64,000 bases of DNA from an uncultured Candidatus Saccharibacteria bacterium. GTDB taxonomy: Bacteria > Patescibacteriota > Minisyncoccia > Phycocordibacterales > UBA5272. Where the stretch lies: contig CAYWEW010000003.1 in the NCBI GenBank assembly GCA_964457775.1, positions 30,776 to 94,775 on the forward strand, in the 5' to 3' direction. The translations under genes were made by a program, and so were the position numbers. Positions within the stretch are counted from its first letter, which is position 1, and each line of letters starts with the position of its first letter. Below are positions 1 through 64,000 of this stretch, piece by piece. Below the pieces are notes generated by a model. The model ran no database searches, was not told where the DNA came from, and worked only from the letters and a program-made list of their open reading frames with translations.

Positions 1-1103
1 AGACCTTGTTCTAGGAGTTGATTCATGAAAATCGTTTCCATTCTTCTGGCATTTGGATAATCTGAGTGTTTACCACCCGCAACTTCCGTGTACCAACCAG
101 AAAAATCACTAATCGAAACATTTCGACCAAAGGGTAGAAGTTCTTTATCTCTCTCGTCCTCTAGTTCACAGCACTTTTTGTGATAGATTCTACGAGCTTC
201 ACTTTCTTTTGGTGATAGTTTAGCTTTATTATAGACCTCTCTTATTACGTCATCACTAGTTTCAGTTAATGATTCTACGAAAGCTCTCGCTGATTCGGCC
301 AAAAGTTTAAGATAAAGAGCCTTATATACTTTTGAAACATTGGGAACTCTGTCATACTTGCGTACTAATCTCTCGGCGTCATCTGATGTTTCGCAGTTGG
401 CAGTTTCTTCTGCCATTTTTTCAAGCGCTATTTTTTCAAGAGTGAATAATATTAGATCATGAGATTTTAGGGAAAATGACACTGAATCAAGTAATGCAAT
501 CACTTCTTCTGGGGTTTTGCACAGAAGTAATTTTTGTCTTGCTTCAGCATCTTCAAAAGCCGTCTTTAGATTTTCGCAGCGCTTGTTGAAATCGTGGTCG
601 TATGTTTTAAGTCTCTTCACAAGACCACTAACATCTTTTACTGTCTTACATTCTTGTAACCATTTGTGTCTTAATTTTTCTTCAAAATTGCGAAGCAGTC
701 CGTGGTATATGCCTTTTGCTTCACACCCCTCTGGGGCAGATTCATAAAGTGCTAAGGCGTCTTCATATGTTTTGCAGTTGGCAGCTTTGGTTACTGTTTC
801 GCGGTCCGCAAATACCTTCCAGCATTCAAAATAGATAGCATCAGCTTCTCTCTTGTGTGGTCTCTGGGAGTTTCTATAAAGTGCTAGCGATTCTTCTTCG
901 GACGTGCACTTTGAAGTTTCTTCTACAGCAATTAGTTTTGCAACTTCTTCCCATCTGTCTTCAATAATTTGTTGAATTTCACTTCCCCACGGAGTCAAGG
1001 CATGCAAATTGCATAATCTCAGTGGATCAGATATTTCTGCAATTCTACCTCTTACTTTCTCAACAACTTTACTTCTTATGATTGGAGGCGTCTTCGTTCC
1101 CAT
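1..1103 (-). CDS. hypothetical repeat protein (N-terminal part; start codon rc-ATG at 1101-1103, gene runs off window)
   Basis: Reverse-strand translation from cat at 1101-1103 gives a continuous ORF to position 1. It contains ~40-aa tandem repeats with a recurring ANC(E/K)T..DA..L motif. It was not in the ORF track because there is no stop inside the window. Confidence 0.5.
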   Translation of the reverse strand, partial: MGTKTPPIIRSKVVEKVRGRIAEISDPLRLCNLHALTPWGSEIQQIIEDRWEEVAKLIAVEETSKCTSEEESLALYRNSQRPHKREADAIYFECWKVFADRETVTKAANCKTYEDALALYESAPEGCEAKGIYHGLLRNFEEKLRHKWLQECKTVKDVSGLVKRLKTYDHDFNKRCENLKTAFEDAEARQKLLLCKTPEEVIALLDSVSFSLKSHDLILFTLEKIALEKMAEETANCETSDDAERLVRKYDRVPNVSKVYKALYLKLLAESARAFVESLTETSDDVIREVYNKAKLSPKESEARRIYHKKCCELEDERDKELLPFGRNVSISDFSGWYTEVAGGKHSDYPNARRMETIFMNQLLEQG

Positions 1104-1182
1104 GGTGATTCTCCTTCTGGTTATTGAAAAGTACATATACCAAGAAGAATCCTATCATATATAATTATTGTCACAAAATTAT

Positions 1183-1213
1183 AAAAGCCCCGACACCGAA
1201 GTGGGGGGCTTTT
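1183..1213. terminator. GC hairpin aaaagcccc-N12-ggggctttt flanked by A/T runs, bidirectional intrinsic terminator
   Basis: Perfect 9-bp stem; T-runs follow on both strands. Confidence 0.5.
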
Positions 1214-1434
1214 GGGAGTAAGTTTAGTTTCTGGTCAAATGTTGTGCTCGAGCCGAGCCAGCTCATATGAAAAGAATTCTAGACTAATTCCCAGTTCGTC
1301 CGGCGGACGAACTTATCTTGATACCCCTGTACGCATACCAACTTAATGGATTCTGCAAGGGGTTGGCGGGGTTTGTGGAAAGAACTTAGGTTTGGTCGCG
1401 GATGCGCACCATTTTGACCTCCTCTTTGATTGAC
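1186..1434 (-). ncRNA. candidate small RNA / leader transcript (unknown class)
   Basis: Lies between a consensus sigma70-type promoter (1441-1469, minus) and the hairpin terminator at 1183-1213. There is no ORF of at least 60 aa other than a read-through artefact, and it is locally GC-richer than flanking DNA. It begins with a strong SD (AGAGGAGG) and an 8-codon mini-ORF (MVRIRDQT). Confidence 0.35.
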
Positions 1435-1440
1435 TTGTTA

Positions 1441-1469
1441 ATTATATCATATATAAGTATATCTGTCAA
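1441..1469 (-). promoter_or_regulatory. sigma70-like promoter, TTGACA-N17-TATAAT on minus strand
   Basis: rc of 1464-1469 = TTGACA, rc of 1441-1446 = TATAAT, spacer exactly 17 nt. Confidence 0.6.
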
Positions 1470-1503
1470 GTAGGTAAAAATTGCTTTAAAATGAGGGGAA
1501 TTT

Positions 1504-1550
1504 AAAAAACAAAAATGCGGATGACGTAAGTCATCCGCATTCATTTTTTT
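1504..1550. terminator. intrinsic terminator (aatgcggatgac-gtaa-gtcatccgcatt, U-runs both sides)
   Basis: Perfect 12-bp stem 1514-1541 with T7 after it on + and T-run on minus; sits 8 nt past the stop of the minus-strand gene 1558..1797. Confidence 0.7.
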
Positions 1551-1557
1551 GTCTAAT

Positions 1558-1797
1558 TTACCTTTTAGGAATTTCATATGACCAGTCGTCACTTCCTGGA
1601 CACATTTCTGTTCCTTTTCCGATTCTGTGAGATTCGAGAAAACATTTTTTGGGTTCATTCCCTGAATCAAAATTAACAACCTTAACATCACTTCTGTTAC
1701 AGTGAGGGCAGGTTGTTTTTCCGATTACGTGACGTGTATGAAGAAGTCTTTCCTTCGGTGTTAATTCCTCGATTACTATTTCATTTGTCAGACTCAT
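1558..1797 (-). CDS. small Cys-containing (zinc-ribbon-like) protein
   Basis: 79-aa ORF with CPHC..C..C; strong SD AAGGAGTG 5 nt upstream of ATG; terminator immediately downstream. Confidence 0.5.
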   Translation of the reverse strand: MSLTNEIVIEELTPKERLLHTRHVIGKTTCPHCNRSDVKVVNFDSGNEPKKCFLESHRIGKGTEMCPGSDDWSYEIPKR

Positions 1798-1819
1798 CTC
1801 TCACTCCTTATGTTTTTGT

Positions 1820-2233
1820 TTATGAATAGGCTATGTCAGTCATTTCTCCCGTACTTTTTAGTAGTAACCAAATGTATCTTGGATGGCTTGACCTTAGTTC
1901 ACGAGAAAACCTACGAAACACATTTCTTTTTACTTTTTTACTTTTTGACATTAATCTCAAAAAGTTAAACAGTGTTGTTATTTTTTCTTCCTCCAAAATT
2001 AAAAGTGCTTTGAGTGATAGAGGGAACCAAGACTTTAAACTCAAATCCGTAGCTATCCTGTTTTCATTCATATAACGTAGTGCTCTTAAAGCACCATCTC
2101 TAGCTTTCTCAAATTGATTTTTTGTGCAAGGTTTGTGATTCAAATTATTAATCTCGGTATTGATTTTTGATAAAAACAATTTCAGAGAGTTGATAATAAA
2201 CCCTCTTTTGTATGGAGCTGAATATTTTGTCAT
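1820..2233 (-). CDS. hypothetical protein (137 aa)
   Basis: ORF co-oriented with and 22 nt upstream of the zinc-ribbon gene; GGGG SD-like 6 nt upstream; no recognisable motifs. Confidence 0.35.
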   Translation of the reverse strand: MTKYSAPYKRGFIINSLKLFLSKINTEINNLNHKPCTKNQFEKARDGALRALRYMNENRIATDLSLKSWFPLSLKALLILEEEKITTLFNFLRLMSKSKKVKRNVFRRFSRELRSSHPRYIWLLLKSTGEMTDIAYS

Positions 2234-2322
2234 AACTACCCCTAATAATTTGTCTGTATATAATCTACTATTAATATATCACTATGTCTATACAGTGAAT
2301 AATTGCTATACTAAAAATCACT

Positions 2323-3207
2323 ATGGTAGATAAATATACAGCAGTTTGGGTGTCGCATTCGTCAATGGGGGATTTTCTAAAATGCCCTCGTCTTTATTAT
2401 TTGCATAATATGTATAAGAGTCCAAAGACTGGACATAAAGTTTCTATTGTTAGCCCACATATGTCACTTGGTATTGCTGTGCATGAAGTATTGGAAGGTC
2501 TAGCTGAATACCCAGCTAATGAAAGAATGAGCCGTGATCTTCGTGCGAAGTTCGAAGAGTCATGGTTAAAAGTTACAGGAAAGAAAGGTGGTTTCACTAG
2601 TAATGAAGAAGAGGAAGAATTTAAGCAAAGAGGAAAGGAGATGATTAATAATGTTATCAAAGATCCGCGATTTTTGGTTAATAAATGTATTAAGCTTAAG
2701 CGTGATACGATGCCGTGCAATTTTTATTTGAGCGAGGATCACAATATTATTTTAAACGGTCTAGTTGATTGGTTGGAATATTTACCACTTACAGATTCAC
2801 TTCATATTATTGATTTTAAAACTGGAAAACATGAAGAAAAAGAAAATTCTCTTCAGCTTCCAATATATCTTTTACTTTGTAATGCGCTTCAAAAAAGAAA
2901 AGTAACCAAAGCAAGTTATTGGTATCTTGAAAGTGATAAGATGGTTGAGGCTACTCTTCCAGATATAGAAACAGCAGAAAAGAATGTTTTAGAAGTTGCG
3001 ATGAAGGTAAAAGAGGCTAGAAGAATTGCAAAGAATGAAGGGGAGGGTAAAGTTTTTGTTTGTCCTGAGGGCGCTTATAATCCTATAACTAAGGAAGGTG
3101 GATGCATGAATTGTAGGCCTTATGAATGGATAATAAACGGTGATGAGAGAATGGAATCAGTTGGTGTTGGGGGATTTAGTCAGGATATGTATATTGTGAG
3201 GAAATAG
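2323..3207 (+). CDS. PD-(D/E)XK nuclease, Cas4/RecB-like with 4-Cys cluster
   Basis: N-terminal C-P-x motif (FLKCPRLYY), catalytic IIDFKTG, QLPIY (QhxxY) motif and C-terminal C-x13-C-x2-C. Confidence 0.8.
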   Translation: MVDKYTAVWVSHSSMGDFLKCPRLYYLHNMYKSPKTGHKVSIVSPHMSLGIAVHEVLEGLAEYPANERMSRDLRAKFEESWLKVTGKKGGFTSNEEEEEFKQRGKEMINNVIKDPRFLVNKCIKLKRDTMPCNFYLSEDHNIILNGLVDWLEYLPLTDSLHIIDFKTGKHEEKENSLQLPIYLLLCNALQKRKVTKASYWYLESDKMVEATLPDIETAEKNVLEVAMKVKEARRIAKNEGEGKVFVCPEGAYNPITKEGGCMNCRPYEWIINGDERMESVGVGGFSQDMYIVRK

Positions 3208-3211
3208 AGTT

Positions 3212-3724
3212 ATGCTTAACTATATGAAAAATAATAATTTAATAATCGGTGTAGGTGTGGTTATCTTAGTAGTAGTGGCCTATTTTCTTGGTACTAAAAA
3301 TAACACAACTCAAACTGAAGTGTCAGGATCCGTTGTTTCTAATACAACAGATTCTACATCAACTTCAACTGCAGTCATAAAAAATACAAATGTAAAACCT
3401 GTTGTAAAGACAACAACCACCACCACATCAAGTAATTATATTAAAATAGATCAAAGAGTTTTGTTAAGTGGTGTCTATGTTACGCCGAGTAAAGTTACAT
3501 ATGATAGTAGGTGTGCAAAGGATGTGCAATGTATACAGGCAGGAACTGTTGAATTAGGGGTTTTGCTTGAAAGCGGAAGTCTGTCTCAAAGCGTAATTAT
3601 AACTCTTGGTAAGCCGTTTTATTTCGCTGAAAGACAAGTAACTTTAACAAGCGTTACTCCTAGTAAGTTATCAACTAAAGTTTTAAAAGACTCTGATTAC
3701 AGATTTTCAATTACTGTTAAGTAA
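3212..3724 (+). CDS. membrane-anchored Thr/Ser-rich protein
   Basis: N-terminal TM helix, poly-T/S linker, then a Cys-containing globular C-terminus. Confidence 0.55.
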   Translation: MLNYMKNNNLIIGVGVVILVVVAYFLGTKNNTTQTEVSGSVVSNTTDSTSTSTAVIKNTNVKPVVKTTTTTTSSNYIKIDQRVLLSGVYVTPSKVTYDSRCAKDVQCIQAGTVELGVLLESGSLSQSVIITLGKPFYFAERQVTLTSVTPSKLSTKVLKDSDYRFSITVK

Positions 3725-3736
3725 TAAAAATTTAAT

Positions 3737-4360
3737 TTAATACTTTAATTTAAAAGCTTTCTTCGCTCCTGGTGGAATGTCTTTTATTTCCTCGAATTTA
3801 TATTTTGATTTTTTGTCACAATTATTTTTAACTGACTCTGTAACTAGTATTTCATAAGCACCGGCGGTGTCCTCTCCTAATTTACTTGCGGCATTTACTT
3901 CGGCACCATAGACATCATTGTCTCCAATTTTTAGAACCTTGCCATAGCCTAGTCCTACACATAACAAAACCTGTTCTTCTTTTGTTCTATTTTTGTTGTA
4001 TTTTGCTAACACCTTCTCCATTTGTATTGATGCTTGTATTCCTTTTTCAATATTTCTAAATATAACCAAGTAACTGTCACCTTCAGCTTTAAGAAGTATG
4101 CCGTCATGATTTTCCAATATTGGTATTAGTAGTCGTTGAGATTCATGTATGGTTTGTAGAAAATGTATAATACCAAATTTTTCAACATGTCTAGAAAATC
4201 CTGATAGGTCAGTGAACATTACACACCAGTCTTCTCCAAATAGGTCCCAGATTCTTTTGTCTATCAACTCTCTGTTAGCACCTTTTTTGAGACGTTCATT
4301 AATGAGGTTTTCTAGTCGGTCTTCTGATGCTGAAGTGAGTATAAGTTTTTTGTATGACAT
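3737..4360 (-). CDS. minimal class III nucleotidyl (adenylate/guanylate) cyclase, no sensor domain
   Basis: VMFTDLSGFS, KAEGDSYLVIF, VGLGYGKV and GDNDVYGAEVNAASKL match class III cyclase metal-binding, substrate-Lys and transition-state motifs; only ~45 aa precede the catalytic core. Confidence 0.7.
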   Translation of the reverse strand: MSYKKLILTSASEDRLENLINERLKKGANRELIDKRIWDLFGEDWCVMFTDLSGFSRHVEKFGIIHFLQTIHESQRLLIPILENHDGILLKAEGDSYLVIFRNIEKGIQASIQMEKVLAKYNKNRTKEEQVLLCVGLGYGKVLKIGDNDVYGAEVNAASKLGEDTAGAYEILVTESVKNNCDKKSKYKFEEIKDIPPGAKKAFKLKY

Positions 4361-4463
4361 GGATTACATATAATTATATTATTAAGTGTATTCCTTTTTT
4401 AGAAAATGTAAAAAGAAAATGGGATGGTTCGCGAGGCGAACCATCCCATTATGATTTTTGAAA

Positions 4464-6041
4464 CTAAAGAACTTTGTTTGCGTGATCCGCAAGGCGTGAA
4501 CGTTCACCTTTTAGCAATGTTATATGACCACTATGTCTCCAATCTTTAAAACGATCAACGAGGTGTGCTAGGCCTGAAGACCCTTCAGTGATGTAAGGGG
4601 TATCAATTTGCGCGAGGTTACCCAGACAAACAATTTTTGTTCCTGGTCCGGCACGAGTAATAAGTGCCTTCATTAACTTCGGTGTAAGATTCTGAGCCTC
4701 GTCAATAATTAGAAACTTATTGAGAAAAGTTCTTCCGCGCATAAAGCCCATAGACTTTATTTTTATACGACTGCGCACTAGGTCCATTGTTGCTGCCTTA
4801 CCCCAGTCACCGCCGTATTTAACCCCGTCACCTTTTTCTGTGCATTGGTTACCACTATTAAGTACATCAAGATTATCTTCAAGCGCACCCATCCACGGAG
4901 TCATTTTTTCTTCCTCTGTTCCAGGAAGAAAACCAATTTCTTCTCCAAGTGGAACTGTTACGCGGGTAATAATTATTTCTGAATAACGTTTTGTTTCAAG
5001 AGTTTTAGTGAGTGCAGCAGCAAGTGCTAGTAATGTTTTTCCAGTACCTGCTTGGCCAAGAAGGGTAACAATGTCAACGTCTTCGTCGAGTAAAAGATTG
5101 AGTGCAAAGTTTTGTTCACGGTTACGAGCAACTATTCCCCACACTGCACTTTTTTGATGAGTGTAGTCATTTGCTGTTCGTAGTGTGACAAAGCGAGGCT
5201 CCTTCTTTATAACTTGCGCTTCGAATTTTTCCCCACCAACTGAATAAACAAATTCATTAGGTTGTAGGGATTGAATTAAATGACCAGATACTTCGTATAT
5301 AGAATTTTTCCCTTCTTTTTTTACTTCAGGACTTTTGGGTTGATTGTTCCAGAAATCATCAGGAAGTTCTTGCATGCCTTGATACAGCATATCAGCATCT
5401 TCTATTACCAGGTCATTGCGATAATCCTCGACCTCTATTCTTAGCATTCGTGCCTTGATACGCATAATGGTATCTTTGGAAACAAGAACAACTTTGTACC
5501 TGCCTTTGTACTTCGTGACTAAATGGCTTACAACAGCAAGAATTCTGTCGTCACCATTCTTAGCAGTGTCTTCCGCAGGTACATCTTCAGTTTGTAGAAA
5601 CAAAGAGCCTGTAGCAATGCCACCAGAAGCTTCAAATAATGGTATGCCATCGTAGATATTAATTGTCGAATCAGTGGAAAGAATTTCCTCTAACGTTCGA
5701 GATATTTGACGAGAATTTCTATTTTTTTCTTCATGACCTTTTTTGTTGTCATCAAGCTCCCGAACTGTTTGCATTGGGAAATAAACATGATGTTCTTGGA
5801 ATCTGTATACACAAGTTGGGTCATGCATAGGTACGTTGGTATCAAGTACATACATGCACAACTCAGTAGGCACATTAAGAACTTTTTGCTTTCTTTGTGT
5901 TTTTTGCACGAAGGGTATTTGGGGCTTTTTACTGCTACCAAAATTTTTGGCAGCAATATCAGTTTGTTTGCTAAGCTGTGCCCTCCTACCACTCCTTGCA
6001 CCACCCACAGAACTGATTGGTTTACCTTTTGGACTTGCCAT
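4464..6041 (-). CDS. PhoH-like ATPase with N-terminal PIN domain (YlaK-like)
   Basis: PIN signature LVLDTNVPMHD; Walker A GQAGTGKT; PhoH box IDEAQNLTP...GNLAQIDTPYI; SD AAGGGAG upstream. Confidence 0.85.
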   Translation of the reverse strand: MASPKGKPISSVGGARSGRRAQLSKQTDIAAKNFGSSKKPQIPFVQKTQRKQKVLNVPTELCMYVLDTNVPMHDPTCVYRFQEHHVYFPMQTVRELDDNKKGHEEKNRNSRQISRTLEEILSTDSTINIYDGIPLFEASGGIATGSLFLQTEDVPAEDTAKNGDDRILAVVSHLVTKYKGRYKVVLVSKDTIMRIKARMLRIEVEDYRNDLVIEDADMLYQGMQELPDDFWNNQPKSPEVKKEGKNSIYEVSGHLIQSLQPNEFVYSVGGEKFEAQVIKKEPRFVTLRTANDYTHQKSAVWGIVARNREQNFALNLLLDEDVDIVTLLGQAGTGKTLLALAAALTKTLETKRYSEIIITRVTVPLGEEIGFLPGTEEEKMTPWMGALEDNLDVLNSGNQCTEKGDGVKYGGDWGKAATMDLVRSRIKIKSMGFMRGRTFLNKFLIIDEAQNLTPKLMKALITRAGPGTKIVCLGNLAQIDTPYITEGSSGLAHLVDRFKDWRHSGHITLLKGERSRLADHANKVL

Positions 6042-6194
6042 GATTCTTACTCCCTTGTGGTTAATTGAAAAAGAACAAATTACCTAGCGTATACTATGCC
6101 TTTTTAAGGATTATGCAAGTTTTGTTGTGAGTACATTAGAAGTAATTAAAAAGTGCGATATAATTAATATATGTTATTGGAATAATATAATTAT

Positions 6195-6581
6195 ATGGAA
6201 GGAAAACCACAAACAAATTCAACAGAAACAAAAATGGAAAACAATGAGCCTTTAGGATTAAAGGAGTCAGTTACGGAATTTTTAAAATCAAAAGGGGTGG
6301 ATACGGAAGTTTTTAAACCTGTTGTTAATATAACTGACAAAGGTTATTTGTCAGTTGAGATTTATAAGGATGGAAAGAGTGTATTTAATGGATATTCAGC
6401 ATCTGAACCATTTAGTGTTGGAAAAGAAAAAATAATTGAAGGGGCAAAAGAAGCGGTTGGTTATTGGGTTGATAGTCAAGCTCCTGTAATGGAAGATATG
6501 AATGCAATCAGGGAAGATATTCATAAGCAGTTAGAATTAGTAAAAGCGAATATGGATAACCAAGACCAAAAGGCGGCATAA
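6195..6581 (+). CDS. hypothetical protein (128 aa)
   Basis: Clean ORF, no recognisable motif. Confidence 0.5.
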   Translation: MEGKPQTNSTETKMENNEPLGLKESVTEFLKSKGVDTEVFKPVVNITDKGYLSVEIYKDGKSVFNGYSASEPFSVGKEKIIEGAKEAVGYWVDSQAPVMEDMNAIREDIHKQLELVKANMDNQDQKAA

Positions 6582-6588
6582 ATAAAAA

Positions 6589-7155
6589 TTGTACAAGTTG
6601 AAAAAGACCATAATACTAAATAGTAAGAAAATTGAGTACACATTAAAAGTTTCAGAAAGAGCAAAAGGAATAAGATTAGCTGTGTACTATGACGGTAGTT
6701 TTGTGGTTACTATTCCTAAGAGAGTAAAGGAGAATGTTGCTGAAGAGTTTATTCTTCAAAAATCAGAATGGATATTAAGTAAACTGGAACATTTCAAAAA
6801 TTGTCCAAAAAAAGAGGTAATTAAACACACAACAAAAGAAATAAAGGAATATAAAATAATAGCGGGGGAGTATGTTCGTACTCGTTTGGAATATTGGAAT
6901 AAATTTTATAATTTTAGCTATAATAAAATCACCATCAAAAATGTAAAATCAAGATGGGGGAGTTGCTCAAGGAAAGGGAATTTGAACTTCAATTATAAAA
7001 TTGCACTTCTCCCACAAGAGCTAGCTGATTATATTGTTGTACACGAGCTCTGTCATTTAGGTGAAATGAATCACTCATCAAAATTTTGGAACCTTGTCGC
7101 ACAAACAATTCCTGAACATAAGGAGCTACGTAGACAGCTTAAGGGCTCATTATAG
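6589..7155 (+). CDS. YgjP/DUF45-family (M48-like) metal-dependent hydrolase
   Basis: RWGSCS...HELCHLxxxNHSxxFW motif (HExxH) typical of DUF45/YgjP. Confidence 0.75.
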   Translation: MYKLKKTIILNSKKIEYTLKVSERAKGIRLAVYYDGSFVVTIPKRVKENVAEEFILQKSEWILSKLEHFKNCPKKEVIKHTTKEIKEYKIIAGEYVRTRLEYWNKFYNFSYNKITIKNVKSRWGSCSRKGNLNFNYKIALLPQELADYIVVHELCHLGEMNHSSKFWNLVAQTIPEHKELRRQLKGSL

Positions 7156-7177
7156 TTCGTCATGCTATTATTAAAGT

Positions 7178-7576
7178 ATGAATACTAATTATGTTAACTA
7201 TAAAGATTTAATTAAGCCTGATTGGGCACCGCCTTCCTGGTTGTTCGGACCTGTTTGGAGTTTTCTGTATATTATTATTGCAGTCTCATTTGGTTATGTA
7301 GCTTACAAATATTTTAAAGGAGAGGTATCCTTCATGGTTCTTCTTCCGTTTATTTTGAATCTATTTTTTAATTTTATATTTACACCAATTCAGTTTGGAT
7401 TGAAAAATTTACCATTAGCAGCACTAGATATACTTTTGGTCCTTATTACATTAACTTGGTCATTGGTAGTAATATTTCCAATTATTGTTTGGGTTGCTTA
7501 TGCGAATATTCCATATTTGATATGGGTTTCTTTTGCTACAGTTTTGCAATTAACTATTACATTTCTAAATAAATAA
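7178..7576 (+). CDS. tspO: TspO/MBR-family tryptophan-rich membrane protein (short form)
   Basis: KPDWAPPSWLFGPVWSFLYII matches the TspO N-terminal signature; multi-TM. Confidence 0.65.
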   Translation: MNTNYVNYKDLIKPDWAPPSWLFGPVWSFLYIIIAVSFGYVAYKYFKGEVSFMVLLPFILNLFFNFIFTPIQFGLKNLPLAALDILLVLITLTWSLVVIFPIIVWVAYANIPYLIWVSFATVLQLTITFLNK

Positions 7577-7581
7577 TAAAT

Positions 7582-8088
7582 ATGAAATCTGAGAAAGTAG
7601 TTGTGAATGACATTATGCAGAACAACTATGTATATGAAAGAACTGAGATAATTGGCAAGAATTTTGATTCTTTATTTCGTCCAGAGTTGACTCCAAAGGA
7701 AATGTTGGAGCTCGGTGTGTTTGGTGGTAAATATATGACTGACTGTAAAGATGAATTTCCAAAAAGTTGGTTTAAGAATGCAAAGTTAAATAGTGAGAAA
7801 TATGATAAGTCACTGAATTATTTTGGTGTAAAAGCAAGTCAGTCTCTTGCCGATTGGAGAAAGAGTGGGTGGTTACACAAGGATGATCCACGTGGATGGT
7901 TTCAGTGGTACTGTAGGTACTATATGGGAAGAAGACATGTTGATGATGGAAGACAAATAAAAAGATGGTTTAATATGAAGCGACATATTATTTGGCTACA
8001 AGGTGCTTGCAGAAGAGGAGATGAATCGTGTAGACCGAGACAACGCCAAGCTTTGCTTCATTGGGCGTATGATAGTAGGAAATTATAA
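7582..8088 (+). CDS. conserved hypothetical protein (Trp/Arg-rich C-terminus)
   Basis: 168-aa ORF; GWFQWYCRYYMGRR motif; family not recognised. Confidence 0.5.
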   Translation: MKSEKVVVNDIMQNNYVYERTEIIGKNFDSLFRPELTPKEMLELGVFGGKYMTDCKDEFPKSWFKNAKLNSEKYDKSLNYFGVKASQSLADWRKSGWLHKDDPRGWFQWYCRYYMGRRHVDDGRQIKRWFNMKRHIIWLQGACRRGDESCRPRQRQALLHWAYDSRKL

Positions 8089-8172
8089 ATTACAAAAAAC
8101 ATAAATCTGTTAAGTAAGAATTTATATTTTTTTGAAAAAAATTTTTACTATAAATAATATTTGTACAAAATA

Positions 8173-8538
8173 TTATTTACTGTAATAAGAATTAATTTTT
8201 TCTTCAAGAGAATTAAAATCAGCATCAGCAACTCCAAAATGTCTACAAATTTGGGAACGTATATCACCTTGTTCAAATTCCTTTCGGAAATTTTCTTGTT
8301 GTCTAGGGTCTTGAGTATCATAGTTAGATTTCTTTCTAAGTTCCCTTGTGACCAAATCTATTAGTCCGACAGCGGGACGCTTAAGAACATCTTCTTTTTG
8401 ATTTTCCATAACCGCGATTATGGCTTCATTGATGTACTCATTTCTTTTTTCTATAAGTTCATATTTGTTCGGGTGTTGTGGAGAACCATCAACTAGATTG
8501 GTGTCATTATAATTATGAAAAGAAGAGTATTGTTCCAT
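8173..8538 (-). CDS. hypothetical protein (121 aa)
   Basis: Only minus-strand ORF in an otherwise + region; no motifs. Confidence 0.4.
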   Translation of the reverse strand: MEQYSSFHNYNDTNLVDGSPQHPNKYELIEKRNEYINEAIIAVMENQKEDVLKRPAVGLIDLVTRELRKKSNYDTQDPRQQENFRKEFEQGDIRSQICRHFGVADADFNSLEEKINSYYSK

Positions 8539-8646
8539 ATTTTGTGTTTATTTATTATTAAATAAGTATATCACTTATTTATTACAGAATTATATCTAAT
8601 TTACAAATTATTTAAATTACAATAAATATGCTATAATGTCTAGATT

Positions 8647-9396
8647 ATGACAGAAAAGGTATATTTATACGGACGAAATCCTCTAAAGGAGGCAATTCTT
8701 GCGAGTAAACGTAACGGTTCTTCAGTTATCGAGAAACTTTTTTTGACCAAGCAAGCAGAAGATGAACCGAAAGTGATGAGTCTAATTCAAAGTAATAATC
8801 TAACTTATGATGTTGTTACATATCAAGAAATAGAAAGTATGGTTGGTCGTGGTGTTGTGCATCAGGGTGTTTGTGCATTACTTGATGAAAGTACTCTTTA
8901 TACATCACTCGAAGAAGTGATTGCAAAGTCTAAAGCAAATGAAAGGAACTCACTTTTTGTATTATTAGATAAACTTCAAGACCCGCATAATGTTGGGGCG
9001 ATTATTCGTTCTGCTGTTGCTTTCGGGGCTGATGCAATATTGCTTCCTGAAAATGATCAGGTTCTTATAAATGGCACAGTTATCAAAACATCTTCAGGGA
9101 TGACATTCGCACTTCCGATTGTAAAAATTGGTAATGTGAACACTACTCTTACAAAATTAAAAGATAACGGATTTTGGACGTATGGATTAACTGGAGAAGG
9201 AGATACAAAATTACACAAAGCAAAATTTGATACTAATACTGTAATTGTTGTTGGTGGTGAGGGTGAAGGTATAAAAACAAAGACTCTTGAGTTGTGTGAT
9301 TTTAAATTGTCTATTGAAACGAATTCATTATGTGAATCGTTGAATGCGTCAAATGCTAGTGCTGTTGTGTTATACGAATGGCGTAAGCAAAATTAA
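8647..9396 (+). CDS. rlmB: 23S rRNA (guanosine-2'-O)-methyltransferase RlmB / SpoU-TrmH family
   Basis: SpoU motifs DKLQDPHNVGAIIRSAVAFG, IVVGGEGEGI, NASNASAVVLYE. Confidence 0.8.
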   Translation: MTEKVYLYGRNPLKEAILASKRNGSSVIEKLFLTKQAEDEPKVMSLIQSNNLTYDVVTYQEIESMVGRGVVHQGVCALLDESTLYTSLEEVIAKSKANERNSLFVLLDKLQDPHNVGAIIRSAVAFGADAILLPENDQVLINGTVIKTSSGMTFALPIVKIGNVNTTLTKLKDNGFWTYGLTGEGDTKLHKAKFDTNTVIVVGGEGEGIKTKTLELCDFKLSIETNSLCESLNASNASAVVLYEWRKQN

Positions 9397-9505
9397 TAAA
9401 ATACATGCCTTTAAAACAAAATGAAAATAAGGGGTGGCCAAGGAGCGAAGAGCGACGATGGGTTCCGCAGCTAGCAAGCGAAGGAACAACGAGATAAAAT
9501 AATTT

Positions 9506-10765
9506 ATGCCTAACAAAATAAACGAAAACAAAATATGGGACGTAGTCGTTATAGGTGGCGGTCCTGCGGGTATGATGGCAGCTGGCCGCGCTGGTGCGAA
9601 AGGAAAGAAAGTTTTACTTCTTGAAAAGAATACTGTTTTAGGTAAAAAACTTCTCATTACAGGAGGGGGTCGTTGTAATATTACAAACAACAAAGCAACT
9701 ACACGTGACATGCTTGCAAAATATAAAGGTAATGATCAATTCTTATTTTCTGCGTTTTCACAATTTGACGTACCAACAACACTTTCATTTTTCAAAGATA
9801 AAGGTTGTCCAACTAAAGTAGAAAATGAAGGAAGAATGTTTCCAGTGTCAGACAAAGCTCAATCAGTTTACGATGTTCTGTATGAATATATGAGAGAGGG
9901 TAAAGTTGAAATTAGAAAAAGTAGTATAGTTGGCGGTCTAAAAGTTGCGAAAGGTGGTGAAGGAGTAATTATTAGTACAAAAAGTGGAAATGATATTCAT
10001 GCAAGGTCTTGTATATTAGCAACAGGTGGAACATCGCGTCCAGAAACTGGCTCAACAGGTGAGGGTTTCGCCTGGCTCAAAAAGCTAGGTCACACTATTA
10101 TCGAGAATGATGCAGCCCTTGTTCCTGTTGCGTTAACGGATACATGGATAAAAAAGTTAAGTGGGAATACTTTGGATGATATTAAATTAACTACATTTCA
10201 AAATAATCAAAAACAAGAAAGCTATAAAGGTAAATTATTGTTCACACATTTTGGCATTAGTGGTCCAACTGTGCTTAATATGAGTAAAGATATAGGTGAG
10301 TTGCTCAAATATGGAGAGGTGGATATAGTTATCGATTTATTTCCATCTATTGATAATGGAACACTTAAGTCACGATTACAATCTGTTCTCGTAGAAGATA
10401 GTAATAAAAAATTAAAGAATGTTCTCTCAAGAATTATACCGTCATTTTTGGTTTCCACAATTCTCTCTCTTTCAGAGATTGACGGACAGACATTTAATCA
10501 TAGTGTGAGTAGTGAGGACAGGGTGAAGTTAGTGAAGCAGATGAAAGAAATTAAACTTCACGTGAAAGGTTTACTCGGAAAAGAAAAAGCAATCGTAAGC
10601 TCAGGGGGGGTTACTCTTACTGAAGTTGATATGAAGACAATGGAGTCAAAAATTGTAAAAGGACTTTATATTGTTGGAGATGTTTTAAATATTGATAGAC
10701 CTTCAGGTGGCTACAGTCTTCAACTTTGCTGGACTACAGGGTGGGTAGCTGGTCAAGCCGTGTAG
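9506..10765 (+). CDS. FAD-dependent oxidoreductase, HI0933/BaiN-like
   Basis: N-terminal dinucleotide fold DVVVIGGGPAGMMAA and LLITGGGRCN motif. Confidence 0.8.
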   Translation: MPNKINENKIWDVVVIGGGPAGMMAAGRAGAKGKKVLLLEKNTVLGKKLLITGGGRCNITNNKATTRDMLAKYKGNDQFLFSAFSQFDVPTTLSFFKDKGCPTKVENEGRMFPVSDKAQSVYDVLYEYMREGKVEIRKSSIVGGLKVAKGGEGVIISTKSGNDIHARSCILATGGTSRPETGSTGEGFAWLKKLGHTIIENDAALVPVALTDTWIKKLSGNTLDDIKLTTFQNNQKQESYKGKLLFTHFGISGPTVLNMSKDIGELLKYGEVDIVIDLFPSIDNGTLKSRLQSVLVEDSNKKLKNVLSRIIPSFLVSTILSLSEIDGQTFNHSVSSEDRVKLVKQMKEIKLHVKGLLGKEKAIVSSGGVTLTEVDMKTMESKIVKGLYIVGDVLNIDRPSGGYSLQLCWTTGWVAGQAV

Positions 10766-10870
10766 AGCGGCGAAGAGTTCCAGATTCAGTATAATCAAGT
10801 CTTGGACTAAAGCTAGCAAACGAAGGAGTAGATTATGTGACCACTAGGGTATATACAACAGTAAATATAC

Positions 10871-10902
10871 AAAAGAAAAAGCGCGACCCTTCGGGTCGCG
10901 CT
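10871..10902 (-). terminator. intrinsic terminator (gcgcgaccc-ttcg-gggtcgcgc preceded by A-run)
   Basis: 9-bp GC stem 10881-10902; T-run on minus strand; 6 nt past the stop of 10908..11189. Confidence 0.65.
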
Positions 10903-10907
10903 TCGCA

Positions 10908-11189
10908 TTAATGTTTTTGTGAAGGTTGTTCGTGTGGAAGAGTTAATGAAAATACTTTACCCCATCCTTGATGATGCAGCATTCCTTCATTCATTGTACT
11001 TATCAGTATTCCGAGCCAGGTGTCATCTTTCGCAGTAATTTCTACGCGATAATTATCAAGATGTGTCTCCATTTCATCTGGAGATATTTTTACTTCTGCT
11101 CCTCGAGCTGATTCAAGTTCGTAAAAGAGAGCAAAAAAATCAGGCAAATGTTTTCTGTTTAGGGTTGCTGAGTAAGTTCCCATGCTCAT
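10908..11189 (-). CDS. hypothetical protein (93 aa)
   Basis: ORF co-transcribed with 11203..11409; terminator downstream. Confidence 0.4.
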   Translation of the reverse strand: MSMGTYSATLNRKHLPDFFALFYELESARGAEVKISPDEMETHLDNYRVEITAKDDTWLGILISTMNEGMLHHQGWGKVFSLTLPHEQPSQKH

Positions 11190-11202
11190 ATATCCTTAAA
11201 AG

Positions 11203-11409
11203 TTATCTGCATTCTAGAAATCTTCCACGATGAATATGGCCAGTTATTCCATCTTCAAGTTCAATGCAAAGATTGGAACCAGAAATATCTTTTACTTTGT
11301 ATCTACCTCCAATTTCTACTTGATATTCCCGTGCTGTGTACCCCGTTGGTAGTTCAATCAAAGTGACAAATTCTCCAACTAAGCTGCGGATATTATTAAA
11401 CATCGTCAT
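11203..11409 (-). CDS. hypothetical small protein (68 aa)
   Basis: ORF 14 nt upstream of the preceding gene; no motifs. Confidence 0.35.
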   Translation of the reverse strand: MTMFNNIRSLVGEFVTLIELPTGYTAREYQVEIGGRYKVKDISGSNLCIELEDGITGHIHRGRFLECR

Positions 11410-11482
11410 TCCTTTTTGAAAAGAACTATTCGAAATCTACCATTTTAGGAATATTTGTCAAAGAAGATATGAATTTTAAAAT

Positions 11483-11493
11483 GTGTTAGAATA
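11483..11493 (+). promoter_or_regulatory. extended -10 box TGTGTTAGAAT, 5 nt before the mreB ATG (leaderless mRNA)
   Basis: The same 11-mer recurs before ychF (28906) and dnaJ (47501). Confidence 0.5.
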
Positions 11494-11498
11494 CTTCC

Positions 11499-12548
11499 AT
11501 GTTTGAGCGATTTTATCGACAATTTTCTAATGATATTGGTATCGATTTGGGTACTGCAAATACTCTCGTATATCTTCGAGGGAGAGGTATTGTAATTAAT
11601 GAACCATCCGTGGTTGCTATTAATACCAAAACTGACCGAGTGGTTGCTGTTGGTTTGGAAGCAAAGAATATGATGGGTCGCACACCTTCACATATTCGTA
11701 TTGTTCGCCCGCTTGTTGATGGGGTTATTTCTGATTATGAAGTTACAGAGGAAATGCTTTCGTATTTGATTAATAAAGCTAACGACACAGTTAAGAAACT
11801 TCTACGCCCTCGTGTTGTTATCGGTATACCAGTTGGTATTACTAATGTTGAAATGCGTGCAGTGTATGATGCAGCGAAATCAGCAGGTGCTCGTGAAGTG
11901 TACATTGTTGAAGAACCAATGGCTGCTGCAATCGGTGTTCATATGCCAGTGCATGAACCAGTTGGTAGTATGATGATAGACATAGGGGGTGGAACAACTG
12001 ATATCGCTGTGATTGCACTTTCGGGAGTTGTGCGGGCAAAAAGTATAAAAATCGCCGGAGATGTTTTAACTGAAAATATTATTGCTTATATGAGAGATGA
12101 GTTCAAAATGTTAGTTGGTGAAAAAACAGCTGAGCATATAAAAGTAAGTATTGGTTCAGCTTTACCAGATGAGAATGGTGAAGAGTTAAGTGTAAAGGGT
12201 CGTGATTTAGTAACTGGTCTTCCTCGTGAAGCGATTATTACTGACGTAGATATTCGTGAAGCAATGTACAGTTCCATTTCGCAATTGGTTGATGCTATAC
12301 GTGAAGTTTTGGAAACAACGCCACCAGAAGTACTCGCAGATATTATGCATAAGGGAATGACATTGTCCGGTGGCGGAGCTCTGATTAAAAATCTTCCACA
12401 ATTATTGGAGATGCAATTAAAAGTCCCAGTAACTGTTGCAGACGATCCGCTTACTGCGGTTGCTCGTGGTTGTGGAATTATTTTAGAAGACGTTACTCTT
12501 TATAAGGATGTATTAATACAAGACACTAATGACATATCTTTCAGGTAA
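11499..12548 (+). CDS. mreB: rod shape-determining protein MreB
   Basis: DIGIDLGTANT and actin-fold phosphate motifs throughout. Confidence 0.95.
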   Translation: MFERFYRQFSNDIGIDLGTANTLVYLRGRGIVINEPSVVAINTKTDRVVAVGLEAKNMMGRTPSHIRIVRPLVDGVISDYEVTEEMLSYLINKANDTVKKLLRPRVVIGIPVGITNVEMRAVYDAAKSAGAREVYIVEEPMAAAIGVHMPVHEPVGSMMIDIGGGTTDIAVIALSGVVRAKSIKIAGDVLTENIIAYMRDEFKMLVGEKTAEHIKVSIGSALPDENGEELSVKGRDLVTGLPREAIITDVDIREAMYSSISQLVDAIREVLETTPPEVLADIMHKGMTLSGGGALIKNLPQLLEMQLKVPVTVADDPLTAVARGCGIILEDVTLYKDVLIQDTNDISFR

Positions 12549-13329
12549 GGCAAATAAAAGAAAAAAGAATACTCGTTACTTTATATATATCAGTATTATA
12601 TTTTTGCTAGTTATTTTTTGGTCTGCCTTTAAAAATATTTTTTATCCAGTCCTTGAACCATTTGTTATGAGGTACGCGATTACGAAAACAGCTTTCAGTG
12701 ATATTCCAGAATTTATCCATACTTACACAACCTCAATGTCTGAACTTGTTCAAAGAAACAAAAATCTTGAAATTGATATTGAATACCTCGAAAATAAAAT
12801 TGCTGAAAAAGATGCGAAACTAAAAGAGTTTAATTTTATAGTAGAAGAAAATGGTTTAATACCGACGGAGTCAACGATTGTTATGTATCCACTAATGCAA
12901 GATGTTACAAAAATTTACTCAACAATAATTCTCTCAAAAGGTTTTAAAGATGGAATAGAAAAAGATATGTATGTTTATGTTAGGGGGCTACAGCCAGTCT
13001 GTGTTATAAAAGAAGTCTACACTTCAACGTCGTTATGTGAACTTATATCAAAGTCAGACACAGTAACTGAAGTTGTTGTGAAAGGGAAAGCAAGTTCTAC
13101 AATTGCATTTACAGTAACTGGTCGTGGTGGCGGAACTTTTCTTGGAGATGTGGCGCGTGATACACAAGTTGAAATCGGGGATGAAGTTTATTTAAAAAGT
13201 GATCAATCAATGAAGCTAGGTAAGGTAGTTAATGTTATGAATAATAATCAAGATACATCATGGCGTGTTTTTGTAAGTGGAGTGTACAATCCTGTTACGT
13301 CTTCAATTTTTTATACTCACAAAAAATAA
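12529..13329 (+). CDS. mreC: rod shape-determining protein MreC
   Basis: Position after mreB; N-terminal TM, coiled coil, beta-rich C-terminus with GRGGG. Confidence 0.65.
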   Translation: MTYLSGKANKRKKNTRYFIYISIIFLLVIFWSAFKNIFYPVLEPFVMRYAITKTAFSDIPEFIHTYTTSMSELVQRNKNLEIDIEYLENKIAEKDAKLKEFNFIVEENGLIPTESTIVMYPLMQDVTKIYSTIILSKGFKDGIEKDMYVYVRGLQPVCVIKEVYTSTSLCELISKSDTVTEVVVKGKASSTIAFTVTGRGGGTFLGDVARDTQVEIGDEVYLKSDQSMKLGKVVNVMNNNQDTSWRVFVSGVYNPVTSSIFYTHKK

Positions 13330-13488
13330 ATGAAAATTAAAGTCTTTATTATTGGATTAAGTGTTACGTTGGCAGTATTTTTGGATGTGGTTCTGTCTAA
13401 TTCAGAATATCCGATACTTACTTTATTTGTATGTGGTATAGTATTTTTATATGAGTATATTTCGCCGTATATCTACAGGTCGTACTAG
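13330..13488 (+). CDS. small 52-aa two-helix membrane ORF at the mreD position
   Basis: ATG 13330 abuts the mreC stop; hydrophobic; below the ORF-track cutoff. It overlaps the annotated mrdA start unless mrdA starts at the Met at 13571. Confidence 0.25.
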   Translation: MKIKVFIIGLSVTLAVFLDVVLSNSEYPILTLFVCGIVFLYEYISPYIYRSY

Positions 13489-15241
13489 AAAAATTAGTTC
13501 TCATGAAATAGATCCAGAAGATGTTTTTTTGGATTCCCAAAATTTGTCCTCATTGAATATTGATCAGATGCAAGGCCATTTTGAACGGCCACTTGGTAAG
13601 CATGTTTTCTATATTTTTTTAGTAGGAATTTTTATTCTTCTTGGTTCATATACTTACAGACTTTTTAGTATGCAAATTATTAATGGAGAGGTATACATTA
13701 AAAAAGCAGATAATAACCATTTAAAAAAATTACCACTCTTTGCACTTCGCGGAACTATTACTGATAGAAATGGAGAATTGCTTGCATGGAATACACTAGG
13801 TAACTATATTTATAAAGATACAAACAGTACATCTTCAGAAAAAGTTTCTGTAGATGATATCCCAATGCGTGTATACACCGAAGAAGAAGGTTTCTCACAT
13901 TTGCTTGGTTATGTGAGTTATCCAAAGCGCGATACTAGTGGTGTTTTTTGGCAAGATGAATATATAGGCAAAGATGGGGTGGAGAAACAGTATCAGACTT
14001 ATTTGCAAGGAACAAAAGGAGAAAGAATTATAGCTATAGATGCCCTTCATCAAATAGAGGCGCAGAATGTAGTTGTATACCCAGCTCACGGTGCTAATTT
14101 ACAACTTAGTATTGATAAAGAAATACAATCAAGGTTATATAAAGGCATAGAAGGTCTTGCTAAAAAAGCATCCTTTGTTTCTGGTGCTGGAGTGATTATG
14201 GATATTCATACAGGAGAAATTTTAGCGATAACCAGTTATCCTGAGTATGACAACAATATGATGACTAACGCTAAGACAAAAGAAGAGAATAAAAAGGTTG
14301 GAGAAGATTTGCTTGATAAAAGACAAAAGTTTTTGAATAGAGCTGTTAGTGGATTGTTTACGCCGGGCTCCACTGTAAAACCTTTTATTGCAATCGCAGC
14401 CCTTATGGAAGATGTTATTACACCTGAACAGAATATTTATAGTTCTGGTAAATTAGTTATTAAAAATAAATACGGTGGACCAGATACTGTTTTTAAAGAT
14501 TGGAAGGCTCATGGATATACTGATATGAGAAAAGCTCTAGAACAATCGTCTGATGAATATTTTTATCAAGTTGGAGGAGGTTATAAAGATCAGAAAGGCC
14601 TTGGGATTGATAGAATAAATAAATATGCTCGAATGTTTGGTTTTGGAACAACAACAGGAATAGATTTGCCTGCAGAGGCAAGCGGCAATATTCCATCACC
14701 AGAATGGAAAAAGAAAATATTCGGAGAGGATTGGCTGGTGGGTAATACTTACCATACTTCTATTGGTCAATACGGTTTTCAATTATCAGCTCTTGAACTT
14801 GTGCGAGGAGTTGCTGCAATTGCAAATGGAGGTTACCTCGTAACACCGCATGTACTTAAAGGACTGCCAACATCTAGTACGTCTATTGATTTGCCAGAAA
14901 GGGATTTGAAAGTTATAAGAGAAGGAATGCATCTTGTTGTTCATGGTGATGGTGGGACAGGTAAACCACTTAACATAACAGGAGTTGATGTTGCGGCAAA
15001 ATCTGGAACGGCGGAGTTGGGTGTTAGTAAGCAGTTAGTTAACTCTCTTATTACAGGATACTTTCCATACGAAGAACCAAAGTACGCTTTTGTTGTTGTA
15101 ATGGAAAAAGCAGATAGACATAATACTTTCGGTGCGGCTCACTCAATGAAGGAATTACTTGCCTGGATGAGAGACAATACCGACTATACAAAAACCTCTA
15201 AAGAGATTGAAAGTAAGAAAGATTTTATAAAAGATTTTTAA
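13451..15241 (+). CDS. mrdA: penicillin-binding protein 2 (class B PBP, elongasome transpeptidase)
   Basis: SxxK (STVK), SxN and KSGTAE motifs; position after mreBC. The start may be 13571. Confidence 0.85.
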   Translation: MSIFRRISTGRTRKISSHEIDPEDVFLDSQNLSSLNIDQMQGHFERPLGKHVFYIFLVGIFILLGSYTYRLFSMQIINGEVYIKKADNNHLKKLPLFALRGTITDRNGELLAWNTLGNYIYKDTNSTSSEKVSVDDIPMRVYTEEEGFSHLLGYVSYPKRDTSGVFWQDEYIGKDGVEKQYQTYLQGTKGERIIAIDALHQIEAQNVVVYPAHGANLQLSIDKEIQSRLYKGIEGLAKKASFVSGAGVIMDIHTGEILAITSYPEYDNNMMTNAKTKEENKKVGEDLLDKRQKFLNRAVSGLFTPGSTVKPFIAIAALMEDVITPEQNIYSSGKLVIKNKYGGPDTVFKDWKAHGYTDMRKALEQSSDEYFYQVGGGYKDQKGLGIDRINKYARMFGFGTTTGIDLPAEASGNIPSPEWKKKIFGEDWLVGNTYHTSIGQYGFQLSALELVRGVAAIANGGYLVTPHVLKGLPTSSTSIDLPERDLKVIREGMHLVVHGDGGTGKPLNITGVDVAAKSGTAELGVSKQLVNSLITGYFPYEEPKYAFVVVMEKADRHNTFGAAHSMKELLAWMRDNTDYTKTSKEIESKKDFIKDF

Positions 15242-15299
15242 AATAAAGTATATTGTTACTATTGTCAATATTACAAAAAAGACGTTTTCATGCTACTAT

Positions 15300-15770
15300 T
15301 TGAGAAACAAATTTATGGAATATTTAACATTAGAAAAGAAAAATGAATTAGAAAATGAGCTTTTACAGCTCAAAAGTGTTCGTCGTAAGGAAATTGCAGA
15401 TTCTCTTGAATATGCAAAGTCTCTTGGTGATTTGTCAGAAAATGCTGAATATCATCAAGCTCGTGAAGACCAAGCTAATTGTGAGGATCGTATTTCTCAT
15501 ATTGAGCAAATTCTTAAGAATGCAGTTATTATGGAAACAGGTGTTAGTGGTGTTGTAAGTGTTGGTTCAACGGTTACAGTGTTAAAAAAAGGAAGTAAGG
15601 AAGAAAAGACTTTTGCTCTTGTTGGTAGTGAAGAAGCAGATTCTGTTTCTGGTAAAATTTCAAATGAGTCTCCGCTAGGGCAAGCATTACTTGGAAAGAA
15701 AAAAGGCGACAAAGTAATTGTTCACGCACCAAAAGGAGAAGTAGAATATTCAATTGTATCAACTGTTTAG
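15300..15770 (+). CDS. greA: transcription elongation factor GreA
   Basis: GreA N-terminal coiled coil LGDLSENAEYHxAREDQ and C-terminal FKBP-like domain. Confidence 0.9.
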   Translation: MRNKFMEYLTLEKKNELENELLQLKSVRRKEIADSLEYAKSLGDLSENAEYHQAREDQANCEDRISHIEQILKNAVIMETGVSGVVSVGSTVTVLKKGSKEEKTFALVGSEEADSVSGKISNESPLGQALLGKKKGDKVIVHAPKGEVEYSIVSTV

Positions 15771-15832
15771 TTCGTAGTTACTGGTTACTAGTTGGTGGTA
15801 AATACAAAAGCGACAACAAAGTTGTCGCTTTT
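15731..15832 (+). repeat. direct repeat copy 1 (greA 3' end + terminator)
   Basis: 81 nt identical to 17902-17982, plus a ~20-nt diverged extension. Confidence 0.85.
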
Positions 15833-15834
15833 TG
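15808..15834 (+). terminator. greA intrinsic terminator (agcgacaac-aaa-gttgtcgct + T5)
   Basis: Perfect 9-bp stem followed by a T-run. Confidence 0.7.
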
Positions 15835-15899
15835 TGTTTAGTTTTATTGAATAAGTTTTCCCAAGGATAATGTTACACTGTATGTGTAGTATATAATTA

Positions 15900-17840
15900 T
15901 TGTTTTATATTCTACTTAAATATATAACAAGTGTGTATTCTCAAATTTACATAATTCAGCGTCTCCTAAATATAGCTCTGCCTTTTTTTGCTCTAATATT
16001 GCTTGTTGCAATCATTTTTTTTATTTATAAACTTTTTACGACAACAGATGAAGTTCGGGCTATAAATATGAGACGGATGACATTTAGTATAGTATCCATA
16101 TTTCTTGTCGTTATTCTTTGGGTTGTAGTTACTTTTTTAGGTTCTTCTACATATTTATTTAATAATTTTACCCACCTCTTTAAGGCATCTATATCTAATG
16201 ATTTGCATGCAAATCCAAATTTAGGGGGTGGGCCACTTGTTGTTTCCTTGACTGCGCCGGATGAGGTTATGAGAAAAATGGAAAATTGTACATATAGTAT
16301 TGGTTGGTTCGGGTCAAGTGGTAATGGTCTTTCCGTTGATTGGGGAGATGGAAAATCTGAGCCTAATCCAAATTCAAATGAAGGTAATAATGGTAAAAGT
16401 TGTACAGAGGTAGTAAAGAAACATATATATACTGCACCTGGAAAGTATACGATTAAAGTCACTAGTTGGCATCCTGGTCCAACTGATGGCGCTGTTATAG
16501 ATTGGATAGGAAAAACAAATGTGGAAGTAACTGTAAAAGATAATATTACATCCTCCATTGAGATTTTATCTCCTTCAGATGGAGAAACTTATTTTTATCA
16601 AAGTGATCCAGTGATTACTTGGAAGGTTATTGCTGGGAAGAAACTTTCACTTGTTAGTGAATTATTAGATAAAAATGATAATGTAATTGTTTCTGAAAAA
16701 AAAGATAACATTGCATTTAGTGGCGAAGGTAGTACTAGGTTTATATTAAGAGGTAGAACATACGATAATTTTTTAAAAAATGGTGATATCGAGACTACGA
16801 CAAGAGTTCGTCTTTTTGATAATAATACTATTGTTGCAGAAAACAGAAGTAAAGTTTTTACTTTATCAGCAAGGCATGTCGACTCAATAAATGAAAAACT
16901 TATAATATCTTCTGTTTCCAGCACTAGTCCATTTAGCGTAAAGGCATCATTTTCTTATTTTAATGCAATATGTGTCTCAAGCGTACTTGATTGGGGGGAT
17001 GGGTCACCTTTAGTAGAAAATATTAAACAAGTTCAAAAATCATGCCCACTAGATGATGAAACTAAAACATTTGAACATGTGTATCAAAAAATAGGTAAAT
17101 ACAAGATTATTTTAAAAACAAACGAATTTGATTTTGATGATGTTAAATTAGTCGTCCCTTATTATTCTAAGACAATTGAAGTTTCAGATGGGGGCATAAT
17201 AATTCCAAAGGATAAAACAGTTCCAGAAGTAGAAGTAGTGATTCCTGTTGTGGTGCCAAGTATTAGTATTAAATATGTATATCCAGATTACCTTAAGTTG
17301 AGTTATGAGAATTTATCAGAGTCAACAGCTGAGCTAATTAGTGAAAAAACAGGAAAAGTCGTGCATAGTATTGGTGTTATTAAGGATATGAGTGGTTCAC
17401 AACGAGTATATTTAAAGTCTATATCTGCTTTAGGAAAAAATTTAGAAAATGGGTATTATTATGTGCGTACCGTATCTAATTCAACATTAAAGCAAGAGGT
17501 TGTTCGTAGTGATCGCTTTTATTTTCAGCCTAATATTAATAATCCAGCAACCTTCATGTACCCTCTAAAGGATATAATTATAAAAAAAGGAGAACCATTA
17601 AAAGTTGATTATAAAATTAATCAAAATGAACTGGACGGTGATCCACTTTCTATCACAATTAGTATTGTTGGTGATAATTCTGTGATTGGGGGAGGGTACG
17701 GTGAAAAAGCAGTAATTGGGGAACATTCTCATGAATGGATTATTGATGAGGTTGGTATATATCGTCCTTACATAAATGTACGGTTTAGAGAAATTTCATA
17801 TACATTTCCTGGAGCGCTTATTACTGTGGTTGGTAATTAA
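15900..17840 (+). CDS. membrane-anchored surface protein with two PKD-like domains
   Basis: VDWGDG...KHIYTAPGKYTIKV and LDWGDG...HVYQKIGKYKI match the PKD consensus WDFGDG..HxYxxxGxYxV. N-terminal hydrophobic segments. ORF-track start is TTG; ATG at 16068 (MRRMTF...) is a likely true start. Confidence 0.6.
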   Translation: MFYILLKYITSVYSQIYIIQRLLNIALPFFALILLVAIIFFIYKLFTTTDEVRAINMRRMTFSIVSIFLVVILWVVVTFLGSSTYLFNNFTHLFKASISNDLHANPNLGGGPLVVSLTAPDEVMRKMENCTYSIGWFGSSGNGLSVDWGDGKSEPNPNSNEGNNGKSCTEVVKKHIYTAPGKYTIKVTSWHPGPTDGAVIDWIGKTNVEVTVKDNITSSIEILSPSDGETYFYQSDPVITWKVIAGKKLSLVSELLDKNDNVIVSEKKDNIAFSGEGSTRFILRGRTYDNFLKNGDIETTTRVRLFDNNTIVAENRSKVFTLSARHVDSINEKLIISSVSSTSPFSVKASFSYFNAICVSSVLDWGDGSPLVENIKQVQKSCPLDDETKTFEHVYQKIGKYKIILKTNEFDFDDVKLVVPYYSKTIEVSDGGIIIPKDKTVPEVEVVIPVVVPSISIKYVYPDYLKLSYENLSESTAELISEKTGKVVHSIGVIKDMSGSQRVYLKSISALGKNLENGYYYVRTVSNSTLKQEVVRSDRFYFQPNINNPATFMYPLKDIIIKKGEPLKVDYKINQNELDGDPLSITISIVGDNSVIGGGYGEKAVIGEHSHEWIIDEVGIYRPYINVRFREISYTFPGALITVVGN

Positions 17841-17880
17841 TTGTGTAGTTTTTATATAGTAACATAGACTGTATATTCAA

Positions 17881-17983
17881 GAAAAGGTGAAGTTGAAGAT
17901 ACAATTGTATCAACTGTTTAGTTCGTAGTTACTGGTTACTAGTTGGTGGTAAATACAAAAGCGACAACAAAGTTGTCGCTTTT
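17881..17983 (+). repeat. direct repeat copy 2 (degenerate greA tail ...KGEVEDTIVSTV* + terminator hairpin)
   Basis: Matches 15731-15832. Confidence 0.85.
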
Positions 17984-18080
17984 GTATTTTATATTTTAGT
18001 CGACTTAGTAATTGGTATCTGGTATTATTAATTGATATTAGTATGTATTAACTACTAACCAGTAACTATAAACTACCCAT

Positions 18081-19538
18081 ATGGCCTCCATCGAAGAACT
18101 TCGCACAGAAAGAATTAAAAAATTAGAGAAATTAAAAGCTCTTGGAATTTCTTCATATCCGAGTTCATCTTCTCGTACTCATGAATTAAAATATGTGGCG
18201 GATAATTTTACTTCACTTGAAAGTCATCAAGATTCAATTATTGTAAATGGCCGTGTTATGTCATCACGTGGACAAGGAGCTATTTGTTTCGTTGATTTGT
18301 ATGACGGAACAAATAGAATGCAAGTTGTTATTAAGTTACCAGAATCAACTGAAGAAGTGATGAATTTTTATCGTGACTACGTAGATATAGGAGACTTTGT
18401 AGAAGTAACTGGAAAAGTTTTTATTACAAAATCAGGTCAGCAAAGTATTCTTGTTAATAAAGTTTCCATGCTATCAAAAGCATTACTTCCACTTCCAGAT
18501 AAATTCCACGGACTTCAGGATGAAGAACTTCGTATGCGTGAAAGATATCTAGATATACTTACGAATCCTGAACTTAGGGAGTTATTAGAAAAGAAGACAA
18601 AATTTTGGGAGGTGACACGCTCATTCTTAAAAGAAAAGGGGTTCTTAGAAGTTGAAACACCAACTCTTGAAGTAACTACAGGAGGTGCAGAGGCTAGACC
18701 ATTTGCTACACATCATTATGATTTTGATTTGCCAGTATTTATGCGTATATCAGTTGGAGAACTTTGGCAGAAGAGATTAATGGCCTCTGGTATCCCGAAG
18801 ACTTTTGAAATAGGCCGTGTATATCGTAATGAAGGTTCATCGCCAGATCATCTCCAGGAATTCACTAACTGTGAATTTTATATGTCATATGCAAATTATG
18901 AAGATGGAATGAAGTTAACTCAAGAACTATATCGCAAATTAGCAGAAGATGTATTCGGTACGACAACATTTACAACACGTGGACACACATTTAATCTTGC
19001 TGATGAATGGACTAAAATTGACTATAGTGAAGAAATAAAACGTCAGACATCTATTGATATAAATACTGCAACCGATGATGAAATAAAAAACAAATTACAA
19101 GATTTGAAAGTGAAGTATGACGGTGTTAATCGTGAGCGATTAATTGATACACTTTGGAAGTATTGTCGTAAGAATATTACTGGTCCATCTTTTGTAATTA
19201 ATCATCCAATAATTATTGCTCCACTTGCAAAGAAGAATACTGATGGTAAAACTGTACAAATGTTCCAACCAGTTATCGCAGGAAGTGAAATTGGACGTGG
19301 CTACTCAGAACTTAATGACCCACTTGATCAAAGAGAGAGATTCGAAGTACAGCAGAAGTTATTAGCTGGAGGGGACGAAGAGGCGATGATGGCAGATTGG
19401 GAATTTGTGGATATGTTAGAACATGGTATGCCCCCTACATGTGGATTTGGTTTTGGCGAAAGATTGTTCGCATTTTTGGCAGATAAACCAGTTCGTGAAG
19501 TACAGACATTCCCACTTACAAGACCAAAAATAATTTAG
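18081..19538 (+). CDS. lysS: lysyl-tRNA synthetase, class II
   Basis: OB anticodon-binding domain plus class II motifs 1-3 (FxEVETP, RNEG, GxGxGxER). Confidence 0.95.
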   Translation: MASIEELRTERIKKLEKLKALGISSYPSSSSRTHELKYVADNFTSLESHQDSIIVNGRVMSSRGQGAICFVDLYDGTNRMQVVIKLPESTEEVMNFYRDYVDIGDFVEVTGKVFITKSGQQSILVNKVSMLSKALLPLPDKFHGLQDEELRMRERYLDILTNPELRELLEKKTKFWEVTRSFLKEKGFLEVETPTLEVTTGGAEARPFATHHYDFDLPVFMRISVGELWQKRLMASGIPKTFEIGRVYRNEGSSPDHLQEFTNCEFYMSYANYEDGMKLTQELYRKLAEDVFGTTTFTTRGHTFNLADEWTKIDYSEEIKRQTSIDINTATDDEIKNKLQDLKVKYDGVNRERLIDTLWKYCRKNITGPSFVINHPIIIAPLAKKNTDGKTVQMFQPVIAGSEIGRGYSELNDPLDQRERFEVQQKLLAGGDEEAMMADWEFVDMLEHGMPPTCGFGFGERLFAFLADKPVREVQTFPLTRPKII

Positions 19539-19625
19539 TTTTATTGTTTACTTTTATATTAAACAATAGTAGTATTTATTCTCGAACATTCAAATAATCA
19601 TGTTTGGATGAATTGTGGAGGATAT

Positions 19626-19955
19626 ATGGGACTATATTCAGTTGTGATTATTTCACATGACGAGCTCGACCATATTGAATCTGATTCAAATTTCGGCAAA
19701 AACCTTTCAAGAGCAATTAAAGGTCGGCGTATTTCGGATAAGCGGACCACAATAGTTCCTGCTGGTGGGTGTGGTAAATCTGCAGAAGTAGTTGGAAAGT
19801 GTTTTCAAGGAAGTGATGCTCAAATAGTCGTTATAGAGGGTGGAACTGGATGGATTGCAAACGGAGATGAAAAGCCAAGTTGGTCATCTCTTACATGGAA
19901 GATGGTAAAAGAAGTTTTTTCAGGAATTATTCCCAAAAGAAACAAAAAAAATTAA
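19626..19955 (+). CDS. hypothetical protein (SD-bearing; ORF-track start 19608)
   Basis: GGAGGA SD 6 nt before ATG 19626; no motifs. Confidence 0.45.
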   Translation: MGLYSVVIISHDELDHIESDSNFGKNLSRAIKGRRISDKRTTIVPAGGCGKSAEVVGKCFQGSDAQIVVIEGGTGWIANGDEKPSWSSLTWKMVKEVFSGIIPKRNKKN

Positions 19956-19972
19956 TGAAAAAGTTCAAAAGT

Positions 19973-20004
19973 ATGCGCGACCACGAAGTGGTCGCGCATT
20001 TTTA
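19973..20004 (+). terminator. intrinsic terminator (atgcgcgacc-N7-ggtcgcgcat + T5)
   Basis: 10-bp GC stem followed by a T-run. Confidence 0.65.
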
Positions 20005-20115
20005 TATTCTTCCTGTTATCCACAGGTATTTTCTAGGAAAAAATATACAAAGTGGAGTATAATGGGTCTTAGTGGGGCTAAGTGGGAGCTTTTCTTCACT
20101 ATTTATTTACTGAAT

Positions 20116-20550
20116 ATGTTAATCGGCCAATACACACACGACCTAGATCCAAAAAAACGACTAACGCTACCATCAAAGTGGCGTTCGGATCTTGGAAAGA
20201 AAGTAGTGGTCACAAGTGGATTAGATAATTCGTTATTTGTTTTCAATGTTAAGGAGTGGGAAGTTTTTGCAAAAAATTTGTCACAACAAGGATTCGGTAA
20301 TATCGACACTCGTAGTTTCAGTCGCTTCATGTTAGGAAATGCGTTTGAAACCGATGTTGATGCTGCTGGAAGAATTGTTATCCCTGATACACTCAAAGAC
20401 TTTGCGCATCTTTCATCAAAAGTAGTCCTAGCCGGTATGTACTCACGTATAGAAATCTGGGATGAAAATGCTTGGAAGTCAAACATCGCAAAAGTTAATG
20501 GTGAAGCAGATGCCTTAGCAGGAAAATTAAGTGAACTAGGTCTCCTATAA
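20116..20550 (+). CDS. mraZ: transcriptional regulator MraZ
   Basis: Duplicated MraZ/SpoVT-AbrB halves (DPKKRLTLP ... DAAGRIVIP). ORF-track start 20062; MLIGQY at 20116 fits the MraZ N-terminus. Confidence 0.8.
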   Translation: MLIGQYTHDLDPKKRLTLPSKWRSDLGKKVVVTSGLDNSLFVFNVKEWEVFAKNLSQQGFGNIDTRSFSRFMLGNAFETDVDAAGRIVIPDTLKDFAHLSSKVVLAGMYSRIEIWDENAWKSNIAKVNGEADALAGKLSELGLL

Positions 20551-20628
20551 AATGAAAATAATATGGAAACAATTTTGTCCCACATATCATTTTTATCTCG
20601 TCCAAAAATAAAGATTAAATTATCCACT

Positions 20629-21519
20629 ATGCATATTCCTGTTCTTTTAAACGAATCAATTGAAGGCTTAAATATAAAAGAGGGTGGCATATATGTTGAC
20701 TGCACAACTAATCGAGGTGGGCATAGTATAAAAATAGCCAAAGCTCTCAAGAAGAGCGGTACATTAATTTGTATTGACCTCGATAAAGTAGCCCTTAAAG
20801 AAGCTGAACAAGAAATTCGTAAAAGTAAGAATGTACCAACATTACATTTTATTCATTCAAATTTTCGCCATCTCCCATCAATATTGAAAGAGTTGGGGAT
20901 TAGCCACGTAGACGGTATTTTAGCTGACTTGGGTCTATCATCTCAAGAGCTAGATGATTCAAAACGAGGTTTCTCATTTCGTTTCGATGAACCGCTTTTG
21001 ATGACATATGATGCCAACCCTACAGAGGATGTAACAACAGCCTTTGATATCGTTAACTACTGGAGTGAATCAACAATTGCAGATATATTATATGGTTTTG
21101 CTGATGAAACGTATCGGGGACGTATTGCAAGTGCAATAGTTAAACGTCGAGAAGAAAAGCAAATCAAAACTACATTTGAGCTTGTCGACGTTATAGCTAG
21201 TGCAGTTCCTACACTCTATCGTCATCGCAAGACACACTTTGCTACCAAAACATTTCAAGCGTTACGTATGGCAGCAAACGATGAATTAGGAAGTATCAAT
21301 GATCTTATAGAATCACTCCCTAACATCCTTGCTTCAAATGGACGCGCATGTATCATTACTTTTCACAGCACAGAAGACAGAATAGTGAAACAAGGTCTTC
21401 GTGCAAAAAGTGACACATTAAAGGCAATTACAAAAAAGGCAATCATCCCGACCGAAGAAGAAATAAATAAAAACCCACGTGCTCGCAGTGCTCAACTTAG
21501 AATCGTTGAAAGAATATAA
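20629..21519 (+). CDS. rsmH: 16S rRNA m4C1402 methyltransferase RsmH
   Basis: MHIPVLL N-terminus, SAM motifs, FHSxED C-terminal motif. ORF-track start is 20563. Confidence 0.9.
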   Translation: MHIPVLLNESIEGLNIKEGGIYVDCTTNRGGHSIKIAKALKKSGTLICIDLDKVALKEAEQEIRKSKNVPTLHFIHSNFRHLPSILKELGISHVDGILADLGLSSQELDDSKRGFSFRFDEPLLMTYDANPTEDVTTAFDIVNYWSESTIADILYGFADETYRGRIASAIVKRREEKQIKTTFELVDVIASAVPTLYRHRKTHFATKTFQALRMAANDELGSINDLIESLPNILASNGRACIITFHSTEDRIVKQGLRAKSDTLKAITKKAIIPTEEEINKNPRARSAQLRIVERI

Positions 21520-21524
21520 ATATT

Positions 21525-21842
21525 ATGTCCCCAAAGTATCAATCAATAACACTATATGAAAGAACAGTACATGCCATGTTTGGTACACTTTCTGTACTTG
21601 CATTAATGTATTGTGTTGTTCTGCTCTCACTTGTTTTTTCTGTGATTGAACGTAAACAAAATACTATAGCTGGACGTGATCTTACATCACAATTAAGTGC
21701 TCTTGAAGCAAATTATGCGAATCAGCTTGCATCTATTAATGAATCAACACTTGTTAATCATCAATTTACACGTATTGATGGCACAACTTTTGCAGTACGC
21801 AAAGATGCAATAGCAAGTTATACTGTGCTCTATGCACGCTAG
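21525..21842 (+). CDS. ftsL: FtsL-like cell-division membrane protein
   Basis: Short bitopic protein (TM + coiled coil) between rsmH and ftsI. Confidence 0.5.
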   Translation: MSPKYQSITLYERTVHAMFGTLSVLALMYCVVLLSLVFSVIERKQNTIAGRDLTSQLSALEANYANQLASINESTLVNHQFTRIDGTTFAVRKDAIASYTVLYAR

Positions 21843-23586
21843 TAACTCTTTGGAATTATCAGACGAACAAAAAATGCGCTCAACAGATAGGGCGCAGTTC
21901 GTATTTATTTTGTGGTTAATTTTCGCATTTATCATTATTGCTCGCGCATTTTATATACAAGTAATACAGCATAATTATTATACCGATCTTGGTAACAAAC
22001 AGTATATTTCTTCTGTTCCAATTAATTTTGACAGAGGAACAATATTATTTTCACATTACAAAGGGACGCCAGTTCCTGCAGCACAACTTAGAACATCTTA
22101 CCGTGTAGCGCTAGATCCAACACAAATAAAAGATGCAGACTTGTTGTATGCGTCTATGTCAAAGTATATTCCATCACTTGATAAGACAATTTTCATCGAA
22201 AAGGCGACAAAGCAAAATGATCCATATGAAGAGATAGCAAAGGGTGTAACAGAAGACAAGGTAGTATTGCTGAAATTGTTGAAATTAAGAGGAGTGTCTT
22301 ATTTAAAAGATAATGAACGTTCATATCCTCAAGATAATATTGGCGCAAAAGTAGTTGGTTTCGTTGGAAGTGATGGCAAATATACAAAAGGTCAATATGG
22401 ACTTGAACGTTATTATGAAGATGTGTTAGGTAGAAATAGTAGTGAAAAAACCGTGAACTTTTTTGCTGAGTTATTTACTGATATTGAAAAAACAATTGTT
22501 TCCAATCGAGATAAAGAAGAGGGTGATATTATTTTAACAATTGACGCAGAAGCCCAAAGAGTTCTTCATAGTACACTCGTAGAAACAAAGGCAGAATGGA
22601 AGTCCGACGTTATTGGTGGAATTATTATGGACCCAAATACGGGAGCAATTATTGCTATGGAAGCATTACCTTCTTATAATCCAAATAATTTTAACGACGT
22701 AAAAGATTCATCTTTGTATATTAATCAAAATATTTCTGGTGTATATGAAATGGGAAGTATTATAAAACCAATTACCATGGCTGCAGCAATTGATTCTGGG
22801 GCAGTTAATGAAGCAAGTACAACATATAATGACACAGGCTTTCGCGATTTGAATGGATATAAAGTTAGTAACTTTGATGGTAAACCAAGAGGAAGAAATA
22901 CATCTATGCAAATGATTTTAGATAAATCATTAAACGTCGGTATTGTTTTTCTTGTTGAAAGACTCGGAGAAAAACGTTTCCAGGATTATTTTAAAAAGTT
23001 TGGTCTTGGACAAGAAACAGGTATTGATGTACCAGGGGAAGCGAGTGGTTTGACCAAAAACTTAGACAGTAAAGTTTTTGTTGATAGTGCGACCGCTGGA
23101 TTCGGGCAAGGGATAGCCATAACACCAATACAAACCATAAGAGCATTAGCTGCACTTGGAAATGGTGGTAAGTTAGTTTCGCCACATATAGTTGATAGTA
23201 TAGTTTACAAAAACGGTGATGTGAAAAAAATAACCGATGAAGGTTTTGAACAAGTTATTTCTAAAGAAACAAGTGAAAGAATCTCCCGTATGTTGGTACA
23301 CGTTGTGGATACATCTCTCAAAGATGGTAATTACAAAATGGATAGATATACAATTGCTGCCAAAACTGGAACAGCTCAGATGGTTAAGCCTGGCGCCGGA
23401 TATTATGAAGACAGATACCTTCACTCTTTCTTTGGATATTTCCCAGCATATGAACCAAAATATATTATTTTCCTTTTCCATACTTATCCAAAAGGGGCGA
23501 AGTATGCGTCCGCAACTTTAACGGATCCGTTTTTCAAGATAGTTAAGTTTCTTATATCCTATTACGAAGTCCCACCCGACCGTTAG
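21832..23586 (+). CDS. ftsI: peptidoglycan D,D-transpeptidase FtsI (class B PBP3)
   Basis: SxxK (SIIK), SN and KTGTAQ motifs; dcw cluster position. Confidence 0.85.
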   Translation: MHASNSLELSDEQKMRSTDRAQFVFILWLIFAFIIIARAFYIQVIQHNYYTDLGNKQYISSVPINFDRGTILFSHYKGTPVPAAQLRTSYRVALDPTQIKDADLLYASMSKYIPSLDKTIFIEKATKQNDPYEEIAKGVTEDKVVLLKLLKLRGVSYLKDNERSYPQDNIGAKVVGFVGSDGKYTKGQYGLERYYEDVLGRNSSEKTVNFFAELFTDIEKTIVSNRDKEEGDIILTIDAEAQRVLHSTLVETKAEWKSDVIGGIIMDPNTGAIIAMEALPSYNPNNFNDVKDSSLYINQNISGVYEMGSIIKPITMAAAIDSGAVNEASTTYNDTGFRDLNGYKVSNFDGKPRGRNTSMQMILDKSLNVGIVFLVERLGEKRFQDYFKKFGLGQETGIDVPGEASGLTKNLDSKVFVDSATAGFGQGIAITPIQTIRALAALGNGGKLVSPHIVDSIVYKNGDVKKITDEGFEQVISKETSERISRMLVHVVDTSLKDGNYKMDRYTIAAKTGTAQMVKPGAGYYEDRYLHSFFGYFPAYEPKYIIFLFHTYPKGAKYASATLTDPFFKIVKFLISYYEVPPDR

Positions 23587-23602
23587 AAGAAAATTACTTC
23601 AT

Positions 23603-23680
23603 CTACTTTGTCGCGAGGAGTTTTTTCTCGGTCAATGTACTATATGTACATTTCTCTCGAAAAAACTCCTCGCTTCGCGT
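23603..23680. repeat. nested palindromic element copy A (outer 14-bp stem around inner atgtac-tatat-gtacat)
   Basis: gcgaggagtttttt / aaaaaactcctcgc perfect inverted repeat; shares ctactttgtcg + tcaatgtacta(a/t)atgtacattt with 55958-56030. Confidence 0.7.
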
Positions 23681-23802
23681 ATATAAAGCAATTTTCTTCT
23701 AATGGTAAAGTGATGTGATCTAATTACAAGAAATATTATGCCTGTACTTTTTTATAAAATATGGTATAATTAGTAGTAATATTAATTACTCCTTATATAA
23801 AC

Positions 23803-24912
23803 ATGAAAAAAGCAGATCCAAAAAAAGAATATTCCAATTTTAAAGGAGCAGGGAAAAGAAACAATTTTGAAAGAGCTCCAAGGTCTGAAAAGGCAACACT
23901 ACGTAAGCCGTATGTAAACAAAAAATCAATTGCTTCATACGTAGATAAAGCTCCATACATAGCACGTACTGAAAAACCTGTTTATAAAGGAAAAGAATCT
24001 CGTTTATCAGGAACACGAACAAGAAATGAAACCAGAGTTTTTTCGGGCTACACACCGCGTACCTCACACGGAGAAAATTCTTCTCGTGTATCATATGCAT
24101 CAAAAGATACTGAAACAAAAAAACAAGTAGTTGTTCCAGATACCTCTTGGGGTGGTGTTGCAGATTGGTATAATAAACACTTGGAAAAAGGTGATGACAC
24201 TTATCATACGAAAGTAATATTCCCGAATATACTAAGGATGCTTGGTGATGTATCAGGAAAGAAAGTTCTTGATATGGCTTGTGGTCAAGGAATATTCGCA
24301 GAGCAATTGCGTGATAAAGGTGCATTTGTTACTGGGGTTGATATAGCCAAAGAACTTATAAAAATTGCTGAAGAAAAAAGTCAAAATATAAAAGAAAAAG
24401 GAACACACAAAGTTTCTTATCATGTTGCGTCAGCTGAAGATTTGTTTATGTTGAAAGATAAAAGTTTTGACGTTGTTGTTTGTATACTCGCTCTTCAGAA
24501 TATCGAAAATTTACAAAAGACAATTGCCGAAGCTAAGAGAGTTCTTGTAAATGATGGAAAATTTATTTTTGTACTTAATCATCCAAGTTTTAGAAATGCC
24601 AAACAAACTTATTGGGGATATAATGAAAAGGACGGTATTCAATATAGACGTGTAGACGAATATATGTCTGAATCACATGTAAGAATTGATATGACACCAG
24701 GAAGTGTAAAAGATAAAAAGTTCACTGTCTCATTTCATAGACCACTTCAAGTTTATATAAAAGCACTCTCAAAATCAGGTCTCGTTGTTGCTCGTCTTGA
24801 AGAATGGGTAAGTCATCGCGAAAGTGAACGAGGTCCTCGTAAATCTGCAGAAGATAAGGCGCGCAAGGAAATACCTTTGTTTATGTGTATTGAAAGTACA
24901 GTTATTAAATAA
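23803..24912 (+). CDS. class I SAM-dependent methyltransferase with ~110-aa basic N-terminal extension
   Basis: Motif I VLDMACGQGIF; N-terminus K/R/S/T-rich and ribosomal-protein-like. Confidence 0.7.
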   Translation: MKKADPKKEYSNFKGAGKRNNFERAPRSEKATLRKPYVNKKSIASYVDKAPYIARTEKPVYKGKESRLSGTRTRNETRVFSGYTPRTSHGENSSRVSYASKDTETKKQVVVPDTSWGGVADWYNKHLEKGDDTYHTKVIFPNILRMLGDVSGKKVLDMACGQGIFAEQLRDKGAFVTGVDIAKELIKIAEEKSQNIKEKGTHKVSYHVASAEDLFMLKDKSFDVVVCILALQNIENLQKTIAEAKRVLVNDGKFIFVLNHPSFRNAKQTYWGYNEKDGIQYRRVDEYMSESHVRIDMTPGSVKDKKFTVSFHRPLQVYIKALSKSGLVVARLEEWVSHRESERGPRKSAEDKARKEIPLFMCIESTVIK

Positions 24913-24949
24913 AGACAATATGCGAAAGATTATGATATAATTTCTAAAT

Positions 24950-25618
24950 ATGAAAAAATTACATCGTCATCTTGAAACTGTGGAAGGTAAATTTATTATG
25001 AGTGTCGTTGCTGTTGTTGTTATATTGTTTGGATATTATTTCTACGCAACTCCATCACAAGATAATTCTAAAATTGAAGAAATTACTATTTCCGAGACAG
25101 ATCATATTCGTGGAAAGCAAGATGCAAAATTAACTATTGTTGAGTTCGGTGACTATCAGTGCCCGGCTTGTGGAGTATATGAACCACTTATTAGACAAGT
25201 TACGGAAGATAATAAAGATATATTAAAAGTTGTTTTTAAACATTTTCCTTTAACTCAAATTCATCAGAATGCCTTACTTGGTGCAAAAGCAGCTGAAGCC
25301 GCTGGATTACAAGGCAAGTTCTGGGAGATGCATGAAATGCTTTTTGATAAACAAGAGGAATGGTCAAAGGGGATGAATGCCCGTGATTTTATTTTGACAT
25401 ACGCCACAACAATTGGTCTTAACACTAAGAAATTTTCGGATGATTTGAATAGTAAAGCGATCGAAGACAAGATTCTTGCAGAATTAAAAGAAGGAACAAG
25501 ACTTGGTGTTCAAGGTACCCCAACATTCTTTCTAAATGGAAAGAAAATTGATAACCCAACCTCACTTGAGGCTTTTAATAAGCTTATTCTAGAAACTGCA
25601 GCGAATCTACCTAAGTAG
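24950..25618 (+). CDS. DsbA-like thiol:disulfide oxidoreductase, membrane-anchored
   Basis: N-terminal TM plus thioredoxin fold with CPAC active site (FGDYQCPACG). Confidence 0.7.
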   Translation: MKKLHRHLETVEGKFIMSVVAVVVILFGYYFYATPSQDNSKIEEITISETDHIRGKQDAKLTIVEFGDYQCPACGVYEPLIRQVTEDNKDILKVVFKHFPLTQIHQNALLGAKAAEAAGLQGKFWEMHEMLFDKQEEWSKGMNARDFILTYATTIGLNTKKFSDDLNSKAIEDKILAELKEGTRLGVQGTPTFFLNGKKIDNPTSLEAFNKLILETAANLPK

Positions 25619-25651
25619 TATTTGTGTTTCCTAACCACTAACCATCCAAAC

Positions 25652-25882
25652 ATGATAAAAGAATTTTTCCTAAAACAAGCTGTTAAGCACGGAACAAAGA
25701 ATCTTCCAAAGGATCAACAGGAGATGCTTCAGAAAGCTGTAGAAAAAGACCCAAAACTTTTCGAAAAGATTGCAAAAGAAATTGATGTTTTGAAGAAAAG
25801 TGGAAAACCAGAGATGTATGCAGCACTTGATGTGATGAAGAAGTATCAGAAAGAGTTGCAAGCTCTTTTTATGGAGAAATAA
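25652..25882 (+). CDS. hypothetical small protein (76 aa)
   Basis: Lys/Glu-rich helical ORF followed by hairpin terminator 25886-25910. Confidence 0.4.
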   Translation: MIKEFFLKQAVKHGTKNLPKDQQEMLQKAVEKDPKLFEKIAKEIDVLKKSGKPEMYAALDVMKKYQKELQALFMEK

Positions 25883-25917
25883 AAAAAGCCACGCATCGCG
25901 TGGCTTTTTAAAATCAT

Positions 25918-26241
25918 CTAGAGTTCCTTTCTGAAATGTAGGTAATTCTCAAGGGGGTGTTCCCGAGCAAACTTTGCATCCAGGTTGTGGCGGATTCTCA
26001 CTGAAGCGACACCATGGCAAATCACATACACCACCCCGACCCATAGCCATTTGATTCCAAAAAAAAGGAACAGCCCGAGTGTAGTAAAAATTCCAAAGAC
26101 AATTAGAATCAGAGCTTGGTAGCGAAAAAAGAAACTGTTTTTGGGAATGAATTCCCGATAAAGATTGTGAGCCCGCATGTTCTCACTAAACCTTAAAGCG
26201 GAATCCTGAGTTTCATAGTTCTTTGTAGTTTCTACACTCAT
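25918..26241 (-). CDS. small 2-TM membrane protein divergent from lexA
   Basis: 107-aa ORF with two hydrophobic helices; palindrome cgacaagttgtcg 37 nt upstream. Confidence 0.5.
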   Translation of the reverse strand: MSVETTKNYETQDSALRFSENMRAHNLYREFIPKNSFFFRYQALILIVFGIFTTLGLFLFFGIKWLWVGVVYVICHGVASVRIRHNLDAKFAREHPLENYLHFRKEL

Positions 26242-26402
26242 TACTTTACTCCTCTAATATTTATTAGGAACATTATTCGACAAGTTGTCGATTTATCTTA
26301 AATTATCATATTTAGAGTAAAAGTCAAATAGCTTATACATTATATGGTTAAATCAAACAAAATTACAAGAAATGAATCTTATCCACAGTTGTTCTATTGT
26401 AC

Positions 26403-26418
26403 TAGAACATTTGTTCTA
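26403..26418. promoter_or_regulatory. LexA operator (Cheo-box type): tAGAACATTTGTTCTa
   Basis: Perfect GAAC-N4-GTTC palindrome 14 nt upstream of the lexA ATG. Confidence 0.7.
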
Positions 26419-26431
26419 GTATGATCATAAT

Positions 26432-26989
26432 ATGAAAGACGAACAAGAACTATCACAATTTTTCGCAGAGAATAAACGTATGCCAACGTACGAAGAGATG
26501 AAAAGTATCTTCGGAGTTGCTTCTAAGAATACCGTTGCATACAGAGTGAATAAATTATTAGAAAGTGGTTTCCTTACTAAATCAGGTAATAAACTATTGC
26601 TTACTGAAAGTGGCTATGTAATGCGACTAGGAACAGTACAAGCTGGATTCCCGACAGCCGCTGAAGAAGATATATCGTCTGAATTATTATCACTTGATGA
26701 TTTTTTGGTTGAAAAAAAGAGCTCAACTTATATGTTAGAAGTAATGGGTGAATCGATGAAAGACGCAGGAATACTAGAAGGAGATCTTGTTTTAGTGGAA
26801 AGGGGAAGAACGCCACGGCGTGGAGATATAGTTCTTGCTCTTGTCGATAACGAATATACACTTAAATATTTGGATTCCGAAAATGGTAGACCAATACTTG
26901 TTCCTGCAAATAGAGCTTTTAAAAAAATATATCCGCAAAATTTAAAAATAGAAGCAGTGCTTAAAGCGGTAATTAGAAAATATAGATAA
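26432..26989 (+). CDS. lexA: LexA repressor (S24 peptidase)
   Basis: N-terminal wHTH, AG cleavage region (TVQAGFP), S24 motifs GESM...K. Confidence 0.9.
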   Translation: MKDEQELSQFFAENKRMPTYEEMKSIFGVASKNTVAYRVNKLLESGFLTKSGNKLLLTESGYVMRLGTVQAGFPTAAEEDISSELLSLDDFLVEKKSSTYMLEVMGESMKDAGILEGDLVLVERGRTPRRGDIVLALVDNEYTLKYLDSENGRPILVPANRAFKKIYPQNLKIEAVLKAVIRKYR

Positions 26990-27171
26990 TAACAAATATA
27001 TGAAAATTTTAAACATATCAATCGAAATAGTTCATAATCCTAAAAATATTGAATCAACATATCTCAGTCGCAGAAGTGACTTTGTTAGAATTTTAAATAC
27101 AGTATCAGAATTTTAAAATGCATTTTATATTTATTTCAAACTTCCTAGCGAGTAACTAATAACTTTTATTC

Positions 27172-27606
27172 ATGACTATCTCCACCAAACAAGCCATCAT
27201 AAGTATCACAACATCTGGGAAAAATTTTTCTCAAATAAATTATAGTCGTCGTATGTATGCAATAATTAGACGTTATACACCAAATGTTGTTGAAGGCAAC
27301 ACAAATGAATGTTTTGCTGACCTTACAGGACTTAGAACCTTTCTTAAGATGAGTTATAAAGAAATGGCACATAATATTGTTACAGATATAAAAAAAGAGA
27401 TTGGAATTTTTTGTGCTATCCACGTTGTAACACAAGATACTTTTTTGATGGCAAAAAACAGAGCAAAGAAATCAAGAAACATTTCTACATATAAAGAAAT
27501 GAATAAGCTTTTTGCTGGAACATTATTCACTACACGCAGAAGTCAAAAGAATTTAGGATCAAAAAAAGTAAGGTTAACCATTCCTTTTTTAGGCAAAGTT
27601 GTGTAA
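27172..27606 (+). pseudogene. truncated Y-family DNA polymerase (DinB/UmuC/ImuB-like) N-terminal fragment
   Basis: NECFADLTG (cf. SIDEAFLDLTG) and EIGIFCAIHVVTQDTFLMAKNRAKKS (cf. GLTCSIGIAPNKLLAKIAS); lacks the first catalytic Asp motif and everything beyond ~140 aa. Confidence 0.45.
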
Positions 27607-27656
27607 ATTTTATTTTATACTAGGTAAATTCAATTGACTATAAATTTGTTAATACT

Positions 27657-27935
27657 CTACACATCAGTAGATCGACGCACTATATCAGATTTATAATTTT
27701 CTGCAGCTGCTTTTATTGCATAATCATTCGAAGCTTCTATTACGATGTCGAGTTTTGCAAGTAGGGCTATAGCTTCTTCACTGGATTGTATACCTTCTGG
27801 ACTACCAAGTACCTCATCGACTTCAGAGAGAAGTCTCCCTGCATGTTCTTCTTTTGTTTCTTTATTGTCTATTCTTGCTTCGTGGTTAAGATTTTCTATA
27901 AATGACTGAAATGCACCATTTTGTTTGTTTTCCAT
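27657..27935 (-). CDS. hypothetical acidic protein (92 aa)
   Basis: ORF only. Confidence 0.35.
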   Translation of the reverse strand: MENKQNGAFQSFIENLNHEARIDNKETKEEHAGRLLSEVDEVLGSPEGIQSSEEAIALLAKLDIVIEASNDYAIKAAAENYKSDIVRRSTDV

Positions 27936-28067
27936 AAGACTTCAAGTATATCAGATTAAGAATATGTAATGCTTTGATAAATTAATATGTAATCTTAATA
28001 AAGTGAACTAAAATATATTAATATTTTAGTGTTATAATGTAATTATTAATAGTAAATGCCTTAACTG

Positions 28068-28880
28068 ATGAATTTTTCACAAGAGCCACCAAAAATTGCA
28101 ATACCTGTAGAAGGAAAACCAGAAAGCGAAGAACATTTTTATGAGAGAGTTCTTTCTCCTCGAGACCCATCTTTGTCTGATATTTTTTTAAAGGTTATTG
28201 ATAAACCTTCAATAAACAACGAAGATAAAATGGAATTATTATCTTTTCATCAGAAAATTAAAGATTTAGAAAAATTGGCGATGACTGACATGTTAACTGG
28301 TTTGCCAAACCGAGTAGAGTTTCATAAGGCCTTGGATTGGTTGTTTGCTATAAATAGCAGACGTGATAATGAAAAAGTAAAGTTTAGTCTCGTGGCATTT
28401 GACCTTGATGGTTTTAAAGCAGTGAATGATAGTTTTGGCCACGAAGCTGGTGATAAGTGTTTGCAATTGGTAGCATCTGAGGTTGGGACTGTTGTCAGAA
28501 GTTCAGATGTTTTTGCGCGAGAAGGAGGGGATGAGTTCCTTATACTATTACCAGATGTTGGTGATGAAGGAGCTCAAATTTTAGCTGAAAAAGTTTTTAT
28601 GGCAATAACTAATAGTGTTACAGAAAAACTTAAAGTTATGTATCCTGGAAATGGAGGGATATCTGCTAGTATTGGCGTAGTTACTTACAAAACAGACAGT
28701 GAAAATAATTATGGTAACTTTGATAAAAATGATTTGGTAAAATATGCTGATTATGTAAGATATATGGTAAAAGCAGCTGGTAAAAAAGGAATACTAACAT
28801 ATGAAGAGGCTAGAAAACTTGATGAAGAATCAGGTAATGAATACTGGAAAGCTTACATAGAAGGTAAACACATAGATTAA
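28068..28880 (+). CDS. GGDEF-domain diguanylate cyclase
   Basis: LTGLPNR, AFDLDGFKAVNDSFGH, REGGDEFLIL (GGDEF) motifs. Confidence 0.8.
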   Translation: MNFSQEPPKIAIPVEGKPESEEHFYERVLSPRDPSLSDIFLKVIDKPSINNEDKMELLSFHQKIKDLEKLAMTDMLTGLPNRVEFHKALDWLFAINSRRDNEKVKFSLVAFDLDGFKAVNDSFGHEAGDKCLQLVASEVGTVVRSSDVFAREGGDEFLILLPDVGDEGAQILAEKVFMAITNSVTEKLKVMYPGNGGISASIGVVTYKTDSENNYGNFDKNDLVKYADYVRYMVKAAGKKGILTYEEARKLDEESGNEYWKAYIEGKHID

Positions 28881-28905
28881 ATTAGTTTATTACAATAATT
28901 ATTTT

Positions 28906-28916
28906 TGTGTTAGAAT
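28906..28916 (+). promoter_or_regulatory. extended -10 TGTGTTAGAAT upstream of ychF
   Basis: Same 11-mer as before mreB and dnaJ. Confidence 0.45.
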
Positions 28917-28962
28917 ACGATGCATTAATAATTCTAAAACTATTAACTAGTAACTATTAACT

Positions 28963-30060
28963 ATGAGTTTATCTATCGGAATTGTTGGACTTCCAAACGT
29001 CGGCAAGTCAACATTATTTAATGCAATAACAAATAAATCAGTTCCAGCTGATAATTATCCTTTTTGTACTATTGATCCATCAGTAGGAGTTGTTCCTGTG
29101 CCTGATGAGAGACTCGCAGTGTTATCAAAAATTTCTGGTTCTAGAAAATTAATTCCTGCCATTGTAGAATTCGTAGATATTGCAGGACTTGTAAAGGGGG
29201 CATCAGCTGGTGAAGGGCTTGGTAATGCATTTCTTTCACATATTCGGGAGACGGATGCAATTGCAGAAGTTGTGCGTATCTATGAGAATAGTGATTTGAT
29301 ACACGTAGAAGGAACTGTTGACCCACTTCGTGATATTGAGATTATCAATATGGAATTAATTCTTGCTGATATGCAAACAGTTGAGAAGCGTAGTCAAACC
29401 ATTGGGCGCGATGTGAAGCGTGGTGATAAAGATGCGATTAAGCTCGCTGGACTACTTGAAGTATTAAAGAAAAATTTGGAGGAAGAAAAACTAGCGAATA
29501 CTATTTCTTTTGATACTGAAGAGACCAAACTCGTACGTGACTTGCATCTGATTACTATGAAGCCATTTCTTTATGTTTTGAATAAGCAATCTGGTGGAAA
29601 AAATCTAGACGAAATGAACGATGAGAGGTTCACTAAGTTAATAAATTATTTCAAAGAAAATAATTTTAAATATGTAATAGTTGATGCCAAGATAGAAGAT
29701 GAACTCAAAGAATTCGAAGGTGAGGAAAAAGAAATGATGCGTAACGAAATGAATGCACATGACAGTGGTGTAGATGGCCTAATCAAAGCTGGATATGACT
29801 TGCTCGGACTCGAGACATATCTTACAACTGGTGAAATGGAAACACGCGCATGGACAATTAAGAAAGGAAGCACGGCACCACGTGCGGCAGCTGCGATACA
29901 CTCAGATTTTGAAACAAAGTTTATTCGTGCGGAAGTTGTTGCATATGATGACTTAGTCAAAGCCGGAAATTATGGAGATGCAAAGGCTCGGGGAGTATTA
30001 AGAACAGAAGGTAAGGAATATATAGTGAAAGATGGGGATGTCATTGAATTTAAGATTTAA
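28963..30060 (+). CDS. ychF: ribosome-binding ATPase YchF/Ola1
   Basis: GIVGLPNVGKST, NKxD-like LNKQS, C-terminal TGS domain. Confidence 0.95.
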   Translation: MSLSIGIVGLPNVGKSTLFNAITNKSVPADNYPFCTIDPSVGVVPVPDERLAVLSKISGSRKLIPAIVEFVDIAGLVKGASAGEGLGNAFLSHIRETDAIAEVVRIYENSDLIHVEGTVDPLRDIEIINMELILADMQTVEKRSQTIGRDVKRGDKDAIKLAGLLEVLKKNLEEEKLANTISFDTEETKLVRDLHLITMKPFLYVLNKQSGGKNLDEMNDERFTKLINYFKENNFKYVIVDAKIEDELKEFEGEEKEMMRNEMNAHDSGVDGLIKAGYDLLGLETYLTTGEMETRAWTIKKGSTAPRAAAAIHSDFETKFIRAEVVAYDDLVKAGNYGDAKARGVLRTEGKEYIVKDGDVIEFKI

Positions 30061-30067
30061 ACTAAAA

Positions 30068-30092
30068 ATCAGCACCGAGGTGCTGATTTTTT
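30068..30092. terminator. bidirectional intrinsic terminator (atcagcacc-ga-ggtgctgat + T6)
   Basis: Lies between convergent ychF and 30092..30370. Confidence 0.6.
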
Positions 30093-30370
30093 CACTGAAC
30101 TGGGACTGTTCCAAAATCTGAAAACTGTTTCCCGTATTTTTCCTTTAGCTCAGATCTTCCTACAAGTAACCTGTTATCGTTTCTAAGTATCGCTTCAACC
30201 AAAGGGTGGTTTTCTTCTAGAAGAAGGAAATACTTTGTCTCAATCCGGCTTTCTTCATTCTTATTATGAACTTCAAGAATGATTGAATCAGCAGATTCTT
30301 CGACAACAAGGACATGCGCAAATCCATTCGAACAACGTGGTAATCTTGCAAAGAGCGTTCTGCCATTCAT
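30092..30370 (-). CDS. hypothetical protein (92 aa)
   Basis: ORF only. Confidence 0.35.
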   Translation of the reverse strand: MNGRTLFARLPRCSNGFAHVLVVEESADSIILEVHNKNEESRIETKYFLLLEENHPLVEAILRNDNRLLVGRSELKEKYGKQFSDFGTVPVQ

Positions 30371-30501
30371 GTCTCATCTCCAAAGTAAGAAGTAGATGGA
30401 ATAACTATATAAAAATACTATACTAAATTTTAAATAATTGCAAAAAAGAGATAATGTAAAAACTCTTTTTTCTTTTCAGTTTTTTAAGGTATAATCATAA
30501 A

Positions 30502-32391
30502 ATGTCTATAACAGTAAATGAAATCCGTTCAAAGTTTTTGAAATATATGGAAGAGAGAGGACATGTTGTTGTACCCTCATCTTCTCTTGTTCCAGAAAAT
30601 GACCCCACTACACTTTTCACTGGTAGTGGTATGCAACCAATGGTTCCTTATCTTTTAGGACAACCACATCCACTAGGAAAGAGAATTGCAGATAGTCAAA
30701 AATCTTTTCGTTCTCAAGACATAGACGAGGTAGGAGATAATCGTCACACTACATTTTTTGAAATGCTTGGTAATTGGTCTTTTGGTGATTATTTTAAAGA
30801 AGATGAAATTAAATGGATGTTTGATTTTTTGATAAATGAACTTAACCTTAATCCGAACAAACTGTATATAACTTGTTTTAAAGGAAATGATTCTTTGGGT
30901 ATTCCTCGCGATACATTTTCAGCAGAGCTTTGGCAAAAGCTTTTTGAGGAAAAAAATGTTGAGGCCAATATAAGCGATACACCAGAAGAAGGTATGAAGC
31001 AGAGTGAGAGAATATTTTATTACACAGAGAAAAAGAATTGGTGGTCAAGAATGGGAGTACCTGCGAATATGGGAGAAGGTGAACCAGGTGGACCAGACTC
31101 AGAAATGTTTTATGATTTTGATATAAGAGAAGAAAAGGGAATTCATGCTAATTCTAAGTTCGCTAATGAACCATGTCATCCGAATTGTGATTGTGGTAGA
31201 TTTTTGGAAATTGGAAACAATGTGTTCATGCAGTACAAGAAGGCTGCGGGTGGATTCGAAGAATTACCACAAATGAATGTTGATCATGGTTCTGGTCTTG
31301 AGAGATATGCTTGTGCGCTTCGTGATGATTCGGATATTTTTAATATAGATGTATTCAATAATCCAAAGGATTATATTCAATTATTATCTGGCAAAAAATA
31401 TGGTGAGAGTGATGAAATAACGTATGCGTATCGAGTTATACTCGATCATCTTCGTGCCGCAACATTTTTGATCGGGGATGATATATTACCTGGGAATAAA
31501 GACCAAATGTACTTCGTACGCAGACTTATTCGTCGCTCAGTAAGATTCGCTCGTAACTTAGGAATCAATAATAATTTTACAAAAGAAGTAGCTCTTTCAT
31601 TTATTGAAGTTTATAGAGATGAGTATAAAAATCTTGATGAAAAGAAAGAAATAATTTTGAATGAATTGGAGAAGGAGGAAGTTAAGTTTAGAAAAACTCT
31701 TGAACACGGAATTAAACAATTTGAAAAAATCGCAAAAGGAGATATAAGTGGAGTAGATGCCTTTGACCTACTTCAAACATACGGTTTCCCAATTGAATTA
31801 ACAGAAGAATTAGCAAAAGAAAAAGGAATTAATATTGATATTAATGAATTTGAAAAGTTGAAAGCAGAGCATTCAGAATCGTCTCGTACAGCAAGTGCAG
31901 GAAAGTTCAAGGGCGGTCTTGGGGGTGATGGAGAAATGGAAATAAAGTATCACACTGCAACCCACATGCTTCATCAGGCACTTCGTACTGTACTTGGTGA
32001 TACGGTAGTACAAAAGGGTTCTAATATAACACCTGAGCGTTTACGTTTCGATTTTGCTTATGGAGAAAAGATGACCGATGAACAAAAGAAACAAGTTGAA
32101 GATTTGATTAATTCAAAAACAAAAGAAAATCTTCCTGTTATTCGTGAAGATATTTCAATAGATGAAGCAAAGTCTCGTGGAGCAATGGGATTGTTCACTG
32201 ATAAATATGGTGACAAAGTAAGTATTTATAGAATAGGTGAAGGAAAGAATAAAGGAGATGATAATTTATTTTCAATTGAAATGTGTGGTGGTCCACATAT
32301 ATCAAACACAAGTGAGTTAGGTGTATTCAAAATAACAAAAGAGGAAGCAGTGTCTGCAGGTGTTCGTCGTATTAAGGCTACCTTATCATAA
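30502..32391 (+). CDS. alaS: alanyl-tRNA synthetase, short form (catalytic + editing domains, no C-Ala domain)
   Basis: AlaRS N-terminal motifs (FTGSGMQP, WSFGDYFK), editing HxxxH (HTATHMLHQAL) and CGGPH motifs; 629 aa; -10 TATAAT at 30490. Confidence 0.85.
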   Translation: MSITVNEIRSKFLKYMEERGHVVVPSSSLVPENDPTTLFTGSGMQPMVPYLLGQPHPLGKRIADSQKSFRSQDIDEVGDNRHTTFFEMLGNWSFGDYFKEDEIKWMFDFLINELNLNPNKLYITCFKGNDSLGIPRDTFSAELWQKLFEEKNVEANISDTPEEGMKQSERIFYYTEKKNWWSRMGVPANMGEGEPGGPDSEMFYDFDIREEKGIHANSKFANEPCHPNCDCGRFLEIGNNVFMQYKKAAGGFEELPQMNVDHGSGLERYACALRDDSDIFNIDVFNNPKDYIQLLSGKKYGESDEITYAYRVILDHLRAATFLIGDDILPGNKDQMYFVRRLIRRSVRFARNLGINNNFTKEVALSFIEVYRDEYKNLDEKKEIILNELEKEEVKFRKTLEHGIKQFEKIAKGDISGVDAFDLLQTYGFPIELTEELAKEKGINIDINEFEKLKAEHSESSRTASAGKFKGGLGGDGEMEIKYHTATHMLHQALRTVLGDTVVQKGSNITPERLRFDFAYGEKMTDEQKKQVEDLINSKTKENLPVIREDISIDEAKSRGAMGLFTDKYGDKVSIYRIGEGKNKGDDNLFSIEMCGGPHISNTSELGVFKITKEEAVSAGVRRIKATLS

Positions 32392-32517
32392 AATTATTTA
32401 TAATGTGTATAACTAATTAGACAATAGTGAAGCTCGGGTGTAAAATTAATTTATGGAGAATATTAACTCAGTTTTTTTGACGAAAATAAAAAATCATAAT
32501 AGTAATTAAAAAAAGTT

Positions 32518-33804
32518 ATGAAGAACCTACCTCAACAACTAAAGGGCATAGCAATAGGAACCATTTTCTTTATTGGTCTATTATATGTAAGTGCATGGAC
32601 TGGAGCTCCAACAGGAACACCACCAGCAAACAACGTAGATGCCCCTGTAAATGTTAGTATTAACTCGCAATATAAAGATGGAGCATTAGGTGTTGGAGGT
32701 TTGATTCGTGGTTATGCAGACGCAATATTTGATGGAGGTGTAAAAATAGGAACAACAACAGACGTTTGTAGTTCAGCATTAGGTGGAACATTGCGCTATA
32801 ACAGCAGTGCTAGATGTGTAGAATTTTGTGATGAGTCATCATGGAAATGTACAAATCAGACAGCTACACCACCAACATGTACTTCGTTTACTTATTCCAG
32901 CTGGTCCCCGTCAGTTTGTGTTAATGGTACACAAACAAGAACTGTAACAACTTCATTACCATCTGGCTGTGTTGGAGGAACGTCATCAACAAGTCAAAGC
33001 TGTACCGTCCCAGATTTTTCTTATACTGCAACTATTTCTGACACACCAAATTATAATTTAAGAGATGTTGTTTTGGCTGCTGGATGGGATGGATCTAAAA
33101 AAGTGGTTGCAACTATTACTATAAACGGTGACGTATATTCAACTTCAAATGCTATTCCTGCCTTCGATACTGGAGATCTACCTGCAGGTTCAAGTGTTAC
33201 AATTATAAATAATGGTAATATTATCGGTAAGGGTGGTAATGGTGGAGTAGGGTATGGATCAAGTTTATGGGCAGGCTTTGGATACGCCTATACAGTTGGT
33301 ACCCCAGGTGAAGATGGTGGTCCAGCACTAAAAGTAAGAGCTATTACAGTTATTAGGAATTATGGTGTTATAGCAGGAGGAGGAGGAGGTGGTGGTGGTG
33401 GTGGATACGCATATAATAATTATTATTATCAGAACTATGGTAGTGCTGGTGGCGGTGGAGGTGGTGGTGGACAGGGATACAACGCAGGTAGTGCTGGTGG
33501 TGGTGGTATTTTAAGTGGATACAGTTCAGCGAGTGGTAATTCTGGTAGCTCTGGAACATTTAGTTCTGCTGGATTGGGTGCTACAGCTGTAAATTCTTCT
33601 AATTCACAAGGAGACGGTGCAGCTGTATATGGAAGTGCTGGAGGAAATGGTGGAACACTTGGCAATCCAGGACAAGTAGGAGGTAGTGGATCTGCTCAGT
33701 ATGCTAGTGGTGGATATCCTGGAGGACTGGCAGGGAATTCAGTTATAGGTAATTCATATGTATCTTGGGAAGTTGTTGGAACTAGATTGGGTCCTGTTAA
33801 TTAA
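32518..33804 (+). CDS. N-terminally anchored Gly-rich extracellular protein (cassette A, paralog of 41344..42315)
   Basis: Hydrophobic anchor then AWTGAPTGTPPANNVDAPVNV...IGTTT, Cys-rich middle, (G)n/GGxGG C-terminus. Confidence 0.6.
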   Translation: MKNLPQQLKGIAIGTIFFIGLLYVSAWTGAPTGTPPANNVDAPVNVSINSQYKDGALGVGGLIRGYADAIFDGGVKIGTTTDVCSSALGGTLRYNSSARCVEFCDESSWKCTNQTATPPTCTSFTYSSWSPSVCVNGTQTRTVTTSLPSGCVGGTSSTSQSCTVPDFSYTATISDTPNYNLRDVVLAAGWDGSKKVVATITINGDVYSTSNAIPAFDTGDLPAGSSVTIINNGNIIGKGGNGGVGYGSSLWAGFGYAYTVGTPGEDGGPALKVRAITVIRNYGVIAGGGGGGGGGGYAYNNYYYQNYGSAGGGGGGGGQGYNAGSAGGGGILSGYSSASGNSGSSGTFSSAGLGATAVNSSNSQGDGAAVYGSAGGNGGTLGNPGQVGGSGSAQYASGGYPGGLAGNSVIGNSYVSWEVVGTRLGPVN

Positions 33805-33840
33805 ATTTATGAATTTTTTTTACTTTAAACTATATATTAT

Positions 33841-34437
33841 ATGTTAGGTTATCCAATAAAAACAATCCTCGTATCTATTCTTATTTTTATGTTAGGAGTT
33901 GTTTCTAGTGTTTTTTTAACTATTTTATATTTCAAGATTAGTGGAAAAAATCCGGAAATGAATTATGCAAATACTAATACAAATAGTGTAAATGTAGACA
34001 CAAATAAACCTATTGTTAAAAATGAAGAAACAAAGCAGAATTTTGAGATGAATTATATAGTTGGAGAAATAATTTCTTTAAGTGGAAATAAATTAAACAT
34101 TAAAATTAATCCAGTATTAAATCCTATTTTTAAAGATAAAGGGGAAAGTGTTGTGGAGGTAACAGTAACAGATATGACCAAATTTGTGTCTATGGTACAA
34201 AAAGACGCGACAATTTTTAAAAAGGAGTTACTAGATTTTCAAAAAATACCCATTGCAAATAGAGATTTTTCTATGTCACCTCAACCCTTCTTAGAAAAGG
34301 AAACATCTCGCGACTTGTTTACTATAGGTAAAATGGTTGTAGTAAAATCAAAGGAAAAAATATCTAGTTCTACCACATCAATAAAAGCAGAATCAGTTGG
34401 TATAGCACCAGAGATACCTAAAGCTACATCACGATAA
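33841..34437 (+). CDS. membrane-anchored beta-rich partner protein (cassette A, paralog of 42350..42934)
   Basis: N-terminal TM; shared blocks with paralog (Y(I/F)VG(E/D)..S.SG, ..KD...F.KE...(F/Y).(K/N)IPI..R). Confidence 0.55.
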   Translation: MLGYPIKTILVSILIFMLGVVSSVFLTILYFKISGKNPEMNYANTNTNSVNVDTNKPIVKNEETKQNFEMNYIVGEIISLSGNKLNIKINPVLNPIFKDKGESVVEVTVTDMTKFVSMVQKDATIFKKELLDFQKIPIANRDFSMSPQPFLEKETSRDLFTIGKMVVVKSKEKISSSTTSIKAESVGIAPEIPKATSR

Positions 34438-34587
34438 AAATATTTATTAGTAGGAGTTTTATATTCATAAAACGAGGCATATTTTAATCTTAATTAGTTT
34501 GTTGAATAGTAGTGATGTTGGTATTTCAAGTAATTAAGAAGAATAAAGGAAACTTTAAACTAAGTATTTTAATGATATAATGAAGGC

Positions 34588-34967
34588 GGTGCAGTAGTTG
34601 TGCGCCAAGTGTTCTTTTTAATGCAATTCAAGATAAGGATCCAATCATGAAAAATTGTGATAAGTGTCTCAAGTCACCCATTGTAACCGGAGCTGATATC
34701 AAGAGTTACAGACACGGTCTCCACATGAATGTGAATACTTTTGCTGGAGTTTTTTAAACCAGTCGGCAGAATGTCTCACGGCTTGAGCGATTGAATCGCC
34801 CACTTACAGAGGAGGAAAAAAGAAGTTTGCGCTTCGTTAGAAAAGACTGGAAATTTGATCCAAAGAAGTGTCGCGAGACTTTGATGGTTGATTCCAGAAA
34901 CCAATAAGCCCATTGATGTACCAAACAGTAACAACAACACTGGAAGTATGTCAGTGGGTTGTTTTTT
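34588..34967 (+). ncRNA. candidate orphan transcript (unknown RNA or cluster of micro-ORFs)
   Basis: Extended -10 TGATATAAT at 34573-34581; hairpin + T6 at 34931-34967; no ORF of at least 60 aa on either strand; GC-richer than flanking DNA. Confidence 0.3.
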
Positions 34968-35020
34968 GTGTATTAGTAACTACCAACTATTTACTATTAG
35001 ATATATACTGAATTAATAAT

Positions 35021-35413
35021 ATGAATGATTCAAAACCACACCTCGCTATTTCTGTTGGAGATACAGCCACACTAATTAACTATATGGTGGATGGTGAAGT
35101 AGTCGTGTCACACACGCATCCAATCGGTTACAAACATATTGAGGCTGATGGTATGAGTATTATTGCCGGATCAAAATTTATAGATGGAATTTTATATGCG
35201 CTAGAATTTATTTCACTACACGATAGAATTCCTACCGAATTTAAATTAGTTTCACCTAGATATTCAAGATGGATAGGCGAAGTAATAGAAAATAATTCTT
35301 ATACACAGTTTTATACTGACGGAGCACCAATAAGTGTTACACTAGAAGGTATAACAGACGCTCCTCTTTCATATGCACGACATTCGCAAACCATACATTC
35401 GTTCAAGCTCTAA
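35021..35413 (+). CDS. hypothetical protein (130 aa)
   Basis: ORF whose 3' end overlaps the next gene by 41 nt in another frame. Confidence 0.4.
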   Translation: MNDSKPHLAISVGDTATLINYMVDGEVVVSHTHPIGYKHIEADGMSIIAGSKFIDGILYALEFISLHDRIPTEFKLVSPRYSRWIGEVIENNSYTQFYTDGAPISVTLEGITDAPLSYARHSQTIHSFKL

Positions 35414-36785
35414 TCGTGACCTCAATTCCCGTGTTGAGCAATTTGAAAGACACTCGTATGAAAGTGAAGATTATGATGAACGTGAAAATGGTCCAGTACA
35501 AATTCCAGTTAGACGTGTTAGAAGAAATGTAAATGATATGGATATGTATCCACGTAGAAGGATGGGTGATGTAAGGTATGAGGACGATGAGCCGTATGAA
35601 GAAGAAAGACACAATCGAAGAGCTAGTGATAATCAAACAAGGAGAATACATCGTGATGGCACTTTAGGTACTTGGATTTTTATAGCGGTAGTTGTTGTTT
35701 TTGCAGTTGTTGCAGGATTATTTACATATATATTCGATAGTGCCACTGTAACAATTGTCCCAAAGTACAAAGATGTTAACGATTACAATAAAACAATTTT
35801 ATTTTCACAAAAGGAGACAGATTCTAGTAGTGTACCTTTCGTTGTAATTACCGCATCATCTACAAAAAGTAAAATATTGGCACTTTCTGAATCAAAAAAA
35901 GTAGAATCAAAAGCCTCAGGTAAAGTCATTATTTATAATAATTATGACTCTACTCCACAGAAACTTATTAAGAATACTAGATTAGAATCTGCGGCTGGTA
36001 AAATTTATCGCATTAATCAATCAGTTACTGTTCCAGGTAAAAAGGGAGATATCCCAGGTAGTGTAGAAGCAACTGTATATGCTGATAGTAATGGAACATC
36101 ATATAACACCCAAGCAACTGATTTTAGTATTCCTGGATTCAAGGGGACACCTCAAGATAAAGCCTTTTATGCAAAAGGCAAGGGTGCAATCTCTGGTGGC
36201 TCGTCAGGTAATGTCTCCTCAGCTTCACTTTCTGATATTAATGCTGCAAAAGATGAACTGGCGTTGGAACTTGCTCAAGAAGTAAAGGCTGCATTAATGA
36301 AAATAAACAAAGAAGGATATATTGGTCTTTATGGAGCCTCAGAAATTACTTATATTGATAATGAGATTGAAGTATTGAATGGAACAACAGGTACATATGA
36401 AGTAACTGCTACAGGACATCTTATACTTGCTGATGCTTCTAAGTTAGCTCAGATTATCGGAAAAGAAGTTAGGGGTTACGCTAATGAACCAGTAAGACTA
36501 GGTTATACAGAAACACTTACATATACAAGAAAAGACACGGACCGTATTTCTACCAGTACAGCACTGTCAATTTTAGTAGAAGGTAAACCTCGCATTATTT
36601 GGGTTAGTGATACAGATAGTATTAAGGAAATGGTTCGCAGTAAGAAGCGAGATGAATTCAAATCTTTAATGAAAAATATAAGTACTATACAAACTGCTGC
36701 AATTAGTTTTTCACCATTATGGCTTTCTACTTTTCCATCTGATGTAGGAAAAATTGCTATTGTTGAGTCGTTACCAAAAAGATAA
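35373..36785 (+). CDS. membrane-anchored protein with basic/acidic cytoplasmic tail and large extracytoplasmic domain
   Basis: Charged 110-aa N-terminus, one TM (WIFIAVVVVFAVVAGLF), then 340 aa beta-rich. Confidence 0.55.
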   Translation: MHDIRKPYIRSSSNRDLNSRVEQFERHSYESEDYDERENGPVQIPVRRVRRNVNDMDMYPRRRMGDVRYEDDEPYEEERHNRRASDNQTRRIHRDGTLGTWIFIAVVVVFAVVAGLFTYIFDSATVTIVPKYKDVNDYNKTILFSQKETDSSSVPFVVITASSTKSKILALSESKKVESKASGKVIIYNNYDSTPQKLIKNTRLESAAGKIYRINQSVTVPGKKGDIPGSVEATVYADSNGTSYNTQATDFSIPGFKGTPQDKAFYAKGKGAISGGSSGNVSSASLSDINAAKDELALELAQEVKAALMKINKEGYIGLYGASEITYIDNEIEVLNGTTGTYEVTATGHLILADASKLAQIIGKEVRGYANEPVRLGYTETLTYTRKDTDRISTSTALSILVEGKPRIIWVSDTDSIKEMVRSKKRDEFKSLMKNISTIQTAAISFSPLWLSTFPSDVGKIAIVESLPKR

Positions 36786-36840
36786 CTAGATAAATAGCTT
36801 GGAATTTTAAGTTATTTTTGATACACTGAGTTACTAATAT

Positions 36841-37053
36841 ATGGATGAAACTGATATCGAAACTATTGAAGGACGTGTAATAGAAGCTCTTCCGAGCACT
36901 TTATTTCGTGTAGAAACAACAGATGGTAAAGTCTTAATCTCATATCTTGGTGGTAGAATGCGTGTTCATAAAATTAAAGTGCTTGTAGGCGACAAGGTGA
37001 CTGTACAGGTAGATCCTTATGGAGGGAAAGGACGCATCATAAAACGAATGTAA
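36841..37053 (+). CDS. infA: translation initiation factor IF-1
   Basis: S1-like OB: GRVIEALPSTLFRVE...GRMRVHKIKVLVGDKVTV...PYGGKGRIIKR. Confidence 0.9.
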   Translation: MDETDIETIEGRVIEALPSTLFRVETTDGKVLISYLGGRMRVHKIKVLVGDKVTVQVDPYGGKGRIIKRM

Positions 37054-37209
37054 TCCTCCGTTAGTTGTAGTTATGTTATTCGTTAGGAAACAAGAATATT
37101 TTTGTATGTATTAAACGAAAAACTAATAACGTCCTAACGAAGAACTGTTAAAGTGCCATCACGTTTGCATTATTTATTAAATTATAGTATAATAACCCGC
37201 ATATTTCTC

Positions 37210-37323
37210 ATGAAAGTACGATCATCAGTAAAAACAATTTGTTCAAAATGTCAAATGCTAAAACGTGGTGGCGTACTTCGTGTTATTTGTGTTAATCCTA
37301 AGCACAAACAAGCACAAGGATAA
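37210..37323 (+). CDS. rpmJ: 50S ribosomal protein L36
   Basis: [37 protein letters not shown] (37 aa, C4 zinc ribbon); below ORF-track cutoff. Confidence 0.85.
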
Positions 37324-37374
37324 TACCGTATTTGATTAAACAGTAACTAGTAAAAACAACTAACAACCACCATT

Positions 37375-37755
37375 ATGCGTATCTCAGGTATCACCCTCCC
37401 AGAAAATAAGCGTCTCGAAATTGCTCTAACAGCAGTTTATGGTGTTGGACGTCCACGTGCCAAGATGATTATCGAAAAATGTGGTCTAGATTTAGGAATG
37501 AGAACAACTGCTTTGACTACAGAGCAAGAAAATCTTATCCGTCGTGAAATTGAACTTTTTAAAACAGAAGGAGACCTAAAGCGTGAGACTCAACAAAATA
37601 TTAAGCGTCTAAAGGATATTAAGGCTTACCGAGGTATTCGTCACATAAAGCACTTACCTGCTCGTGGACAGCGTACAAAGACAAATAGTAGAACAGTTCG
37701 TGGAAACGTTCGTCGTACTATGGGAAGTGGACGCCGTAAGACTGAGAAGACCTAA
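37375..37755 (+). CDS. rpsM: 30S ribosomal protein S13
   Basis: MRISGITLPENKRLEIALTAVYGVG. Confidence 0.95.
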   Translation: MRISGITLPENKRLEIALTAVYGVGRPRAKMIIEKCGLDLGMRTTALTTEQENLIRREIELFKTEGDLKRETQQNIKRLKDIKAYRGIRHIKHLPARGQRTKTNSRTVRGNVRRTMGSGRRKTEKT

Positions 37756-37773
37756 AAATTAATTTATAAATAT

Positions 37774-38208
37774 ATGGGAAAGAAAAGAATAGTAAAAAAG
37801 AATAGTTCTGGAGTTGATAGTGCTCTTAAGGCACGATCACTTGCAAAGGTAATCAAGAAGAAGATTGTTGAAGGAACACTCTTTGTTGAGTCTACCTATA
37901 ACAACACTAGACTCTCACTTGCTGATCGTTCTGGTAATGTGTTGGCTTGGTCTTCATCAGGGTCTCTTGGATTTAAGGGTGCTAAAAAAGGAACTCCTTT
38001 CGCAGCTTCAAAAATTGGAGAACTTATCGGTGAAAAGGCACAGCAAATTGGTCTTAAAGAAGTTGCTGTTATTGTAAAAGGTGTTGGGTCTGGTCGCGAG
38101 TCGGCAATTCGTGGGTTTTCAACCTTCGGTGTAGAAATCATTTCTATTATTGATAAAACTCCAGTTCCACATAATGGACCAAAGCCACGTAAGCCTCGTC
38201 ACGTTTAA
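37774..38208 (+). CDS. rpsK: 30S ribosomal protein S11
   Basis: S11 signature; AWSSSGSLGFKGAKKGTPFAA. Confidence 0.95.
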   Translation: MGKKRIVKKNSSGVDSALKARSLAKVIKKKIVEGTLFVESTYNNTRLSLADRSGNVLAWSSSGSLGFKGAKKGTPFAASKIGELIGEKAQQIGLKEVAVIVKGVGSGRESAIRGFSTFGVEIISIIDKTPVPHNGPKPRKPRHV

Positions 38209-38226
38209 TAATAATTATAAAAATAT

Positions 38227-38847
38227 ATGAGTAGAATTACATGTAAAAGTTGTCGTCGTCTCGGAGAGTCACTATGTGGCCGTGAGAAGTGTGCTTACAA
38301 AAAGCGCCCATATGCTCCAGGAAAACTAGATAGTGAACGTAAGCATCGTTCAAACGTATCTGAATACGGAGAACAGCTTCGTGCAAAGCAAAAAATGAGA
38401 GTAACTTACGGACTCATGGAAAAGCAATTTTCTATGTATGTAAAACGTGCTACTGCAACTCATGAATCTGGAGATGGCTCAGTTACACCAGCACTTAAGC
38501 TTGCTCGTGAACTAGAATCAAGACTTGATAATATTGTATTTAGAATTGGTTTTGCTAATACAAGAGCTCTAGCTCGTCAACTTGTATCACATGGTCATAT
38601 TCTAGTTAATGGACGTCGTGTAAACATTGCTTCTCACCAAATAAAAATTGGAGATGTTGTATCTATCCGTGAGGGTAGTAAGACAGCGAAGGTTTTTGAA
38701 GGGTTAGGAGAGAGATTGACAGCATCTGCACCGAATCATGTTTTCGTAGTTAATCCTACAACTTTTTCAGCAGAAATTAAAAGTGTTGTTCGTGAGGTTG
38801 GTCCAATGTTCGATACACAAAAGGTGCTTGAGTATTACTCTAGATAG
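38227..38847 (+). CDS. rpsD: 30S ribosomal protein S4
   Basis: N-terminal zinc ribbon CKSCRRLGESLCGREKC plus S4 domain. Confidence 0.9.
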   Translation: MSRITCKSCRRLGESLCGREKCAYKKRPYAPGKLDSERKHRSNVSEYGEQLRAKQKMRVTYGLMEKQFSMYVKRATATHESGDGSVTPALKLARELESRLDNIVFRIGFANTRALARQLVSHGHILVNGRRVNIASHQIKIGDVVSIREGSKTAKVFEGLGERLTASAPNHVFVVNPTTFSAEIKSVVREVGPMFDTQKVLEYYSR

Positions 38848-38984
38848 TAAATTACTAGTTTACGGCCAAGCCGCGAACTTGCTAGTTCGAAAGTTGAAAG
38901 TATGTAAAGTGGTCACTAATTTGGATTTAATTTTTACTTTACAGACTTAAAACTTTTGACTTAAGTTTATCCACTACCACATAC

Positions 38985-39013
38985 TTGCATATTTTGCAAT
39001 TTCGGGTTAGAAT
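38985..39013 (+). promoter_or_regulatory. sigma70-like promoter TTGCAT-N17-TAGAAT upstream of rpoA
   Basis: Exact 17-nt spacer; ~80 nt upstream of rpoA ATG. Confidence 0.55.
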
Positions 39014-39095
39014 AGGATAACTTTACTTAATAAGAGGGTCTTGTTCGTGTTTCTGTTTCTTGTAGGAGTATAAACTAATAATTAAGAACACAATT

Positions 39096-40067
39096 TTGCA
39101 TATGTCTTCACATTCTATCATTTTGCCTTCAAAGCCAAGAATCGTTAAAGAAGACGCCACTTCTGGCGTGTATGAAATAGACGGATTATATCCAGGATAT
39201 GGACATACTTTAGGAAATTCACTTCGTCGTATCATTCTTTCATCTGTACCTGGTGCATCTATCACATCATTATCTATTGATGGTGTAAAGCATGAATTTT
39301 CAGCAATTGATGGAATCAAAGAAGACGTTATTGCTATTATTCTTAATCTTAAGAAGACTCGTTTTAAATTACATGGGGATGATGCACAAAAAGCAACTCT
39401 AAATATTAAGGGTGCAAAAATTACCACAGCTGATAATATTTCTCTTCCTTCACAACTTGAAATCATGAACAAGGATCAATATATTTGTGAATCAACTGCA
39501 AAGGATGTTGATCTAGCTATTGAACTTACAATTGAAAAAGGTCTAGGTTATGTACCTCGTGAAGTTCTTTTGAAGGATAAGGCAGATATCGGAACAATCG
39601 TTCTTGATGCATCATTTACTCCTATTCGTCGCGCTAGTTACGAAGTAGAAAACATGCGTGTTGGTGACAGAACTGACCATAACCGTCTTCGTGTTTCTAT
39701 CGAAACAGATGGAACAGTTACTCCACATGAGGTTCTTGAATCATCAATACACACAATGATTACACAACTTCAATCTATTGTTGGTTTCCGTGCTGAAGTT
39801 ATTGATATGCCAAAGGAGTCAAAACAAGAGCCTATTGTTGATTCTTCTGACTCACTTGATCTTACAGATGCAACAAAAGTTAAGATTGAAGATTTGGGAT
39901 TATCTACTCGTACCGAAAATGCTCTTGTTACTGCATCTGTTCGTACGGCAGGAGGACTTGCTCGTAAATCAGAAGCTGACCTTTTAGCAACTGATGGTCT
40001 TGGGGAAAAAGGAATTAATGAAATTAAAAAAGCACTATTTGATTTAGGTCTTACGCTTAAGGCATAG
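39096..40067 (+). CDS. rpoA: DNA-directed RNA polymerase subunit alpha
   Basis: NTD dimerisation motifs plus CTD. Confidence 0.95.
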   Translation: MHMSSHSIILPSKPRIVKEDATSGVYEIDGLYPGYGHTLGNSLRRIILSSVPGASITSLSIDGVKHEFSAIDGIKEDVIAIILNLKKTRFKLHGDDAQKATLNIKGAKITTADNISLPSQLEIMNKDQYICESTAKDVDLAIELTIEKGLGYVPREVLLKDKADIGTIVLDASFTPIRRASYEVENMRVGDRTDHNRLRVSIETDGTVTPHEVLESSIHTMITQLQSIVGFRAEVIDMPKESKQEPIVDSSDSLDLTDATKVKIEDLGLSTRTENALVTASVRTAGGLARKSEADLLATDGLGEKGINEIKKALFDLGLTLKA

Positions 40068-40113
40068 CAAAAAGGTCAGAATCATGATATAGTAGAGCAC
40101 TAATAGACAACGT

Positions 40114-40467
40114 ATGAAACATCACAAATCATTCAGAAAATTCGGACGAGAAAAAAACGAGCGCAAAGCATTTGTGCGTGGACTTCTTGTTAATCTTATT
40201 CGTCATGGTCGCATTGAGACTACACTTGCTCGCGCAAAAGAGATACGTCCTTTTGTTGAGAAGTTAGTTACTCTTGCAAAGGAGGACACTGTTGCACGTC
40301 GTCGTCTCATTATGTCTCGTATTATGAATCAAGATATTGAAACATCAAAGTTATTTGCTGAATATGCTGTGAAGTATAAGGCTGTATCTGGTGGATATAC
40401 TCGTATTCTAAAACTACCTACACGTATTTCAGACGGTGCTGAAAAAGCTATTATCGAATTTGTATAA
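40114..40467 (+). CDS. rplQ: 50S ribosomal protein L17
   Basis: MKHHKSFRKFGREKNERKAFVRGLL. Confidence 0.9.
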   Translation: MKHHKSFRKFGREKNERKAFVRGLLVNLIRHGRIETTLARAKEIRPFVEKLVTLAKEDTVARRRLIMSRIMNQDIETSKLFAEYAVKYKAVSGGYTRILKLPTRISDGAEKAIIEFV

Positions 40468-40477
40468 TTTTACTACT

Positions 40478-40822
40478 ATGAACCACATTATTGACGCAAC
40501 AGACAGACCATTAGGAAGAGTAGCTACAGAAGTAGCAGCACTACTTAATGCAAAAAATAGTATTCATTTCGTAAAAAATCGTGTGGCAGAAGTTTCTGTT
40601 AAAGTAACCAATGCTTCAAAAATTAAAGTAACAGGAAGTAAAATGAAGGACAGTGTTCATAAATCATTCTCTGGTTACCCAAGCGGTCTAAAAGAAATGC
40701 CTCTTTCATATGTTGTTGCAAAGAAGGGTTTTTCAGAGCTTCTCACACATGCTGTACGTGGAATGTTACCAAAGAATAAGTTACAAGATATTCGTATGAA
40801 GAATCTCGTGATTGAGGAATAA
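40478..40822 (+). CDS. rplM: 50S ribosomal protein L13 (start at internal Met of ORF 40436)
   Basis: MNHIIDATDRPLGRVATEVAALL fits the L13 N-terminus; ORF-track start 40436 would overlap rplQ. Confidence 0.85.
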   Translation: MNHIIDATDRPLGRVATEVAALLNAKNSIHFVKNRVAEVSVKVTNASKIKVTGSKMKDSVHKSFSGYPSGLKEMPLSYVVAKKGFSELLTHAVRGMLPKNKLQDIRMKNLVIEE

Positions 40823-40837
40823 TAATTTTAAATATAT

Positions 40838-41245
40838 ATGGCTACAGAAACAAAACAGAGATACATAGAAGCAGTAGGACGTCGTAAGACAGCGATTGCT
40901 CGTGTTCGTATTACACCTGCAACAAAGACTTCTTTCGTTGTTAACGATAAGGATGTTAAGGAATATTTCGTAACAGAAGAACTTCAAATGATTGCTCAAG
41001 AAGCGATTAGTAAATCAGAAGTTGGTGAAAAGTTCTCAGTATCTATTCACGTATTAGGTGGTGGTATTCATGCACAAGCAGAAGCTGTACGTCATGGACT
41101 ATCTCGTACGCTCGTTCTTCGTGATGAAAACATCAAGAACACTCTTAAGAAACTTGGATTTCTAAAGCGTGACTCACGTCAAGTTGAAAGAAAGAAATTC
41201 GGTCTTAAGAAAGCACGTAAAGCTCCAACTTGGTCAAAGCGTTAA
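40838..41245 (+). CDS. rpsI: 30S ribosomal protein S9
   Basis: C-terminal ...GLKKARKAPTWSKR. Confidence 0.9.
   Translation: MATETKQRYIEAVGRRKTAIARVRITPATKTSFVVNDKDVKEYFVTEELQMIAQEAISKSEVGEKFSVSIHVLGGGIHAQAEAVRHGLSRTLVLRDENIKNTLKKLGFLKRDSRQVERKKFGLKKARKAPTWSKR
41219..41245 (+). repeat. direct repeat copy 1 (rpsI last 9 codons incl. stop)
   Basis: aaagctccaacttggtcaaagcgttaa; 26/27 identical to 42965-42991. Confidence 0.8.
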
Positions 41246-41252
41246 TAATAAT

Positions 41253-41281
41253 AAACTGCACATATGTGCAGTTTATTTTTT
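41253..41281 (+). terminator. rpsI intrinsic terminator (ctgcacat/atgtgcag palindrome + T-run)
   Basis: Perfect 8-bp palindromic stem followed by tttattttt. Confidence 0.65.
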
Positions 41282-41343
41282 CAAGTAAGTCAAATGTGGA
41301 TAAGTTACATAATGGGTATCAGTTTTGTGTTACAGTGTCCTAT

Positions 41344-42315
41344 ATGAACAGTGGATCAACAATAAATACAAGAACTCAAGATTCTTTCACTAAGGCATCT
41401 TTGATAATGATATTATCTATAATACTTGGTACTGTAACTTATGCATGGGTAGGTCCAACAAGTATGGCTCCTAACGGAAATGTACCTCCACCGATTAATG
41501 TTGGTTCAGTTCTGCAAGAAAAGTTGGGAGGACTTAAAATATTTGGTGACTTAACTGTTGGAACGACAACTAGTCCAAATGCAACTTTAACTGTCCATGG
41601 GAAAATATATTCTGAATCTACATTAAGTTCTGATACTGCACATACAGTTGTCACTAAGGATTTTATCCCAAGGTGTTCTTCAGGTAAGTTCTTAACAAGT
41701 GATGGGAATCAGCTGTTGTGCAAAACAGCCACAGTTCCTCCTTCCTGCGGAACAGAGTCAAATGTTGGTCCAAACACAGTTGTTACGTTTACATCTTCAT
41801 GTGTGTTCGTTGTTCCTGACGGAGTTAATTCTGTTAATTTGAAAGTGGTTGGAGGTGGAGGTGGAGGTGGAGGAGGGTCTGATTTTGGTGGTGCTAGTAG
41901 TGGGGGACAGAGTGGAACACAGTCATCGTTCTCAACAGTTGTAGCTTTACCTGGTGGTGGTGGAGGTGGAGCAGGGATGCTTCAATATAATTACGTGTGT
42001 TATGGAGGCGCAGCAGGTGCTGGATACCCTTCTGGAACAGAAGGGGTAACTTGTGGATATGGATCGGTTACTGGCGCTTCCAATGGTTCTGGATACGGTT
42101 CAGGTGGGGATGGTAAAACCTCTGCTATTGATGGTGGTGGAGGAGGAGGTAGTGGTGGTGCTGGACAAGTTGTTACACAGACATTAAGTGTCACTTCAGG
42201 TCAAAACATATCTGTTGTAGTTGGGGGTGGAGGATCACGAGGATCTAGTACATATGGTAATGTTGGTACTTCTGGTACAAACGGTGTTGTTACTGCTACT
42301 TATACTACACCATAA
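41344..42315 (+). CDS. N-terminally anchored Gly-rich extracellular protein (cassette B)
   Basis: AWVGPTSMAPNGNVPPPINV...VGTTT N-terminus parallels cassette A; poly-Gly blocks; start at ATG 41344 (ORF-track 41230 overlaps rpsI). Confidence 0.6.
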   Translation: MNSGSTINTRTQDSFTKASLIMILSIILGTVTYAWVGPTSMAPNGNVPPPINVGSVLQEKLGGLKIFGDLTVGTTTSPNATLTVHGKIYSESTLSSDTAHTVVTKDFIPRCSSGKFLTSDGNQLLCKTATVPPSCGTESNVGPNTVVTFTSSCVFVVPDGVNSVNLKVVGGGGGGGGGSDFGGASSGGQSGTQSSFSTVVALPGGGGGGAGMLQYNYVCYGGAAGAGYPSGTEGVTCGYGSVTGASNGSGYGSGGDGKTSAIDGGGGGGSGGAGQVVTQTLSVTSGQNISVVVGGGGSRGSSTYGNVGTSGTNGVVTATYTTP

Positions 42316-42349
42316 TCCAAAATATAATGGAAAAGTTCTTCTAAAATTT

Positions 42350-42934
42350 ATGAGTCCGAATTTAAAAAATATTATTATATATATTCTCATCTTAATTATA
42401 GGAGTTTTTATTGGTGGTTACTCAGTGAATTTATATTTCAAGACCAAAATTCAGAAAATATTTATGAGTAATGTTACTTCTAGCGAATCAGTAAATAATG
42501 ATGTATTTGATAACAATGCTCAAGCATCTAACTCAAAAATTTTAAAAACAAAGTATTTTGTTGGAGATGTTGTTTCTTTTTCTGGTGATACAATTATTAT
42601 AGACTCTGAAAATATATTGTATCCGTTGTCCGTTTCTAAAGAAAAGCACCAAGTAACCGTCAAAATAGATAATAATACAAAATTTATTAGTACCACCTTA
42701 AAAGATAAGGCAATTTTTGAAAAGGAAATGCGTGATTATAAAAATATTCCAATTGACAAAAGAGCGCAGATTACATCACCAAAATCTTTAATTGAAAAAG
42801 AAATACCTCGTAATTCAATTAGTGTTGGTAAAAAAATAGTCATTAAATCAAAAGAAGAGTTAGTTTCTACTACTAAATATTTTGTAGCTGAATCGATTAG
42901 TTTAACTTATGAATTGTCTAAAGCCACAAATTAA
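42350..42934 (+). CDS. membrane-anchored beta-rich partner protein (cassette B)
   Basis: Paralog of 33841..34437; start at ATG 42350 (MSPNLKN...). Confidence 0.55.
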   Translation: MSPNLKNIIIYILILIIGVFIGGYSVNLYFKTKIQKIFMSNVTSSESVNNDVFDNNAQASNSKILKTKYFVGDVVSFSGDTIIIDSENILYPLSVSKEKHQVTVKIDNNTKFISTTLKDKAIFEKEMRDYKNIPIDKRAQITSPKSLIEKEIPRNSISVGKKIVIKSKEELVSTTKYFVAESISLTYELSKATN

Positions 42935-42964
42935 ATACCGGGGACTCTTTTAAGGAAACCTCTT

Positions 42965-42991
42965 AAAGCTCCAACCTGGTCAAAGCGTTAA
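42965..42991 (+). repeat. direct repeat copy 2 (rpsI 3' end duplicate)
   Basis: aaagctccaacctggtcaaagcgttaa followed by its own hairpin terminator. Confidence 0.8.
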
Positions 42992-42995
42992 AAAC

Positions 42996-43022
42996 AAAAA
43001 CCTGTCATTTGACAGGTTTTTT
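42996..43022. terminator. intrinsic terminator (cctgtca-ttt-tgacagg flanked by A5/T6)
   Basis: Hairpin with flanking A/T runs on both strands. Confidence 0.6.
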
Positions 43023-43044
43023 GTTTTTAGAATTACATATTTGT

Positions 43045-43506
43045 ATGCTAAAATTAATTCATATGAATAATCTAGAAAAAAATACACCACAAAATAATGA
43101 ACCAGAGAATCCAGGGAGAAGAGGTTTTCTTGGGAAGATGTTCGGAGCTGCTGCACTTGGAACAGTTGCTGCTATGGCTGGAAATAAATATATTAAACAA
43201 GAGCTCGAGAATAATAATGAAATTAATAATCTATACTTATCTTTTAAAGATAAAGAAAATGATATTCACAAAGTAAACGAAGCTACTGCTTTATTAATAG
43301 AAGAAATGAATAAAAGCAGTATTGACCAGGTAAAAATTTCAGGAATGGGTCATCCAAATGATCGTATAGATATTTTGAGGGACTTTTTAACCAAACACCT
43401 TAATTCCAAAATTGGAAATAAATATTCATTTAAGAATAGAATATTTTCATCTGGTGTTTATAAAAGAGAGGACTTAATTGATATTTTGAGCGCCACAACA
43501 AAGTAG
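43045..43506 (+). CDS. hypothetical secreted protein with twin-arginine (Tat) signal
   Basis: PGRRGFLGKMFGAAALGTVAAMAG = S/T-RRxFLK-type Tat signal; start 43045 or 43063 (ORF-track TTG 43009 lies inside the terminator). Confidence 0.5.
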   Translation: MLKLIHMNNLEKNTPQNNEPENPGRRGFLGKMFGAAALGTVAAMAGNKYIKQELENNNEINNLYLSFKDKENDIHKVNEATALLIEEMNKSSIDQVKISGMGHPNDRIDILRDFLTKHLNSKIGNKYSFKNRIFSSGVYKREDLIDILSATTK

Positions 43507-43581
43507 TTTTGTAATTTTAAATTAGCCGTGTTAGTGTAGTTTTAGAGGTTTCAATTAGTTGTCTAATTTGTGGAGGAAAAA

Positions 43582-43836
43582 ATGAATACACGTGAAATAA
43601 TTGTAAATCTTGATGAAGACTCAGTAAAGAGAATCGGAATACTTTTTGGAGATGATGTTACGACAATGGAGGGTGCTGAAGATTTTTTTAAACTAGCGAT
43701 GGTAACCCTTTTATCAATGGGTGAAGAGATGAAAAAGGGGAGAATAATTGTTTCTATGAACCCAAACGCGGTTGGTGGTTTTACAGGATTGAAATTTGAT
43801 TTCCCAAAGCCAAAACCAATATGCAGAGTCAAATAG
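43582..43836 (+). CDS. hypothetical small protein (84 aa), SD-bearing
   Basis: GGAGGA SD 43572-43577, 4 nt before ATG. Confidence 0.45.
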   Translation: MNTREIIVNLDEDSVKRIGILFGDDVTTMEGAEDFFKLAMVTLLSMGEEMKKGRIIVSMNPNAVGGFTGLKFDFPKPKPICRVK

Positions 43837-43846
43837 ATTTTAAATC

Positions 43847-43878
43847 AAACAGCACTTAGGTGCTGTTTTTGTTTTTTT
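43847..43878 (+). terminator. intrinsic terminator (acagcac-ttag-gtgctgt + T-run)
   Basis: Hairpin followed by a T-run. Confidence 0.6.
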
Positions 43879-43939
43879 ACTTAATTATGCTAGTGTTCTT
43901 GTAGAAATACTGCACATTCATATTTAAAGGAGAAACAAA

Positions 43940-44743
43940 GTGCTTGGATATCTTCTTGAAAAAAGACCACAAGAAATTTATAGACTTGAGTTAAATGAAA
44001 ATGGTTTTGTTTTTAAAATTCGAAATGCATTTTTTGAGTACTTACTCAATTGTATTAAAAAAGAGGAAGACAAAATTCATTTAATAAAACTTGCAAATGA
44101 TGTAGTTGAAGGCGTAGTCATTTTCTACATAAATTTGCCATTTATCAGATATCCAAATTTTTCACACAAATCAACAGATTGGAAGAGTTTGTGCAAATGT
44201 GCAGAAGATATGAGTTTTCTATTTCGTCTGCTTAATTATCCACCAACAGACTTGGATTTGGTAGGTAATCACTCATACTGTTTAAGTGAAAAGACACAGC
44301 TCATGACTATTTCTACTAGTCATTATAGTAATGACGGTTTTCACTCTTCTCCGATTGAAGTTGGGTTTAGTAGAAAGGCTTGTGAACTTCTTGTTACTTC
44401 ATTTAAACAGGATACACACTTTAAAGAATGTGAGGAGTCTGCGCATAGTGTGTACTTTGGTTTATCCTCCAAAACAAAAAGTGAATTTGAGAGAAGTAAA
44501 AAGACTTTCCTAAAATATTCCGGAGGATTCATGGGGATAACTGCCATGGTAAGAGGCGGAGGCACTCCACACTTCGTTGTTCCAGGAAACTGTGCTTGTT
44601 TGGGTGCAAATCCAGATAGGTTCAAGTTTGATAGGGATACGCATTCTCACAACATGGATTCTTCATTACAACAGATGAGTATGCTCGCATCTTTGGTTAC
44701 GTTCTGGAATAAGGTTCTAATTCCATTACAGGACGGAAGCTAA
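43940..44743 (+). CDS. hypothetical Cys/His-rich protein (267 aa), SD-bearing, GTG start
   Basis: AAGGAGAAACAAA then GTG; no recognised family. Confidence 0.5.
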   Translation: MLGYLLEKRPQEIYRLELNENGFVFKIRNAFFEYLLNCIKKEEDKIHLIKLANDVVEGVVIFYINLPFIRYPNFSHKSTDWKSLCKCAEDMSFLFRLLNYPPTDLDLVGNHSYCLSEKTQLMTISTSHYSNDGFHSSPIEVGFSRKACELLVTSFKQDTHFKECEESAHSVYFGLSSKTKSEFERSKKTFLKYSGGFMGITAMVRGGGTPHFVVPGNCACLGANPDRFKFDRDTHSHNMDSSLQQMSMLASLVTFWNKVLIPLQDGS

Positions 44744-44756
44744 TCATTTGATTTTG

Positions 44757-44785
44757 AATCACCACACTTGCTGTGGTGATTTTTC
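44757..44785 (+). terminator. intrinsic terminator (atcaccaca-N5-tgtggtgat + T5)
   Basis: Hairpin followed by a T-run. Confidence 0.6.
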
Positions 44786-44929
44786 TTGACTTTTTTTTCA
44801 ATATAATTTATATATTATATGTGCGAGAAAAATGCTATACTGATAATAACGGAATTACGGAAACGACAGATAATTCAGGAATACAGAAATGTGTATATTA
44901 GTAAGATTTTGTAATGATATTGAGTACGT

Positions 44930-45562
44930 ATGAATAATAATGATGAAGAAATAATTAAAGATGATGTAACACAAGAGGAACAAACAGAAATTAAAAAAGA
45001 ACAAATAACTAGTGACGACACAGACGATATTTCTTTTGAAGAAGTAGATGAAGATGGTGAGCAAAATGTAAAAGTTACTATTAAAAAACTTCGTGAAAAG
45101 ATTAAGAAATTAGAAAGTGAAAAGCAGGAATACTTAGATTTAAGTCAACGCACAAGAGCTGACTATGTTAACTTCAAAAAAGAAGTTGAAAGCAATCTAG
45201 TTTCGAACAGGAAGTTTGCTACAAAGAGATTTATTGAAGAGTTGCTTCCAGTACTTGATTCATATGATATGGCACAAGGAAACGCAGAAGCCTGGGAGAA
45301 GGTAGATAAGAATTGGAGAGTTGGAATTGAATATATTTTTAATCAATTCAAAACCGTGCTTGAAAATGAAGGAGTAACACAGTTCGGAAAAATTGGAGAT
45401 AGTTTTAATCCGGAATTACATGAAACAATGCTGTCAGTGGAAGTTAATAATGAAAATGAAGATGAAAAAATTGTGAAGGTGTTACAAAATGGATATAAGA
45501 TGCACGATAGTATATTACGTCCAGCTCGTGTACATGTTGGTCAGTTTAAAAAAGAGAATTAA
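44930..45562 (+). CDS. grpE: nucleotide exchange factor GrpE
   Basis: Coiled-coil plus GrpE C-terminal beta domain (NGYKMHDSILRPARV). Confidence 0.9.
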   Translation: MNNNDEEIIKDDVTQEEQTEIKKEQITSDDTDDISFEEVDEDGEQNVKVTIKKLREKIKKLESEKQEYLDLSQRTRADYVNFKKEVESNLVSNRKFATKRFIEELLPVLDSYDMAQGNAEAWEKVDKNWRVGIEYIFNQFKTVLENEGVTQFGKIGDSFNPELHETMLSVEVNNENEDEKIVKVLQNGYKMHDSILRPARVHVGQFKKEN

Positions 45563-45590
45563 TTTAGAAATTTAAAATAATATAAAACTT

Positions 45591-47498
45591 ATGGCAAAAA
45601 TAATTGGAATTGATTTAGGAACAACAAACTCAGCAGTTGCAATAATCGAAGCAGGGCAACCAAAAATCATAGAAAATACTGAAGGTAATCGTACAACTCC
45701 TTCAGTTGTTTCAGTAAATAAAAACGGTGAGCGCGCAGTTGGCCAAATAGCAAAACGTCAAGCAGTAACTAATCCAGAAAATACAATTTATGGAGTAAAG
45801 CGCTTCATGGGTCATTCATTCACAGACAAAGAAGTGCAAAATGATATTCCTCGCGTTGCTTACAAATTAAAAGCAAGTAGTAATGGGGGTGTATCTATTT
45901 CATTAGGTGGTAAAGATACTCGTCCAGAAGAAATCTCCGCGATGATTTTACAAAAAATTAAGACAGATGTAGAGGCAAAAACAGGTGAGACAATTACTCA
46001 AGCTGTTATTACTGTTCCTGCATATTTCAATGATGTACAACGTCAAGCAACTATTGATGCGGGTAAAATCGCAGGACTTGAAGTTATGCGTATCATTCCT
46101 GAACCAACAGCAGCAGCTCTCGCTTATGGATTCAACAGTACCAAGAATGAAAAGATTGCAGTGTATGACTTCGGAGGAGGAACATTTGATATTTCTATTC
46201 TAGAAGTAGGTGATGGTGTTGTAGAAGTAAAATCAGTTGACGGTGACTCACACTTAGGAGGACGTGACATTGACCAGAAGTTCGTAGAATATATTGCTTC
46301 TGAATTTAAGAAAGATCAAGGTATTGATGTTTCAAAAGATGCGCTTGCATTACAGCGTCTTGATGAAGCAGCAGAAAAGGCAAAGCATGAACTTTCTACA
46401 CAATTAGAAACAGAAATTAATCTTCCATTTATCACTTCTGGGGTTGATGGTCCAAAGCACTTAGTTGTGAAAGTTACTCGTGCGAAGTTAGAAGAAATTG
46501 CAAAAGAATTTGTTGACCGCTCAATTGAAATTACAAAGCGAGCACTTGAGGCATCTCCATTTAAGAAAGAAGAAATTCATGAAATTATTATGGTTGGAGG
46601 ACAAACTCGTATGCCTATGATTGTGGAAGCCGTGAAGGCATTATTTGGTAAGGAGCCAAATCGTTCAATTAACCCAGACGAAGTGGTGGCGCTCGGTGCT
46701 GCTGTTCAAGCTGGAGTATTACAAGGAGATGTGAAAGACGTTCTTCTTCTTGACGTTATTCCACTTTCACTTGGTATTGAAACTATGGGAGGTGTTGCAA
46801 CCAAGCTTGTTGAAAGGAATATGACTATTCCAACAGCAAAGTCACAAATTTTCTCAACAGCATCAGACAATCAAACCTCCGTTGAAATTCACATTACTCA
46901 AGGTGAAAGACCACTTGCTGCTGATAATAAGTCACTAGGTAGATTTATTCTTGACGGTATTCCACCAGCACCACGAGGTATGCCACAAGTTGAAGTTACA
47001 TTCGACGTAGATGCTAACGGTATCTTAAACGTTGCTGCGAAAGATAAAACATCTGGTAAGGTTCAATCCATTCGTATTGAAGCATCATCTGGTCTATCTG
47101 ATGAAGATATAAAGAAAATGCAAAACGATGCTGAAGCACATGCTGATGAAGATAAAAAGAAAATGGAACTTGTTGAAGTAAAGAATATGGCAGACACAAT
47201 GGTTCATACCGCAGAAAAAGCAATCAAAGATGCGGGGGATAAAATTTCTGAAGAAATAAAGAAGGAAGTTACAGATGCTATCGCGGAAGTGAAAACGGCT
47301 CGTAATGGAGATAATAAGGAAGTGCTTACAAAAGCAACTGAGAATCTTTCAGAAAAAATGATGAAAATTGGTGAGGCTATGAAATCAGCCAATGATCAAG
47401 CAACTCAATCAAACGCTACAGAAACAACTGAAGCTCCAAAAGAAGAAGGAAATGATGCGTCAGAAACAAAAAAAGATGACACAGGTGCAAATGCATAG
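45591..47498 (+). CDS. dnaK: chaperone DnaK (Hsp70)
   Basis: [22 protein letters not shown]... full Hsp70. Confidence 0.97.
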
Positions 47499-47500
47499 TT

Positions 47501-47511
47501 TGTGTTAGAAT
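47501..47511 (+). promoter_or_regulatory. extended -10 TGTGTTAGAAT, 9 nt before the dnaJ ATG
   Basis: Recurrent 11-mer; implies an internal dnaJ promoter with a leaderless or near-leaderless mRNA. Confidence 0.45.
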
Positions 47512-47520
47512 ATTCTTATC

Positions 47521-48606
47521 ATGGCAACAAAAGACTATTACAATCTACTTGGTGTAGATAAGAGTGCTTCGAAAGACGATATTAAAAAAGCGTTTTATAA
47601 ACTTGCTGCAAAATATCACCCTGATAAAAAAGGAGGGGATGAGGCGAAATTCAAAGAAATAAACGAAGCGTATCAGACACTTTCTGATGAGAAAAAAAGA
47701 AAGGAGTATGATACTTACGGACAAACATTCAATGGACAAGGCCCGATGGGTGGTCAAGGAGGATTCGGTGGTTTCGGAGGATTCAATCAATCAGATTTTC
47801 AAGACATGCAATTTGATTTTGGGGACCTTGGAGATATATTTGGAGACATGTTCGGAGGGGGCGGAGGTTCTCGCCAAAAACGTGGACGAGATATTTCACT
47901 TGAAATTGATGTACCATTTACAGAGGCAATTTTTGGAACAGAGAGAAATGTTTTGCTTTCAAAAGTAAGTACTTGTAAAACATGTACTGGAAGCGGTGCA
48001 AAAGTTGGAACTAAAAAGAAAATTTGTACCACATGTAATGGTCAAGGAAAAGTTCACGATGTGAAGAAGACATTCATGGGTAATTTCCAGACAGTTCGTA
48101 CATGTGATAGTTGTCGTGGAGTAGGGCAGATTCCAGAAGAGAAGTGTCATGATTGTAAAGGTCATGGTGTGTCGAATGTTCGTGAAGAAGTTAATATCGC
48201 TATTCCAGCTGGAATGGGTAATGGTGAAATGATACGTATGTCACAAATGGGTGAAGCAGTGTCAGGTGGAGTATCAGGGGACTTATATGTAAAGATAAAT
48301 GTTACACCTCACAAGATTTGGAAGCGCGAAGGAAACGACTTAGTTATCACTCATGAGATTAAATTGACAGATGCGCTTTTGGGTGTAAAACATACAATTG
48401 ACGGATTAGATGGAAAAGTCGAAATAGATGTCCCAGCAGGAGCTCAGACAGGCGAAATTTTGCGTGTAAAAGGCCGTGGAGTGCCCCATATTCACGATAA
48501 AGGGCGTCGTGGGGATATATTAGTAAAACTAAATATTCACATGCCTAAGAAGCTTTCTAGGAAGGCTATGGAGCTTGTCGAAGGTCTACAAAACGAAGGG
48601 TTGTAG
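47521..48606 (+). CDS. dnaJ: chaperone DnaJ
   Basis: J-domain HPD, G/F region, four CxxCxGxG zinc-finger repeats. Confidence 0.95.
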
Positions 48607-48751
48607 GTGGGAATAAATGAAGTAGCATTAATACAAAAAGGATATGCGTGAAGCATATCTTTTTTTGTATTATTTTTCATCTATTGTTGACCTTGTATAA
48701 ATAAAGGTCTAGAATATTAAAGTTGCGTTCTTTTCTAAAAAGGGGGGTGTC

Positions 48752-49426
48752 ATGATTGATAAAGGGGTTCAAAAGGCGAGTGTATTTATTCAGCAAATGA
48801 ATGCCTTATTTGGTAGAACCAGAATTGGTGGCATAGTTAACGAATATGTAGATTTTTTTGACTTACTGCTTTCAAAAAGTAGTCATGATGTTAACAAACT
48901 TCTTCGACAATATTTGGTCAGAACATTGGCATCAAGTAGGTACATTAGAAGTATTAATTCTGGTGAACTATATGTTGTTTTTTATGATGGGGGAAGTTAT
49001 TGTTTGCGTGGGGACGAACTTCTTAATCCTGATATAAAAATACCATCATATAGCGAAATATTCTCAGAGCATATATGGTATCAAAAAACGGGATATAGAC
49101 CAAAAATTGCAGAGGGTTACAAAACAGTTGATGACCTCATAGAGGCGAGAATTACATCTGCTTTGAAGATGATTAATTTTCTAAGAGATACTCTGGAAAG
49201 TGGGGTATCACCATGGGACTATGTTCATCTCTCTACTGATGGGCAAAAAATAAAGGAGGAATTAATTTGTCTTGTGGGGGGAATGATTAATCAAACAGAG
49301 GCAGATATTAAAATAATTGAAGAAAATGAAGGTCCAGCTTTTTTGCTTGATGATTACAGAAAAGACTTAAGAAGAAACAAAATAATCAGTAGATGTTTAA
49401 CTAAAACGGTTATTCCAAAAAATTGA
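48752..49426 (+). CDS. hypothetical protein (224 aa), SD-bearing
   Basis: AAAAGGGGGG SD before ATG. Confidence 0.5.
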   Translation: MIDKGVQKASVFIQQMNALFGRTRIGGIVNEYVDFFDLLLSKSSHDVNKLLRQYLVRTLASSRYIRSINSGELYVVFYDGGSYCLRGDELLNPDIKIPSYSEIFSEHIWYQKTGYRPKIAEGYKTVDDLIEARITSALKMINFLRDTLESGVSPWDYVHLSTDGQKIKEELICLVGGMINQTEADIKIIEENEGPAFLLDDYRKDLRRNKIISRCLTKTVIPKN

Positions 49427-49524
49427 ACCCAACGACATGGTTCACAAATTAAAGCCCTAGAATATCTTCGGGCTTTTCTTTTTTCTGCTAGTTGATACAC
49501 TTATAGAAAATAAAATTAAAATTT

Positions 49525-50961
49525 ATGCTTGTACAATACGCAGTTATTGCATACGTGCTCATAATGTTACCAATTGGAATTTACGCTAGTCGAAAAGTTA
49601 AAAATACAGGAGACTATGTTTTGGCCGGTCGGTCACTTCCGTTTTATATGGCTCTCGCTACAGTGTTCGCGACATGGTTCGGTAGTGAGTCTATTTTGGG
49701 TGCTAGTACAAAGTTCGCAGAAGGTGGATTCAGTAATGTAATTGAAGATCCATTTGGTGCAGCACTTTGTTTAATTATTGCTGGACTTTTTTTCAATAGA
49801 AAGTTGTATGAATTAAATTTTTTGACAATCGGGGATTATTTTAAAAGTCGTTATAACACAATTATTGCAGTATTCCTGTCAGTAGCAATTATTGTTAGTT
49901 ACTTCGGTTGGGTGGCTGCACAGTTTCTTGCATTAGGGCTAGTTCTTTCATTAGTTATTCCAGCCCTTTCCTTAAAATGGGCGATTTTACTTGCAGCTGC
50001 AATTGTAACTCTATATACATTCTTTGGAGGAATGCGCTCTGTTGCGTTATTGGATACTATACAGTCGGTAGTTATTATTATTGGTCTTGGGGCTATTTTT
50101 GCGTATGCACTTTCAAAAATAGGGGGAATTGATATGCTTATTAGTCAAACACCTAAAGAGTATTGGAAGGTTACACCGAGTTTGTCCGGCTCATTAACTG
50201 AGTGGATAATATTCGTAACAGCTCTTATGACTATTGGTCTAGGTTCTATACCTCAACAAGATGTTTATCAACGTGCCATGAGTGCTAAGTCTGCAACAGT
50301 GTCCGTCTGGGCATCGGTTGTAGGCGGTCTTCTCTACTTTAGTATTGTACTTATTCCACTTTTTATTGCTGGCATTGCTCGTATTTTGTATCCTGATGTT
50401 CTTGCAAATGACCCACAAAATCTAGTATTAACACTTGTGCAAGATCACACCCCGGTAGTGATACAAATTTTGTTTTTTGGAGCACTTGTTTCTGCTATTA
50501 TATCAACCGCATCTGGTGCTTTACTTGCGCCAGGAACACTGCTAGCTGAAAATGTTATCAAGCCATTTTTTACGGATATTTCTGATAAATTGAGATTGCA
50601 TATTATTCGTACCGCTGTTGTTCTCGTATCTTTTGGTGGAATATTTTTAGCACTTAAAGATGATGCCCGTATTTATGATTTGGTTTCTAGTGCGTATTCC
50701 GTCACACTTGTTGCAGGGTTTATACCGCTTGTAGTAGGTCTATATAGTAAGAAAGCTAATTCATTTGGAGCTCTCCTTTCTATTGTTCTTGGAGTATGTA
50801 CATGGCAGTATTGGAATCTTTATGTAACAACATCAGAAATACCTGGTACATTCGTTGGATTTATTGCTTCTATTGTTGGAATGATTTTGGGAACAGTTAT
50901 TGGAACATTTATTTTGGAAGAGGAAAAGATTATGCCTAAAAAAGAAGGAGAAATTTCTTAA
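49525..50961 (+). CDS. sodium:solute symporter family (SSF) transporter
   Basis: GDYVLAGRSLP...FATWFGSESILG N-terminal SSF signature; ~13 TM. Confidence 0.85.
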   Translation: MLVQYAVIAYVLIMLPIGIYASRKVKNTGDYVLAGRSLPFYMALATVFATWFGSESILGASTKFAEGGFSNVIEDPFGAALCLIIAGLFFNRKLYELNFLTIGDYFKSRYNTIIAVFLSVAIIVSYFGWVAAQFLALGLVLSLVIPALSLKWAILLAAAIVTLYTFFGGMRSVALLDTIQSVVIIIGLGAIFAYALSKIGGIDMLISQTPKEYWKVTPSLSGSLTEWIIFVTALMTIGLGSIPQQDVYQRAMSAKSATVSVWASVVGGLLYFSIVLIPLFIAGIARILYPDVLANDPQNLVLTLVQDHTPVVIQILFFGALVSAIISTASGALLAPGTLLAENVIKPFFTDISDKLRLHIIRTAVVLVSFGGIFLALKDDARIYDLVSSAYSVTLVAGFIPLVVGLYSKKANSFGALLSIVLGVCTWQYWNLYVTTSEIPGTFVGFIASIVGMILGTVIGTFILEEEKIMPKKEGEIS

Positions 50962-51045
50962 TAATCGTAAAATTAAATATTGATATAAGTATTGTTTTGT
51001 GTTAGTTTTATTTAGGTTGTTACTTACATAGATAAGGAGAAACAA

Positions 51046-51552
51046 ATGGAAATACGCACATATGAAAATGTTCAAAAACTTCCAGGCGATTATACTTCTG
51101 AACTTTCTGAGGTTTTTATAACCAGTGAAAGTTTGATGGCAGAGGAACAGGATTCCGAATTACGCGATTTCTTGCTTGCTCTTTTGGAAATTAATTTGCG
51201 TCTAACTGCTCACGTTTTTCTTGATAGAAGACAAAGTTCACTTGGAGGAAGTAAGATTCGCATTGTGATTACTACTACTCCTACACTGAAAGGTATAATT
51301 TGGGGTATAGGTTATGATCCCTCACCTGAAGGTGGTCAATATGTTGAGTCAATACATGTGGATGTTGATATTTCAAAAGTAGGTGATGATTTTAAGGAAG
51401 AATATAAACTTCAGAAAAAAGATTTTGAAGGATGGAAAAAATTCTTCCTTAATATTTTTGAGATGATGCGTGAAGAGAGTAAATCTCGCATAAAAAGATC
51501 AGAAGAACTTCTGATATGCTTAACACCAATTCAAACTGAAACCACCCAGTAA
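51046..51552 (+). CDS. hypothetical protein (168 aa), SD-bearing
   Basis: AAGGAGAAACAAATG (same 13-mer as before 43940); hairpin terminator 51541-51572 follows. Confidence 0.5.
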   Translation: MEIRTYENVQKLPGDYTSELSEVFITSESLMAEEQDSELRDFLLALLEINLRLTAHVFLDRRQSSLGGSKIRIVITTTPTLKGIIWGIGYDPSPEGGQYVESIHVDVDISKVGDDFKEEYKLQKKDFEGWKKFFLNIFEMMREESKSRIKRSEELLICLTPIQTETTQ

Positions 51553-51599
51553 CACTGGGTGGTTTTCTTATTTTATACTTATTTGTTACACTGTATAAC

Positions 51600-52580
51600 A
51601 TGTCAAAGAAAATCTTAGTTTCTGGAATCAAACCAACAGGGAGACTTCATTTTGGGAATTACTTTGGTGCAATGAAGCAGAATATTGACCTATCAAATTC
51701 TGGAGAATATGAGAGTTATGTTTTTATTGCTGATTATCACGCTCTCACAACTGTCCGAAATGGTGATGAGTTGCGACAGCAGACTATAGAAGCCGTTGCT
51801 TCATACATTGCTTGTGGACTGGATGTTTCAAAAGTTGTTTTGTTCAAGCAGTCATCTGTTCCTCAAGTTACTGAACTAACTTGGATTTTTAATAACCTCG
51901 TAACTATACCGTACATGATGAGAGCTCATGCATTCAAGGATAGAGAGGCAAAAAACGAAGAAGTTAATTTAGGTCTTTTTGATTATCCAGTACTTATGGC
52001 TTCTGACATTTTAATTTACGGTGCTGATATTGTTCCAGTAGGGGCTGATCAAAAGCAACATGTAGAATATGCTCGTGATATCGCTGGATATTATAATCGT
52101 GCGTATAATGTTGAAGAATTTAAATTACCGAAAGATTTGATAATTGAAAATGTTGCCTCACTCCCTGGTGTAGATGGCCAAAAGATGAGTAAGGGGTATA
52201 ACAATCACATTGAACTATTTTGTTCTGATGAAGATTTAAAAAAACGAGTGATGAGTATTGTCACTGATAGTGCGAGTCCAGAAGACAAGAAGAATCCAGA
52301 TGAAAATAATATTTATAAAATTCATAAACTTTTCTTGAATGAAGAAGAGGATAAAAATTTGCGTGAAAAGTTTGAAAATGGTGGATATGGATACAAGCAA
52401 GCAAAGGATGATTTGCTTGTTACTATTATGAAGTGGAGAGAGGGAAAGAAAGAGAAGTACGATGAACTACTATCGGACACATCTTTTATACTTAATCTCT
52501 TAAAAGAAAATGGTGAATCTGCGAGAATTAAAGCAGAAGAAAAAATGATTATAGTTCGTAAGCAGATTGGATTGGAATAA
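51600..52580 (+). CDS. trpS: tryptophanyl-tRNA synthetase
   Basis: HIGH-region TGRLHFGNY, KMSKG. Confidence 0.92.
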   Translation: MSKKILVSGIKPTGRLHFGNYFGAMKQNIDLSNSGEYESYVFIADYHALTTVRNGDELRQQTIEAVASYIACGLDVSKVVLFKQSSVPQVTELTWIFNNLVTIPYMMRAHAFKDREAKNEEVNLGLFDYPVLMASDILIYGADIVPVGADQKQHVEYARDIAGYYNRAYNVEEFKLPKDLIIENVASLPGVDGQKMSKGYNNHIELFCSDEDLKKRVMSIVTDSASPEDKKNPDENNIYKIHKLFLNEEEDKNLREKFENGGYGYKQAKDDLLVTIMKWREGKKEKYDELLSDTSFILNLLKENGESARIKAEEKMIIVRKQIGLE

Positions 52581-52809
52581 TAATATGAACATGGAAAAGA
52601 TACCAGAACAAATACCGATGGATTTTGGAGATACATCAAGTAATCAACAAGCGAGTGCCACGGCTCTCTCTTGGAAAAATAATCCCAATATAAAACCAGA
52701 TGCATCACAGTTTCCTGATAGTGAAAATATAATTAATATTGAATTTAGAAACGGTGAATGGATGGTAATTTATAGACCAGATGATGCTGGTGAAATGTAT
52801 AAGCGATAA
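52567..52809 (+). CDS. hypothetical small protein
   Basis: ORF only; start may be at 52585. Confidence 0.3.
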   Translation: MDWNNNMNMEKIPEQIPMDFGDTSSNQQASATALSWKNNPNIKPDASQFPDSENIINIEFRNGEWMVIYRPDDAGEMYKR

Positions 52810-52853
52810 CCGCTGTCTATCCCAGGCCTTGCTTAGATAGATAAATTTATATT

Positions 52854-52881
52854 TTGATTTTTCACTAAAATTTGTTAGAAT
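52854..52881 (+). promoter_or_regulatory. promoter TTGATT-N16-(TG)nTAGAAT
   Basis: Good -35/-10 with extended TG. Confidence 0.5.
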
Positions 52882-52887
52882 TTTTGC

Positions 52888-53155
52888 ATCCAGTCACTGA
52901 TGTTTAGTGTCTCTCCGTTAAGGATTCAGTCGTGGAAGGGCTGTTTAGATACCGGTTAAGGAATACATGCTCTGATGACAACAACTTCCATGAATTAGGA
53001 AAAGTGTTGTCTCGTGGTAAAATCCACAAAAGTCGCTCCACCGAGAAGTGTTGTACGGGTTCAAAGAGTTATATCAGTTTCGCGATTCGGAAAGATTCAC
53101 AACCTCGCGCCGAATACATCCCCGCAAACAAAACATCAGTTTGCGGGGATTTTTA
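52888..53155 (+). ncRNA. candidate ~270-nt structured RNA of unknown class ending in an intrinsic terminator
   Basis: Promoter upstream; ccccgcaaac-N9-gtttgcgggg + T5 at 53120-53154; no plausible ORF; repeated ccg(g)ttaagga motifs. Confidence 0.35.
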
Positions 53156-53159
53156 TTTC

Positions 53160-53187
53160 TTGCATGCTTATACATATGTGATAGTAT
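53160..53187 (+). promoter_or_regulatory. promoter TTGCAT-N16-TGaTAGTAT for the aspS leader
   Basis: Starts directly after the preceding terminator. Confidence 0.5.
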
Positions 53188-53193
53188 AAATAT

Positions 53194-53353
53194 AAGCATT
53201 GATGAAGCTGACAACTTCGGAGCAAAGGTTAAATTTAATAAATAAGAGTGGCTACAATAAGTAGCAAGGTATGGTGGCACCACGGTTCTCCGCAATCGTC
53301 CGTACACAAATATACACTAGTTGTATATTTTGTTTACGGACTATTTTATTTTT
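53194..53353 (+). promoter_or_regulatory. T-box riboswitch leader (Asp specifier GAC in a short stem-I hairpin) controlling aspS
   Basis: T-box core AAGGUAUGGUGGCACCACGG at 53266-53285 (cf. AAUUAGGGUGGNACCGCGG). Terminator hairpin gtccgtacacaaatatac / gtatattttgtttacggac 53299-53341 plus U-run abuts the ATG. GAAG-CUGACAA-CUUC hairpin at 53204-53218 puts GAC+A in a 7-nt loop. Confidence 0.5.
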
Positions 53354-54763
53354 ATGACAAGAACTTATATCAAAGACATTTCTCAAAATATTGGAAGTGA
53401 AGTAACAGTTAAAGGTTGGGTTGATGTTAGACGTGACCAAGGGAAAATGGTTTTCCTAGATTTACGTGATGTTACAGGCAAAGTACAAGCTGTAGTACTT
53501 CCTAACCATGTAGAGGCACTAGAAGTCGCACAAAAGGTCCGTCCAGAATGGGTGCTCGCAGTTACAGCACAGGTTAATAAGCGCCCAGAGAAGAATATAA
53601 AGGTAGGTGTTGTAGGGGGTGATGTGGAACTTGAAGTTTTGGCAATTGAAGTTTTGAATGAAGCTACTACACCCGCTTTTGATATTTCTACGGACGGATA
53701 TGAAGTTGGTGAGGAGGTACGTCTTGAATATAAGTATCTTGATCAACGTCGTGCTCGCATTTTACATAATATAAAAATGCGCCACAAGGTAGTGAAATAC
53801 ATTCGTGACTATTTCGATGCGAATAATTTCTTTGAAGTAGAAACACCATTACTCACTAATCCAACACCAGAAGGCTCACGTAGTTATTTGGTCCCATCAA
53901 GAGTACATACTGGTAGTTTCTATGCTCTTCCACAATCTCCACAACAGTATAAGCAGTTGTTAATGGCGGGAGGATTTGAAAGATATTTCCAAATAGCCAA
54001 GTGTATGCGAGATGAAGATACTCGTGGTGATAGACAACCAGAGTTCACTCAATTAGATATTGAAATGAGTTTCGTTACTCAAGAAGAAGTGATGAAAACA
54101 AATGAAGAATTGTTAATTAAATTAGTCACTGACTTATTCCCAGATAAAATAATTCAAACTATACCATTCCCAGTATTAACCTATAAGGAAGTAATGGAAA
54201 AGTATGGAACAGATAAGCCGGACCTAAGAGAAAACAAAGAAGACAAGAATCTTTTGGCTTTTTGTTGGGTAATTGATTTTCCAGCATTTGAAAAAACAGG
54301 AGAAGATAACGTGGACGGAACAGGTGAGTGGACTTTTACCCACAACCCATTTACAGGAGTAAAGAAAGAATTCACCGCTGATTTAATTGAAAAGAAAAAT
54401 ATTGGAAGTATTATTTCTACTCAATATGACGTTGCTATGAATGGATATGAATTAGGTGGTGGAGGTATACGTCTTCATAAAGCAGAGGAGCTTAGAAAAG
54501 TTTTTGAAATTATGGGGTATAGTGATGAAAGAATTGAAAGTAATTTCGGTCATATGTTAAAAGCTCTCGCATCAGGTACGCCACCACATGGAGGAATTGC
54601 ATGGGGATTAGACAGGCTACTAATGATACTTCTTAATGAACAAAATATTCGTGAAGTAATGGCATTTCCAAAGACAGGTGAAGGGCGAGATATACTCATG
54701 CAAGCACCAAGTCCTGCACCAGATAAGACACTTAGAGAATTAAAAATCTCAATTACAAAATAA
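53354..54763 (+). CDS. aspS: aspartyl-tRNA synthetase, short (GAD-less, archaeal/ND-type) form
   Basis: OB domain plus class II motifs (FYALPQSPQQYKQLLM, GGGIRLHK); 469 aa. Start at MTRTYIKD (ORF-track 53321 overlaps the terminator). Confidence 0.9.
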   Translation: MTRTYIKDISQNIGSEVTVKGWVDVRRDQGKMVFLDLRDVTGKVQAVVLPNHVEALEVAQKVRPEWVLAVTAQVNKRPEKNIKVGVVGGDVELEVLAIEVLNEATTPAFDISTDGYEVGEEVRLEYKYLDQRRARILHNIKMRHKVVKYIRDYFDANNFFEVETPLLTNPTPEGSRSYLVPSRVHTGSFYALPQSPQQYKQLLMAGGFERYFQIAKCMRDEDTRGDRQPEFTQLDIEMSFVTQEEVMKTNEELLIKLVTDLFPDKIIQTIPFPVLTYKEVMEKYGTDKPDLRENKEDKNLLAFCWVIDFPAFEKTGEDNVDGTGEWTFTHNPFTGVKKEFTADLIEKKNIGSIISTQYDVAMNGYELGGGGIRLHKAEELRKVFEIMGYSDERIESNFGHMLKALASGTPPHGGIAWGLDRLLMILLNEQNIREVMAFPKTGEGRDILMQAPSPAPDKTLRELKISITK

Positions 54764-54798
54764 GTATAATTAGGTCTGTTTCGTGCTAATATTAGTAT

Positions 54799-55941
54799 AT
54801 GAAAAAGTTTTTAATTATTACTTTTATTTTTCTATCCTTTACTGAAGGTATTTTTGCAGTCACAAAAACTACATTTGAAAAAGCAGTCTGGATTCCATAT
54901 TGGAGAAAAACAGAAGGAGCAAGCACCACACTTGCCAACCTCGATAAACTTACTCAAATTAGTCCTTTTGCTTATGAACTTCAAACCGATGGTTCAATTA
55001 AGAATGTTTTAAAAATAGAGGAGGAACCATGGACAACTTTAATTACCGAAGCAAAAAAGAAAAAAGTTAAAGTGTACCCAAGTATACTTTCGTATCCTCA
55101 TAATGAAAAAGAGAAGTATTTACAATATCTTTTATTTTCTCAGAAAAAGAAAAGACAAGCTCATGTAAAGGAAATAGTTGCTCTTGTTAAGAAAAATAAA
55201 TTTGATGGTATAGATATTGACTATGAAGCGAAGCTTGCTGAGTCGAGACCATACTTCTCTGCTTTTTTAACGGAACTATCTACTGCACTTCATAAAGAAA
55301 AGAAACAATTAATTTGTACTGTCGAGGCTCGTACACCACCAGATAGCAGATATGCAACTACTTCAAAAGAAATACTTGCAAGGGTTGAATATTCTAATGA
55401 CTATAAAGTAATTGGTAAGGTTTGTGACCAAGTGCGTATTATGGCTTATGACCAAGCAGGAGATGATGCACGTCTGACTATTCACAACACGAATCTTGGG
55501 AATGTTTATAAGCCTGTTGCTGATATTGAGTGGATAAAAAAAGTCGTAACACATGCTATGTGGGATATTCCTGCAAAGAAAATTATCTTAGGTGTTCCAA
55601 CATATGGATATAAATATGAAATTATTCCTTCAGTAGGGACTTCATCACAAAAGTATTCCAGAATTGGTTCTATGAATTGGAATTATGCTGATGAACTTGC
55701 AAGGAGCTTGAATATTTCACCAGTTCGCAATAATTCTGGAGAAATTAGTTTTACTTACTCTACTAGCACAGGAGTAAGTGGTGAACAATTAGGAGGAATG
55801 AAACAATACTTGGTTTGGTATTCTGACGCTATATCTATCGCTGACAAAATACGTATTGCAAAATTATACAAAATTGGAGGAGTTGTTGTTTTTAAGATTG
55901 ACGGTGGTAATGATCCGAAAATTTGGGAAGTGTTGAAATAG
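54799..55941 (+). CDS. secreted glycoside hydrolase family 18-like protein
   Basis: Signal peptide; catalytic motif FDGIDIDYE (DGxDxDxE). Confidence 0.7.
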   Translation: MKKFLIITFIFLSFTEGIFAVTKTTFEKAVWIPYWRKTEGASTTLANLDKLTQISPFAYELQTDGSIKNVLKIEEEPWTTLITEAKKKKVKVYPSILSYPHNEKEKYLQYLLFSQKKKRQAHVKEIVALVKKNKFDGIDIDYEAKLAESRPYFSAFLTELSTALHKEKKQLICTVEARTPPDSRYATTSKEILARVEYSNDYKVIGKVCDQVRIMAYDQAGDDARLTIHNTNLGNVYKPVADIEWIKKVVTHAMWDIPAKKIILGVPTYGYKYEIIPSVGTSSQKYSRIGSMNWNYADELARSLNISPVRNNSGEISFTYSTSTGVSGEQLGGMKQYLVWYSDAISIADKIRIAKLYKIGGVVVFKIDGGNDPKIWEVLK

Positions 55942-55957
55942 TAATAAATTACCCCAC

Positions 55958-56030
55958 CTACTTTGTCGAACATAAGTTTTTATCGATCAATGTACTAAAT
56001 GTACATTTTCCTCTAAAAATTTTCATTCCC
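55958..56030. repeat. nested palindromic element copy B (degenerate outer stem; inner atgtac-taaat-gtacat)
   Basis: Shares ctactttgtcg and tcaatgtacta(a)atgtacattt with copy A; 17 nt after the GH18 stop. Confidence 0.65.
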
Positions 56031-56126
56031 CTAGTATCTGTAATAATTTTGTCTATTCAAATATTTTAAAAAATCACTAATAATTATCAACTAGTAACCA
56101 GTAACTATTAACTATATACTAGTTGT

Positions 56127-56858
56127 ATGGAATTCACAGTAAAATTAGACCGATATGAGGGTCCATATACAAAACTTCTTGAATTGATTGAACAGAGGAA
56201 ACTTTCGATTACTGAAATATCACTAGTCTCTGTTGCTGATGATTATATTTCATATATAAAAACTCTTGAACAGAAAAACTTGGTGGATATTTCACAATTT
56301 ATTGTTGTTGCCTCTACTCTAATTTTGATGAAGGTAAAATCTTTGCTCCCGGGAATTGTATATACCGAAGAAGAAGAAAAACAGGTGCATGATTTGGAAA
56401 GAAAGTTGGAGCTTTATGCTATCTTAACAGATGCATGTCAAAAAGTAGCTTCATTCTATAACAAAGGACCTCTTCATTCTCGTGAATATGTTAAATACAA
56501 AGGTCAACCAGTTTTTGTGCCAGATAGTCGTGTTACAAAAGAAATGCTTCAATCTATCGCATCGCTTACGCTTATGTCTTTTGTTACACCAAAGCAACTA
56601 GTGAAAGTTGCTGTAGAACAAGCGTTGCGTATAGAAAATGTAATTGAGAGTCTTCTGGAGAGAGTGCGAACTATACCTCAGGTAACATTACAAAGTTTAG
56701 CTAATGGTGCAGGGACAATAGAAGAGCGCAAGAAAATACTTATTGTTAATTTTATTGCAATTTTGGAACTACTGCGCACTGGTTCAATTAATGTTGAACA
56801 ACATGCAGACGGGGGAGAAATTAGCATAGTCTCAAGTCTTAAAGTCAAAAGTCCTTAA
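56127..56858 (+). CDS. scpA: segregation and condensation protein A
   Basis: ScpA N-terminal LxxYEGPxxxLLELIxxxKL. Confidence 0.85.
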   Translation: MEFTVKLDRYEGPYTKLLELIEQRKLSITEISLVSVADDYISYIKTLEQKNLVDISQFIVVASTLILMKVKSLLPGIVYTEEEEKQVHDLERKLELYAILTDACQKVASFYNKGPLHSREYVKYKGQPVFVPDSRVTKEMLQSIASLTLMSFVTPKQLVKVAVEQALRIENVIESLLERVRTIPQVTLQSLANGAGTIEERKKILIVNFIAILELLRTGSINVEQHADGGEISIVSSLKVKSP

Positions 56859-56991
56859 AGTGAACACATTCGAATTTACTTTTAACTTTATGGACTTTAT
56901 AGACTTTTAACTTTGTTATTCGCCTTACAATATTTTAATAAATTAAAAATGACTACTTATCAAAATTATTCGTGATACACTTATACATATT

Positions 56992-57498
56992 ATGCTTCAA
57001 AAAATAGTTACAGTACTTTTCTTATCAGGAGAACCATTACCTATTGCAACAGTTGCTAGTATTATTGGTGTAACTAATCTTGAAATAGAAAATAGTCTTG
57101 ATGAGCTAAATAAATCATTGAACAGTATCGGCCTGTCATTACTTAGCGCAACTGATGGTATTTCTATTGTTACACATTCCACACAAGCTCCACTTGTAGA
57201 GAAATTTTGGAAAGAAGAATTAAAAGGAGACTTGACTCCAGCAACACTGCAAGTATTAACACTAGTAGCTTATCTTGGCGTAAGTTCAAGAGAACAGATT
57301 TCCTATATAAGGGGTGTGCAATCTTCGCAGTCAATTAGAACTCTAACAACTAGAGGATTAATTTCAAGAATTGGTGAAGCTTGTACCTTAACGTCAGATG
57401 CGCTTAAGCAGCTTGGTGTTACAAAGGTTGAAGATCTACCGGACTATCAAAGGATACATACTGAATTAATTGAAAAACTTGAAGGATACAATCCATAG
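56992..57498 (+). CDS. scpB: segregation and condensation protein B
   Basis: Two wHTH repeats; LFLSGEPL motif. Confidence 0.85.
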   Translation: MLQKIVTVLFLSGEPLPIATVASIIGVTNLEIENSLDELNKSLNSIGLSLLSATDGISIVTHSTQAPLVEKFWKEELKGDLTPATLQVLTLVAYLGVSSREQISYIRGVQSSQSIRTLTTRGLISRIGEACTLTSDALKQLGVTKVEDLPDYQRIHTELIEKLEGYNP

Positions 57499-57508
57499 TA
57501 GTTTTGTT

Positions 57509-58444
57509 ATGATCAAGCACTCACGTCATCATAATATAGATAATGCAATTGTGTATGGGTTAGCTGTTATTTCTGTTCTAATCCTCTCCAATATTGAAAA
57601 ACCTATTTTTTATTTACAGAATAAGTTTATTCCTAAAATAATTACTCATCAAAAAATAGAAACAGCTAATAGTTCAATTTTTAATAAAAGTGCATTTAAT
57701 AATATAAAAATAAAAGGAAAAGCATACGTTGTTTATGACATTGTTGCCAAAGAGGTAATATCAGAAAAAAATGGAAACGTCGTTCTTCCAATAGCTAGTA
57801 TTACAAAAGTCATGACTTCTGTTAGTGCGAGAATGCATAATGATGGAAATAAAAATATAAAGATATTGTCATCGAGTATTGATGGGGCATATGATCTTGG
57901 ATTAAAAAAGGACCAAGTGTGGACCCTAAATGAATTATTAAAATATACTCTAATATTTTCATCAAATGATGGTGCACAAGCTATTGCTGATGTATTAGGT
58001 GGAAGGAATTTTTTTGTATCACAGATGAACAGTGATGCATTATCACTCGGACTCCCACTACACTTCACACACCCGGCTGGATTAGACGTTGATGGAAAAA
58101 TTGGAGGCGAGGGTTCAGCTTTATCTGTTGCAAAGTTAGTAATGATTGCACATAAACTTTTTCCAGAAATATTTGACGTCACTACAAAAACTAGAGCAAG
58201 CATGAATTCAAGTAGTGGTAGAATATCAGGCATACCAAATACTAATCAACACGTCTATAGTTTTAGAGGTATACAACTTTCAAAAACAGGATTCACAGAT
58301 GATGCAGGTGGGAATTTAGTGATTATAGTAGATATTTCTATTGGACACCCTGTAGCTATTGTTGTTTTAGGCTCAACTAGGGAAGAAAGATTTTCTGACG
58401 TTGACATATTGTATAAGGCGTTGCAAAAAAGTATTACTAAATAA
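57509..58444 (+). CDS. dacA: D-alanyl-D-alanine carboxypeptidase (S11 family, low-MW PBP)
   Basis: SITK, SSND, KTGFT motifs; ORF-track start 57470 overlaps scpB. Confidence 0.8.
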   Translation: MIKHSRHHNIDNAIVYGLAVISVLILSNIEKPIFYLQNKFIPKIITHQKIETANSSIFNKSAFNNIKIKGKAYVVYDIVAKEVISEKNGNVVLPIASITKVMTSVSARMHNDGNKNIKILSSSIDGAYDLGLKKDQVWTLNELLKYTLIFSSNDGAQAIADVLGGRNFFVSQMNSDALSLGLPLHFTHPAGLDVDGKIGGEGSALSVAKLVMIAHKLFPEIFDVTTKTRASMNSSSGRISGIPNTNQHVYSFRGIQLSKTGFTDDAGGNLVIIVDISIGHPVAIVVLGSTREERFSDVDILYKALQKSITK

Positions 58445-58523
58445 TTTAAACTACTATACTTTTTCTTAAATAATGTATACAACTCAAGCATTAATTTAAT
58501 ATCTAATATGATATACTTAATTC

Positions 58524-59594
58524 ATGCTAGCATTAGACCCGTTTAAAGTACTTCTTCCGGCAGTTATATCTTTTGCTATTGGAATTATTATTGCCCCCGT
58601 AATTGGGCGTTTTTTAATAGAGAATAAACTTTGGAAAAAGAAAAATGTCACAAAAACAATTGACGGCAAAGAGGCTACAATTACTGCGTCACTACATAAT
58701 GATGAGAAGTTACCCGTACCGCGTTTAGGTGGTTCAGTTGTATGGGTTTCAGTTTTTGTAACAGCACTACTAATTTGGTTTATTTCAAAAGTTTTCCCCA
58801 TACCATTTACTGAGAAATTAGTTTTTATTTCTCGTAATCAAACATGGTTGCCATTAATGGCAATGTTCGTCGGTGCCGTGGTCGGAGCAATTGATGACCT
58901 GTTGGTTGTTGAAGCATTTGGTAGTAAATTAAATTCATATATAGGGGGAGGCCTCTCATTTCCAGTTAGATTAATCGCTGTTTCACTTCTTGGGCTTTTT
59001 GCTGGGTGGTGGTTTTATGCAAAACTAGGTGTTGACGCTGTGTACATTCCTTTTTATGGACATATTCATCTTGGTGGATTACTGTTTATTCTTTTCTTTG
59101 TCGTCGTGACTCTTGCAACTTTTTCTACTGGGGTTATTGATGGAGTAGATGGTTTATCTGGTGGTGTAATGTCAGCAGTTTTTACAGCATATGGCATGAT
59201 TGCCTATGTCCACGGACAAGTAGATATTGCAGCATTTTGTTTCGTCGTACTTGGAGGAATTATGGCATTTTTGTGGTTTAATATTCCTCCCGCACTTTTT
59301 TATTTAACGGAAACAGGAATGTTGGCACTTTCCTTGTCATTATCTGTTATTGCTTTTTTAACTGATGCAGTTATGTATCTACCCATCATTGCTTTTCCAC
59401 TCATGATGACAACAGTGTCTGTTATTCTGCAGCTTGCGTGGAAGAAGATTTTTAAGAAAAAATTATTCATTGTTGCACCATTACATCATCATTTCCAAGC
59501 TAAAGGTTGGACGTCAGCAAAAGTAACAATGAGATATTGGATTGTTTCTTATATGTGCGCATTGCTTGGTGTAGTAATTGTATTGGTTAGTTAA
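58524..59594 (+). CDS. mraY: phospho-N-acetylmuramoyl-pentapeptide transferase
   Basis: GAIDD, VIDGVDGLSGG motifs; 10 TM. Confidence 0.9.
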   Translation: MLALDPFKVLLPAVISFAIGIIIAPVIGRFLIENKLWKKKNVTKTIDGKEATITASLHNDEKLPVPRLGGSVVWVSVFVTALLIWFISKVFPIPFTEKLVFISRNQTWLPLMAMFVGAVVGAIDDLLVVEAFGSKLNSYIGGGLSFPVRLIAVSLLGLFAGWWFYAKLGVDAVYIPFYGHIHLGGLLFILFFVVVTLATFSTGVIDGVDGLSGGVMSAVFTAYGMIAYVHGQVDIAAFCFVVLGGIMAFLWFNIPPALFYLTETGMLALSLSLSVIAFLTDAVMYLPIIAFPLMMTTVSVILQLAWKKIFKKKLFIVAPLHHHFQAKGWTSAKVTMRYWIVSYMCALLGVVIVLVS

Positions 59595-59599
59595 TTATT

Positions 59600-60700
59600 A
59601 TGTTTAAGAATGTAGACAAAACACTATTAATAACAGTTATATTAATTCTCGTAACTGGTCTTGTAACCTTCGGTTCAGCGGCACTCGGTGTACTTGCAGT
59701 TAATGAAGTAAAATTTTATTCAATAATAAAAACACAACTAATATACGCTCTTGTTGGTGGAAGTTTAGCATTATGTCTTGGAGCCCTTATACCTTTTGAG
59801 TTTTATAAAAAGTATGCATTCGTATTGTTCGGGTCAGCTCTTTTTGTAACATCACTAGTTTTTGTTCCTTTTTTATCTAGATATCACGGTGGAGCACACA
59901 GATGGCTTGATTTGGGCCCAGTTTCTGTTCAGCCAAGTGAATTTCTAAAATTTACTTTTGTGGTTATTGTTGCGTATTGGTGCACAAAATACAGAAACTT
60001 ATTTAAAAACTGGCAATATGGATTATTACCATACGCACTTTCAGTTGTAGTTGTTTCAGTTATTTTGTTATTGCAACCTGACTTCGGCACATATTTTATT
60101 ATTATGACAGCATCATTCGCTACATATTTTATTGGAGGTGCACGTAAACGACATATTCAGATACTTGTAATAACAGGAATAATTGGTTTTGCTCTACTCT
60201 TAATGGTAAGACCATATATGATGGAAAGAGTAAAAACATTCATTAACAACACACATGACCCTCGGGGATCTTCATGGCAGCTTAATCAATCCTTAATTGC
60301 ATTAGGTGGTGGTGGATTAACAGGGAGAGGGCTCGGACAAAGTGTGCAAAAGTTTAATTATCTTCCAGAACCAATTGGAGATTCTATTTTTGCAGTTTTT
60401 GGTGAGGAGGTTGGATTTTTTGGTGCACTTTATATCATTATTCTATATGGTATAGTAGGTAATAGGGGGTATTATATTTTTAGAGAAACAAAAGATCAAT
60501 TTGGTCGTTTACTAGCAATTGGTATAGTTTCAATTATTCTTGCTCAAGCAACACTAAATATTGGTTCTATATTAGGTCTGTTGCCTTTAACAGGTGTGCC
60601 ACTACCATTAATTTCACACGGAGGGACAGCATTAATGGTTACATTGTTTGAGTTCGGTGTTTTGTTAAATATTTCTAAATCAATTCAAAAATATTCATGA
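59600..60700 (+). CDS. ftsW: SEDS-family peptidoglycan glycosyltransferase FtsW/RodA
   Basis: SEDS motifs (QPSEF, GGGLTGRGLGQS, PEPIGDSIFAV). Confidence 0.9.
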   Translation: MFKNVDKTLLITVILILVTGLVTFGSAALGVLAVNEVKFYSIIKTQLIYALVGGSLALCLGALIPFEFYKKYAFVLFGSALFVTSLVFVPFLSRYHGGAHRWLDLGPVSVQPSEFLKFTFVVIVAYWCTKYRNLFKNWQYGLLPYALSVVVVSVILLLQPDFGTYFIIMTASFATYFIGGARKRHIQILVITGIIGFALLLMVRPYMMERVKTFINNTHDPRGSSWQLNQSLIALGGGGLTGRGLGQSVQKFNYLPEPIGDSIFAVFGEEVGFFGALYIIILYGIVGNRGYYIFRETKDQFGRLLAIGIVSIILAQATLNIGSILGLLPLTGVPLPLISHGGTALMVTLFEFGVLLNISKSIQKYS

Positions 60701-61803
60701 AAATAGTAATTACAGGAGCAGGGGGTGGACATTTTTATCCGCTAATCGCGGTGATTGAAAGTGCAAGAAAGCAGACTTTTGTTCAAAAAATAGTAGAGCC
60801 AGAAGTTTTCTTTTTTTCTGATAAACCATATGATGAAAAAGCATTATTTGAAGAGCAGATAAAATTCGTGCATGTACCTGCAGGAAAATTGCGAGTCTAC
60901 CCTTCATTTGAAACAATAACGGATATTTTTAAAACATTTTATGGATGTATTATTGCTGTTTTAAAATTATACTCAATATACCCAGATGTAGTTTTTGCAA
61001 AAGGGGGATATGCTAGTTTCCCTACACTTTTCGCTGCCAAGATTCTCTCTATACCTGTCGTAGTTCATGAAAGTGATACTATTCCTGGACGAACAACTCA
61101 ATTTGGTGGTAAGTTTGCATCTCGTGTTGCTATTTCTTATCCTGAAGCGTCCCCATTTTTCCCAAAGGAAACAATAGCATTAACTGGTCAACCAATAAGA
61201 AGCGCACTAATACCACCAGAAAATTTTAAAAGAGAGTATGGTAATAAAGAACGTCCAGCTATTATGATTTTGTGTGGCTCACAAGGAAGTCAGAGAATTA
61301 ATGAAGCAATCCTCGAGATACTTCCTCAACTACTTGATAGATATGATATTGTGCATCAAACAGGAATTGCTAATTTGGAAGAAGTTAAAAAGTTAACAAC
61401 AGAAATGTTAAAAGAGCACAAATTTAAAAATCACTATTTTGTTGATGGTTTTATTGATTTGTCACTATTTTATCCAAAAGTAGATATGGTAATAACACGT
61501 GGTAGTTCTGCAATGTTCGAAATTGCATTATGGCAACTACCGATGTTAGTTATTCCTATCCCACAAAGTATAAGTCGAGACCAATGTAGTAATGCATACG
61601 CAATGGCTAGTCGTGGAATAGCCTCTGTTCTTGAAGAAAATAATCTTGGTCAAGCGATAATTTTTACAGAAATTTCTCGTATTTTGGATAATAAGGAAAA
61701 CTATATGAAGATGTCAGAATCTAGTATGAAACTTAATAATAGTAGAGAATCTGCAAATGTTATAGCTAGAGAACTGATAAGAATTTGCTTGTCACATAGT
61801 TAA
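60697..61803 (+). CDS. murG: UDP-GlcNAc:lipid I GlcNAc transferase MurG
   Basis: GGGHFYP N-terminal G-loop; GT28 C-terminal domain. Confidence 0.9.
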   Translation: MKIVITGAGGGHFYPLIAVIESARKQTFVQKIVEPEVFFFSDKPYDEKALFEEQIKFVHVPAGKLRVYPSFETITDIFKTFYGCIIAVLKLYSIYPDVVFAKGGYASFPTLFAAKILSIPVVVHESDTIPGRTTQFGGKFASRVAISYPEASPFFPKETIALTGQPIRSALIPPENFKREYGNKERPAIMILCGSQGSQRINEAILEILPQLLDRYDIVHQTGIANLEEVKKLTTEMLKEHKFKNHYFVDGFIDLSLFYPKVDMVITRGSSAMFEIALWQLPMLVIPIPQSISRDQCSNAYAMASRGIASVLEENNLGQAIIFTEISRILDNKENYMKMSESSMKLNNSRESANVIARELIRICLSHS

Positions 61804-61895
61804 CGGTTAATAGCTTATGGTCTATAGCATATAGCTATAATACAATACAAAAAGAAAACCCGCCGAAACGAGTTTTCGTGTCGACGAGTAGATAT

Positions 61896-62147
61896 TCAAC
61901 CTGGACCAATTTCATTTTCTTTACTGTTATGAAGTATGAACATTCGTGCGCCGTACAAAATTCCTGTGCAGGCAAGAATGCTTAGTCCAGAAAGCACAAC
62001 AGCCATAGACAACATATCAAAACTCATCCGTGGCGTTATCCATTCGCGATTGAAGCCGAAAATAAGCGAAATTGGAAGTGATGCAAATCCAATGAAAATC
62101 ATGAAAGCTGCGACAGCAATCAAAAACATTTCAAAGCGATTAAACAT
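61896..62147 (-). CDS. small 2-3 TM membrane protein
   Basis: Hydrophobic 83-aa ORF, only minus-strand gene in the last 30 kb. Confidence 0.4.
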   Translation of the reverse strand: MFNRFEMFLIAVAAFMIFIGFASLPISLIFGFNREWITPRMSFDMLSMAVVLSGLSILACTGILYGARMFILHNSKENEIGPG

Positions 62148-62398
62148 AAGAGTTTCTCCTTAAAATTTAATGAGCAGGCAACTCTTCTATTATCACATAT
62201 TTATAGCACAATGTCAATAGTGATAAAAGTCTTGAACATATAGAATATTAATTAGAATGTAGTATGTTGCCATTTTGGACATATCTAAATATTATTAATT
62301 TTAAACATAATATATGATATTTATATTTAAATATACTTATCAATAATTTTCTAATTGCTAATGGCAACAAGCTGTTCACGATGATATACTATGTAAAT

Positions 62399-63718
62399 AT
62401 GGTTACATCAAAAATAGTTACACGTTTTGCTCCTAGCCCAACAGGTCTTCTTCATATGGGTAATTATCGTACCGCTGTTTTTGCATACTTATATGCTCGT
62501 AAAAATGGAGGTAAATTTATTCTTCGTATAGAAGATACTGACCGCGAACGTAGCAAAAAGGAATATGAGGATAATATAATAGAAAGTCTAGAATGGTTGG
62601 GTCTTAATTATGACGAAAAGTATCGCCAAAGTGAACACGTAGAATCTCACACAAGACATCTGCAAAAATTGATTGATGACGGTCATGCATATATATCCAA
62701 AGAAGAGGCAAAAGATGGAAGTGGGGTGATGAGAGAATTGGTAAGATTTAAGAATAAAGGGGAAGTGGTAGTTTTTGAAGATGCAATACGTGGACGAATA
62801 GAAACTGATACAACAGACTTAGGTGATTTTGTTATTGCAAAGTCAATTACAGAACCACTTTTTCATATTGCTGTTGTTGTTGATGACCACGAAGAAGGGG
62901 TGACACATATACTTCGAGGAGAAGACCATATTCCGAACACTCCACGTCAAATTCTAATCAGAGAAGCGTTAGGATTTCCTCAGCCAGTGTATGCGCATCT
63001 ACCATTAGTATTATCAGAAGATAGAACTAAGCTCTCAAAGAGAAAAGGAGCTCTTCCTGTAACCGCGTATCGTGACATGGGATATTTGCCTTCAGCAATT
63101 ATAAACTTCATGACTTTCATTGGATTTAATCCAGGAGGAGAAAAGGAGATTTTTACACTTGATGAATTAGTTGAAGTTTTTGATTTGGTAAAAATACACA
63201 AAGGAGGAGCAATTTTCAATAAAGAAAAACTTTCATGGATGAATAAAGAACATATAAGATTACAGTCAGTTGAGACGCAATATAATACTGTGAAAATTTA
63301 TATGGAGAAATATCCAGAAGATATTTTGAAGAGACTATTACCAGCAGTTATAGATAGAATTTCTACTTACGGTGAATTAAATGAAATTAAGAATTTGGAG
63401 TTCGGGTTTTTTATAAATACACCTGTTTATAATGTTGAGAAAATTACTTGGAAAGATGCTGGAAAAATTGAAGCTTCACAACACTTAAAATCAGTAAAGG
63501 AATTATTAACTAAAGCAGATTTCACATCACCTGAGACTATCAAGCAATCAATTATAGGTTATGCAGAAGAAAAAGGTAAAGGTAATGTTCTTTGGCCACT
63601 TCGTATGACTTTATCTGGTCAAGAAAAGTCAGTAGATCCATTTACAATTTGTTATGTATTAGGAATTGATGAAGTTATTAAACGTATAGATTCAGTATGT
63701 CAATTGCTTGATGCATAA
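62399..63718 (+). CDS. gltX: glutamyl-tRNA synthetase (short form)
   Basis: RFAPSPTGLLHMGN (HIGH), KLSKR; start at MVTSKIVTRF (ORF-track 62381). Confidence 0.9.
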   Translation: MVTSKIVTRFAPSPTGLLHMGNYRTAVFAYLYARKNGGKFILRIEDTDRERSKKEYEDNIIESLEWLGLNYDEKYRQSEHVESHTRHLQKLIDDGHAYISKEEAKDGSGVMRELVRFKNKGEVVVFEDAIRGRIETDTTDLGDFVIAKSITEPLFHIAVVVDDHEEGVTHILRGEDHIPNTPRQILIREALGFPQPVYAHLPLVLSEDRTKLSKRKGALPVTAYRDMGYLPSAIINFMTFIGFNPGGEKEIFTLDELVEVFDLVKIHKGGAIFNKEKLSWMNKEHIRLQSVETQYNTVKIYMEKYPEDILKRLLPAVIDRISTYGELNEIKNLEFGFFINTPVYNVEKITWKDAGKIEASQHLKSVKELLTKADFTSPETIKQSIIGYAEEKGKGNVLWPLRMTLSGQEKSVDPFTICYVLGIDEVIKRIDSVCQLLDA

Positions 63719-63727
63719 ATTAATATT

Positions 63728-64000
63728 ATGATACGCAGCTCTTTTTTAAATTCAATATTTCTCACAATGTTAATGTTTGCACTAAGTACGCCATTTGTTT
63801 CACTTGCCCAAACAGCAGAAGATAACCAAACAGCTGAACAGCTTCAGTCCGATTTGAATTCATTGTCTGATAAAATTAAAGCATTAGATGCTGAAATAAA
63901 AAATTATAATTCTAAGGTTGCAAAAACTCAAGGTGAAGCTAAGACACTTAAGCAGGCTTTGGCTCGCCTTGAAGAAAGACGTGTTGGGCTTATAAAAGAT
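63728..64000 (+). CDS. secreted coiled-coil protein, N-terminal part (possibly M23-peptidase/EnvC-like)
   Basis: Signal peptide then heptad-repeat coiled coil; runs off window. Confidence 0.35.
   Translation, partial: MIRSSFLNSIFLTMLMFALSTPFVSLAQTAEDNQTAEQLQSDLNSLSDKIKALDAEIKNYNSKVAKTQGEAKTLKQALARLEERRVGLIKD

Follow-up and report, generated by a model that had tools for sequence, protein, structure and literature searches.

A putative surface-protein gene inserted between greA and lysS in a Candidatus Saccharibacteria bacterium is flanked by two copies of the greA 3′ end

A duplicated greA tail and terminator brackets a single gene

The window, by which we mean the whole 64-kb stretch of DNA that was analysed, comes from an uncultured Candidatus Saccharibacteria bacterium and carries an intact greA separated from lysS by an insertion (Table 1). 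The initial annotation had described a repeat of ~100 nt, made up of the greA tail and its terminator, on either side of the inserted DNA, and self-BLAST of the window bore this out: the two direct copies agree at 105 of 115 positions (E = 2e-41) and share an 82-nt identical core, with 16 of the 20 nt immediately 5′ of it also identical (mismatches at 15737, 15743, 15747 and 15750). All ten mismatches lie towards one end of the repeat or the other, leaving flanks that are 80% and about 60% identical around the core; under random placement, an 81-nt run free of mismatches has P = 1e-5. The only other long repeat of this kind in the window is a pair at rpsI.

Copy 1 supplies the end of the functional greA, and copy 2 reads in frame as KGEVEDTIVSTV followed by a stop codon and the same hairpin as in copy 1, with no in-frame start codon upstream of this pseudo-tail. 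The two tails differ at four sites, two of them synonymous and two not, and the sites diagnostic for the resident greA copy are split two and two, too few to assign it. Terminator-like sites were predicted in both copies, and the left junction (15832/15833) falls within the 3′ arm of the extended terminator stem. No known RNA family matched the repeat or leader at the gathering threshold, and the weak resemblances to sRNAs came from the terminator.

Table 1. Features of the greA–lysS insertion and of the second, rpsI-associated insertion in the window
Feature	Position	Strand	Remarks
greA	15315..15770	+	intact; final 12 codons inside repeat copy 1; Pfam GreA_GreB_N and GreA_GreB
Repeat copy 1	15731..15845	+	greA tail, stop codon, heptad box A 15768-15793, terminator hairpin 15806-15832; identical core 15751-15832
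Insert-specific DNA	15833..17881	+	2,049 nt; absent from all relatives; seen on aligning the window with empty-site L097, L098 and L100
Cassette 5′ element, promoter-like	15846..15877	+	TTGAAT..N..GGATAATGTTACA; motif common only to the rpsI cassette (41298-41309)
Cargo gene	15933..17840	+	635 aa (646 aa from TTG at 15900); two N-terminal TM segments, two PKD-like repeats
Repeat copy 2	17882..17996	+	12-codon greA pseudo-tail 17883-17921 (KGEVEDTIVSTV, then stop), box A 17919-17944, full-length terminator 17951-17989; identical core 17902-17983
lysS promoter-like site	18000..18028	+	TCGACT-17-TATTAT; conserved in relatives
Box A′	18050..18075	+	reverse complement of box A; abuts the lysS start codon; pairs with box A from copy 2
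lysS	18081..19538	+	ancestral immediate neighbour of greA
rpsI live tail	41209..41258	+	second instance in the window; gene 40838-41245; then a terminator of the type native after rpsI in L109
rpsI insertion cargo	41344..42934	+	Gly-rich secreted protein 41344-42315 and small TM protein 42350-42934; paralogue of module 32518-34437
rpsI pseudo-tail	42955..43004	+	ends KAPTWSKR, then stop; 84% identical to 41209-41258; then a terminator unlike the first, of the type that follows rpsI in L120

The bracketed DNA was also thought to hold one membrane-anchored, PKD-like gene and no recombinase, and this reading held: a single open reading frame lies between the repeat copies, running from a TTG in our reading and from a later start in the public record, and no Pfam match to a recombinase was found. 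Its predicted protein combines two N-terminal hydrophobic segments, which give a weak T4SS-pilin-like match, with two WGDG...H.Y...GKY motifs; the Pfam PKD score of 22.3 bits falls just under the 23.5 cut-off, and the homologues P0002-P0008 carry the PKD annotations PF00801/PF18911. On these features the cargo is a predicted membrane-anchored, PKD-like surface protein. Only eight homologues of it were found, all distant (the best 44% identical) and in other chromosomal contexts, and the homologue search found no donor in which the PKD gene adjoins greA.

No integrase, transposase or resolvase was found anywhere in the window, the insert included, or in the annotated parts of the contig (about 36-100 kb), and the search for terminal inverted repeats of the insert returned just a weak, imperfect 23-nt inverted match near its ends. 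A transposon or insertion sequence was considered and rejected, the insert having no transposase and a duplication of ~100 nt where a short one (<15 bp) would be expected.

The insertion is lineage-specific and preserves the lysS leader

Comparison with relatives established that the insertion proposed at the greA 3′ boundary is genuine and is a lineage-specific gene gain. In L097-L099 (96% LysS identity) and in L100 (93%), greA is followed by 157 nt and then lysS, with a single tail, box A and terminator, and greA directly precedes lysS without the PKD gene in all 76 related species whose upstream DNA is present. A tblastn search of 80 related loci with the PKD protein returned no match, and other enlarged greA-lysS gaps among the relatives contain no pseudo-tail. 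The greA DNA is 94.7% identical to that of L097, which has the empty site; identity in box A and the terminator is only about 65% in the relative with 96% LysS identity, and both copies at our locus carry the box A and terminator of their own lineage. We also considered a donor-derived 3′ part of greA, with a recombination breakpoint inside the gene, but the rise in mismatches over the last 100 nt relative to L097 also appears between L097 and L100 and is uninformative; the same mismatch-gradient test for a breakpoint inside rpsI was likewise uninformative.

The placement of copy 2 bears on the leader of lysS. It puts box A back at 105 nt from box A′, and the predicted folding of this pair is strong (z = -6.5). 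Because RNAalifold could not align the heptad boxes, complementarity was scored species by species; box A:A′ complementarity is conserved, with differing sequences, in 18 of 42 relatives. As read from these elements, copy 2 leaves the native lysS leader intact and ends the new gene, and the product of the insertion may have been tolerated because copy 2 restores box A:A′ pairing.

The architecture recurs at other conserved genes

The suggestion that this architecture is systematic, rather than an accident at one site, was borne out by six further cases, all small (0.1-2.1 kb) and all without a recombinase: at rpsI in the window, in L127 and in L160 (= L169), at lysS in L024 and L070, and at a membrane-protein gene in L157 (= L153). 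The cargo of this last case is a HigB/HigA toxin-antitoxin pair, and its repeat in L157 is a perfect 31-nt match. No homologues of the small transmembrane protein of the window rpsI cassette were found. The two rpsI copies in the window are followed by different terminators, of the types native to L109 and L120, which suggests that a foreign tail-plus-terminator module arrived together with the cargo.

How the second copies differ from the first is informative about their origin. Of the 30 codons that differ across the cases, 19 do so synonymously, including 6 of 6 in L160 (P = 0.008 against decay in situ). These mostly synonymous differences mark the pseudo-tails as alleles from other lineages and not as locally decayed copies. 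Copy 2 at greA had been taken for a decayed GreA tail: it is indeed a GreA tail followed by the same hairpin, but a displaced allele fits the substitutions across all cases better than decay does. Translation of the pseudo-tails as mini-ORFs, a possible cause of the synonymous bias, was rejected for the window, where the rpsI pseudo-tail, too, has no start codon in frame.

The repeats of greA, rpsI and lysS have no sequence in common. Pseudo-tail start positions are similar across independent events (about codon -10 of rpsI in three lineages, and ..KP(I/L)RE.. of lysS in two), which hints at site specificity, though the boundaries are fuzzy. The seven tail duplications stand against no gene-head duplication among about 1,900 ORF starts.

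Possible routes of gene gain

The route we prefer, to which we give somewhat less than an even chance, is an additive single crossover within the conserved gene tail, the imported DNA bearing its own copy of that tail. A cassette made up of a promoter and one gene, for a membrane-anchored PKD-repeat surface protein, would have entered by Campbell-type 'insertion-duplication' through the segment formed by the greA 3′ end and terminator. The incoming DNA would have brought its own copy of this segment, from the same or a related lineage, and would have crossed over with the resident copy inside their longest identical stretch, the 82-nt core. The segment would then lie on both sides of the insert, with copy 1 completing and terminating greA, and with copy 2 left as a displaced, untranslated 12-codon pseudo-tail that terminates the new gene and keeps the box A-terminator-promoter-box A′ leader of lysS. 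The exchange would have been made by the host's general homologous-recombination machinery acting on imported DNA, and the survivors would be only those products in which greA, its terminator and the lysS leader stayed intact. The single-crossover topology, the circular or looped donor and the dependence on RecA are parts of this route that we infer.

An identical core between diverged homologous flanks is the mark that a crossover of two diverged homologues would leave, and the unrelated repeat sequences at greA, rpsI and lysS fit a homology-driven process better than a single recognition site. In L024, the diagnostic pattern (three sites left, two right) fits a single crossover and is not significant. 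Several points count against this route. The donor in a single crossover has to be circular or bridged, and the DNA that competence systems take up is linear and single-stranded. RecA would have little homology to work on, 30-100 nt being short for it. The search for a donor was negative, and the similar pseudo-tail starts hint at site specificity. Finally, the restriction of the duplications to gene tails, with none at gene heads, is an asymmetry not expected of a process driven by homology alone.

That asymmetry sits more easily with an integrase of the tyrosine or serine type, with an attP resembling the 3′ end of greA, acting in trans or lost as a larger element decayed to a CIME-like remnant. 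Such an enzyme would account for duplications at 3′ ends and not at 5′ ends and for the recurrent pseudo-tail starts in distant lineages, and would produce the attL/attR-like layout seen here, an identical core between unrelated or weakly similar arms with the target gene kept intact. An element-borne tail would be translated whenever integrated, so synonymous-biased differences are expected under this model too, and the streptococcal rpsI 3′ end is a documented target of tyrosine integrases, with decayed elements common there (PMC5357655). The proposal of site-specific integration nonetheless found no support in the genes and sequences surveyed. Integrases are absent from all seven inserts (0.1-2.1 kb) and from the window and its annotated flanks, as well as from the Pfam families listed for variable-gap ORFs at 160 related loci (92 of the 160 loci were scanned, with complete family lists for about 60 and the best 25 of 64 families for the rest), so that no intact element was seen at the sampled sites. 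A check for phage contigs bearing these tails likewise came back empty: patterns for the greA core or the S9 tail had no exact match in viral contigs, and no phage-borne attP was seen. At least four unrelated 'att' sequences would need four integrase specificities, all unseen, and the 82-nt core takes in lineage-specific non-coding DNA, far beyond what an integrase needs. We regard an integrase as a somewhat less probable source of the duplication than the single crossover, though one to be taken seriously.

A duplication made in place is more doubtful still. In such an 'insertion with long target duplication', foreign DNA would be joined illegitimately, either through the filling-in of a staggered break or because replication switched templates at the terminator hairpin, so that ~100 nt of resident target came to lie on both sides, and later drift with gene conversion or selection would leave the centre identical. 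This is a documented class, with duplications of 30-420 bp, no mobility genes and repeats often lying across the stop codon (PMC2853133), and it accommodates the own-lineage box A and terminator in both greA copies, the position of the left junction inside the terminator stem and the perfect 31-nt repeat of L157. The clustering of mismatches at the ends of the greA repeat, however, demands that extra step of conversion or selection; the mostly synonymous differences in the sister cases argue against local decay; and in-situ duplication is unable to yield window rpsI copies with different native-type terminators.

An assembly artefact, either a true greA-lysS chromosome alongside a 2,151-bp circle made up of the cargo and one repeat or a chimeric join of two strains, is highly improbable. 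In its favour, the sequence comes from an assembled metagenome, the core is exactly where k=31 Logan contigs end, and contig L182 (2,181 nt) has the same 30-mer at both ends, fitting a tandem and a circle equally. Against it, the cargo-end/pseudo-tail, core/cargo-start and core/lysS junctions each recur when several runs are assembled independently, the integrated order is seen in three long contigs, the diverged 20-nt pseudo-tail attached to the cargo end makes a cargo-linked greA-tail copy real in either configuration, and analogous structures were seen in unrelated assemblies.

Relation to described forms of gene gain

The gene gain at greA belongs to kinds that have already been described, the nearest being insertion with long target duplication and integrative elements that target gene 3′ ends. 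The former (Nobusato et al. 2000; Furuta, Abe & Kobayashi 2010, PMC2853133) is known mostly from naturally competent bacteria. Our insert shares several of its features: it is small (<20 kb), its direct repeats exceed 30 bp and align to the single-copy empty site of a relative, it has no integrase, transposase or other mobility gene, and the repeat lies across the stop codon, leaving the target gene intact. The cargo in the cases described consists of restriction-modification genes, and the hosts are Proteobacteria, Helicobacter and similar bacteria, whereas here the host is a Patescibacterium and the cargo a predicted surface protein, with a toxin-antitoxin pair or secreted proteins in the sister cases. 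They also have near-identical copies of the recipient's own target, whereas in most of our sister cases the second copy is an allele from another lineage.

Integrative and conjugative or mobilizable elements (ICEs, IMEs) and genomic islands occupy the 3′ ends of rpsI, rpmG, rplL and guaA in streptococci (PMC5357655, PMC5090054); at rpsI, three tyrosine-integrase families act there and leave long or short direct repeats (PMC5357655). The resemblance extends to the attL/attR-like duplication of a conserved gene 3′ end, the reconstituted gene, rpsI as a recurrent target and the existence of decayed, integrase-less elements; cis-mobilisable remnants are known as well. Unlike the inserts described here, however, ICEs and IMEs are defined by an adjacent integrase and mobilisation genes; we found none beside our inserts or among the families listed at the same sites in the 160 related loci, and our inserts measure only 0.1-2.1 kb.

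In mechanism, our preferred route comes close to Campbell-type insertion-duplication, homology-facilitated illegitimate recombination and transformation-generated merodiploids (PMC3240628, PMC3784515), all of which have been studied in laboratory constructs or by transformation and involve host recombination, imported DNA and one homology segment duplicated beside the insert, with no dedicated recombinase. These routes are undescribed as recurrent natural gene gain at the tails of housekeeping genes, or in Patescibacteria.

A further parallel is offered by the products of recombination at Rhs and CDI toxin loci. There, recombination through a conserved segment brings in a new 3′ end and displaces the old one downstream as an untranslated remnant, giving rise to 'orphan' tips. 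The part exchanged at Rhs and CDI loci is a functional toxin/immunity module that diversifies the gene itself, whereas at greA the encoded protein stays the same and the cargo forms a gene of its own.

Implications for Patescibacteria

The genomes of Patescibacteria (CPR) are tiny and contain few recognisable mobile elements, the surface proteins of these bacteria change fast, and the routes by which they gain genes are poorly understood. This locus, together with its empty-site relatives and six sister cases, provides a concrete scar of gene gain that recurs at the 3′ boundaries of conserved genes, with no recombinase in cis. At greA, the duplication preserves the terminator and the conserved, lineage-specific box A/A′ leader of lysS, which points to a constraint on the sites at which genes can be added. 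As alleles from other lineages, the pseudo-tails are a record of the transfer itself and could be used as markers in tracing donors.

A broader proposal, which we consider speculative and improbable, is a recombinase-free mobility of cassettes in Patescibacteria, in which a cassette would travel with the last 10-20 codons of a housekeeping gene and its terminator as a portable homology arm, host recombination between tail copies would excise and integrate it, and DNA uptake would spread it between lineages. If so, the 3′ ends of rpsI, lysS and greA would be general docking sites for surface-protein and defence genes.

A lineage-specific insertion between greA and lysS

We collected 80 related species via LysS and found greA directly 5′ of lysS in all 76 for which upstream DNA was present, mostly across a gap of 15-250 nt, with a homologue of the PKD-like cargo gene between them in none of the 76. 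The nearest relatives by LysS identity (L097, L098 and L099 at 96%, L100 at 93%) carry greA and lysS separated by a 157-nt spacer, with one tail, one box and one terminator, the single-copy arrangement that the initial annotation had proposed looking for. At the DNA level, greA of L097 and greA of the window are 94.7% identical; copy 1 of the repeat is collinear with the empty site from greA through the terminator T-tract, and so are copy 2 and the DNA 3′ of it as far as lysS. The insert is a real gene gain, specific to this lineage, and these single-copy sites bear out the initial reading of integration at a gene terminus.

Coordinates of the features discussed (L-numbers denote loci or contigs from related organisms or from other runs of the same population)
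Feature	Source	Coordinates	Content
greA	window	15315-15770	last 12 codons inside repeat copy 1
Repeat copy 1	window	15731-15845	last 12 codons of greA, stop codon, heptad-repeat box, hairpin
Repeat copy 2	window	17882-17996	in-frame pseudo-tail KGEVEDTIVSTV*, then same box and hairpin as copy 1
Identical core	window	15751-15832; 17902-17983	longest identical run, 82 nt
Insert-specific DNA	window	15833-17881	
Cargo gene	window	15933-17840 (public record) or from TTG at 15900	sole gene between the copies
Box A	window	15768-15793; 17919-17944	heptad repeats after greA stop (copy 1) and pseudo-tail (copy 2)
Box A′	window	18050-18075	reverse complement of box A; abuts lysS start codon
Other heptad repeats	window	28927-28963; 56078-56114	directly 5′ of start codons of ychF (28963) and scpA (56127)
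Possibly a truncated SOS-type mutagenesis cassette	window	26432-27606	LexA-like S24 peptidase gene, then 144-aa fragment of Y-family polymerase (IMS)
rpsI tail duplication	window	40838-43030	two-gene cassette between tails
Two-gene modules	window	32518-34437; 41344-42934	Gly-rich secreted protein and small membrane protein
Older residents of rpsI-grpE gap	window	43063-44743	homologues in L104 and L118
GGATAA(N)GTTACA	window	15865-15877; 41298-41309	5′ ends of greA and rpsI cassettes
lysS tail duplications	L024; L070		
rpsI tail duplications	L127; L160 (= L169)	4189-4343; 8378-8529	tail copy ~120 nt downstream, no cargo gene between
Membrane-protein gene tail duplication	L157 (= L153)	9481-10263	HigB (Gp49)/HigA (HTH_3) toxin-antitoxin pair between convergent genes; flanking 31-nt repeat is perfect and comes from the 3′ end of a PEGA-domain protein gene
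Genes directly 3′ of rpsI	L115	8495-10440	TdeIII-type restriction endonuclease and D12 methyltransferase; no detectable tail duplication
AT-rich element, ~109 nt	L072	5210-5316; 11310-11416	copies 80% identical, just 3′ of both penicillin-binding-protein genes

The two repeat copies match at 105 of 115 positions (E = 2e-41 in self-BLAST of the window), confirming the 81 identical positions and preceding 16/20 match noted initially. All 10 mismatches lie at the two ends; under random placement an unbroken match of 81 nt or longer has P = 1e-5. Both hairpins score as intrinsic terminators, with the copy 2 stem (18 pairs) longer because identity stops within the 3′ arm of the copy 1 hairpin; no start codon was found in frame with the copy 2 pseudo-tail. 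In other runs of the same population, k=31 contigs (L182, 2,181 nt; L183; L094-L096) break exactly at the core, and L182 has one and the same 30-mer at both of its ends, which the repeat predicts.

GC content of the insert (0.32-0.33) falls inside the window's range. The cargo protein has two hydrophobic N-terminal segments with a weak T4SS-pilin-like match, and two PKD-type repeats scoring slightly below the Pfam threshold; its eight distant homologues, PKD/peptidoglycan-binding proteins of other Patescibacteria, lie in unrelated chromosomal contexts.

The duplicated module preserves the spacer plan

In relatives the spacer has a fixed plan: greA stop, box A, terminator, a promoter-like TCGACT-17-TATTAT, box A′ and the lysS start codon, so that the boxes bracket both terminator and promoter-like site. 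The box pair was seen in L002, L005, L007, L010, L018, L020, L072, L097 and L100, and box sequences vary across species, yet complementarity is retained in 18 of 42 (z > 4). Compensatory changes occur in 9 of 10 terminator pairs, and the spacer region folds at -70 kcal/mol (z = -6.5 versus shuffles) with no Rfam match. Box A:A′ pairing, possible only on read-through RNA, may provide an insulator or translational block for lysS. The same heptads (AACTAGT/AACCAGT/AACTATT) stand 5′ of ychF and scpA, and their 12-mer pattern is matched 13 times in the window, where 1.1 matches would be expected.

After insertion, the box A of copy 2 lies at a distance of 105 nt from box A′; judging from the predicted hairpins, transcription of greA still stops at copy 1 and that of the new gene at copy 2. 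Insertion without duplication would have destroyed greA termination, cargo termination or the lysS leader arrangement; that duplication leaves these functions unbroken explains why the product persisted, not how it arose.

Tail duplications recur and carry foreign alleles

Comparing the last 45-48 nt of each ORF with downstream DNA in the window and ~170 related loci (~3,400 ORF ends), we found seven independent duplications, well above reverse-strand and upstream controls, whereas ~1,900 ORF starts, tested likewise, yielded no duplicated gene head. The systematic process that the initial annotation suspected from rpsI thus holds. The inserts span 0.1-2.1 kb; outside the greA site the cargo is a DKNYY protein, an unknown ORF, the HigB/HigA pair, a Gly-rich secreted protein together with a small membrane protein, or only ~85 nt. 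In relatives, the distance within the ancestral neighbour pairs rpsI-grpE and lysS-mraZ ranges from <100 nt to 5.7 kb, which makes both pairs hot spots for gene gain.

Pseudo-tails differ from live tails in 30 codons over the six coding cases; 19 of these changes are synonymous, including all six differences in 33 nt between the L160 rpsI tails, which both encode ARRAPQWSKR*. A local duplicate drifting freely beside a live copy that changes only synonymously would give ~40% (P = 0.008), and translation is predicted for neither pseudo-tail of the window. By this codon evidence the pseudo-tails are alleles from other lineages, not decayed local copies as first proposed for GreA.

At the window's rpsI, the tails are near-identical over 28 nt and then run into two very different terminators, the live copy having the stem of the native L109 rpsI terminator and the pseudo-tail that of L120; a foreign tail and terminator module therefore appears to have come with the cargo. 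The related two-gene module after alaS (32518-34437) has no tail duplication; small membrane proteins of the two modules are 35% identical, and the Gly-rich protein has weak GP38/Gly_rich_2 matches. GGATAA(N)GTTACA occurs in the 64 kb only at the two cassettes (0.05 expected by chance), each time preceded by TT[GC]AA.TAAGT, and is absent from ~2.8 Mb of related loci. Possible meanings are a common promoter or regulator site and a sign of common origin.

Origin of the duplications

We tentatively favour host homologous recombination acting on imported DNA, which would bring its own copy of a gene tail and recombine with the resident tail in an additive single crossover (Campbell, or insertion-duplication, topology). 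Such a crossover is suggested by the order gene, tail, (foreign terminator), cargo, pseudo-tail and resident terminator, by the allelic pseudo-tails, and by the identical core and diverged homologous flanks of the greA repeat. Host enzymes are preferred because the repeats have no sequence in common across the four genes, because no integrase was seen at any of the cases or at the related sites scanned, and because these tails are absent from phage contigs.

The role first proposed for an integrase is unsupported, although a trans-acting or lost one is a serious rival, which we consider somewhat unlikely. The duplications have an attL/attR architecture and are confined to 3′ ends, pseudo-tails start at about the same codon across independent events, and the rpsI 3′ end is the target of several integrase families in streptococci, with decayed elements frequent (PMC5357655). 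Against this, none of the seven inserts holds a recombinase, and no integrase, resolvase or transposase appeared among publicly called genes with precomputed Pfam hits (window ~5,300-25,800 and 30,800-64,000, and beyond) or in our Pfam scans of the remaining window ORFs of at least 100 aa. Nor was an integrase among the families listed for 92 ORFs from variable rpsI-grpE and lysS-mraZ gaps (complete lists for ~60, the best 25 of 64 families for the rest), which comprised housekeeping enzymes, restriction-modification genes, ankyrin proteins and similar.

Long target duplication of a purely local kind, as known from restriction-modification genes (PMC2853133), would explain why both greA copies have the native box A and terminator. 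It would explain neither the uneven spread of mismatches nor the allelic tails of the other cases, and is improbable. An assembly artefact is very unlikely: the k=31 contigs fit a tandem arrangement and a chromosome plus 2,151-bp circle alike, but the three cargo-side junctions recur across assemblies made independently from several runs, and the integrated order is found on three long contigs.

The greA-lysS arrangement falls within a known kind, insertion with long target duplication, with which it shares a duplication spanning the stop codon and the absence of mobility genes; it also resembles integrase-made att duplications. Less familiar is that the displaced tails appear to be alleles from other lineages, recurring at rpsI, lysS and greA across Patescibacteria.

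Follow-up and report, generated by a model that had tools for sequence, protein, structure and literature searches.

What do two gene pairs of similar design encode, and why does the pair occur twice in one Patescibacteria genome? Both pairs were found in a 64-kb stretch of DNA, which we analysed as a whole (the window), and the original prediction took them for a mobile surface or adhesion module. All four predicted open reading frames are present, and they can be described as follows:

32518..33804, + strand: A1, open reading frame of 428 aa, a putatively exported mosaic adhesin
33841..34437, + strand: B1, open reading frame of 198 aa, a single-pass membrane protein with an OB-fold domain
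41344..42315, + strand: A2, open reading frame of 323 aa, a putatively exported mosaic protein
42350..42934, + strand: B2, open reading frame of 194 aa, a paralog of B1 matched by the B-family HMM
32418..32446, + strand: promoter-like site 5' of A1 (TAGACA-17-TAAAAT; 10/12 matches in a consensus scan)

A and B are separated by 36 nt in the first pair and by 34 nt in the second, and the ATG of A2 at 41344 is also the start called in a public record. Promoter-like sites are not more numerous in this region than in shuffled sequences, so the site upstream of A1 is weak evidence. As argued below, we lean slightly towards the view that in each unit A is an adhesin at the cell surface and B an accessory protein tethered to the membrane.

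Genomic setting of the two pairs

The two units differ in their surroundings. A1-B1 lies within an alaS...infA synteny that is conserved in three genomes, a cellular housekeeping region, and direct repeats flanking it were looked for and not found. A protein nearly identical to A1 is encoded in the NCBI assembly GCA_052033735.1, where the order alaS-A-B is kept. A2-B2 stands behind rpsI, and the insertion at the rpsI tail that had been predicted for one of the copies is real:

41209..41258, + strand: first copy of the direct repeat, formed by the functional rpsI tail with its stop codon (repeat search)
42955..43004, + strand: second copy of the direct repeat, a leftover of the rpsI tail that is non-coding and lies just 3' of B2, 84% identical to the first copy
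41247..41280, + strand: hairpin and T-run directly 3' of rpsI (inverted repeat, 17-nt arms, 94% complementary)
42996..43021, + strand: terminator-like hairpin ending the A2-B2 unit (11-pair stem and T-run)

The duplicated rpsI tail measures about 45-50 nt and contains a 28-nt core (41218-41245 versus 42964-42991) with a single mismatch, where 0 such matches are expected by chance. Between the repeats there are only A2 and B2, and the unit is missing in two relatives, L001 and L154. The predicted mobility is therefore supported for A2-B2. The cassette has the att-like direct repeats at a gene 3' end that characterise integrative elements; it carries no integrase or recombinase, and the adjacent open reading frames have no recombinase Pfam match. 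We propose that A2-B2 could have entered as a 1.75-kb cassette behind rpsI, duplicating the last ~45 nt of that gene. The rpsI-tail cassette suggests a route of adhesin exchange.

A constant N-terminal module and a membrane OB-fold neighbour

The A genes had been described as clear paralogs, a description that does not extend to their full length. In a pairwise BLASTP only the first ~55 aa of A1 and A2 align (E=9e-4), the remainder giving E>70. The N-terminal motif itself is real: an HMM derived from 78 independent genome loci, none of them from the window, finds A1 with E=1.3e-20 and A2 with E=1.8e-18, and gives zero matches among the other 208 open reading frames of at least 50 aa in the window. 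Judged by sequence comparison, the homology of A1 and A2 is limited to this N-terminal module of ~70 aa (the N-module), and the Gly-rich heads have no detectable homology. The parts of the two proteins are:

32518..32595, + strand: A1 signal-peptide-like segment, aa 1-26 (MKNLPQQLK and 17 uncharged residues ending in VSA, read from the sequence)
32596..32757, + strand: A1 N-module, aa 27-80 (WTGAPTGTPPANNVDAPVNV...Q.K.G.LG...KIGTTT)
32764..33009, + strand: A1 Cys-rich spacer, aa 83-164 (one repeat CTSFTYSSWS..C..G.Q.R......P.GC.GG)
33010..33801, + strand: A1 gp38-type head, aa 165-428 (attachment-like subdomain and polyglycine-rich sandwich)
A2, + strand: the signal-like segment takes aa 1-34, the N-module starts at W35 (41446) and ends near aa 76, and a Cys pair precedes the Gly-rich head, which starts near aa 133

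Both proteins conform to the layout of the N-module family, in which a hydrophobic segment and an AxA-like site are followed by WTxPTxxPPxGNVxAPINVGxxxQxKxGxL. Their leader has a basic n-region and then an uncharged stretch of 17 residues that closes with VSA↓W in A1 and with TYA↓W in A2; across the family the median uncharged stretch is 20 residues, and Ala stands at -1 in 41/71 members. This segment resembles a cleavable signal peptide of Sec type more than the hydrophobic anchor originally proposed. A prepilin-like cleavage, also suggested at the outset, is disfavoured, since the conserved motif of A lies C-terminal of the hydrophobic segment and not N-terminal of it. We found no G↓FTLIE-type motif before that segment, and type IV pilins or prepilins were rejected because both A and B lack a G↓F(M)TLIE motif and a pilin match in Pfam or NCBIfam. 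A chaperone-usher pilus was discarded as well, as A, B and their neighbours give no such Pfam match.

The N-module has no Pfam or NCBIfam match, and a PDB sequence search with the N-module and with A2 returned nothing. It is present at 79 genome loci, nearly all of them in Patescibacteria; one match, in a Prevotella contig, was judged to be due to chance. Its carriers range from ~95 to 1284 aa and end in varied tips, including Peptidase_S74 fibre chaperone domains. A literature search turned up neither the N-module nor the B family, and no account of Patescibacteria proteins resembling gp38 either.

The B proteins are paralogs, as predicted: B1 and B2 are 39% identical in a BLASTP alignment of 125 aa (E=7e-28), and the motifs quoted for them are present. 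Their domains are:

33850..33942, + strand: B1 transmembrane helix, aa 4-34 (helix in the AF2 model)
34048..34410, + strand: B1 OB-fold beta-barrel, aa 70-190, with a conserved helix insert KD..F.KE..DF
B2, + strand: transmembrane helix at about aa 8-27 and OB-fold at about aa 67-187

In the predicted model, B consists of one transmembrane helix, a disordered linker of ~30 aa and an OB-fold, which was recognised both by its five-stranded barrel topology and by its structural neighbours. A strong N-terminal hydrophobic helix is found in 42/43 family members. The net charge is +1.7 N-terminal of the helix and +0.8 C-terminal of it, which only weakly suggests that the OB-fold faces outside. With B1 as query, a word-index search retrieved a single protein, 97% identical, and the family emerged only in an exhaustive search with a profile seeded with B1 and B2. 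It comprises about 105 representative clusters of proteins of ~140-290 aa, with one exception of 993 aa, and has the conserved signature G..TK..KD..F.KE..F..PP.PF..KE. The protein P0122 is identical to B2. In JGI metagenomes the close B clade was not found, and the distant clade did yield loci. B1 and B2 have no match in Pfam, where DUF5666 (PF18914) was included, or in NCBIfam, and a PDB sequence search with the B profile gave nothing; 4/43 family members match DUF5666 (best E=2.2e-4). On these matches B appears to be an unannotated family that is distantly DUF5666-like.

Is the pair a module? An N-module gene directly adjoins B in 15 of the 26 metagenome loci in which both neighbours of B could be tested, and does so in four further loci as well; the adjacency was also seen in most of the B-seeded contexts that were inspected by hand. 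Conversely, B is nearby in only 7/79 N-module loci, so it is not a general requirement. B may stand upstream or downstream of the N-module gene, and in one locus (L005) its partner has a signal peptide and no recognisable N-module. The proposed two-gene module is thus a recurrent neighbourhood without fixed order or obligate pairing. B homologs adjoin partners tipped with GP38, Gly_rich_2 and S74 domains, and B1 and B2 keep their 39% identity while the heads of their partners are unrelated, which argues that B tracks the constant part of A.

Conserved peptides right behind a signal peptide are typical of subunits that assemble themselves into fibres, and the N-module stands directly behind the leader. 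A and B could accordingly belong to a larger, undescribed surface-filament or fibre system of Patescibacteria, in which the N-module would be a polymerisation or incorporation signal (for instance a donor-strand or base-plate-docking peptide), and B and two further kinds of protein would serve assembly or anchoring. A1 and A2 would then be subunits of the tip or of a minor kind, and not adhesins on their own. The neighbourhoods are consistent with this: N-module paralogs are often in tandem, small transmembrane proteins with an 'E..K.L..L' repeat recur beside N-module genes, and a GxAWSxxxGW-repeat protein is encoded on the same strand in 33/79 N-module loci and also in L001. In eight loci B, the N-module and the GxAWSxxxGW protein occur together. 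However, the window has no GxAWSxxxGW protein, the N-module and B clusters showed no ATPase, usher, sortase or secretin, and the components are individually optional. We therefore consider the filament system rather unlikely as an explanation of the two pairs, and prefer to regard them as adhesin and accessory protein.

Two unrelated heads

The two heads are different. The head of A1 passes the cutoff of the Pfam family GP38 (PF05268) with 33.3 bits against 25, over aa 172-374 and model positions 5-204 of 218. Its AF2 model is confident (pLDDT ~97 for aa 165-428), and Foldseek against the PDB retrieves the receptor-binding domain of PP01 gp38 (9v85_C; E=1.6e-12, TM 0.68) and S16 gp38 (6f45_D; E=2.2e-10, TM 0.60). 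Neither family of the pair had been recognised at the outset. This stands for B, while A1 carries a curated Pfam domain. The possibility that the pairs belong to known phage tail-fibre families, which had been named as counting against the original prediction, has come true by half, for the A1 head. At the same time, for A the surface or adhesion role gains domain evidence, namely the secretion-type N-terminus and a head that matches solved gp38 adhesins.

Up to residue 160, a region that includes the N-module, the model of A1 has low confidence. This holds for the spacer too, which has no Pfam match. Its repeat is found in tandem in three other proteins, and a related neighbour protein of 541 aa at locus L077 scores as Pfam TSP1_ADAMTS. 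This L077 protein also passes the cutoff of Gly_rich_2 (29.4 bits), a family that A2 approaches without reaching it (PF21722; 21.0 bits under a cutoff of 24.3, E=3.7e-4). A2 has no Pfam GP38 match and matches PHROG tail families with E=9e-7. When the profile of the A1-head family is aligned to A2 with hhalign, the alignment is confined to the poly-Gly run (probability 8.9%), so the poly-Gly/GGxGG tails that had been listed as a common feature are a compositional, low-complexity likeness. The A2 head is, as far as its sequence tells, a glycine-rich domain unrelated to that of A1.

These heads raise the question of whether the units are remnants of a degraded prophage, with A coding for a tail fibre or an adhesin and B for the fibre-assembly chaperone encoded after it. 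The GP38 and PHROG tail-fibre matches of A1 and A2, the att-like repeat around A2-B2 and the order of the genes, a fibre gene followed by a small gene as in the classical fibre-chaperone layout, all point in this direction. Yet there are no other phage genes in either locus, A1-B1 sits in cellular synteny, and A begins with a leader of secretion type, a feature absent from virion proteins, so that A1 does not behave as a virion component capping a gp37-type fibre. Nor were the proteins recovered from viruses: 17 pattern matches to the N-module in IMG/VR viral contigs left 0 confirmed, and a scan of viral contigs, sensitive to close relatives only, gave nothing for B1 or for the A1 head. In a tblastn of the heads against GenBank phages, in which the low-complexity filter probably masked matches, A1 had three weak partial matches and A2 none. 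B carries a transmembrane helix, has no PHROG match below E=0.07, and in BFVD finds generic OB-fold or S1-like matches only, with no viral structural counterpart. We think that a phage remnant is improbable.

Slightly less probable still is a secreted toxin or bacteriocin, with A combining a constant delivery N-terminus and a variable effector and B acting as the membrane immunity protein. A constant N-terminus, a variable C-terminus and a small transmembrane neighbour do resemble polymorphic toxin loci, and A is Gly-rich, as are many bacteriocins. But the A1 head has an adhesin fold and no toxin domain, B sometimes precedes the N-module gene, and neither PADLOC, which reported no defence system, nor toxin-type Pfam families gave a match. 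Moreover, the heads change and B remains homologous, which is the reverse of what cognate immunity would give. That the pairing is a chance or low-complexity artefact, as the purely compositional likeness of the A proteins beyond their first ~70 aa might suggest, is hardly credible given the B1-B2 and N-module HMM E-values, which refute it for B and the N-module, and an A/B adjacency that recurs in unrelated metagenomes.

Proposed role and comparison with known systems

Returning to the adhesin and its accessory protein, we picture A as a mosaic of a lineage-specific N-module with a Sec-type leader, a short Cys-rich spacer and a glycine-rich head resembling a phage receptor tip. A would be exported via Sec and retained on the producer's envelope by the constant N-module, and its variable head would recognise a ligand on a different cell, which could plausibly be the Patescibacterium's host. 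B, on the outer face of the membrane, could be a docking or assembly partner that works via the constant part of A and not via the head, and the A-B unit would be exchangeable. Host attachment in an episymbiont is plausible for the A proteins, which we consider candidate host-attachment proteins.

Type IV pili and a small number of lectin-type adhesins aside, little is known about host recognition and attachment in the ultrasmall Patescibacteria (PMC10633639). The A proteins offer testable candidates, each joining a receptor-binding tip of phage style to a phylum-specific N-module. Two unannotated families, the N-module and the membrane OB-fold protein B, are now defined, and the recurrent A/B neighbourhood could be used for annotating hundreds of 'hypothetical' Patescibacteria proteins. 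As a tentative extension, possible though on the doubtful side, it is tempting to propose a phylum-wide, undescribed surface-fibre system, in which the N-module brings interchangeable gp38-like, Gly_rich_2 and S74 heads to the surface with B, the small repeat-bearing transmembrane proteins and the GxAWSxxxGW proteins as accessories, and in which heads and A-B cassettes are swapped between loci and genomes, in the present case by insertion at the rpsI tail, so that the episymbiont could attach to other host cells. If true, this would be a cellular counterpart of the host-range switching of phage tail fibres.

Among known proteins, B can be set beside the membrane-anchored or secreted OB-fold proteins CcmE, YobA/BOF and DUF5666. 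At the sequence level B1 and B2 have no Pfam or NCBIfam match that would place them there; B has no haem-binding motif and, unlike them, appears confined to Patescibacteria-type contigs and linked to fibre genes. As a small gene immediately 3' of a fibre or adhesin gene, B also recalls the phage tail-fibre chaperones Tfa, T4 gp38 and gp57A. It differs from them in having a transmembrane helix and an OB-fold, in giving no PHROG, Pfam or viral-structure match, and in being sometimes upstream of its partner.

The A1 head has the same fold as the gp38 long-tail-fibre adhesins of phages T2, T6, S16 and PP01 (PF05268; PDB 6F45, 9V85). Over ~267 superposed columns it shares 26% identity with solved gp38 and the glycine-rich motifs from which the polyglycine sandwich is built. 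However, gp38 is a free virion protein of ~260 aa capping the gp37 fibre, whereas in A1 the domain is fused behind a leader, the N-module and a Cys-rich spacer, and A2 has no gp38-type head.

The MAT fibres of Bdellovibrio bacteriovorus are surface-located proteins that combine a signal peptide with an N-domain that is invariant and tips that can be swapped (Caulton et al. 2024, PMC10769870). By analogy, the N-module proteins have a MAT-type architecture: they too would be cellular proteins of a bacterium living on bacteria, built of a signal peptide, a constant N-domain and variable tips, and like MAT, with its S74 and non-S74 subfamilies, they include Peptidase_S74-tipped members. The MAT N-domain, compared here by its description, is beta-rich and ~130 aa long, while the N-module is Pro-rich and ~35-70 aa long. 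With 323-428 aa, A1 and A2 are short proteins, and they have no long beta-helical stalk like that of MAT; MAT proteins are trimers, while gp38 is monomeric, so that A need not be trimeric; and no B-like partner has been described for MAT. If confirmed, the A proteins would be a parallel to the MAT fibres, in which bacteria that dwell on other bacteria have come, by convergence or from a shared source, to a receptor-binding architecture of phage type.

Composition of the two A-B pairs

Two gene pairs had been predicted in the window, each with a Gly-rich first gene (A) and a membrane-anchored second gene (B). All four ORFs were found at the positions listed here, together with two direct repeats around the second pair. 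Locus numbers (L) denote loci in other genomes or metagenomes, and P numbers denote proteins found by homology search.

Features of the A-B pairs and flanking repeats
32518..33804, + strand: A1, ORF of 428 aa
33841..34437, + strand: B1, ORF of 198 aa
41209-41258: direct repeat 1, last ~45-50 nt of rpsI including the stop codon
41344..42315, + strand: A2, ORF of 323 aa from the ATG also used by the public record L087
42350..42934, + strand: B2, ORF of 194 aa
42955-43004: direct repeat 2, just after B2, 84% identity to repeat 1

Spacing is 36 nt from A1 to B1 and 34 nt from A2 to B2. Both pairs are leading-strand, within a housekeeping block ordered ychF, alaS, A1-B1, two conserved ORFs, infA, rpmJ, rpsM, rpsK, rpsD, rpoA, rplQ, rplM, rpsI, A2-B2, three ORFs, grpE, dnaK and dnaJ. 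GC content is ~35% and the nearest named relatives are Patescibacteria MAGs.

B1 and B2 are paralogs, as predicted (BLASTP, 39% identity over 125 aa, E=7e-28), and a B-family HMM matched exactly these two proteins in the window. B2 falls outside the group of B1 and its orthologs (39-43% vs 46-49% identity), so the second copy did not arise by recent duplication but is an old paralog or was acquired. A word-index search with B1 returned a single 97% identical copy, while exhaustive profile search of 1.84 billion representatives gave 105 clusters at E<=1e-3, about 140-290 aa long with one exception. The family is without annotation in Pfam, NCBIfam, PHROG and PADLOC, and 4 of 43 members matched DUF5666 weakly. 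The AlphaFold2 model of B comprises a TM helix (residues 4-34), a disordered linker (36-65) and a confident beta domain (70-190, pLDDT ~90). A strong N-terminal TM helix is found in 42 of the 43 members, and Pro-rich C-terminal tails are added in distant ones. Charge bias weakly favours a beta domain facing outside.

The paralogy claimed for the A genes holds for the stretch directly after the hydrophobic leader, the N-module, and not for the C-terminal heads, which have no detectable relation. Pairwise BLASTP aligned only the first ~55 residues of A1 and A2 (E=9e-4). An HMM built from 78 independent genome loci, none from the window, matched A1 (E=1.3e-20) and A2 (E=1.8e-18) and nothing else in the set of 210 window ORFs with 50 aa or more, so the common module is real. 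A profile of the A1-head family (44 sequences) aligned to A2 only at the GGGGGGGG run (hhalign probability 8.9%), so the predicted similarity of poly-Gly tails is compositional.

The A1 head, whose family had at first not been recognised, has a known adhesin fold. Residues 172-374 score 33.3 bits against Pfam GP38 ('phage tail fibre adhesin Gp38'; curated cutoff 25), and PHROG tail-fibre families match with E=3e-16. The AlphaFold2 model, made with 44 homologs, reaches pLDDT ~97 over the part from residue 165 to the end. Foldseek matched it to the solved structures of the gp38 receptor-binding domains from phages PP01 (9v85_C, E=1.6e-12, TM 0.68) and S16 (6f45_D, E=2.2e-10, TM 0.60), with no other match under E=0.5. 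The A2 head is probably another phage-type glycine-rich domain, scoring 21 bits against Gly_rich_2, under the Pfam cutoff of 24.3, with weak PHROG tail matches. The spacer joining module to head in A1 is Cys-rich and contains a single 'CTSFTYSSWS...C' unit. Further Patescibacteria surface proteins (P0004, P0079, P0086) carry tandem copies of this unit, and where it occurs in a related neighbour protein it matches the thrombospondin type-1 repeat. The A2 spacer is shorter, with a Cys pair.

Scanning one genome per species, we found the N-module at 79 loci, nearly throughout in Patescibacteria, including Saccharibacteria, Paceibacterota, Nealson-, Taylor-, Nomura- and Falkowbacteria. These proteins are about 95 to 1284 aa long, setting aside one match on a Prevotella contig, apparently due to chance. 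They have in common only leader and module (consensus ...AAAWTEPTAAPPGGNVDAPINVGSSAQIKSGALGV...), which has no match in Pfam, NCBIfam or PDB sequences. Their C-terminal parts differ, and among them is Peptidase_S74, which in trimeric phage fibres serves as the intramolecular chaperone.

The leader has a basic n-region and then a hydrophobic segment. The uncharged stretch ahead of an invariant W has a family median of 20 residues (17 in both A1 and A2); directly before W, at -1, 41 of 71 proteins have Ala, and position -3 is taken by a small or aliphatic residue. We read these features as a Sec signal peptide that would be removed by cleavage (VSA|W in A1, TYA|W in A2), in which case the mature protein would begin with the conserved peptide. 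Alternatively, the hydrophobic segment could be an uncleaved signal anchor. The prepilin-like cleavage raised as a question in the original prediction is not supported, as the conserved motif lies after the hydrophobic segment and not before it.

Cassette insertion and module-head shuffling

Insertion of A2-B2 at the rpsI tail, and its mobility, had been proposed and are upheld by the repeats and by comparison with relatives. The repeat copies, 1746 bp apart, bracket exactly A2 and B2, the sole contents of the 1.75 kb. They share a 28-nt core with one mismatch (chance expectation zero), and each is followed by its own hairpin and T-run, a terminator. In L001, whose A1 is near-identical, the rpsI terminator leads straight into the grpE promoter and the gap (20926-21140) is empty. 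The L154 gap (16815-19152) holds four other genes, without the rpsI-tail repeat. The window gap (41250-44900) contains five ORFs, one of which (43570..43836, 88 aa) shares 65% identity with the gene that comes first behind rpsI in L154; this part may be ancestral and A2-B2 a later arrival. The rpsI-grpE gap is therefore variable, and A2-B2, a cassette specific to its lineage, was inserted right after rpsI. No recombinase was found within or adjoining the cassette, the repeats being an att-like signature without one. Candidate routes are mobilisation in trans and recombination after DNA uptake. Just past the rpsI-tail remnant, a 165-aa ORF (43009-43506) carries a twin-arginine-like motif, RRGFLGKMFGAAALGTVAAMAG, and gave nothing meaningful against Pfam.

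The alaS-infA locus is also in flux, since genes of L001 are absent or decayed in the window. Between B1 and an intact 82-aa gene (14434..14682), L001 encodes a 196-aa N-module protein and a 510-aa GxAWS protein, both missing from the window, where the 82-aa gene is a decayed copy without intact ORF (34656-34838, 52% identity over 71 aa). After B1, two overlapping ORFs (35021-36785; 130 aa, and 470 aa with one TM helix) are conserved in position in L001 and L003/L154; Pfam search gave nothing significant, and a GlxA beta-barrel match was weak. An identical B2 in the same gene order occurs in L087 (GCA_013565695.1, JACCDT011196272.1), a contig of 119,867 bp from an NCBI assembly with contig numbers above 1.19 million, and another near-identical A1 copy lies in GCA_020049755.1 (contig number 260712). 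Given the very large size of both assemblies, their source may be a metagenome or host genome project that picked up this organism as a passenger.

P0003 (L003 3790-4941), from a related genome, is the positional ortholog of A1, keeping the GP38 head and the alaS-A-B synteny. Its N-module is of A2 type (62% identity to A2 vs 41% to A1). The nearest relatives of the A1 module, P0104 and the 196-aa L001 protein (62-70%), have quite different C-termini. By these comparisons, module and head recombine independently and have been exchanged between paralogs.

A-B association and further components

The synteny alaS, A (383 aa, GP38), B, infA is retained in L003/L154. Directly upstream of B, three loci (L089, L090, L091) encode an N-module protein, Peptidase_S74-tipped in L090. 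Fibre-like proteins of 1358 to 2040 aa end 23 nt before B in L005 and L006/L007, one with S74-type sequence at its end. In a distant B clade (62 metagenome loci, both neighbours testable in 26), an N-module gene is immediately beside B in 15 of the 26, and several other loci have it two genes off. Across all testable neighbours it lies upstream of B in 7 cases and downstream in 16. Only 7 of the 79 N-module loci have a B gene. The predicted two-gene module is thus strongly associated when seen from B, but optional from the A side and not fixed in order.

B is homologous throughout while its partners' heads differ (GP38, Gly_rich_2, S74). This argues that what B serves is the unvarying portion of the fibre proteins, or else the export and anchoring of these proteins, and it speaks against a role as cognate immunity protein or as chaperone for one type of tip. 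The data establish the domain identities and the neighbourhood; beyond these, we hypothesize that A would be exported and held at the surface by the N-module, its phage-type head binding a ligand on another cell, with B as a membrane-tethered docking or assembly partner.

GxAWS proteins (signal peptide, repeated 'G[YWF]AWS...GW[IL]') lie on the same strand beside N-module genes in L001 (12762-14294) and at 33 of the 79 loci (~40%), for example L012, L029, L050, L055, L077 and L085. The L001 protein has no Pfam match, and the window encodes none. Also recurring beside N-module and B genes are small single-TM proteins (84-134 aa) whose tails consist of short acidic or Lys-rich repeats, '..E..K.L..L..' (L001 9619-9996; L008 6182-6514; L010 5670-5924; L025 7038-7412; L083 6269-6547; L089 7698-7994; L090 7962-8363). 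The L001 gene ends 5 nt before A1; the window is without such a gene. The GxAWS protein may form a third part of this surface system. That A and B are parts of a larger, undescribed filament system with both these protein types is the main rival to our reading, although we give it a rather low probability.

Other explanations are unlikely: chance pairing, set beside the recurrence seen from B; a toxin-immunity pair, as B stays homologous across differing heads; and a prophage remnant, which the phage-type heads bring to mind, none of 17 N-module pattern matches in IMG/VR viral contigs being confirmed.

Comparison with known systems

The original observation is partly confirmed, and its interpretation as a mobile surface or adhesion module partly supported. 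Since the A1 head belongs to a known family, the finding is not categorically new. As far as the searched libraries and literature go, the new elements are the GP38 head fused to a phylum-specific secretion/anchoring module, the unannotated B family, the recurrent N-module/B neighbourhood and the rpsI-tail cassette.

A split architecture occurs at L077 (5004-8667), L136 and L137: a Peptidase_S74-ended N-module fibre, a separate 541-aa protein (signal peptide, TSP1 repeats, Gly_rich_2) and then B. It recalls phage gp37 (fibre) and gp38 (separate adhesin), whereas A1 and A2 are each one fused polypeptide. The nearest functional analogue of A, by architecture, is the MAT fibre of Bdellovibrio. 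In MAT proteins a signal peptide precedes an invariant N-domain, believed to bind an element on the predator surface, and exchangeable tips of S74 and non-S74 subfamilies; the proteins have been demonstrated on the surface of the predator (PMC10769870).

Follow-up and report, generated by a model that had tools for sequence, protein, structure and literature searches.

Prophage e14 and phage 21, which reside in the icd gene of Escherichia coli, encode an integrase and have a defined att core. They supply an alternative icd 3' end that differs mainly by synonymous changes, and the resident 3' end is moved to the far side of the element. In Streptococcus thermophilus, CIMEs located at the fda 3' end are flanked by att sites, lack an integrase and carry a small cargo; they share their att sites with identifiable ICEs in related strains. 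Tyrosine-integrase ICEs and IMEs of streptococci, including IMESag-rpsI, are documented to target the 3' end of rpsI (Ambroset et al. 2016, PMC4701971). For the Rhs, CdiA and T6SS effector loci, homology-facilitated illegitimate recombination was proposed as the origin of displaced C-terminal ends and of arrays of orphan 3' ends (Kirchberger et al. 2017, PMC5361080, citing Jackson et al. 2009 for rhs).

The locus compared here with these systems lies in a 64,000-nt stretch of DNA (the window) from an uncultured Candidatus Saccharibacteria bacterium; the contig belongs to the Paceibacteria (Patescibacteria), and all features described are on the + strand. The rpsI gene (40838..41245) is intact and functional, encoding ribosomal protein S9 of 135 aa (Pfam PF00380) with 93-96% amino acid identity to S9 of Paceibacteria, and its product ends in KAPTWSKR* as in all relatives. 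The last eight codons and the stop of this gene, AAAGCTCCAACTTGGTCAAAGCGTTAA (41219-41245, copy 1), recur at 42965-42991 (copy 2) with a single mismatch, as the initial annotation had read; the change, ACT to ACC, is synonymous. At up to 3 mismatches the window contains two matches to the 27-mer (26/27 between the copies) versus 0.00 expected in 100 shuffles, which rules out a chance match or a generic genome-wide repeat. The pair extends to 50 nt at 84% identity in a repeat search (41209-41258 / 42955-43004) and to 78 columns in a gapped local alignment; the longest exact word common to both copies, read by eye, is 15 nt. The diverged similarity of about 15 nt annotated upstream is present and weak: 42949-42964 matches rpsI at 11 of 16 positions by manual count on the alignment, and may be a decayed stub, a patch of junction microhomology or a chance resemblance. 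The repeat is a true duplication of the rpsI 3' end, its distal copy being a displaced, non-translated tail stub. No tRNA or tmRNA target is present in the window, and no Rfam family matched either copy of the 27-mer or the elements that follow rpsI in relatives.

Each copy is followed by its own hairpin terminator, as initially annotated, and the stem sequences of the two differ. T1 (AAACTGCACATATGTGCAGTTT plus a T-run, 41250..41282) folds into a hairpin at about 41250-41277 (-15.1 kcal/mol, z -5.9), and T2 (AAAACCTGTCATTTGACAGGTTTT, 42996..43029) into one at 42996-43021 (-19.7 kcal/mol, z -7.3). The same stem-loop as that of T1 forms the native rpsI terminator of a sister lineage, L168, in which rpsI is followed by T1 and a homologue of orf43063. 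Over 45 nt the identity of the T1 region is 82% with L168 and 42% with L087, although rplQ-rpsI of the window is closest to L087. L087 and L001 have orthologues of T2 as their rpsI terminators. Copy 1 carries the L168/L086 allele from ACT onward into T1, and copy 2 has ACC as in L087. The distal copy, T2 and orf43063 reproduce the arrangement of L087, and copy 2 with T2 therefore appears to be the resident end. Two alleles of rpsI tail plus terminator evidently bracket the intervening DNA, which argues strongly that the duplication did not arise in place. Tests for a mosaic breakpoint inside rpsI, made on relatives 82-94% identical, had too few informative sites to place one.

The bracketed DNA encodes only two ORFs, in agreement with the initial annotation. 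GlyA (323 aa, 41344..42315), which has no Shine-Dalgarno (SD) motif, is membrane-anchored at its N terminus, and its C-terminal half is rich in glycine and resembles the adhesin tips of phage tail fibres. The protein matches phrog_863 (tail fibre assembly) at 9e-7 and Pfam Gly_rich_2 at E 3.7e-4 with 21.0 bits, under the cut-off of 24.3. Among the relatives examined GlyA was found only in the window's organism; its N-terminal motif is common to a paralogue, GlyA2, which passes GP38 (33.3 versus a cut-off of 25) and matches phrog_11439 at 3e-16. MemB (194 aa, 42350..42934) has an N-terminal transmembrane helix joined by a disordered linker to an OB-like small beta-barrel, and is 35% identical to MemB2 (E 1e-31); its family numbers 105 cluster representatives among 1.8e9 proteins, and a search for the genomic context of MemB relatives gave no metagenome matches. 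The AF2 model (pLDDT 82.6) predicts a membrane-anchored OB-like barrel, with no significant match in the PDB (the best was CusF, E 6e-3). MemB has no terminator of its own, so that T2 is the sole terminator of the cassette. The cargo probably encodes cell-surface proteins, namely, an adhesin-like protein rich in glycine and its membrane-anchored partner with a small barrel.

No recombinase domain was recognised in the two ORFs (Pfam, PHROGs, NCBIfam), no recombinase or transposase is encoded in the 64-kb window, and no terminal inverted repeats occur at the cassette. A transposon or IS can be rejected, given the lack of transposase and terminal inverted repeats and a repeat that is imperfect and 27-50 nt long rather than an exact duplication of 2-15 bp. 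An integron cassette is likewise rejected, there being no integrase in the window and the hairpins being terminators composed of an A-run, stem and T-run. Scans of viral contigs gave no sign of a phage-derived cargo or of an attP carried by a phage, and the rpsI-tail pattern was found in none of 2.9 million such contigs.

The gene order rplQ-rplM-rpsI-grpE-dnaK is conserved among relatives, with 72 to 4468 nt between rpsI and grpE (44930..45562 in the window), the conserved right border of a variable spacer. Of its ORFs 61/91 are singletons; the 35 larger ones in relatives encode metabolic enzymes, lectin-like proteins and glycine-rich proteins, with no integrases among them. The spacer is evidently a hypervariable gene-exchange hot spot in this clade. 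The cassette is absent from all of the approximately 90 relatives examined, including 80 species representatives, and L087, L168, L083 and L084 have an empty site. The check proposed in the initial annotation was alignment to relatives lacking the cassette. In L087, the closest relative (S9 96%, 90% nucleotide identity over rpoA-rpsI), rpsI, its tail, T2, orf43063, orf43582 and grpE follow in that order. Positions 1-1221 of L087 align to 40035-41245 of the window and positions 1185-1352 to 42955-43120, and the limits of the extra 1746 nt coincide with the repeat. By these alignments the two-gene cassette is clearly extra DNA relative to all relatives, with its ends at the repeat. Across relatives the 27-mer is the most nucleotide-conserved part of rpsI; a tail repeat is present in 3 of about 85 rpsI loci, and most hot-spot insertions are without one.

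It had also been suggested that a single island of SD-bearing genes extends to about 44.9 kb. An SD motif is indeed present in orf43582 (GGAGG) and orf43940 (AAGGAG), but not in orf43063; of 38 core genes 2 have an SD-like motif, and the cassette genes have none. Homologues of orf43063 (43063..43506), which lies outside the cassette insertion, are located directly after rpsI in L002, L026, L042, L087 and L168 and after another insert in L085, and orf43582 (43582..43836) occupies the same position in L087 (69% aa) and L085 (62% aa). Since they directly follow rpsI in several relatives, both are older residents of the spacer. The third gene, orf43940 (43940-44743), belongs to a separate insertion (43870..44772) with its own terminator and no tail repeat, which is absent from L087 and has its junctions at the orf43582 terminator T-run and the grpE -35 box; a 40% homologue follows rpsI in L012. 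The SD content therefore does not delimit one island, and the extension to about 44.9 kb as a single unit is rejected.

The same footprint had been annotated at greA, where it is real and stronger than at rpsI (115 nt at 91% in the repeat search, 96% over a 102-nt blastn core). The first copy (15731..15845) comprises the last 13 codons of greA, a 26-nt inverted-repeat arm and a terminator, and the second (17882..17996) also includes the terminator. Four differences fall in the first 22 nt, and the other 93 nt are nearly identical, with one 1-nt gap and one far-end mismatch; the greA tail variant of the second copy reads EVEDTIVSTV. The repeat brackets a single ORF (15900..17840) that encodes PKD646, a membrane-anchored PKD-like protein of 646 aa with weak PKD and pilus-protein matches, between greA and a lysS-like gene. 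This ORF is absent from the greA relatives compared, in which greA is followed by the lysS-like gene with a spacer of 9-290 nt in most loci.

Elsewhere L006 and L035 show the footprint at rpsI, and L063 and L068 show it at alaS; tail stubs thus recur behind three core genes, rpsI, greA and alaS, always with 27-54 coding nt. In L006 the distal tail copy retains the native downstream element, and an identical 20-nt core has diverged sequence on both sides; in L063 tail-plus-terminator units are repeated in tandem with a period of 105-117 nt. A peptide-level scan of 3787 tails yielded 11 downstream copies versus 1 in shuffled and 2 in upstream controls. Synonymous and non-synonymous differences between copies number 6:2 in L006, 6:0 in L035, 11:1, 8:1 and 12:0 in L063, and 9:1 in L068 (P<=0.0002 for each excess, a statistic inflated for cases found by the peptide-level scan). 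Even copies 2 and 3 of L063, both non-translated, differ by 12 synonymous and 0 non-synonymous changes. Because the differences are almost all synonymous, both copies must have evolved as coding alleles.

A paralogous two-gene cassette encoding GlyA2 (428 aa) and MemB2 (198 aa) follows alaS in the window (32518..34437). No significant tail repeat surrounds it, the best local match (22/29) being within the shuffle range; that this match lies near the right end of the block described next is a hint only. A block of 1886 nt (32530..34415), with breakpoints inside coding sequence, recurs at 100% identity in two other assemblies, although their core DNA is only 77-85% identical, and therefore points to recombination with foreign homologous DNA. 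The block evidently reflects a very recent inter-lineage exchange, and the exchange of DNA between these lineages by homologous recombination is well supported by it.

Judging from these comparative data, the repeat is a scar left by recombination at a hot spot of gene exchange rather than a functional element. The process tentatively favoured over site-specific integration in trans is homologous recombination with one ragged end after DNA uptake; natural competence has been demonstrated in Saccharibacteria (PMC10633639). DNA of a sister lineage would be taken up and one of its ends would recombine in conserved sequence, while the other would be joined without adequate homology, in a displacement-type or homology-facilitated illegitimate recombination. 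An incoming segment with the rpsI 3' end, T1 and the cassette could have pushed the resident tail and T2 downstream. The data also allow the reverse, in which the cassette came earlier and a downstream block arrived with the 27-mer as its ragged left end: a segment beginning with a stub, T2 and orf43063, anchored downstream, would have brought a donor rpsI stub of insufficient length for anchoring the other side. In both scenarios, the S9 C-terminus would stay intact, T1 would end rpsI, and the T2 of the stub would end the cassette.

The involvement of three different genes and the presence of tail repeats in only 3 of about 85 rpsI loci are consistent with such a scar. Several features do not fit easily. 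In the forward cases (rpsI and greA of the window, and L035) the cargo lacks a terminator and the stub begins 6-41 nt past the cargo stop codon, neither of which random ragged ends predict. In two lineages the rpsI stubs have neighbouring left ends, at about -50 and -54. With an anchor in rpsI, the homologous tails should pair up to the stop, and a join upstream of it is topologically awkward. The greA pattern, with 93 nt nearly identical and 4 differences in the first 22, is not predicted by simple two-allele models. No donor carrying the cassette was found among the relatives examined.

Some of these features would be accommodated by site-specific, Campbell-type integration of a small circular cassette by a recombinase encoded elsewhere and acting in trans, which is considered rather unlikely. 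The incoming circle would carry a short rpsI tail beside a terminator as an attP-like site, with the crossover inside the 27-mer, and the product would be an integrase-less att-flanked element like a cis-mobilisable element or a satellite. The circular form would read from the MemB 3' end through AAGGAAACCTCTT and the 27-mer to TAATAATAAACTGCAC, and the empty site from rpsI through AAAGCTCCAACCTGG to T2. Besides the streptococcal precedent at the same gene end, the short stubs of similar length (27-54 nt) agree with this scheme, and cargo without its own terminator in 3/3 forward cases fits a circular permutation of stub, terminator and genes. Copy 1 is L087-like to GCT and L168-like from ACT, and copy 2 has the resident ACC just to the right; this allele switch fits one reciprocal crossover in the block AAAGCTCCAAC, although very few sites are informative. 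The identical 20-nt core of L006 between diverged flanks is also in line with it. However, no integrase is encoded between the repeats, in the 64-kb window or among the 35 spacer ORFs of relatives, three unrelated targets would require several specificities, and most inserts in the hot spot have no tail repeat. Moreover, T1 is found as a normal chromosomal allele in a sister lineage, and the viral contigs scanned lack the rpsI-tail pattern. The mobile cassette with free circles implied in the initial annotation is likewise weakened by the lack of a recombinase, of a significant tail repeat around the alaS cassette of the window and of tail repeats at most insertions.

A further, decidedly improbable reading is that Patescibacteria have a route of cassette capture without a cassette-encoded integrase. 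Terminator-less cassettes may carry a recoded stub, formed of the last 9-18 codons of rpsI, greA or alaS, together with a hairpin, and may be inserted at gene 3' ends by a recombinase acting in trans or by a host process dependent on hairpins or short homology. If such a route exists, surface and adhesin genes would be shuffled among lineages, with arrays of stubs as the record.

It is very unlikely that the tail and terminator were duplicated in place, by replication slippage or target duplication, and then diverged. The near-identical 93-nt segment at greA, terminator included, resembles a fresh target duplication, and the tandem units of L063, with their 105-117 nt period, could be understood in the same way. 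At rpsI, this origin is contradicted by the differing stems of the two terminators, each matching the native terminator of a different sister lineage; compensated double changes throughout the hairpin beside a tail identical at 26/27 positions would be implausible. The near-pure synonymous differences in L006, L035, L063 and L068 contradict neutral decay.

Still more improbable is that copy 2 is a selected functional element, for instance, a regulatory or processing signal for the cassette transcript. The contrast between 1 mismatch in the 27-mer and 5 in the preceding 16 nt, and the role of T2 as the cassette's only terminator, might suggest selection, but the 27-mer is the most conserved part of rpsI, and two alleles would look alike there anyway. 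In addition, Rfam gave no match, an isolated tail copy at a conserved position is found in none of the relatives, and the copies sit behind unrelated cargos and genes. An assembly chimera of two co-occurring strains, to which the co-occurrence of related strains and the start of L174 2 nt from the left end of a near-identical blastn match common to strains might point, is effectively refuted, since no exact match between the copies exceeds 15 bases, which would not suffice for a de Bruijn join, and contigs independently assembled from three further runs (SRR10036063, SRR10036065 and SRR10036056), a single one covering 39640-46031, match the window at 100% identity over one junction or both.

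The genomes of Patescibacteria are tiny and the cells live attached to hosts; how they gain or exchange surface proteins, a process of which little is known, bears on their host range. The locus provides a base-resolved example in which tail and terminator alleles of sister lineages bracket an adhesin-like cassette, while the neighbouring paralogous cassette is 100% identical across genomes with core DNA 15-23% different. Short, synonymously recoded stubs are cheap markers of recent gene gain in metagenome-assembled genomes, and permit a test of whether transformation-type recombination or a site-specific system drives gene flux in the phylum. In annotation, the second 27-mer should be regarded as a pseudogene stub, neither a gene nor a regulatory motif.

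Like integron cassettes, the inserts are small, mostly one- or two-gene units at a fixed site, with older units pushed distally; unlike them, they have no IntI, attI or attC, the hairpins being ordinary intrinsic terminators and the repeat a gene tail. With CIMEs they share the lack of an integrase, the small cargo and the position at the end of a conserved gene, but no partner element was found here: a cognate integrase-bearing element at the same site is present neither in the 64-kb window nor among the 35 spacer ORFs of relatives. The provision of an alternative 3' end to a housekeeping gene, with displacement of the resident end, recalls e14 and phage 21, although those encode an integrase. 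The streptococcal rpsI elements, IMESag-rpsI among them (Ambroset et al. 2016, PMC4701971), use the same gene end, generate direct repeats of the tail and restore the coding sequence. They are, however, many kilobases long, with a tyrosine integrase and mobilisation or conjugation genes, whereas the insert described here, in a different phylum, has 1.7 kb, two surface-protein genes and no recombinase.

The Rhs, CdiA and T6SS loci offer a further parallel. There too, an incoming segment anchored in conserved sequence provides a new 3' end and downstream genes, the old 3' end is displaced downstream as a stub, and repetition of the event produces arrays, comparable to the alaS tails of L063. No dedicated integrase is required, and the populations are naturally transformable or highly recombining. 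In those systems the incoming 3' end encodes a different toxin from the displaced one and the new tip is the payoff, while here both tails encode the same housekeeping peptide, the tail being a passenger and the cassette the payload, and the stubs are far shorter (27-54 nt). The footprint is a known kind of DNA-exchange scar between related ultrasmall Patescibacteria, here in a new group.

The final eight codons and stop of rpsI (AAAGCTCCAACTTGGTCAAAGCGTTAA, a 27-mer at 41219-41245) recur at 42965-42991 with a single mismatch, ACT to ACC, both encoding threonine, as the initial annotation had claimed. These two sites are the only matches with up to three mismatches in the 64 kb, where shuffled sequences predict none, so the 27-mer is not a generic repeat within this stretch. 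The pair widens to 50 nt at 84% identity in a repeat search and to 78 columns in a gapped alignment, and the diverged similarity noticed 5' of the second copy amounts to 11 matches over the preceding 16 nt. Each copy is followed, as described earlier, by a strong hairpin and a T-run; the two terminators (T1 and T2) have stems of differing sequence and folding energies of -15.1 and -19.7 kcal/mol, respectively, both far beyond those of shuffled sequences. The intervening DNA carries the two expected ORFs, 41344-42315 (GlyA) and 42350-42934 (MemB). The footprint is genuine and its limits are well defined.

The window, which corresponds to 30848-94847 of JACCDT011196272.1, was assigned from its S9 relatives to Paceibacteria (Nomurabacteria-like Patescibacteria). 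The gene order alaS ... rplQ-rplM-rpsI-[spacer]-grpE-dnaK-dnaJ is conserved in 80 species representatives, with rpsI-grpE spacers of 72 to 4468 nt. Because 61 of the 91 spacer ORFs are singletons and the larger ones include pyruvate kinase, enolase, and lectin-like and glycine-rich proteins, the spacer is a hot spot of lineage-specific gene content. No recombinase was found among the larger spacer ORFs of the relatives, and no GlyA or MemB homologue at their rpsI-grpE locus; the GlyA and MemB gene clusters have members from the source organism only.

The closest relative with sequence 3' of rpsI, contig L087 (S9 96% identical, rpoA-rpsI 90% at the nucleotide level), has the order rpsI, its tail (…CCTACCTGG…), AAAACCTGTCtcacGACAGGTTTT, homologues of orf43063 and orf43582, and grpE. 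This cassette-free contig covers window positions 40035-41245 and picks up again at 42955, in line with the insertion first proposed; since the alignment skips this interval, the second copy, T2 and orf43063 would represent the ancestral junction. The ACC codon is common to the second copy and L087. In contig L168 (S9 95% identical), rpsI is followed by AAAACTGCACATATGTGCAGTTTT, whose stem-loop is identical to that of T1, and then by an orf43063 homologue; the 45 nt past the rpsI stop of the window are 82% identical to L168 versus 42% to L087. The rplQ-rpsI segment is nearest to L087 (92-94%, with a dip in mid-rpsI). As the T1 stem-loop and these 45 nt match L168, while the T2 side and rplQ-rpsI match L087, T1 and T2 are allelic rpsI terminators of sister lineages, flanking the cassette one per side.

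The suggestion that the island extends as a single unit to ~44.9 kb did not hold: orf43063 and orf43582 are common to the window, L087 and L085, orf43063 also adjoins rpsI in L168, L002, L026 and L042, and orf43940 is a separate insertion. The latter, extra relative to L087, has its own terminator and Shine-Dalgarno-like (SD) motif, and its insertion (43870-44772) is bounded exactly by the T-run of the orf43582 terminator and the -35 box of grpE; no tail repeat was found around it. A 40% homologue follows rpsI in L012. The core genes are indeed nearly SD-less (2 of 38 carry such a motif), but a strong SD precedes only orf43582 and orf43940 rather than all downstream hypotheticals; the GlyA and MemB genes lack one. 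In many core genes a TATAAT-like hexamer lies 6-12 nt 5' of the ATG (e.g. the gene starts at 8647, 13451, 24950, 30502 and 40478), pointing to mRNAs that are leaderless or have very short leaders.

At greA, the claimed analogue was recovered as a 115-nt repeat (15731-15845 and 17882-17996) bracketing one ORF, PKD646 (15900-17840). Because a lysS-like gene usually follows greA at 9-290 nt in the relatives shown, PKD646 is an insertion. The copies are nearly identical over the last 93 nt, with 4 differences within the first 22 nt, and no simple model explains this repeat well. A 26-nt inverted repeat, 88% complementary, surrounds the greA terminator (15768-15793 and 17919-17944 versus 18050-18075); its right arm, TAACYAGTAACTAWWAACTA, recurs just 5' of several core-gene starts, with a related motif at 28927-28963, 34965-34995 and 56078-56114. 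The greA terminator of L088 keeps the inverted arrangement with another sequence, suggesting a conserved structure.

A nucleotide scan of the relatives also found the rpsI tail footprint in L006, where a conserved ~135-nt element, native 3' of rpsI in five relatives, comes after the distal copy. A peptide scan of 3787 gene tails gave 11 downstream copies, compared with one in the shuffled control and two in the upstream control, and added rpsI in L035, alaS in L068 and three successive alaS tails in L063; the stubs comprise 27-54 coding nt. Synonymous to non-synonymous differences between copies were 6:2 in L006, 6:0 in L035 (including a TCA/AGC serine switch), 11:1, 8:1 and 12:0 in L063, and 9:1 in L068, a bias partly built in for the scan-found cases since the peptide scan finds just peptide-coding stubs; one comparison involves two non-translated copies. 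As these differences are almost all synonymous, the copies each evolved as working gene ends, being alleles of different lineages.

The L063 locus (2746-3114) contains four alaS 3' tails in series (EEAVAQGIRRIKA[IV]LE and stop), repeating every 105-117 nt, with a terminator-like spacer after each tail; tails 1-3 differ at 9-14 nt, almost all of these differences being synonymous, and tail 4 is decayed. L068 has one extra tail of the L063 type. The ~135-nt element (AATATTGAG ... CTCAATATT) immediately adjoins the rpsI stop in L006 (10984-11120), L009, L018, L031, L033 and L034, has a predicted multi-hairpin fold with a few compensatory pairs, and gave no Rfam match. Another conserved post-rpsI element (CAAAACTATTTCATCTACTTTG...) is present in L022, L024, L029, L035 and L045. 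Neither occurs in the window.

A paralogous cassette, GlyA2 and MemB2 (32518-34437; MemB2 is 35% identical to MemB), follows alaS. An 1886-nt block covering almost all of it (32530-34415) is 100% identical to L175 (10013-11898) and to L176, contigs of GCA_052033735.1 and GCA_020049755.1, and the flanking core DNA is 77-85% identical in both assemblies, which indicates a very recent homologous exchange between lineages. Because the breakpoints fall inside coding sequence, in the first codons of GlyA2 and the last codons of MemB2, they bear the signature of homologous replacement, not site-specific insertion. No significant tail repeat was found around this cassette. The following 580 nt (34438-35020) contain no convincing ORF, and L175 has two extra genes (193 and 510 aa) at the equivalent place; only the last ~125 nt (from 34894, 5' of the 130-aa gene o130) align with L175, L002 and L001, apart from one weak 65% patch (34683-34807). 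Next come two overlapping core genes of 130 and 470 aa (35021-36785), found after alaS in nearly all relatives and without a Pfam match. In L175, about eight CTACACG heptamers follow the MemB2 terminator (12000-12050).

GlyA and GlyA2 share an N-terminal membrane anchor with a common motif, and both have glycine-rich C-terminal regions with matches to profiles of phage tail-fibre adhesins (for GlyA2, GP38 at 6e-8 and phrog_11439 at 3e-16; GlyA matches are weaker). The MemB family has about 105 cluster representatives; the MemB model (pLDDT 82.6) combines a transmembrane helix with a disordered linker and an OB-like barrel, and no PDB structure matched it significantly. PKD646 gave weak matches to PKD and pilus proteins. 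All four look like cell-surface proteins, which is their inferred role.

Searches of the cassette, the 64-kb window and the relatives' spacers revealed no integrase, transposase or terminal inverted repeat, and the footprint hits three unrelated genes and just 3 of ~85 rpsI loci. We tentatively prefer recombination following uptake, in which one end of the incoming DNA would have recombined in conserved sequence and the other end would have been ragged; natural competence has been demonstrated in Saccharibacteria (PMC10633639). The main rival, Campbell-type site-specific integration by a recombinase acting in trans, seems less likely; in its favour, integrases are known to target the rpsI 3' end in streptococci (PMC4701971), none of the three forward cases has a cargo with a terminator of its own, two lineages have similar stub boundaries, and in both copies the switch of allele maps near a common 11-nt block. 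Duplication in place at rpsI is ruled out because two alleles, those of two sister lineages, are present as T1 and T2. An assembly artefact was rejected, as one or both junctions are reproduced at 100% identity by contigs of three other runs, and the exact match between the copies is only 15 bases long.

Post-uptake recombination could have run in either of two directions, both consistent with the data. An incoming rpsI 3' end with T1 and the cassette may have pushed the resident tail away, needing one event. Alternatively, an incoming block of stub, T2, orf43063 and onwards would have been anchored downstream, with a stub of insufficient length for a second anchor, which would account for stubs never exceeding about 55 nt; the native context at the proximal rpsI copy of L035 fits this direction.

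The locus adds a Patescibacteria case, backed by base-level comparison with relatives, to a known kind of footprint, in which the displaced 3' end of a gene marks DNA that was exchanged horizontally. The process preferred here, recombination with one ragged end, has been proposed for 3' end displacement at T6SS and Rhs loci (PMC5361080).
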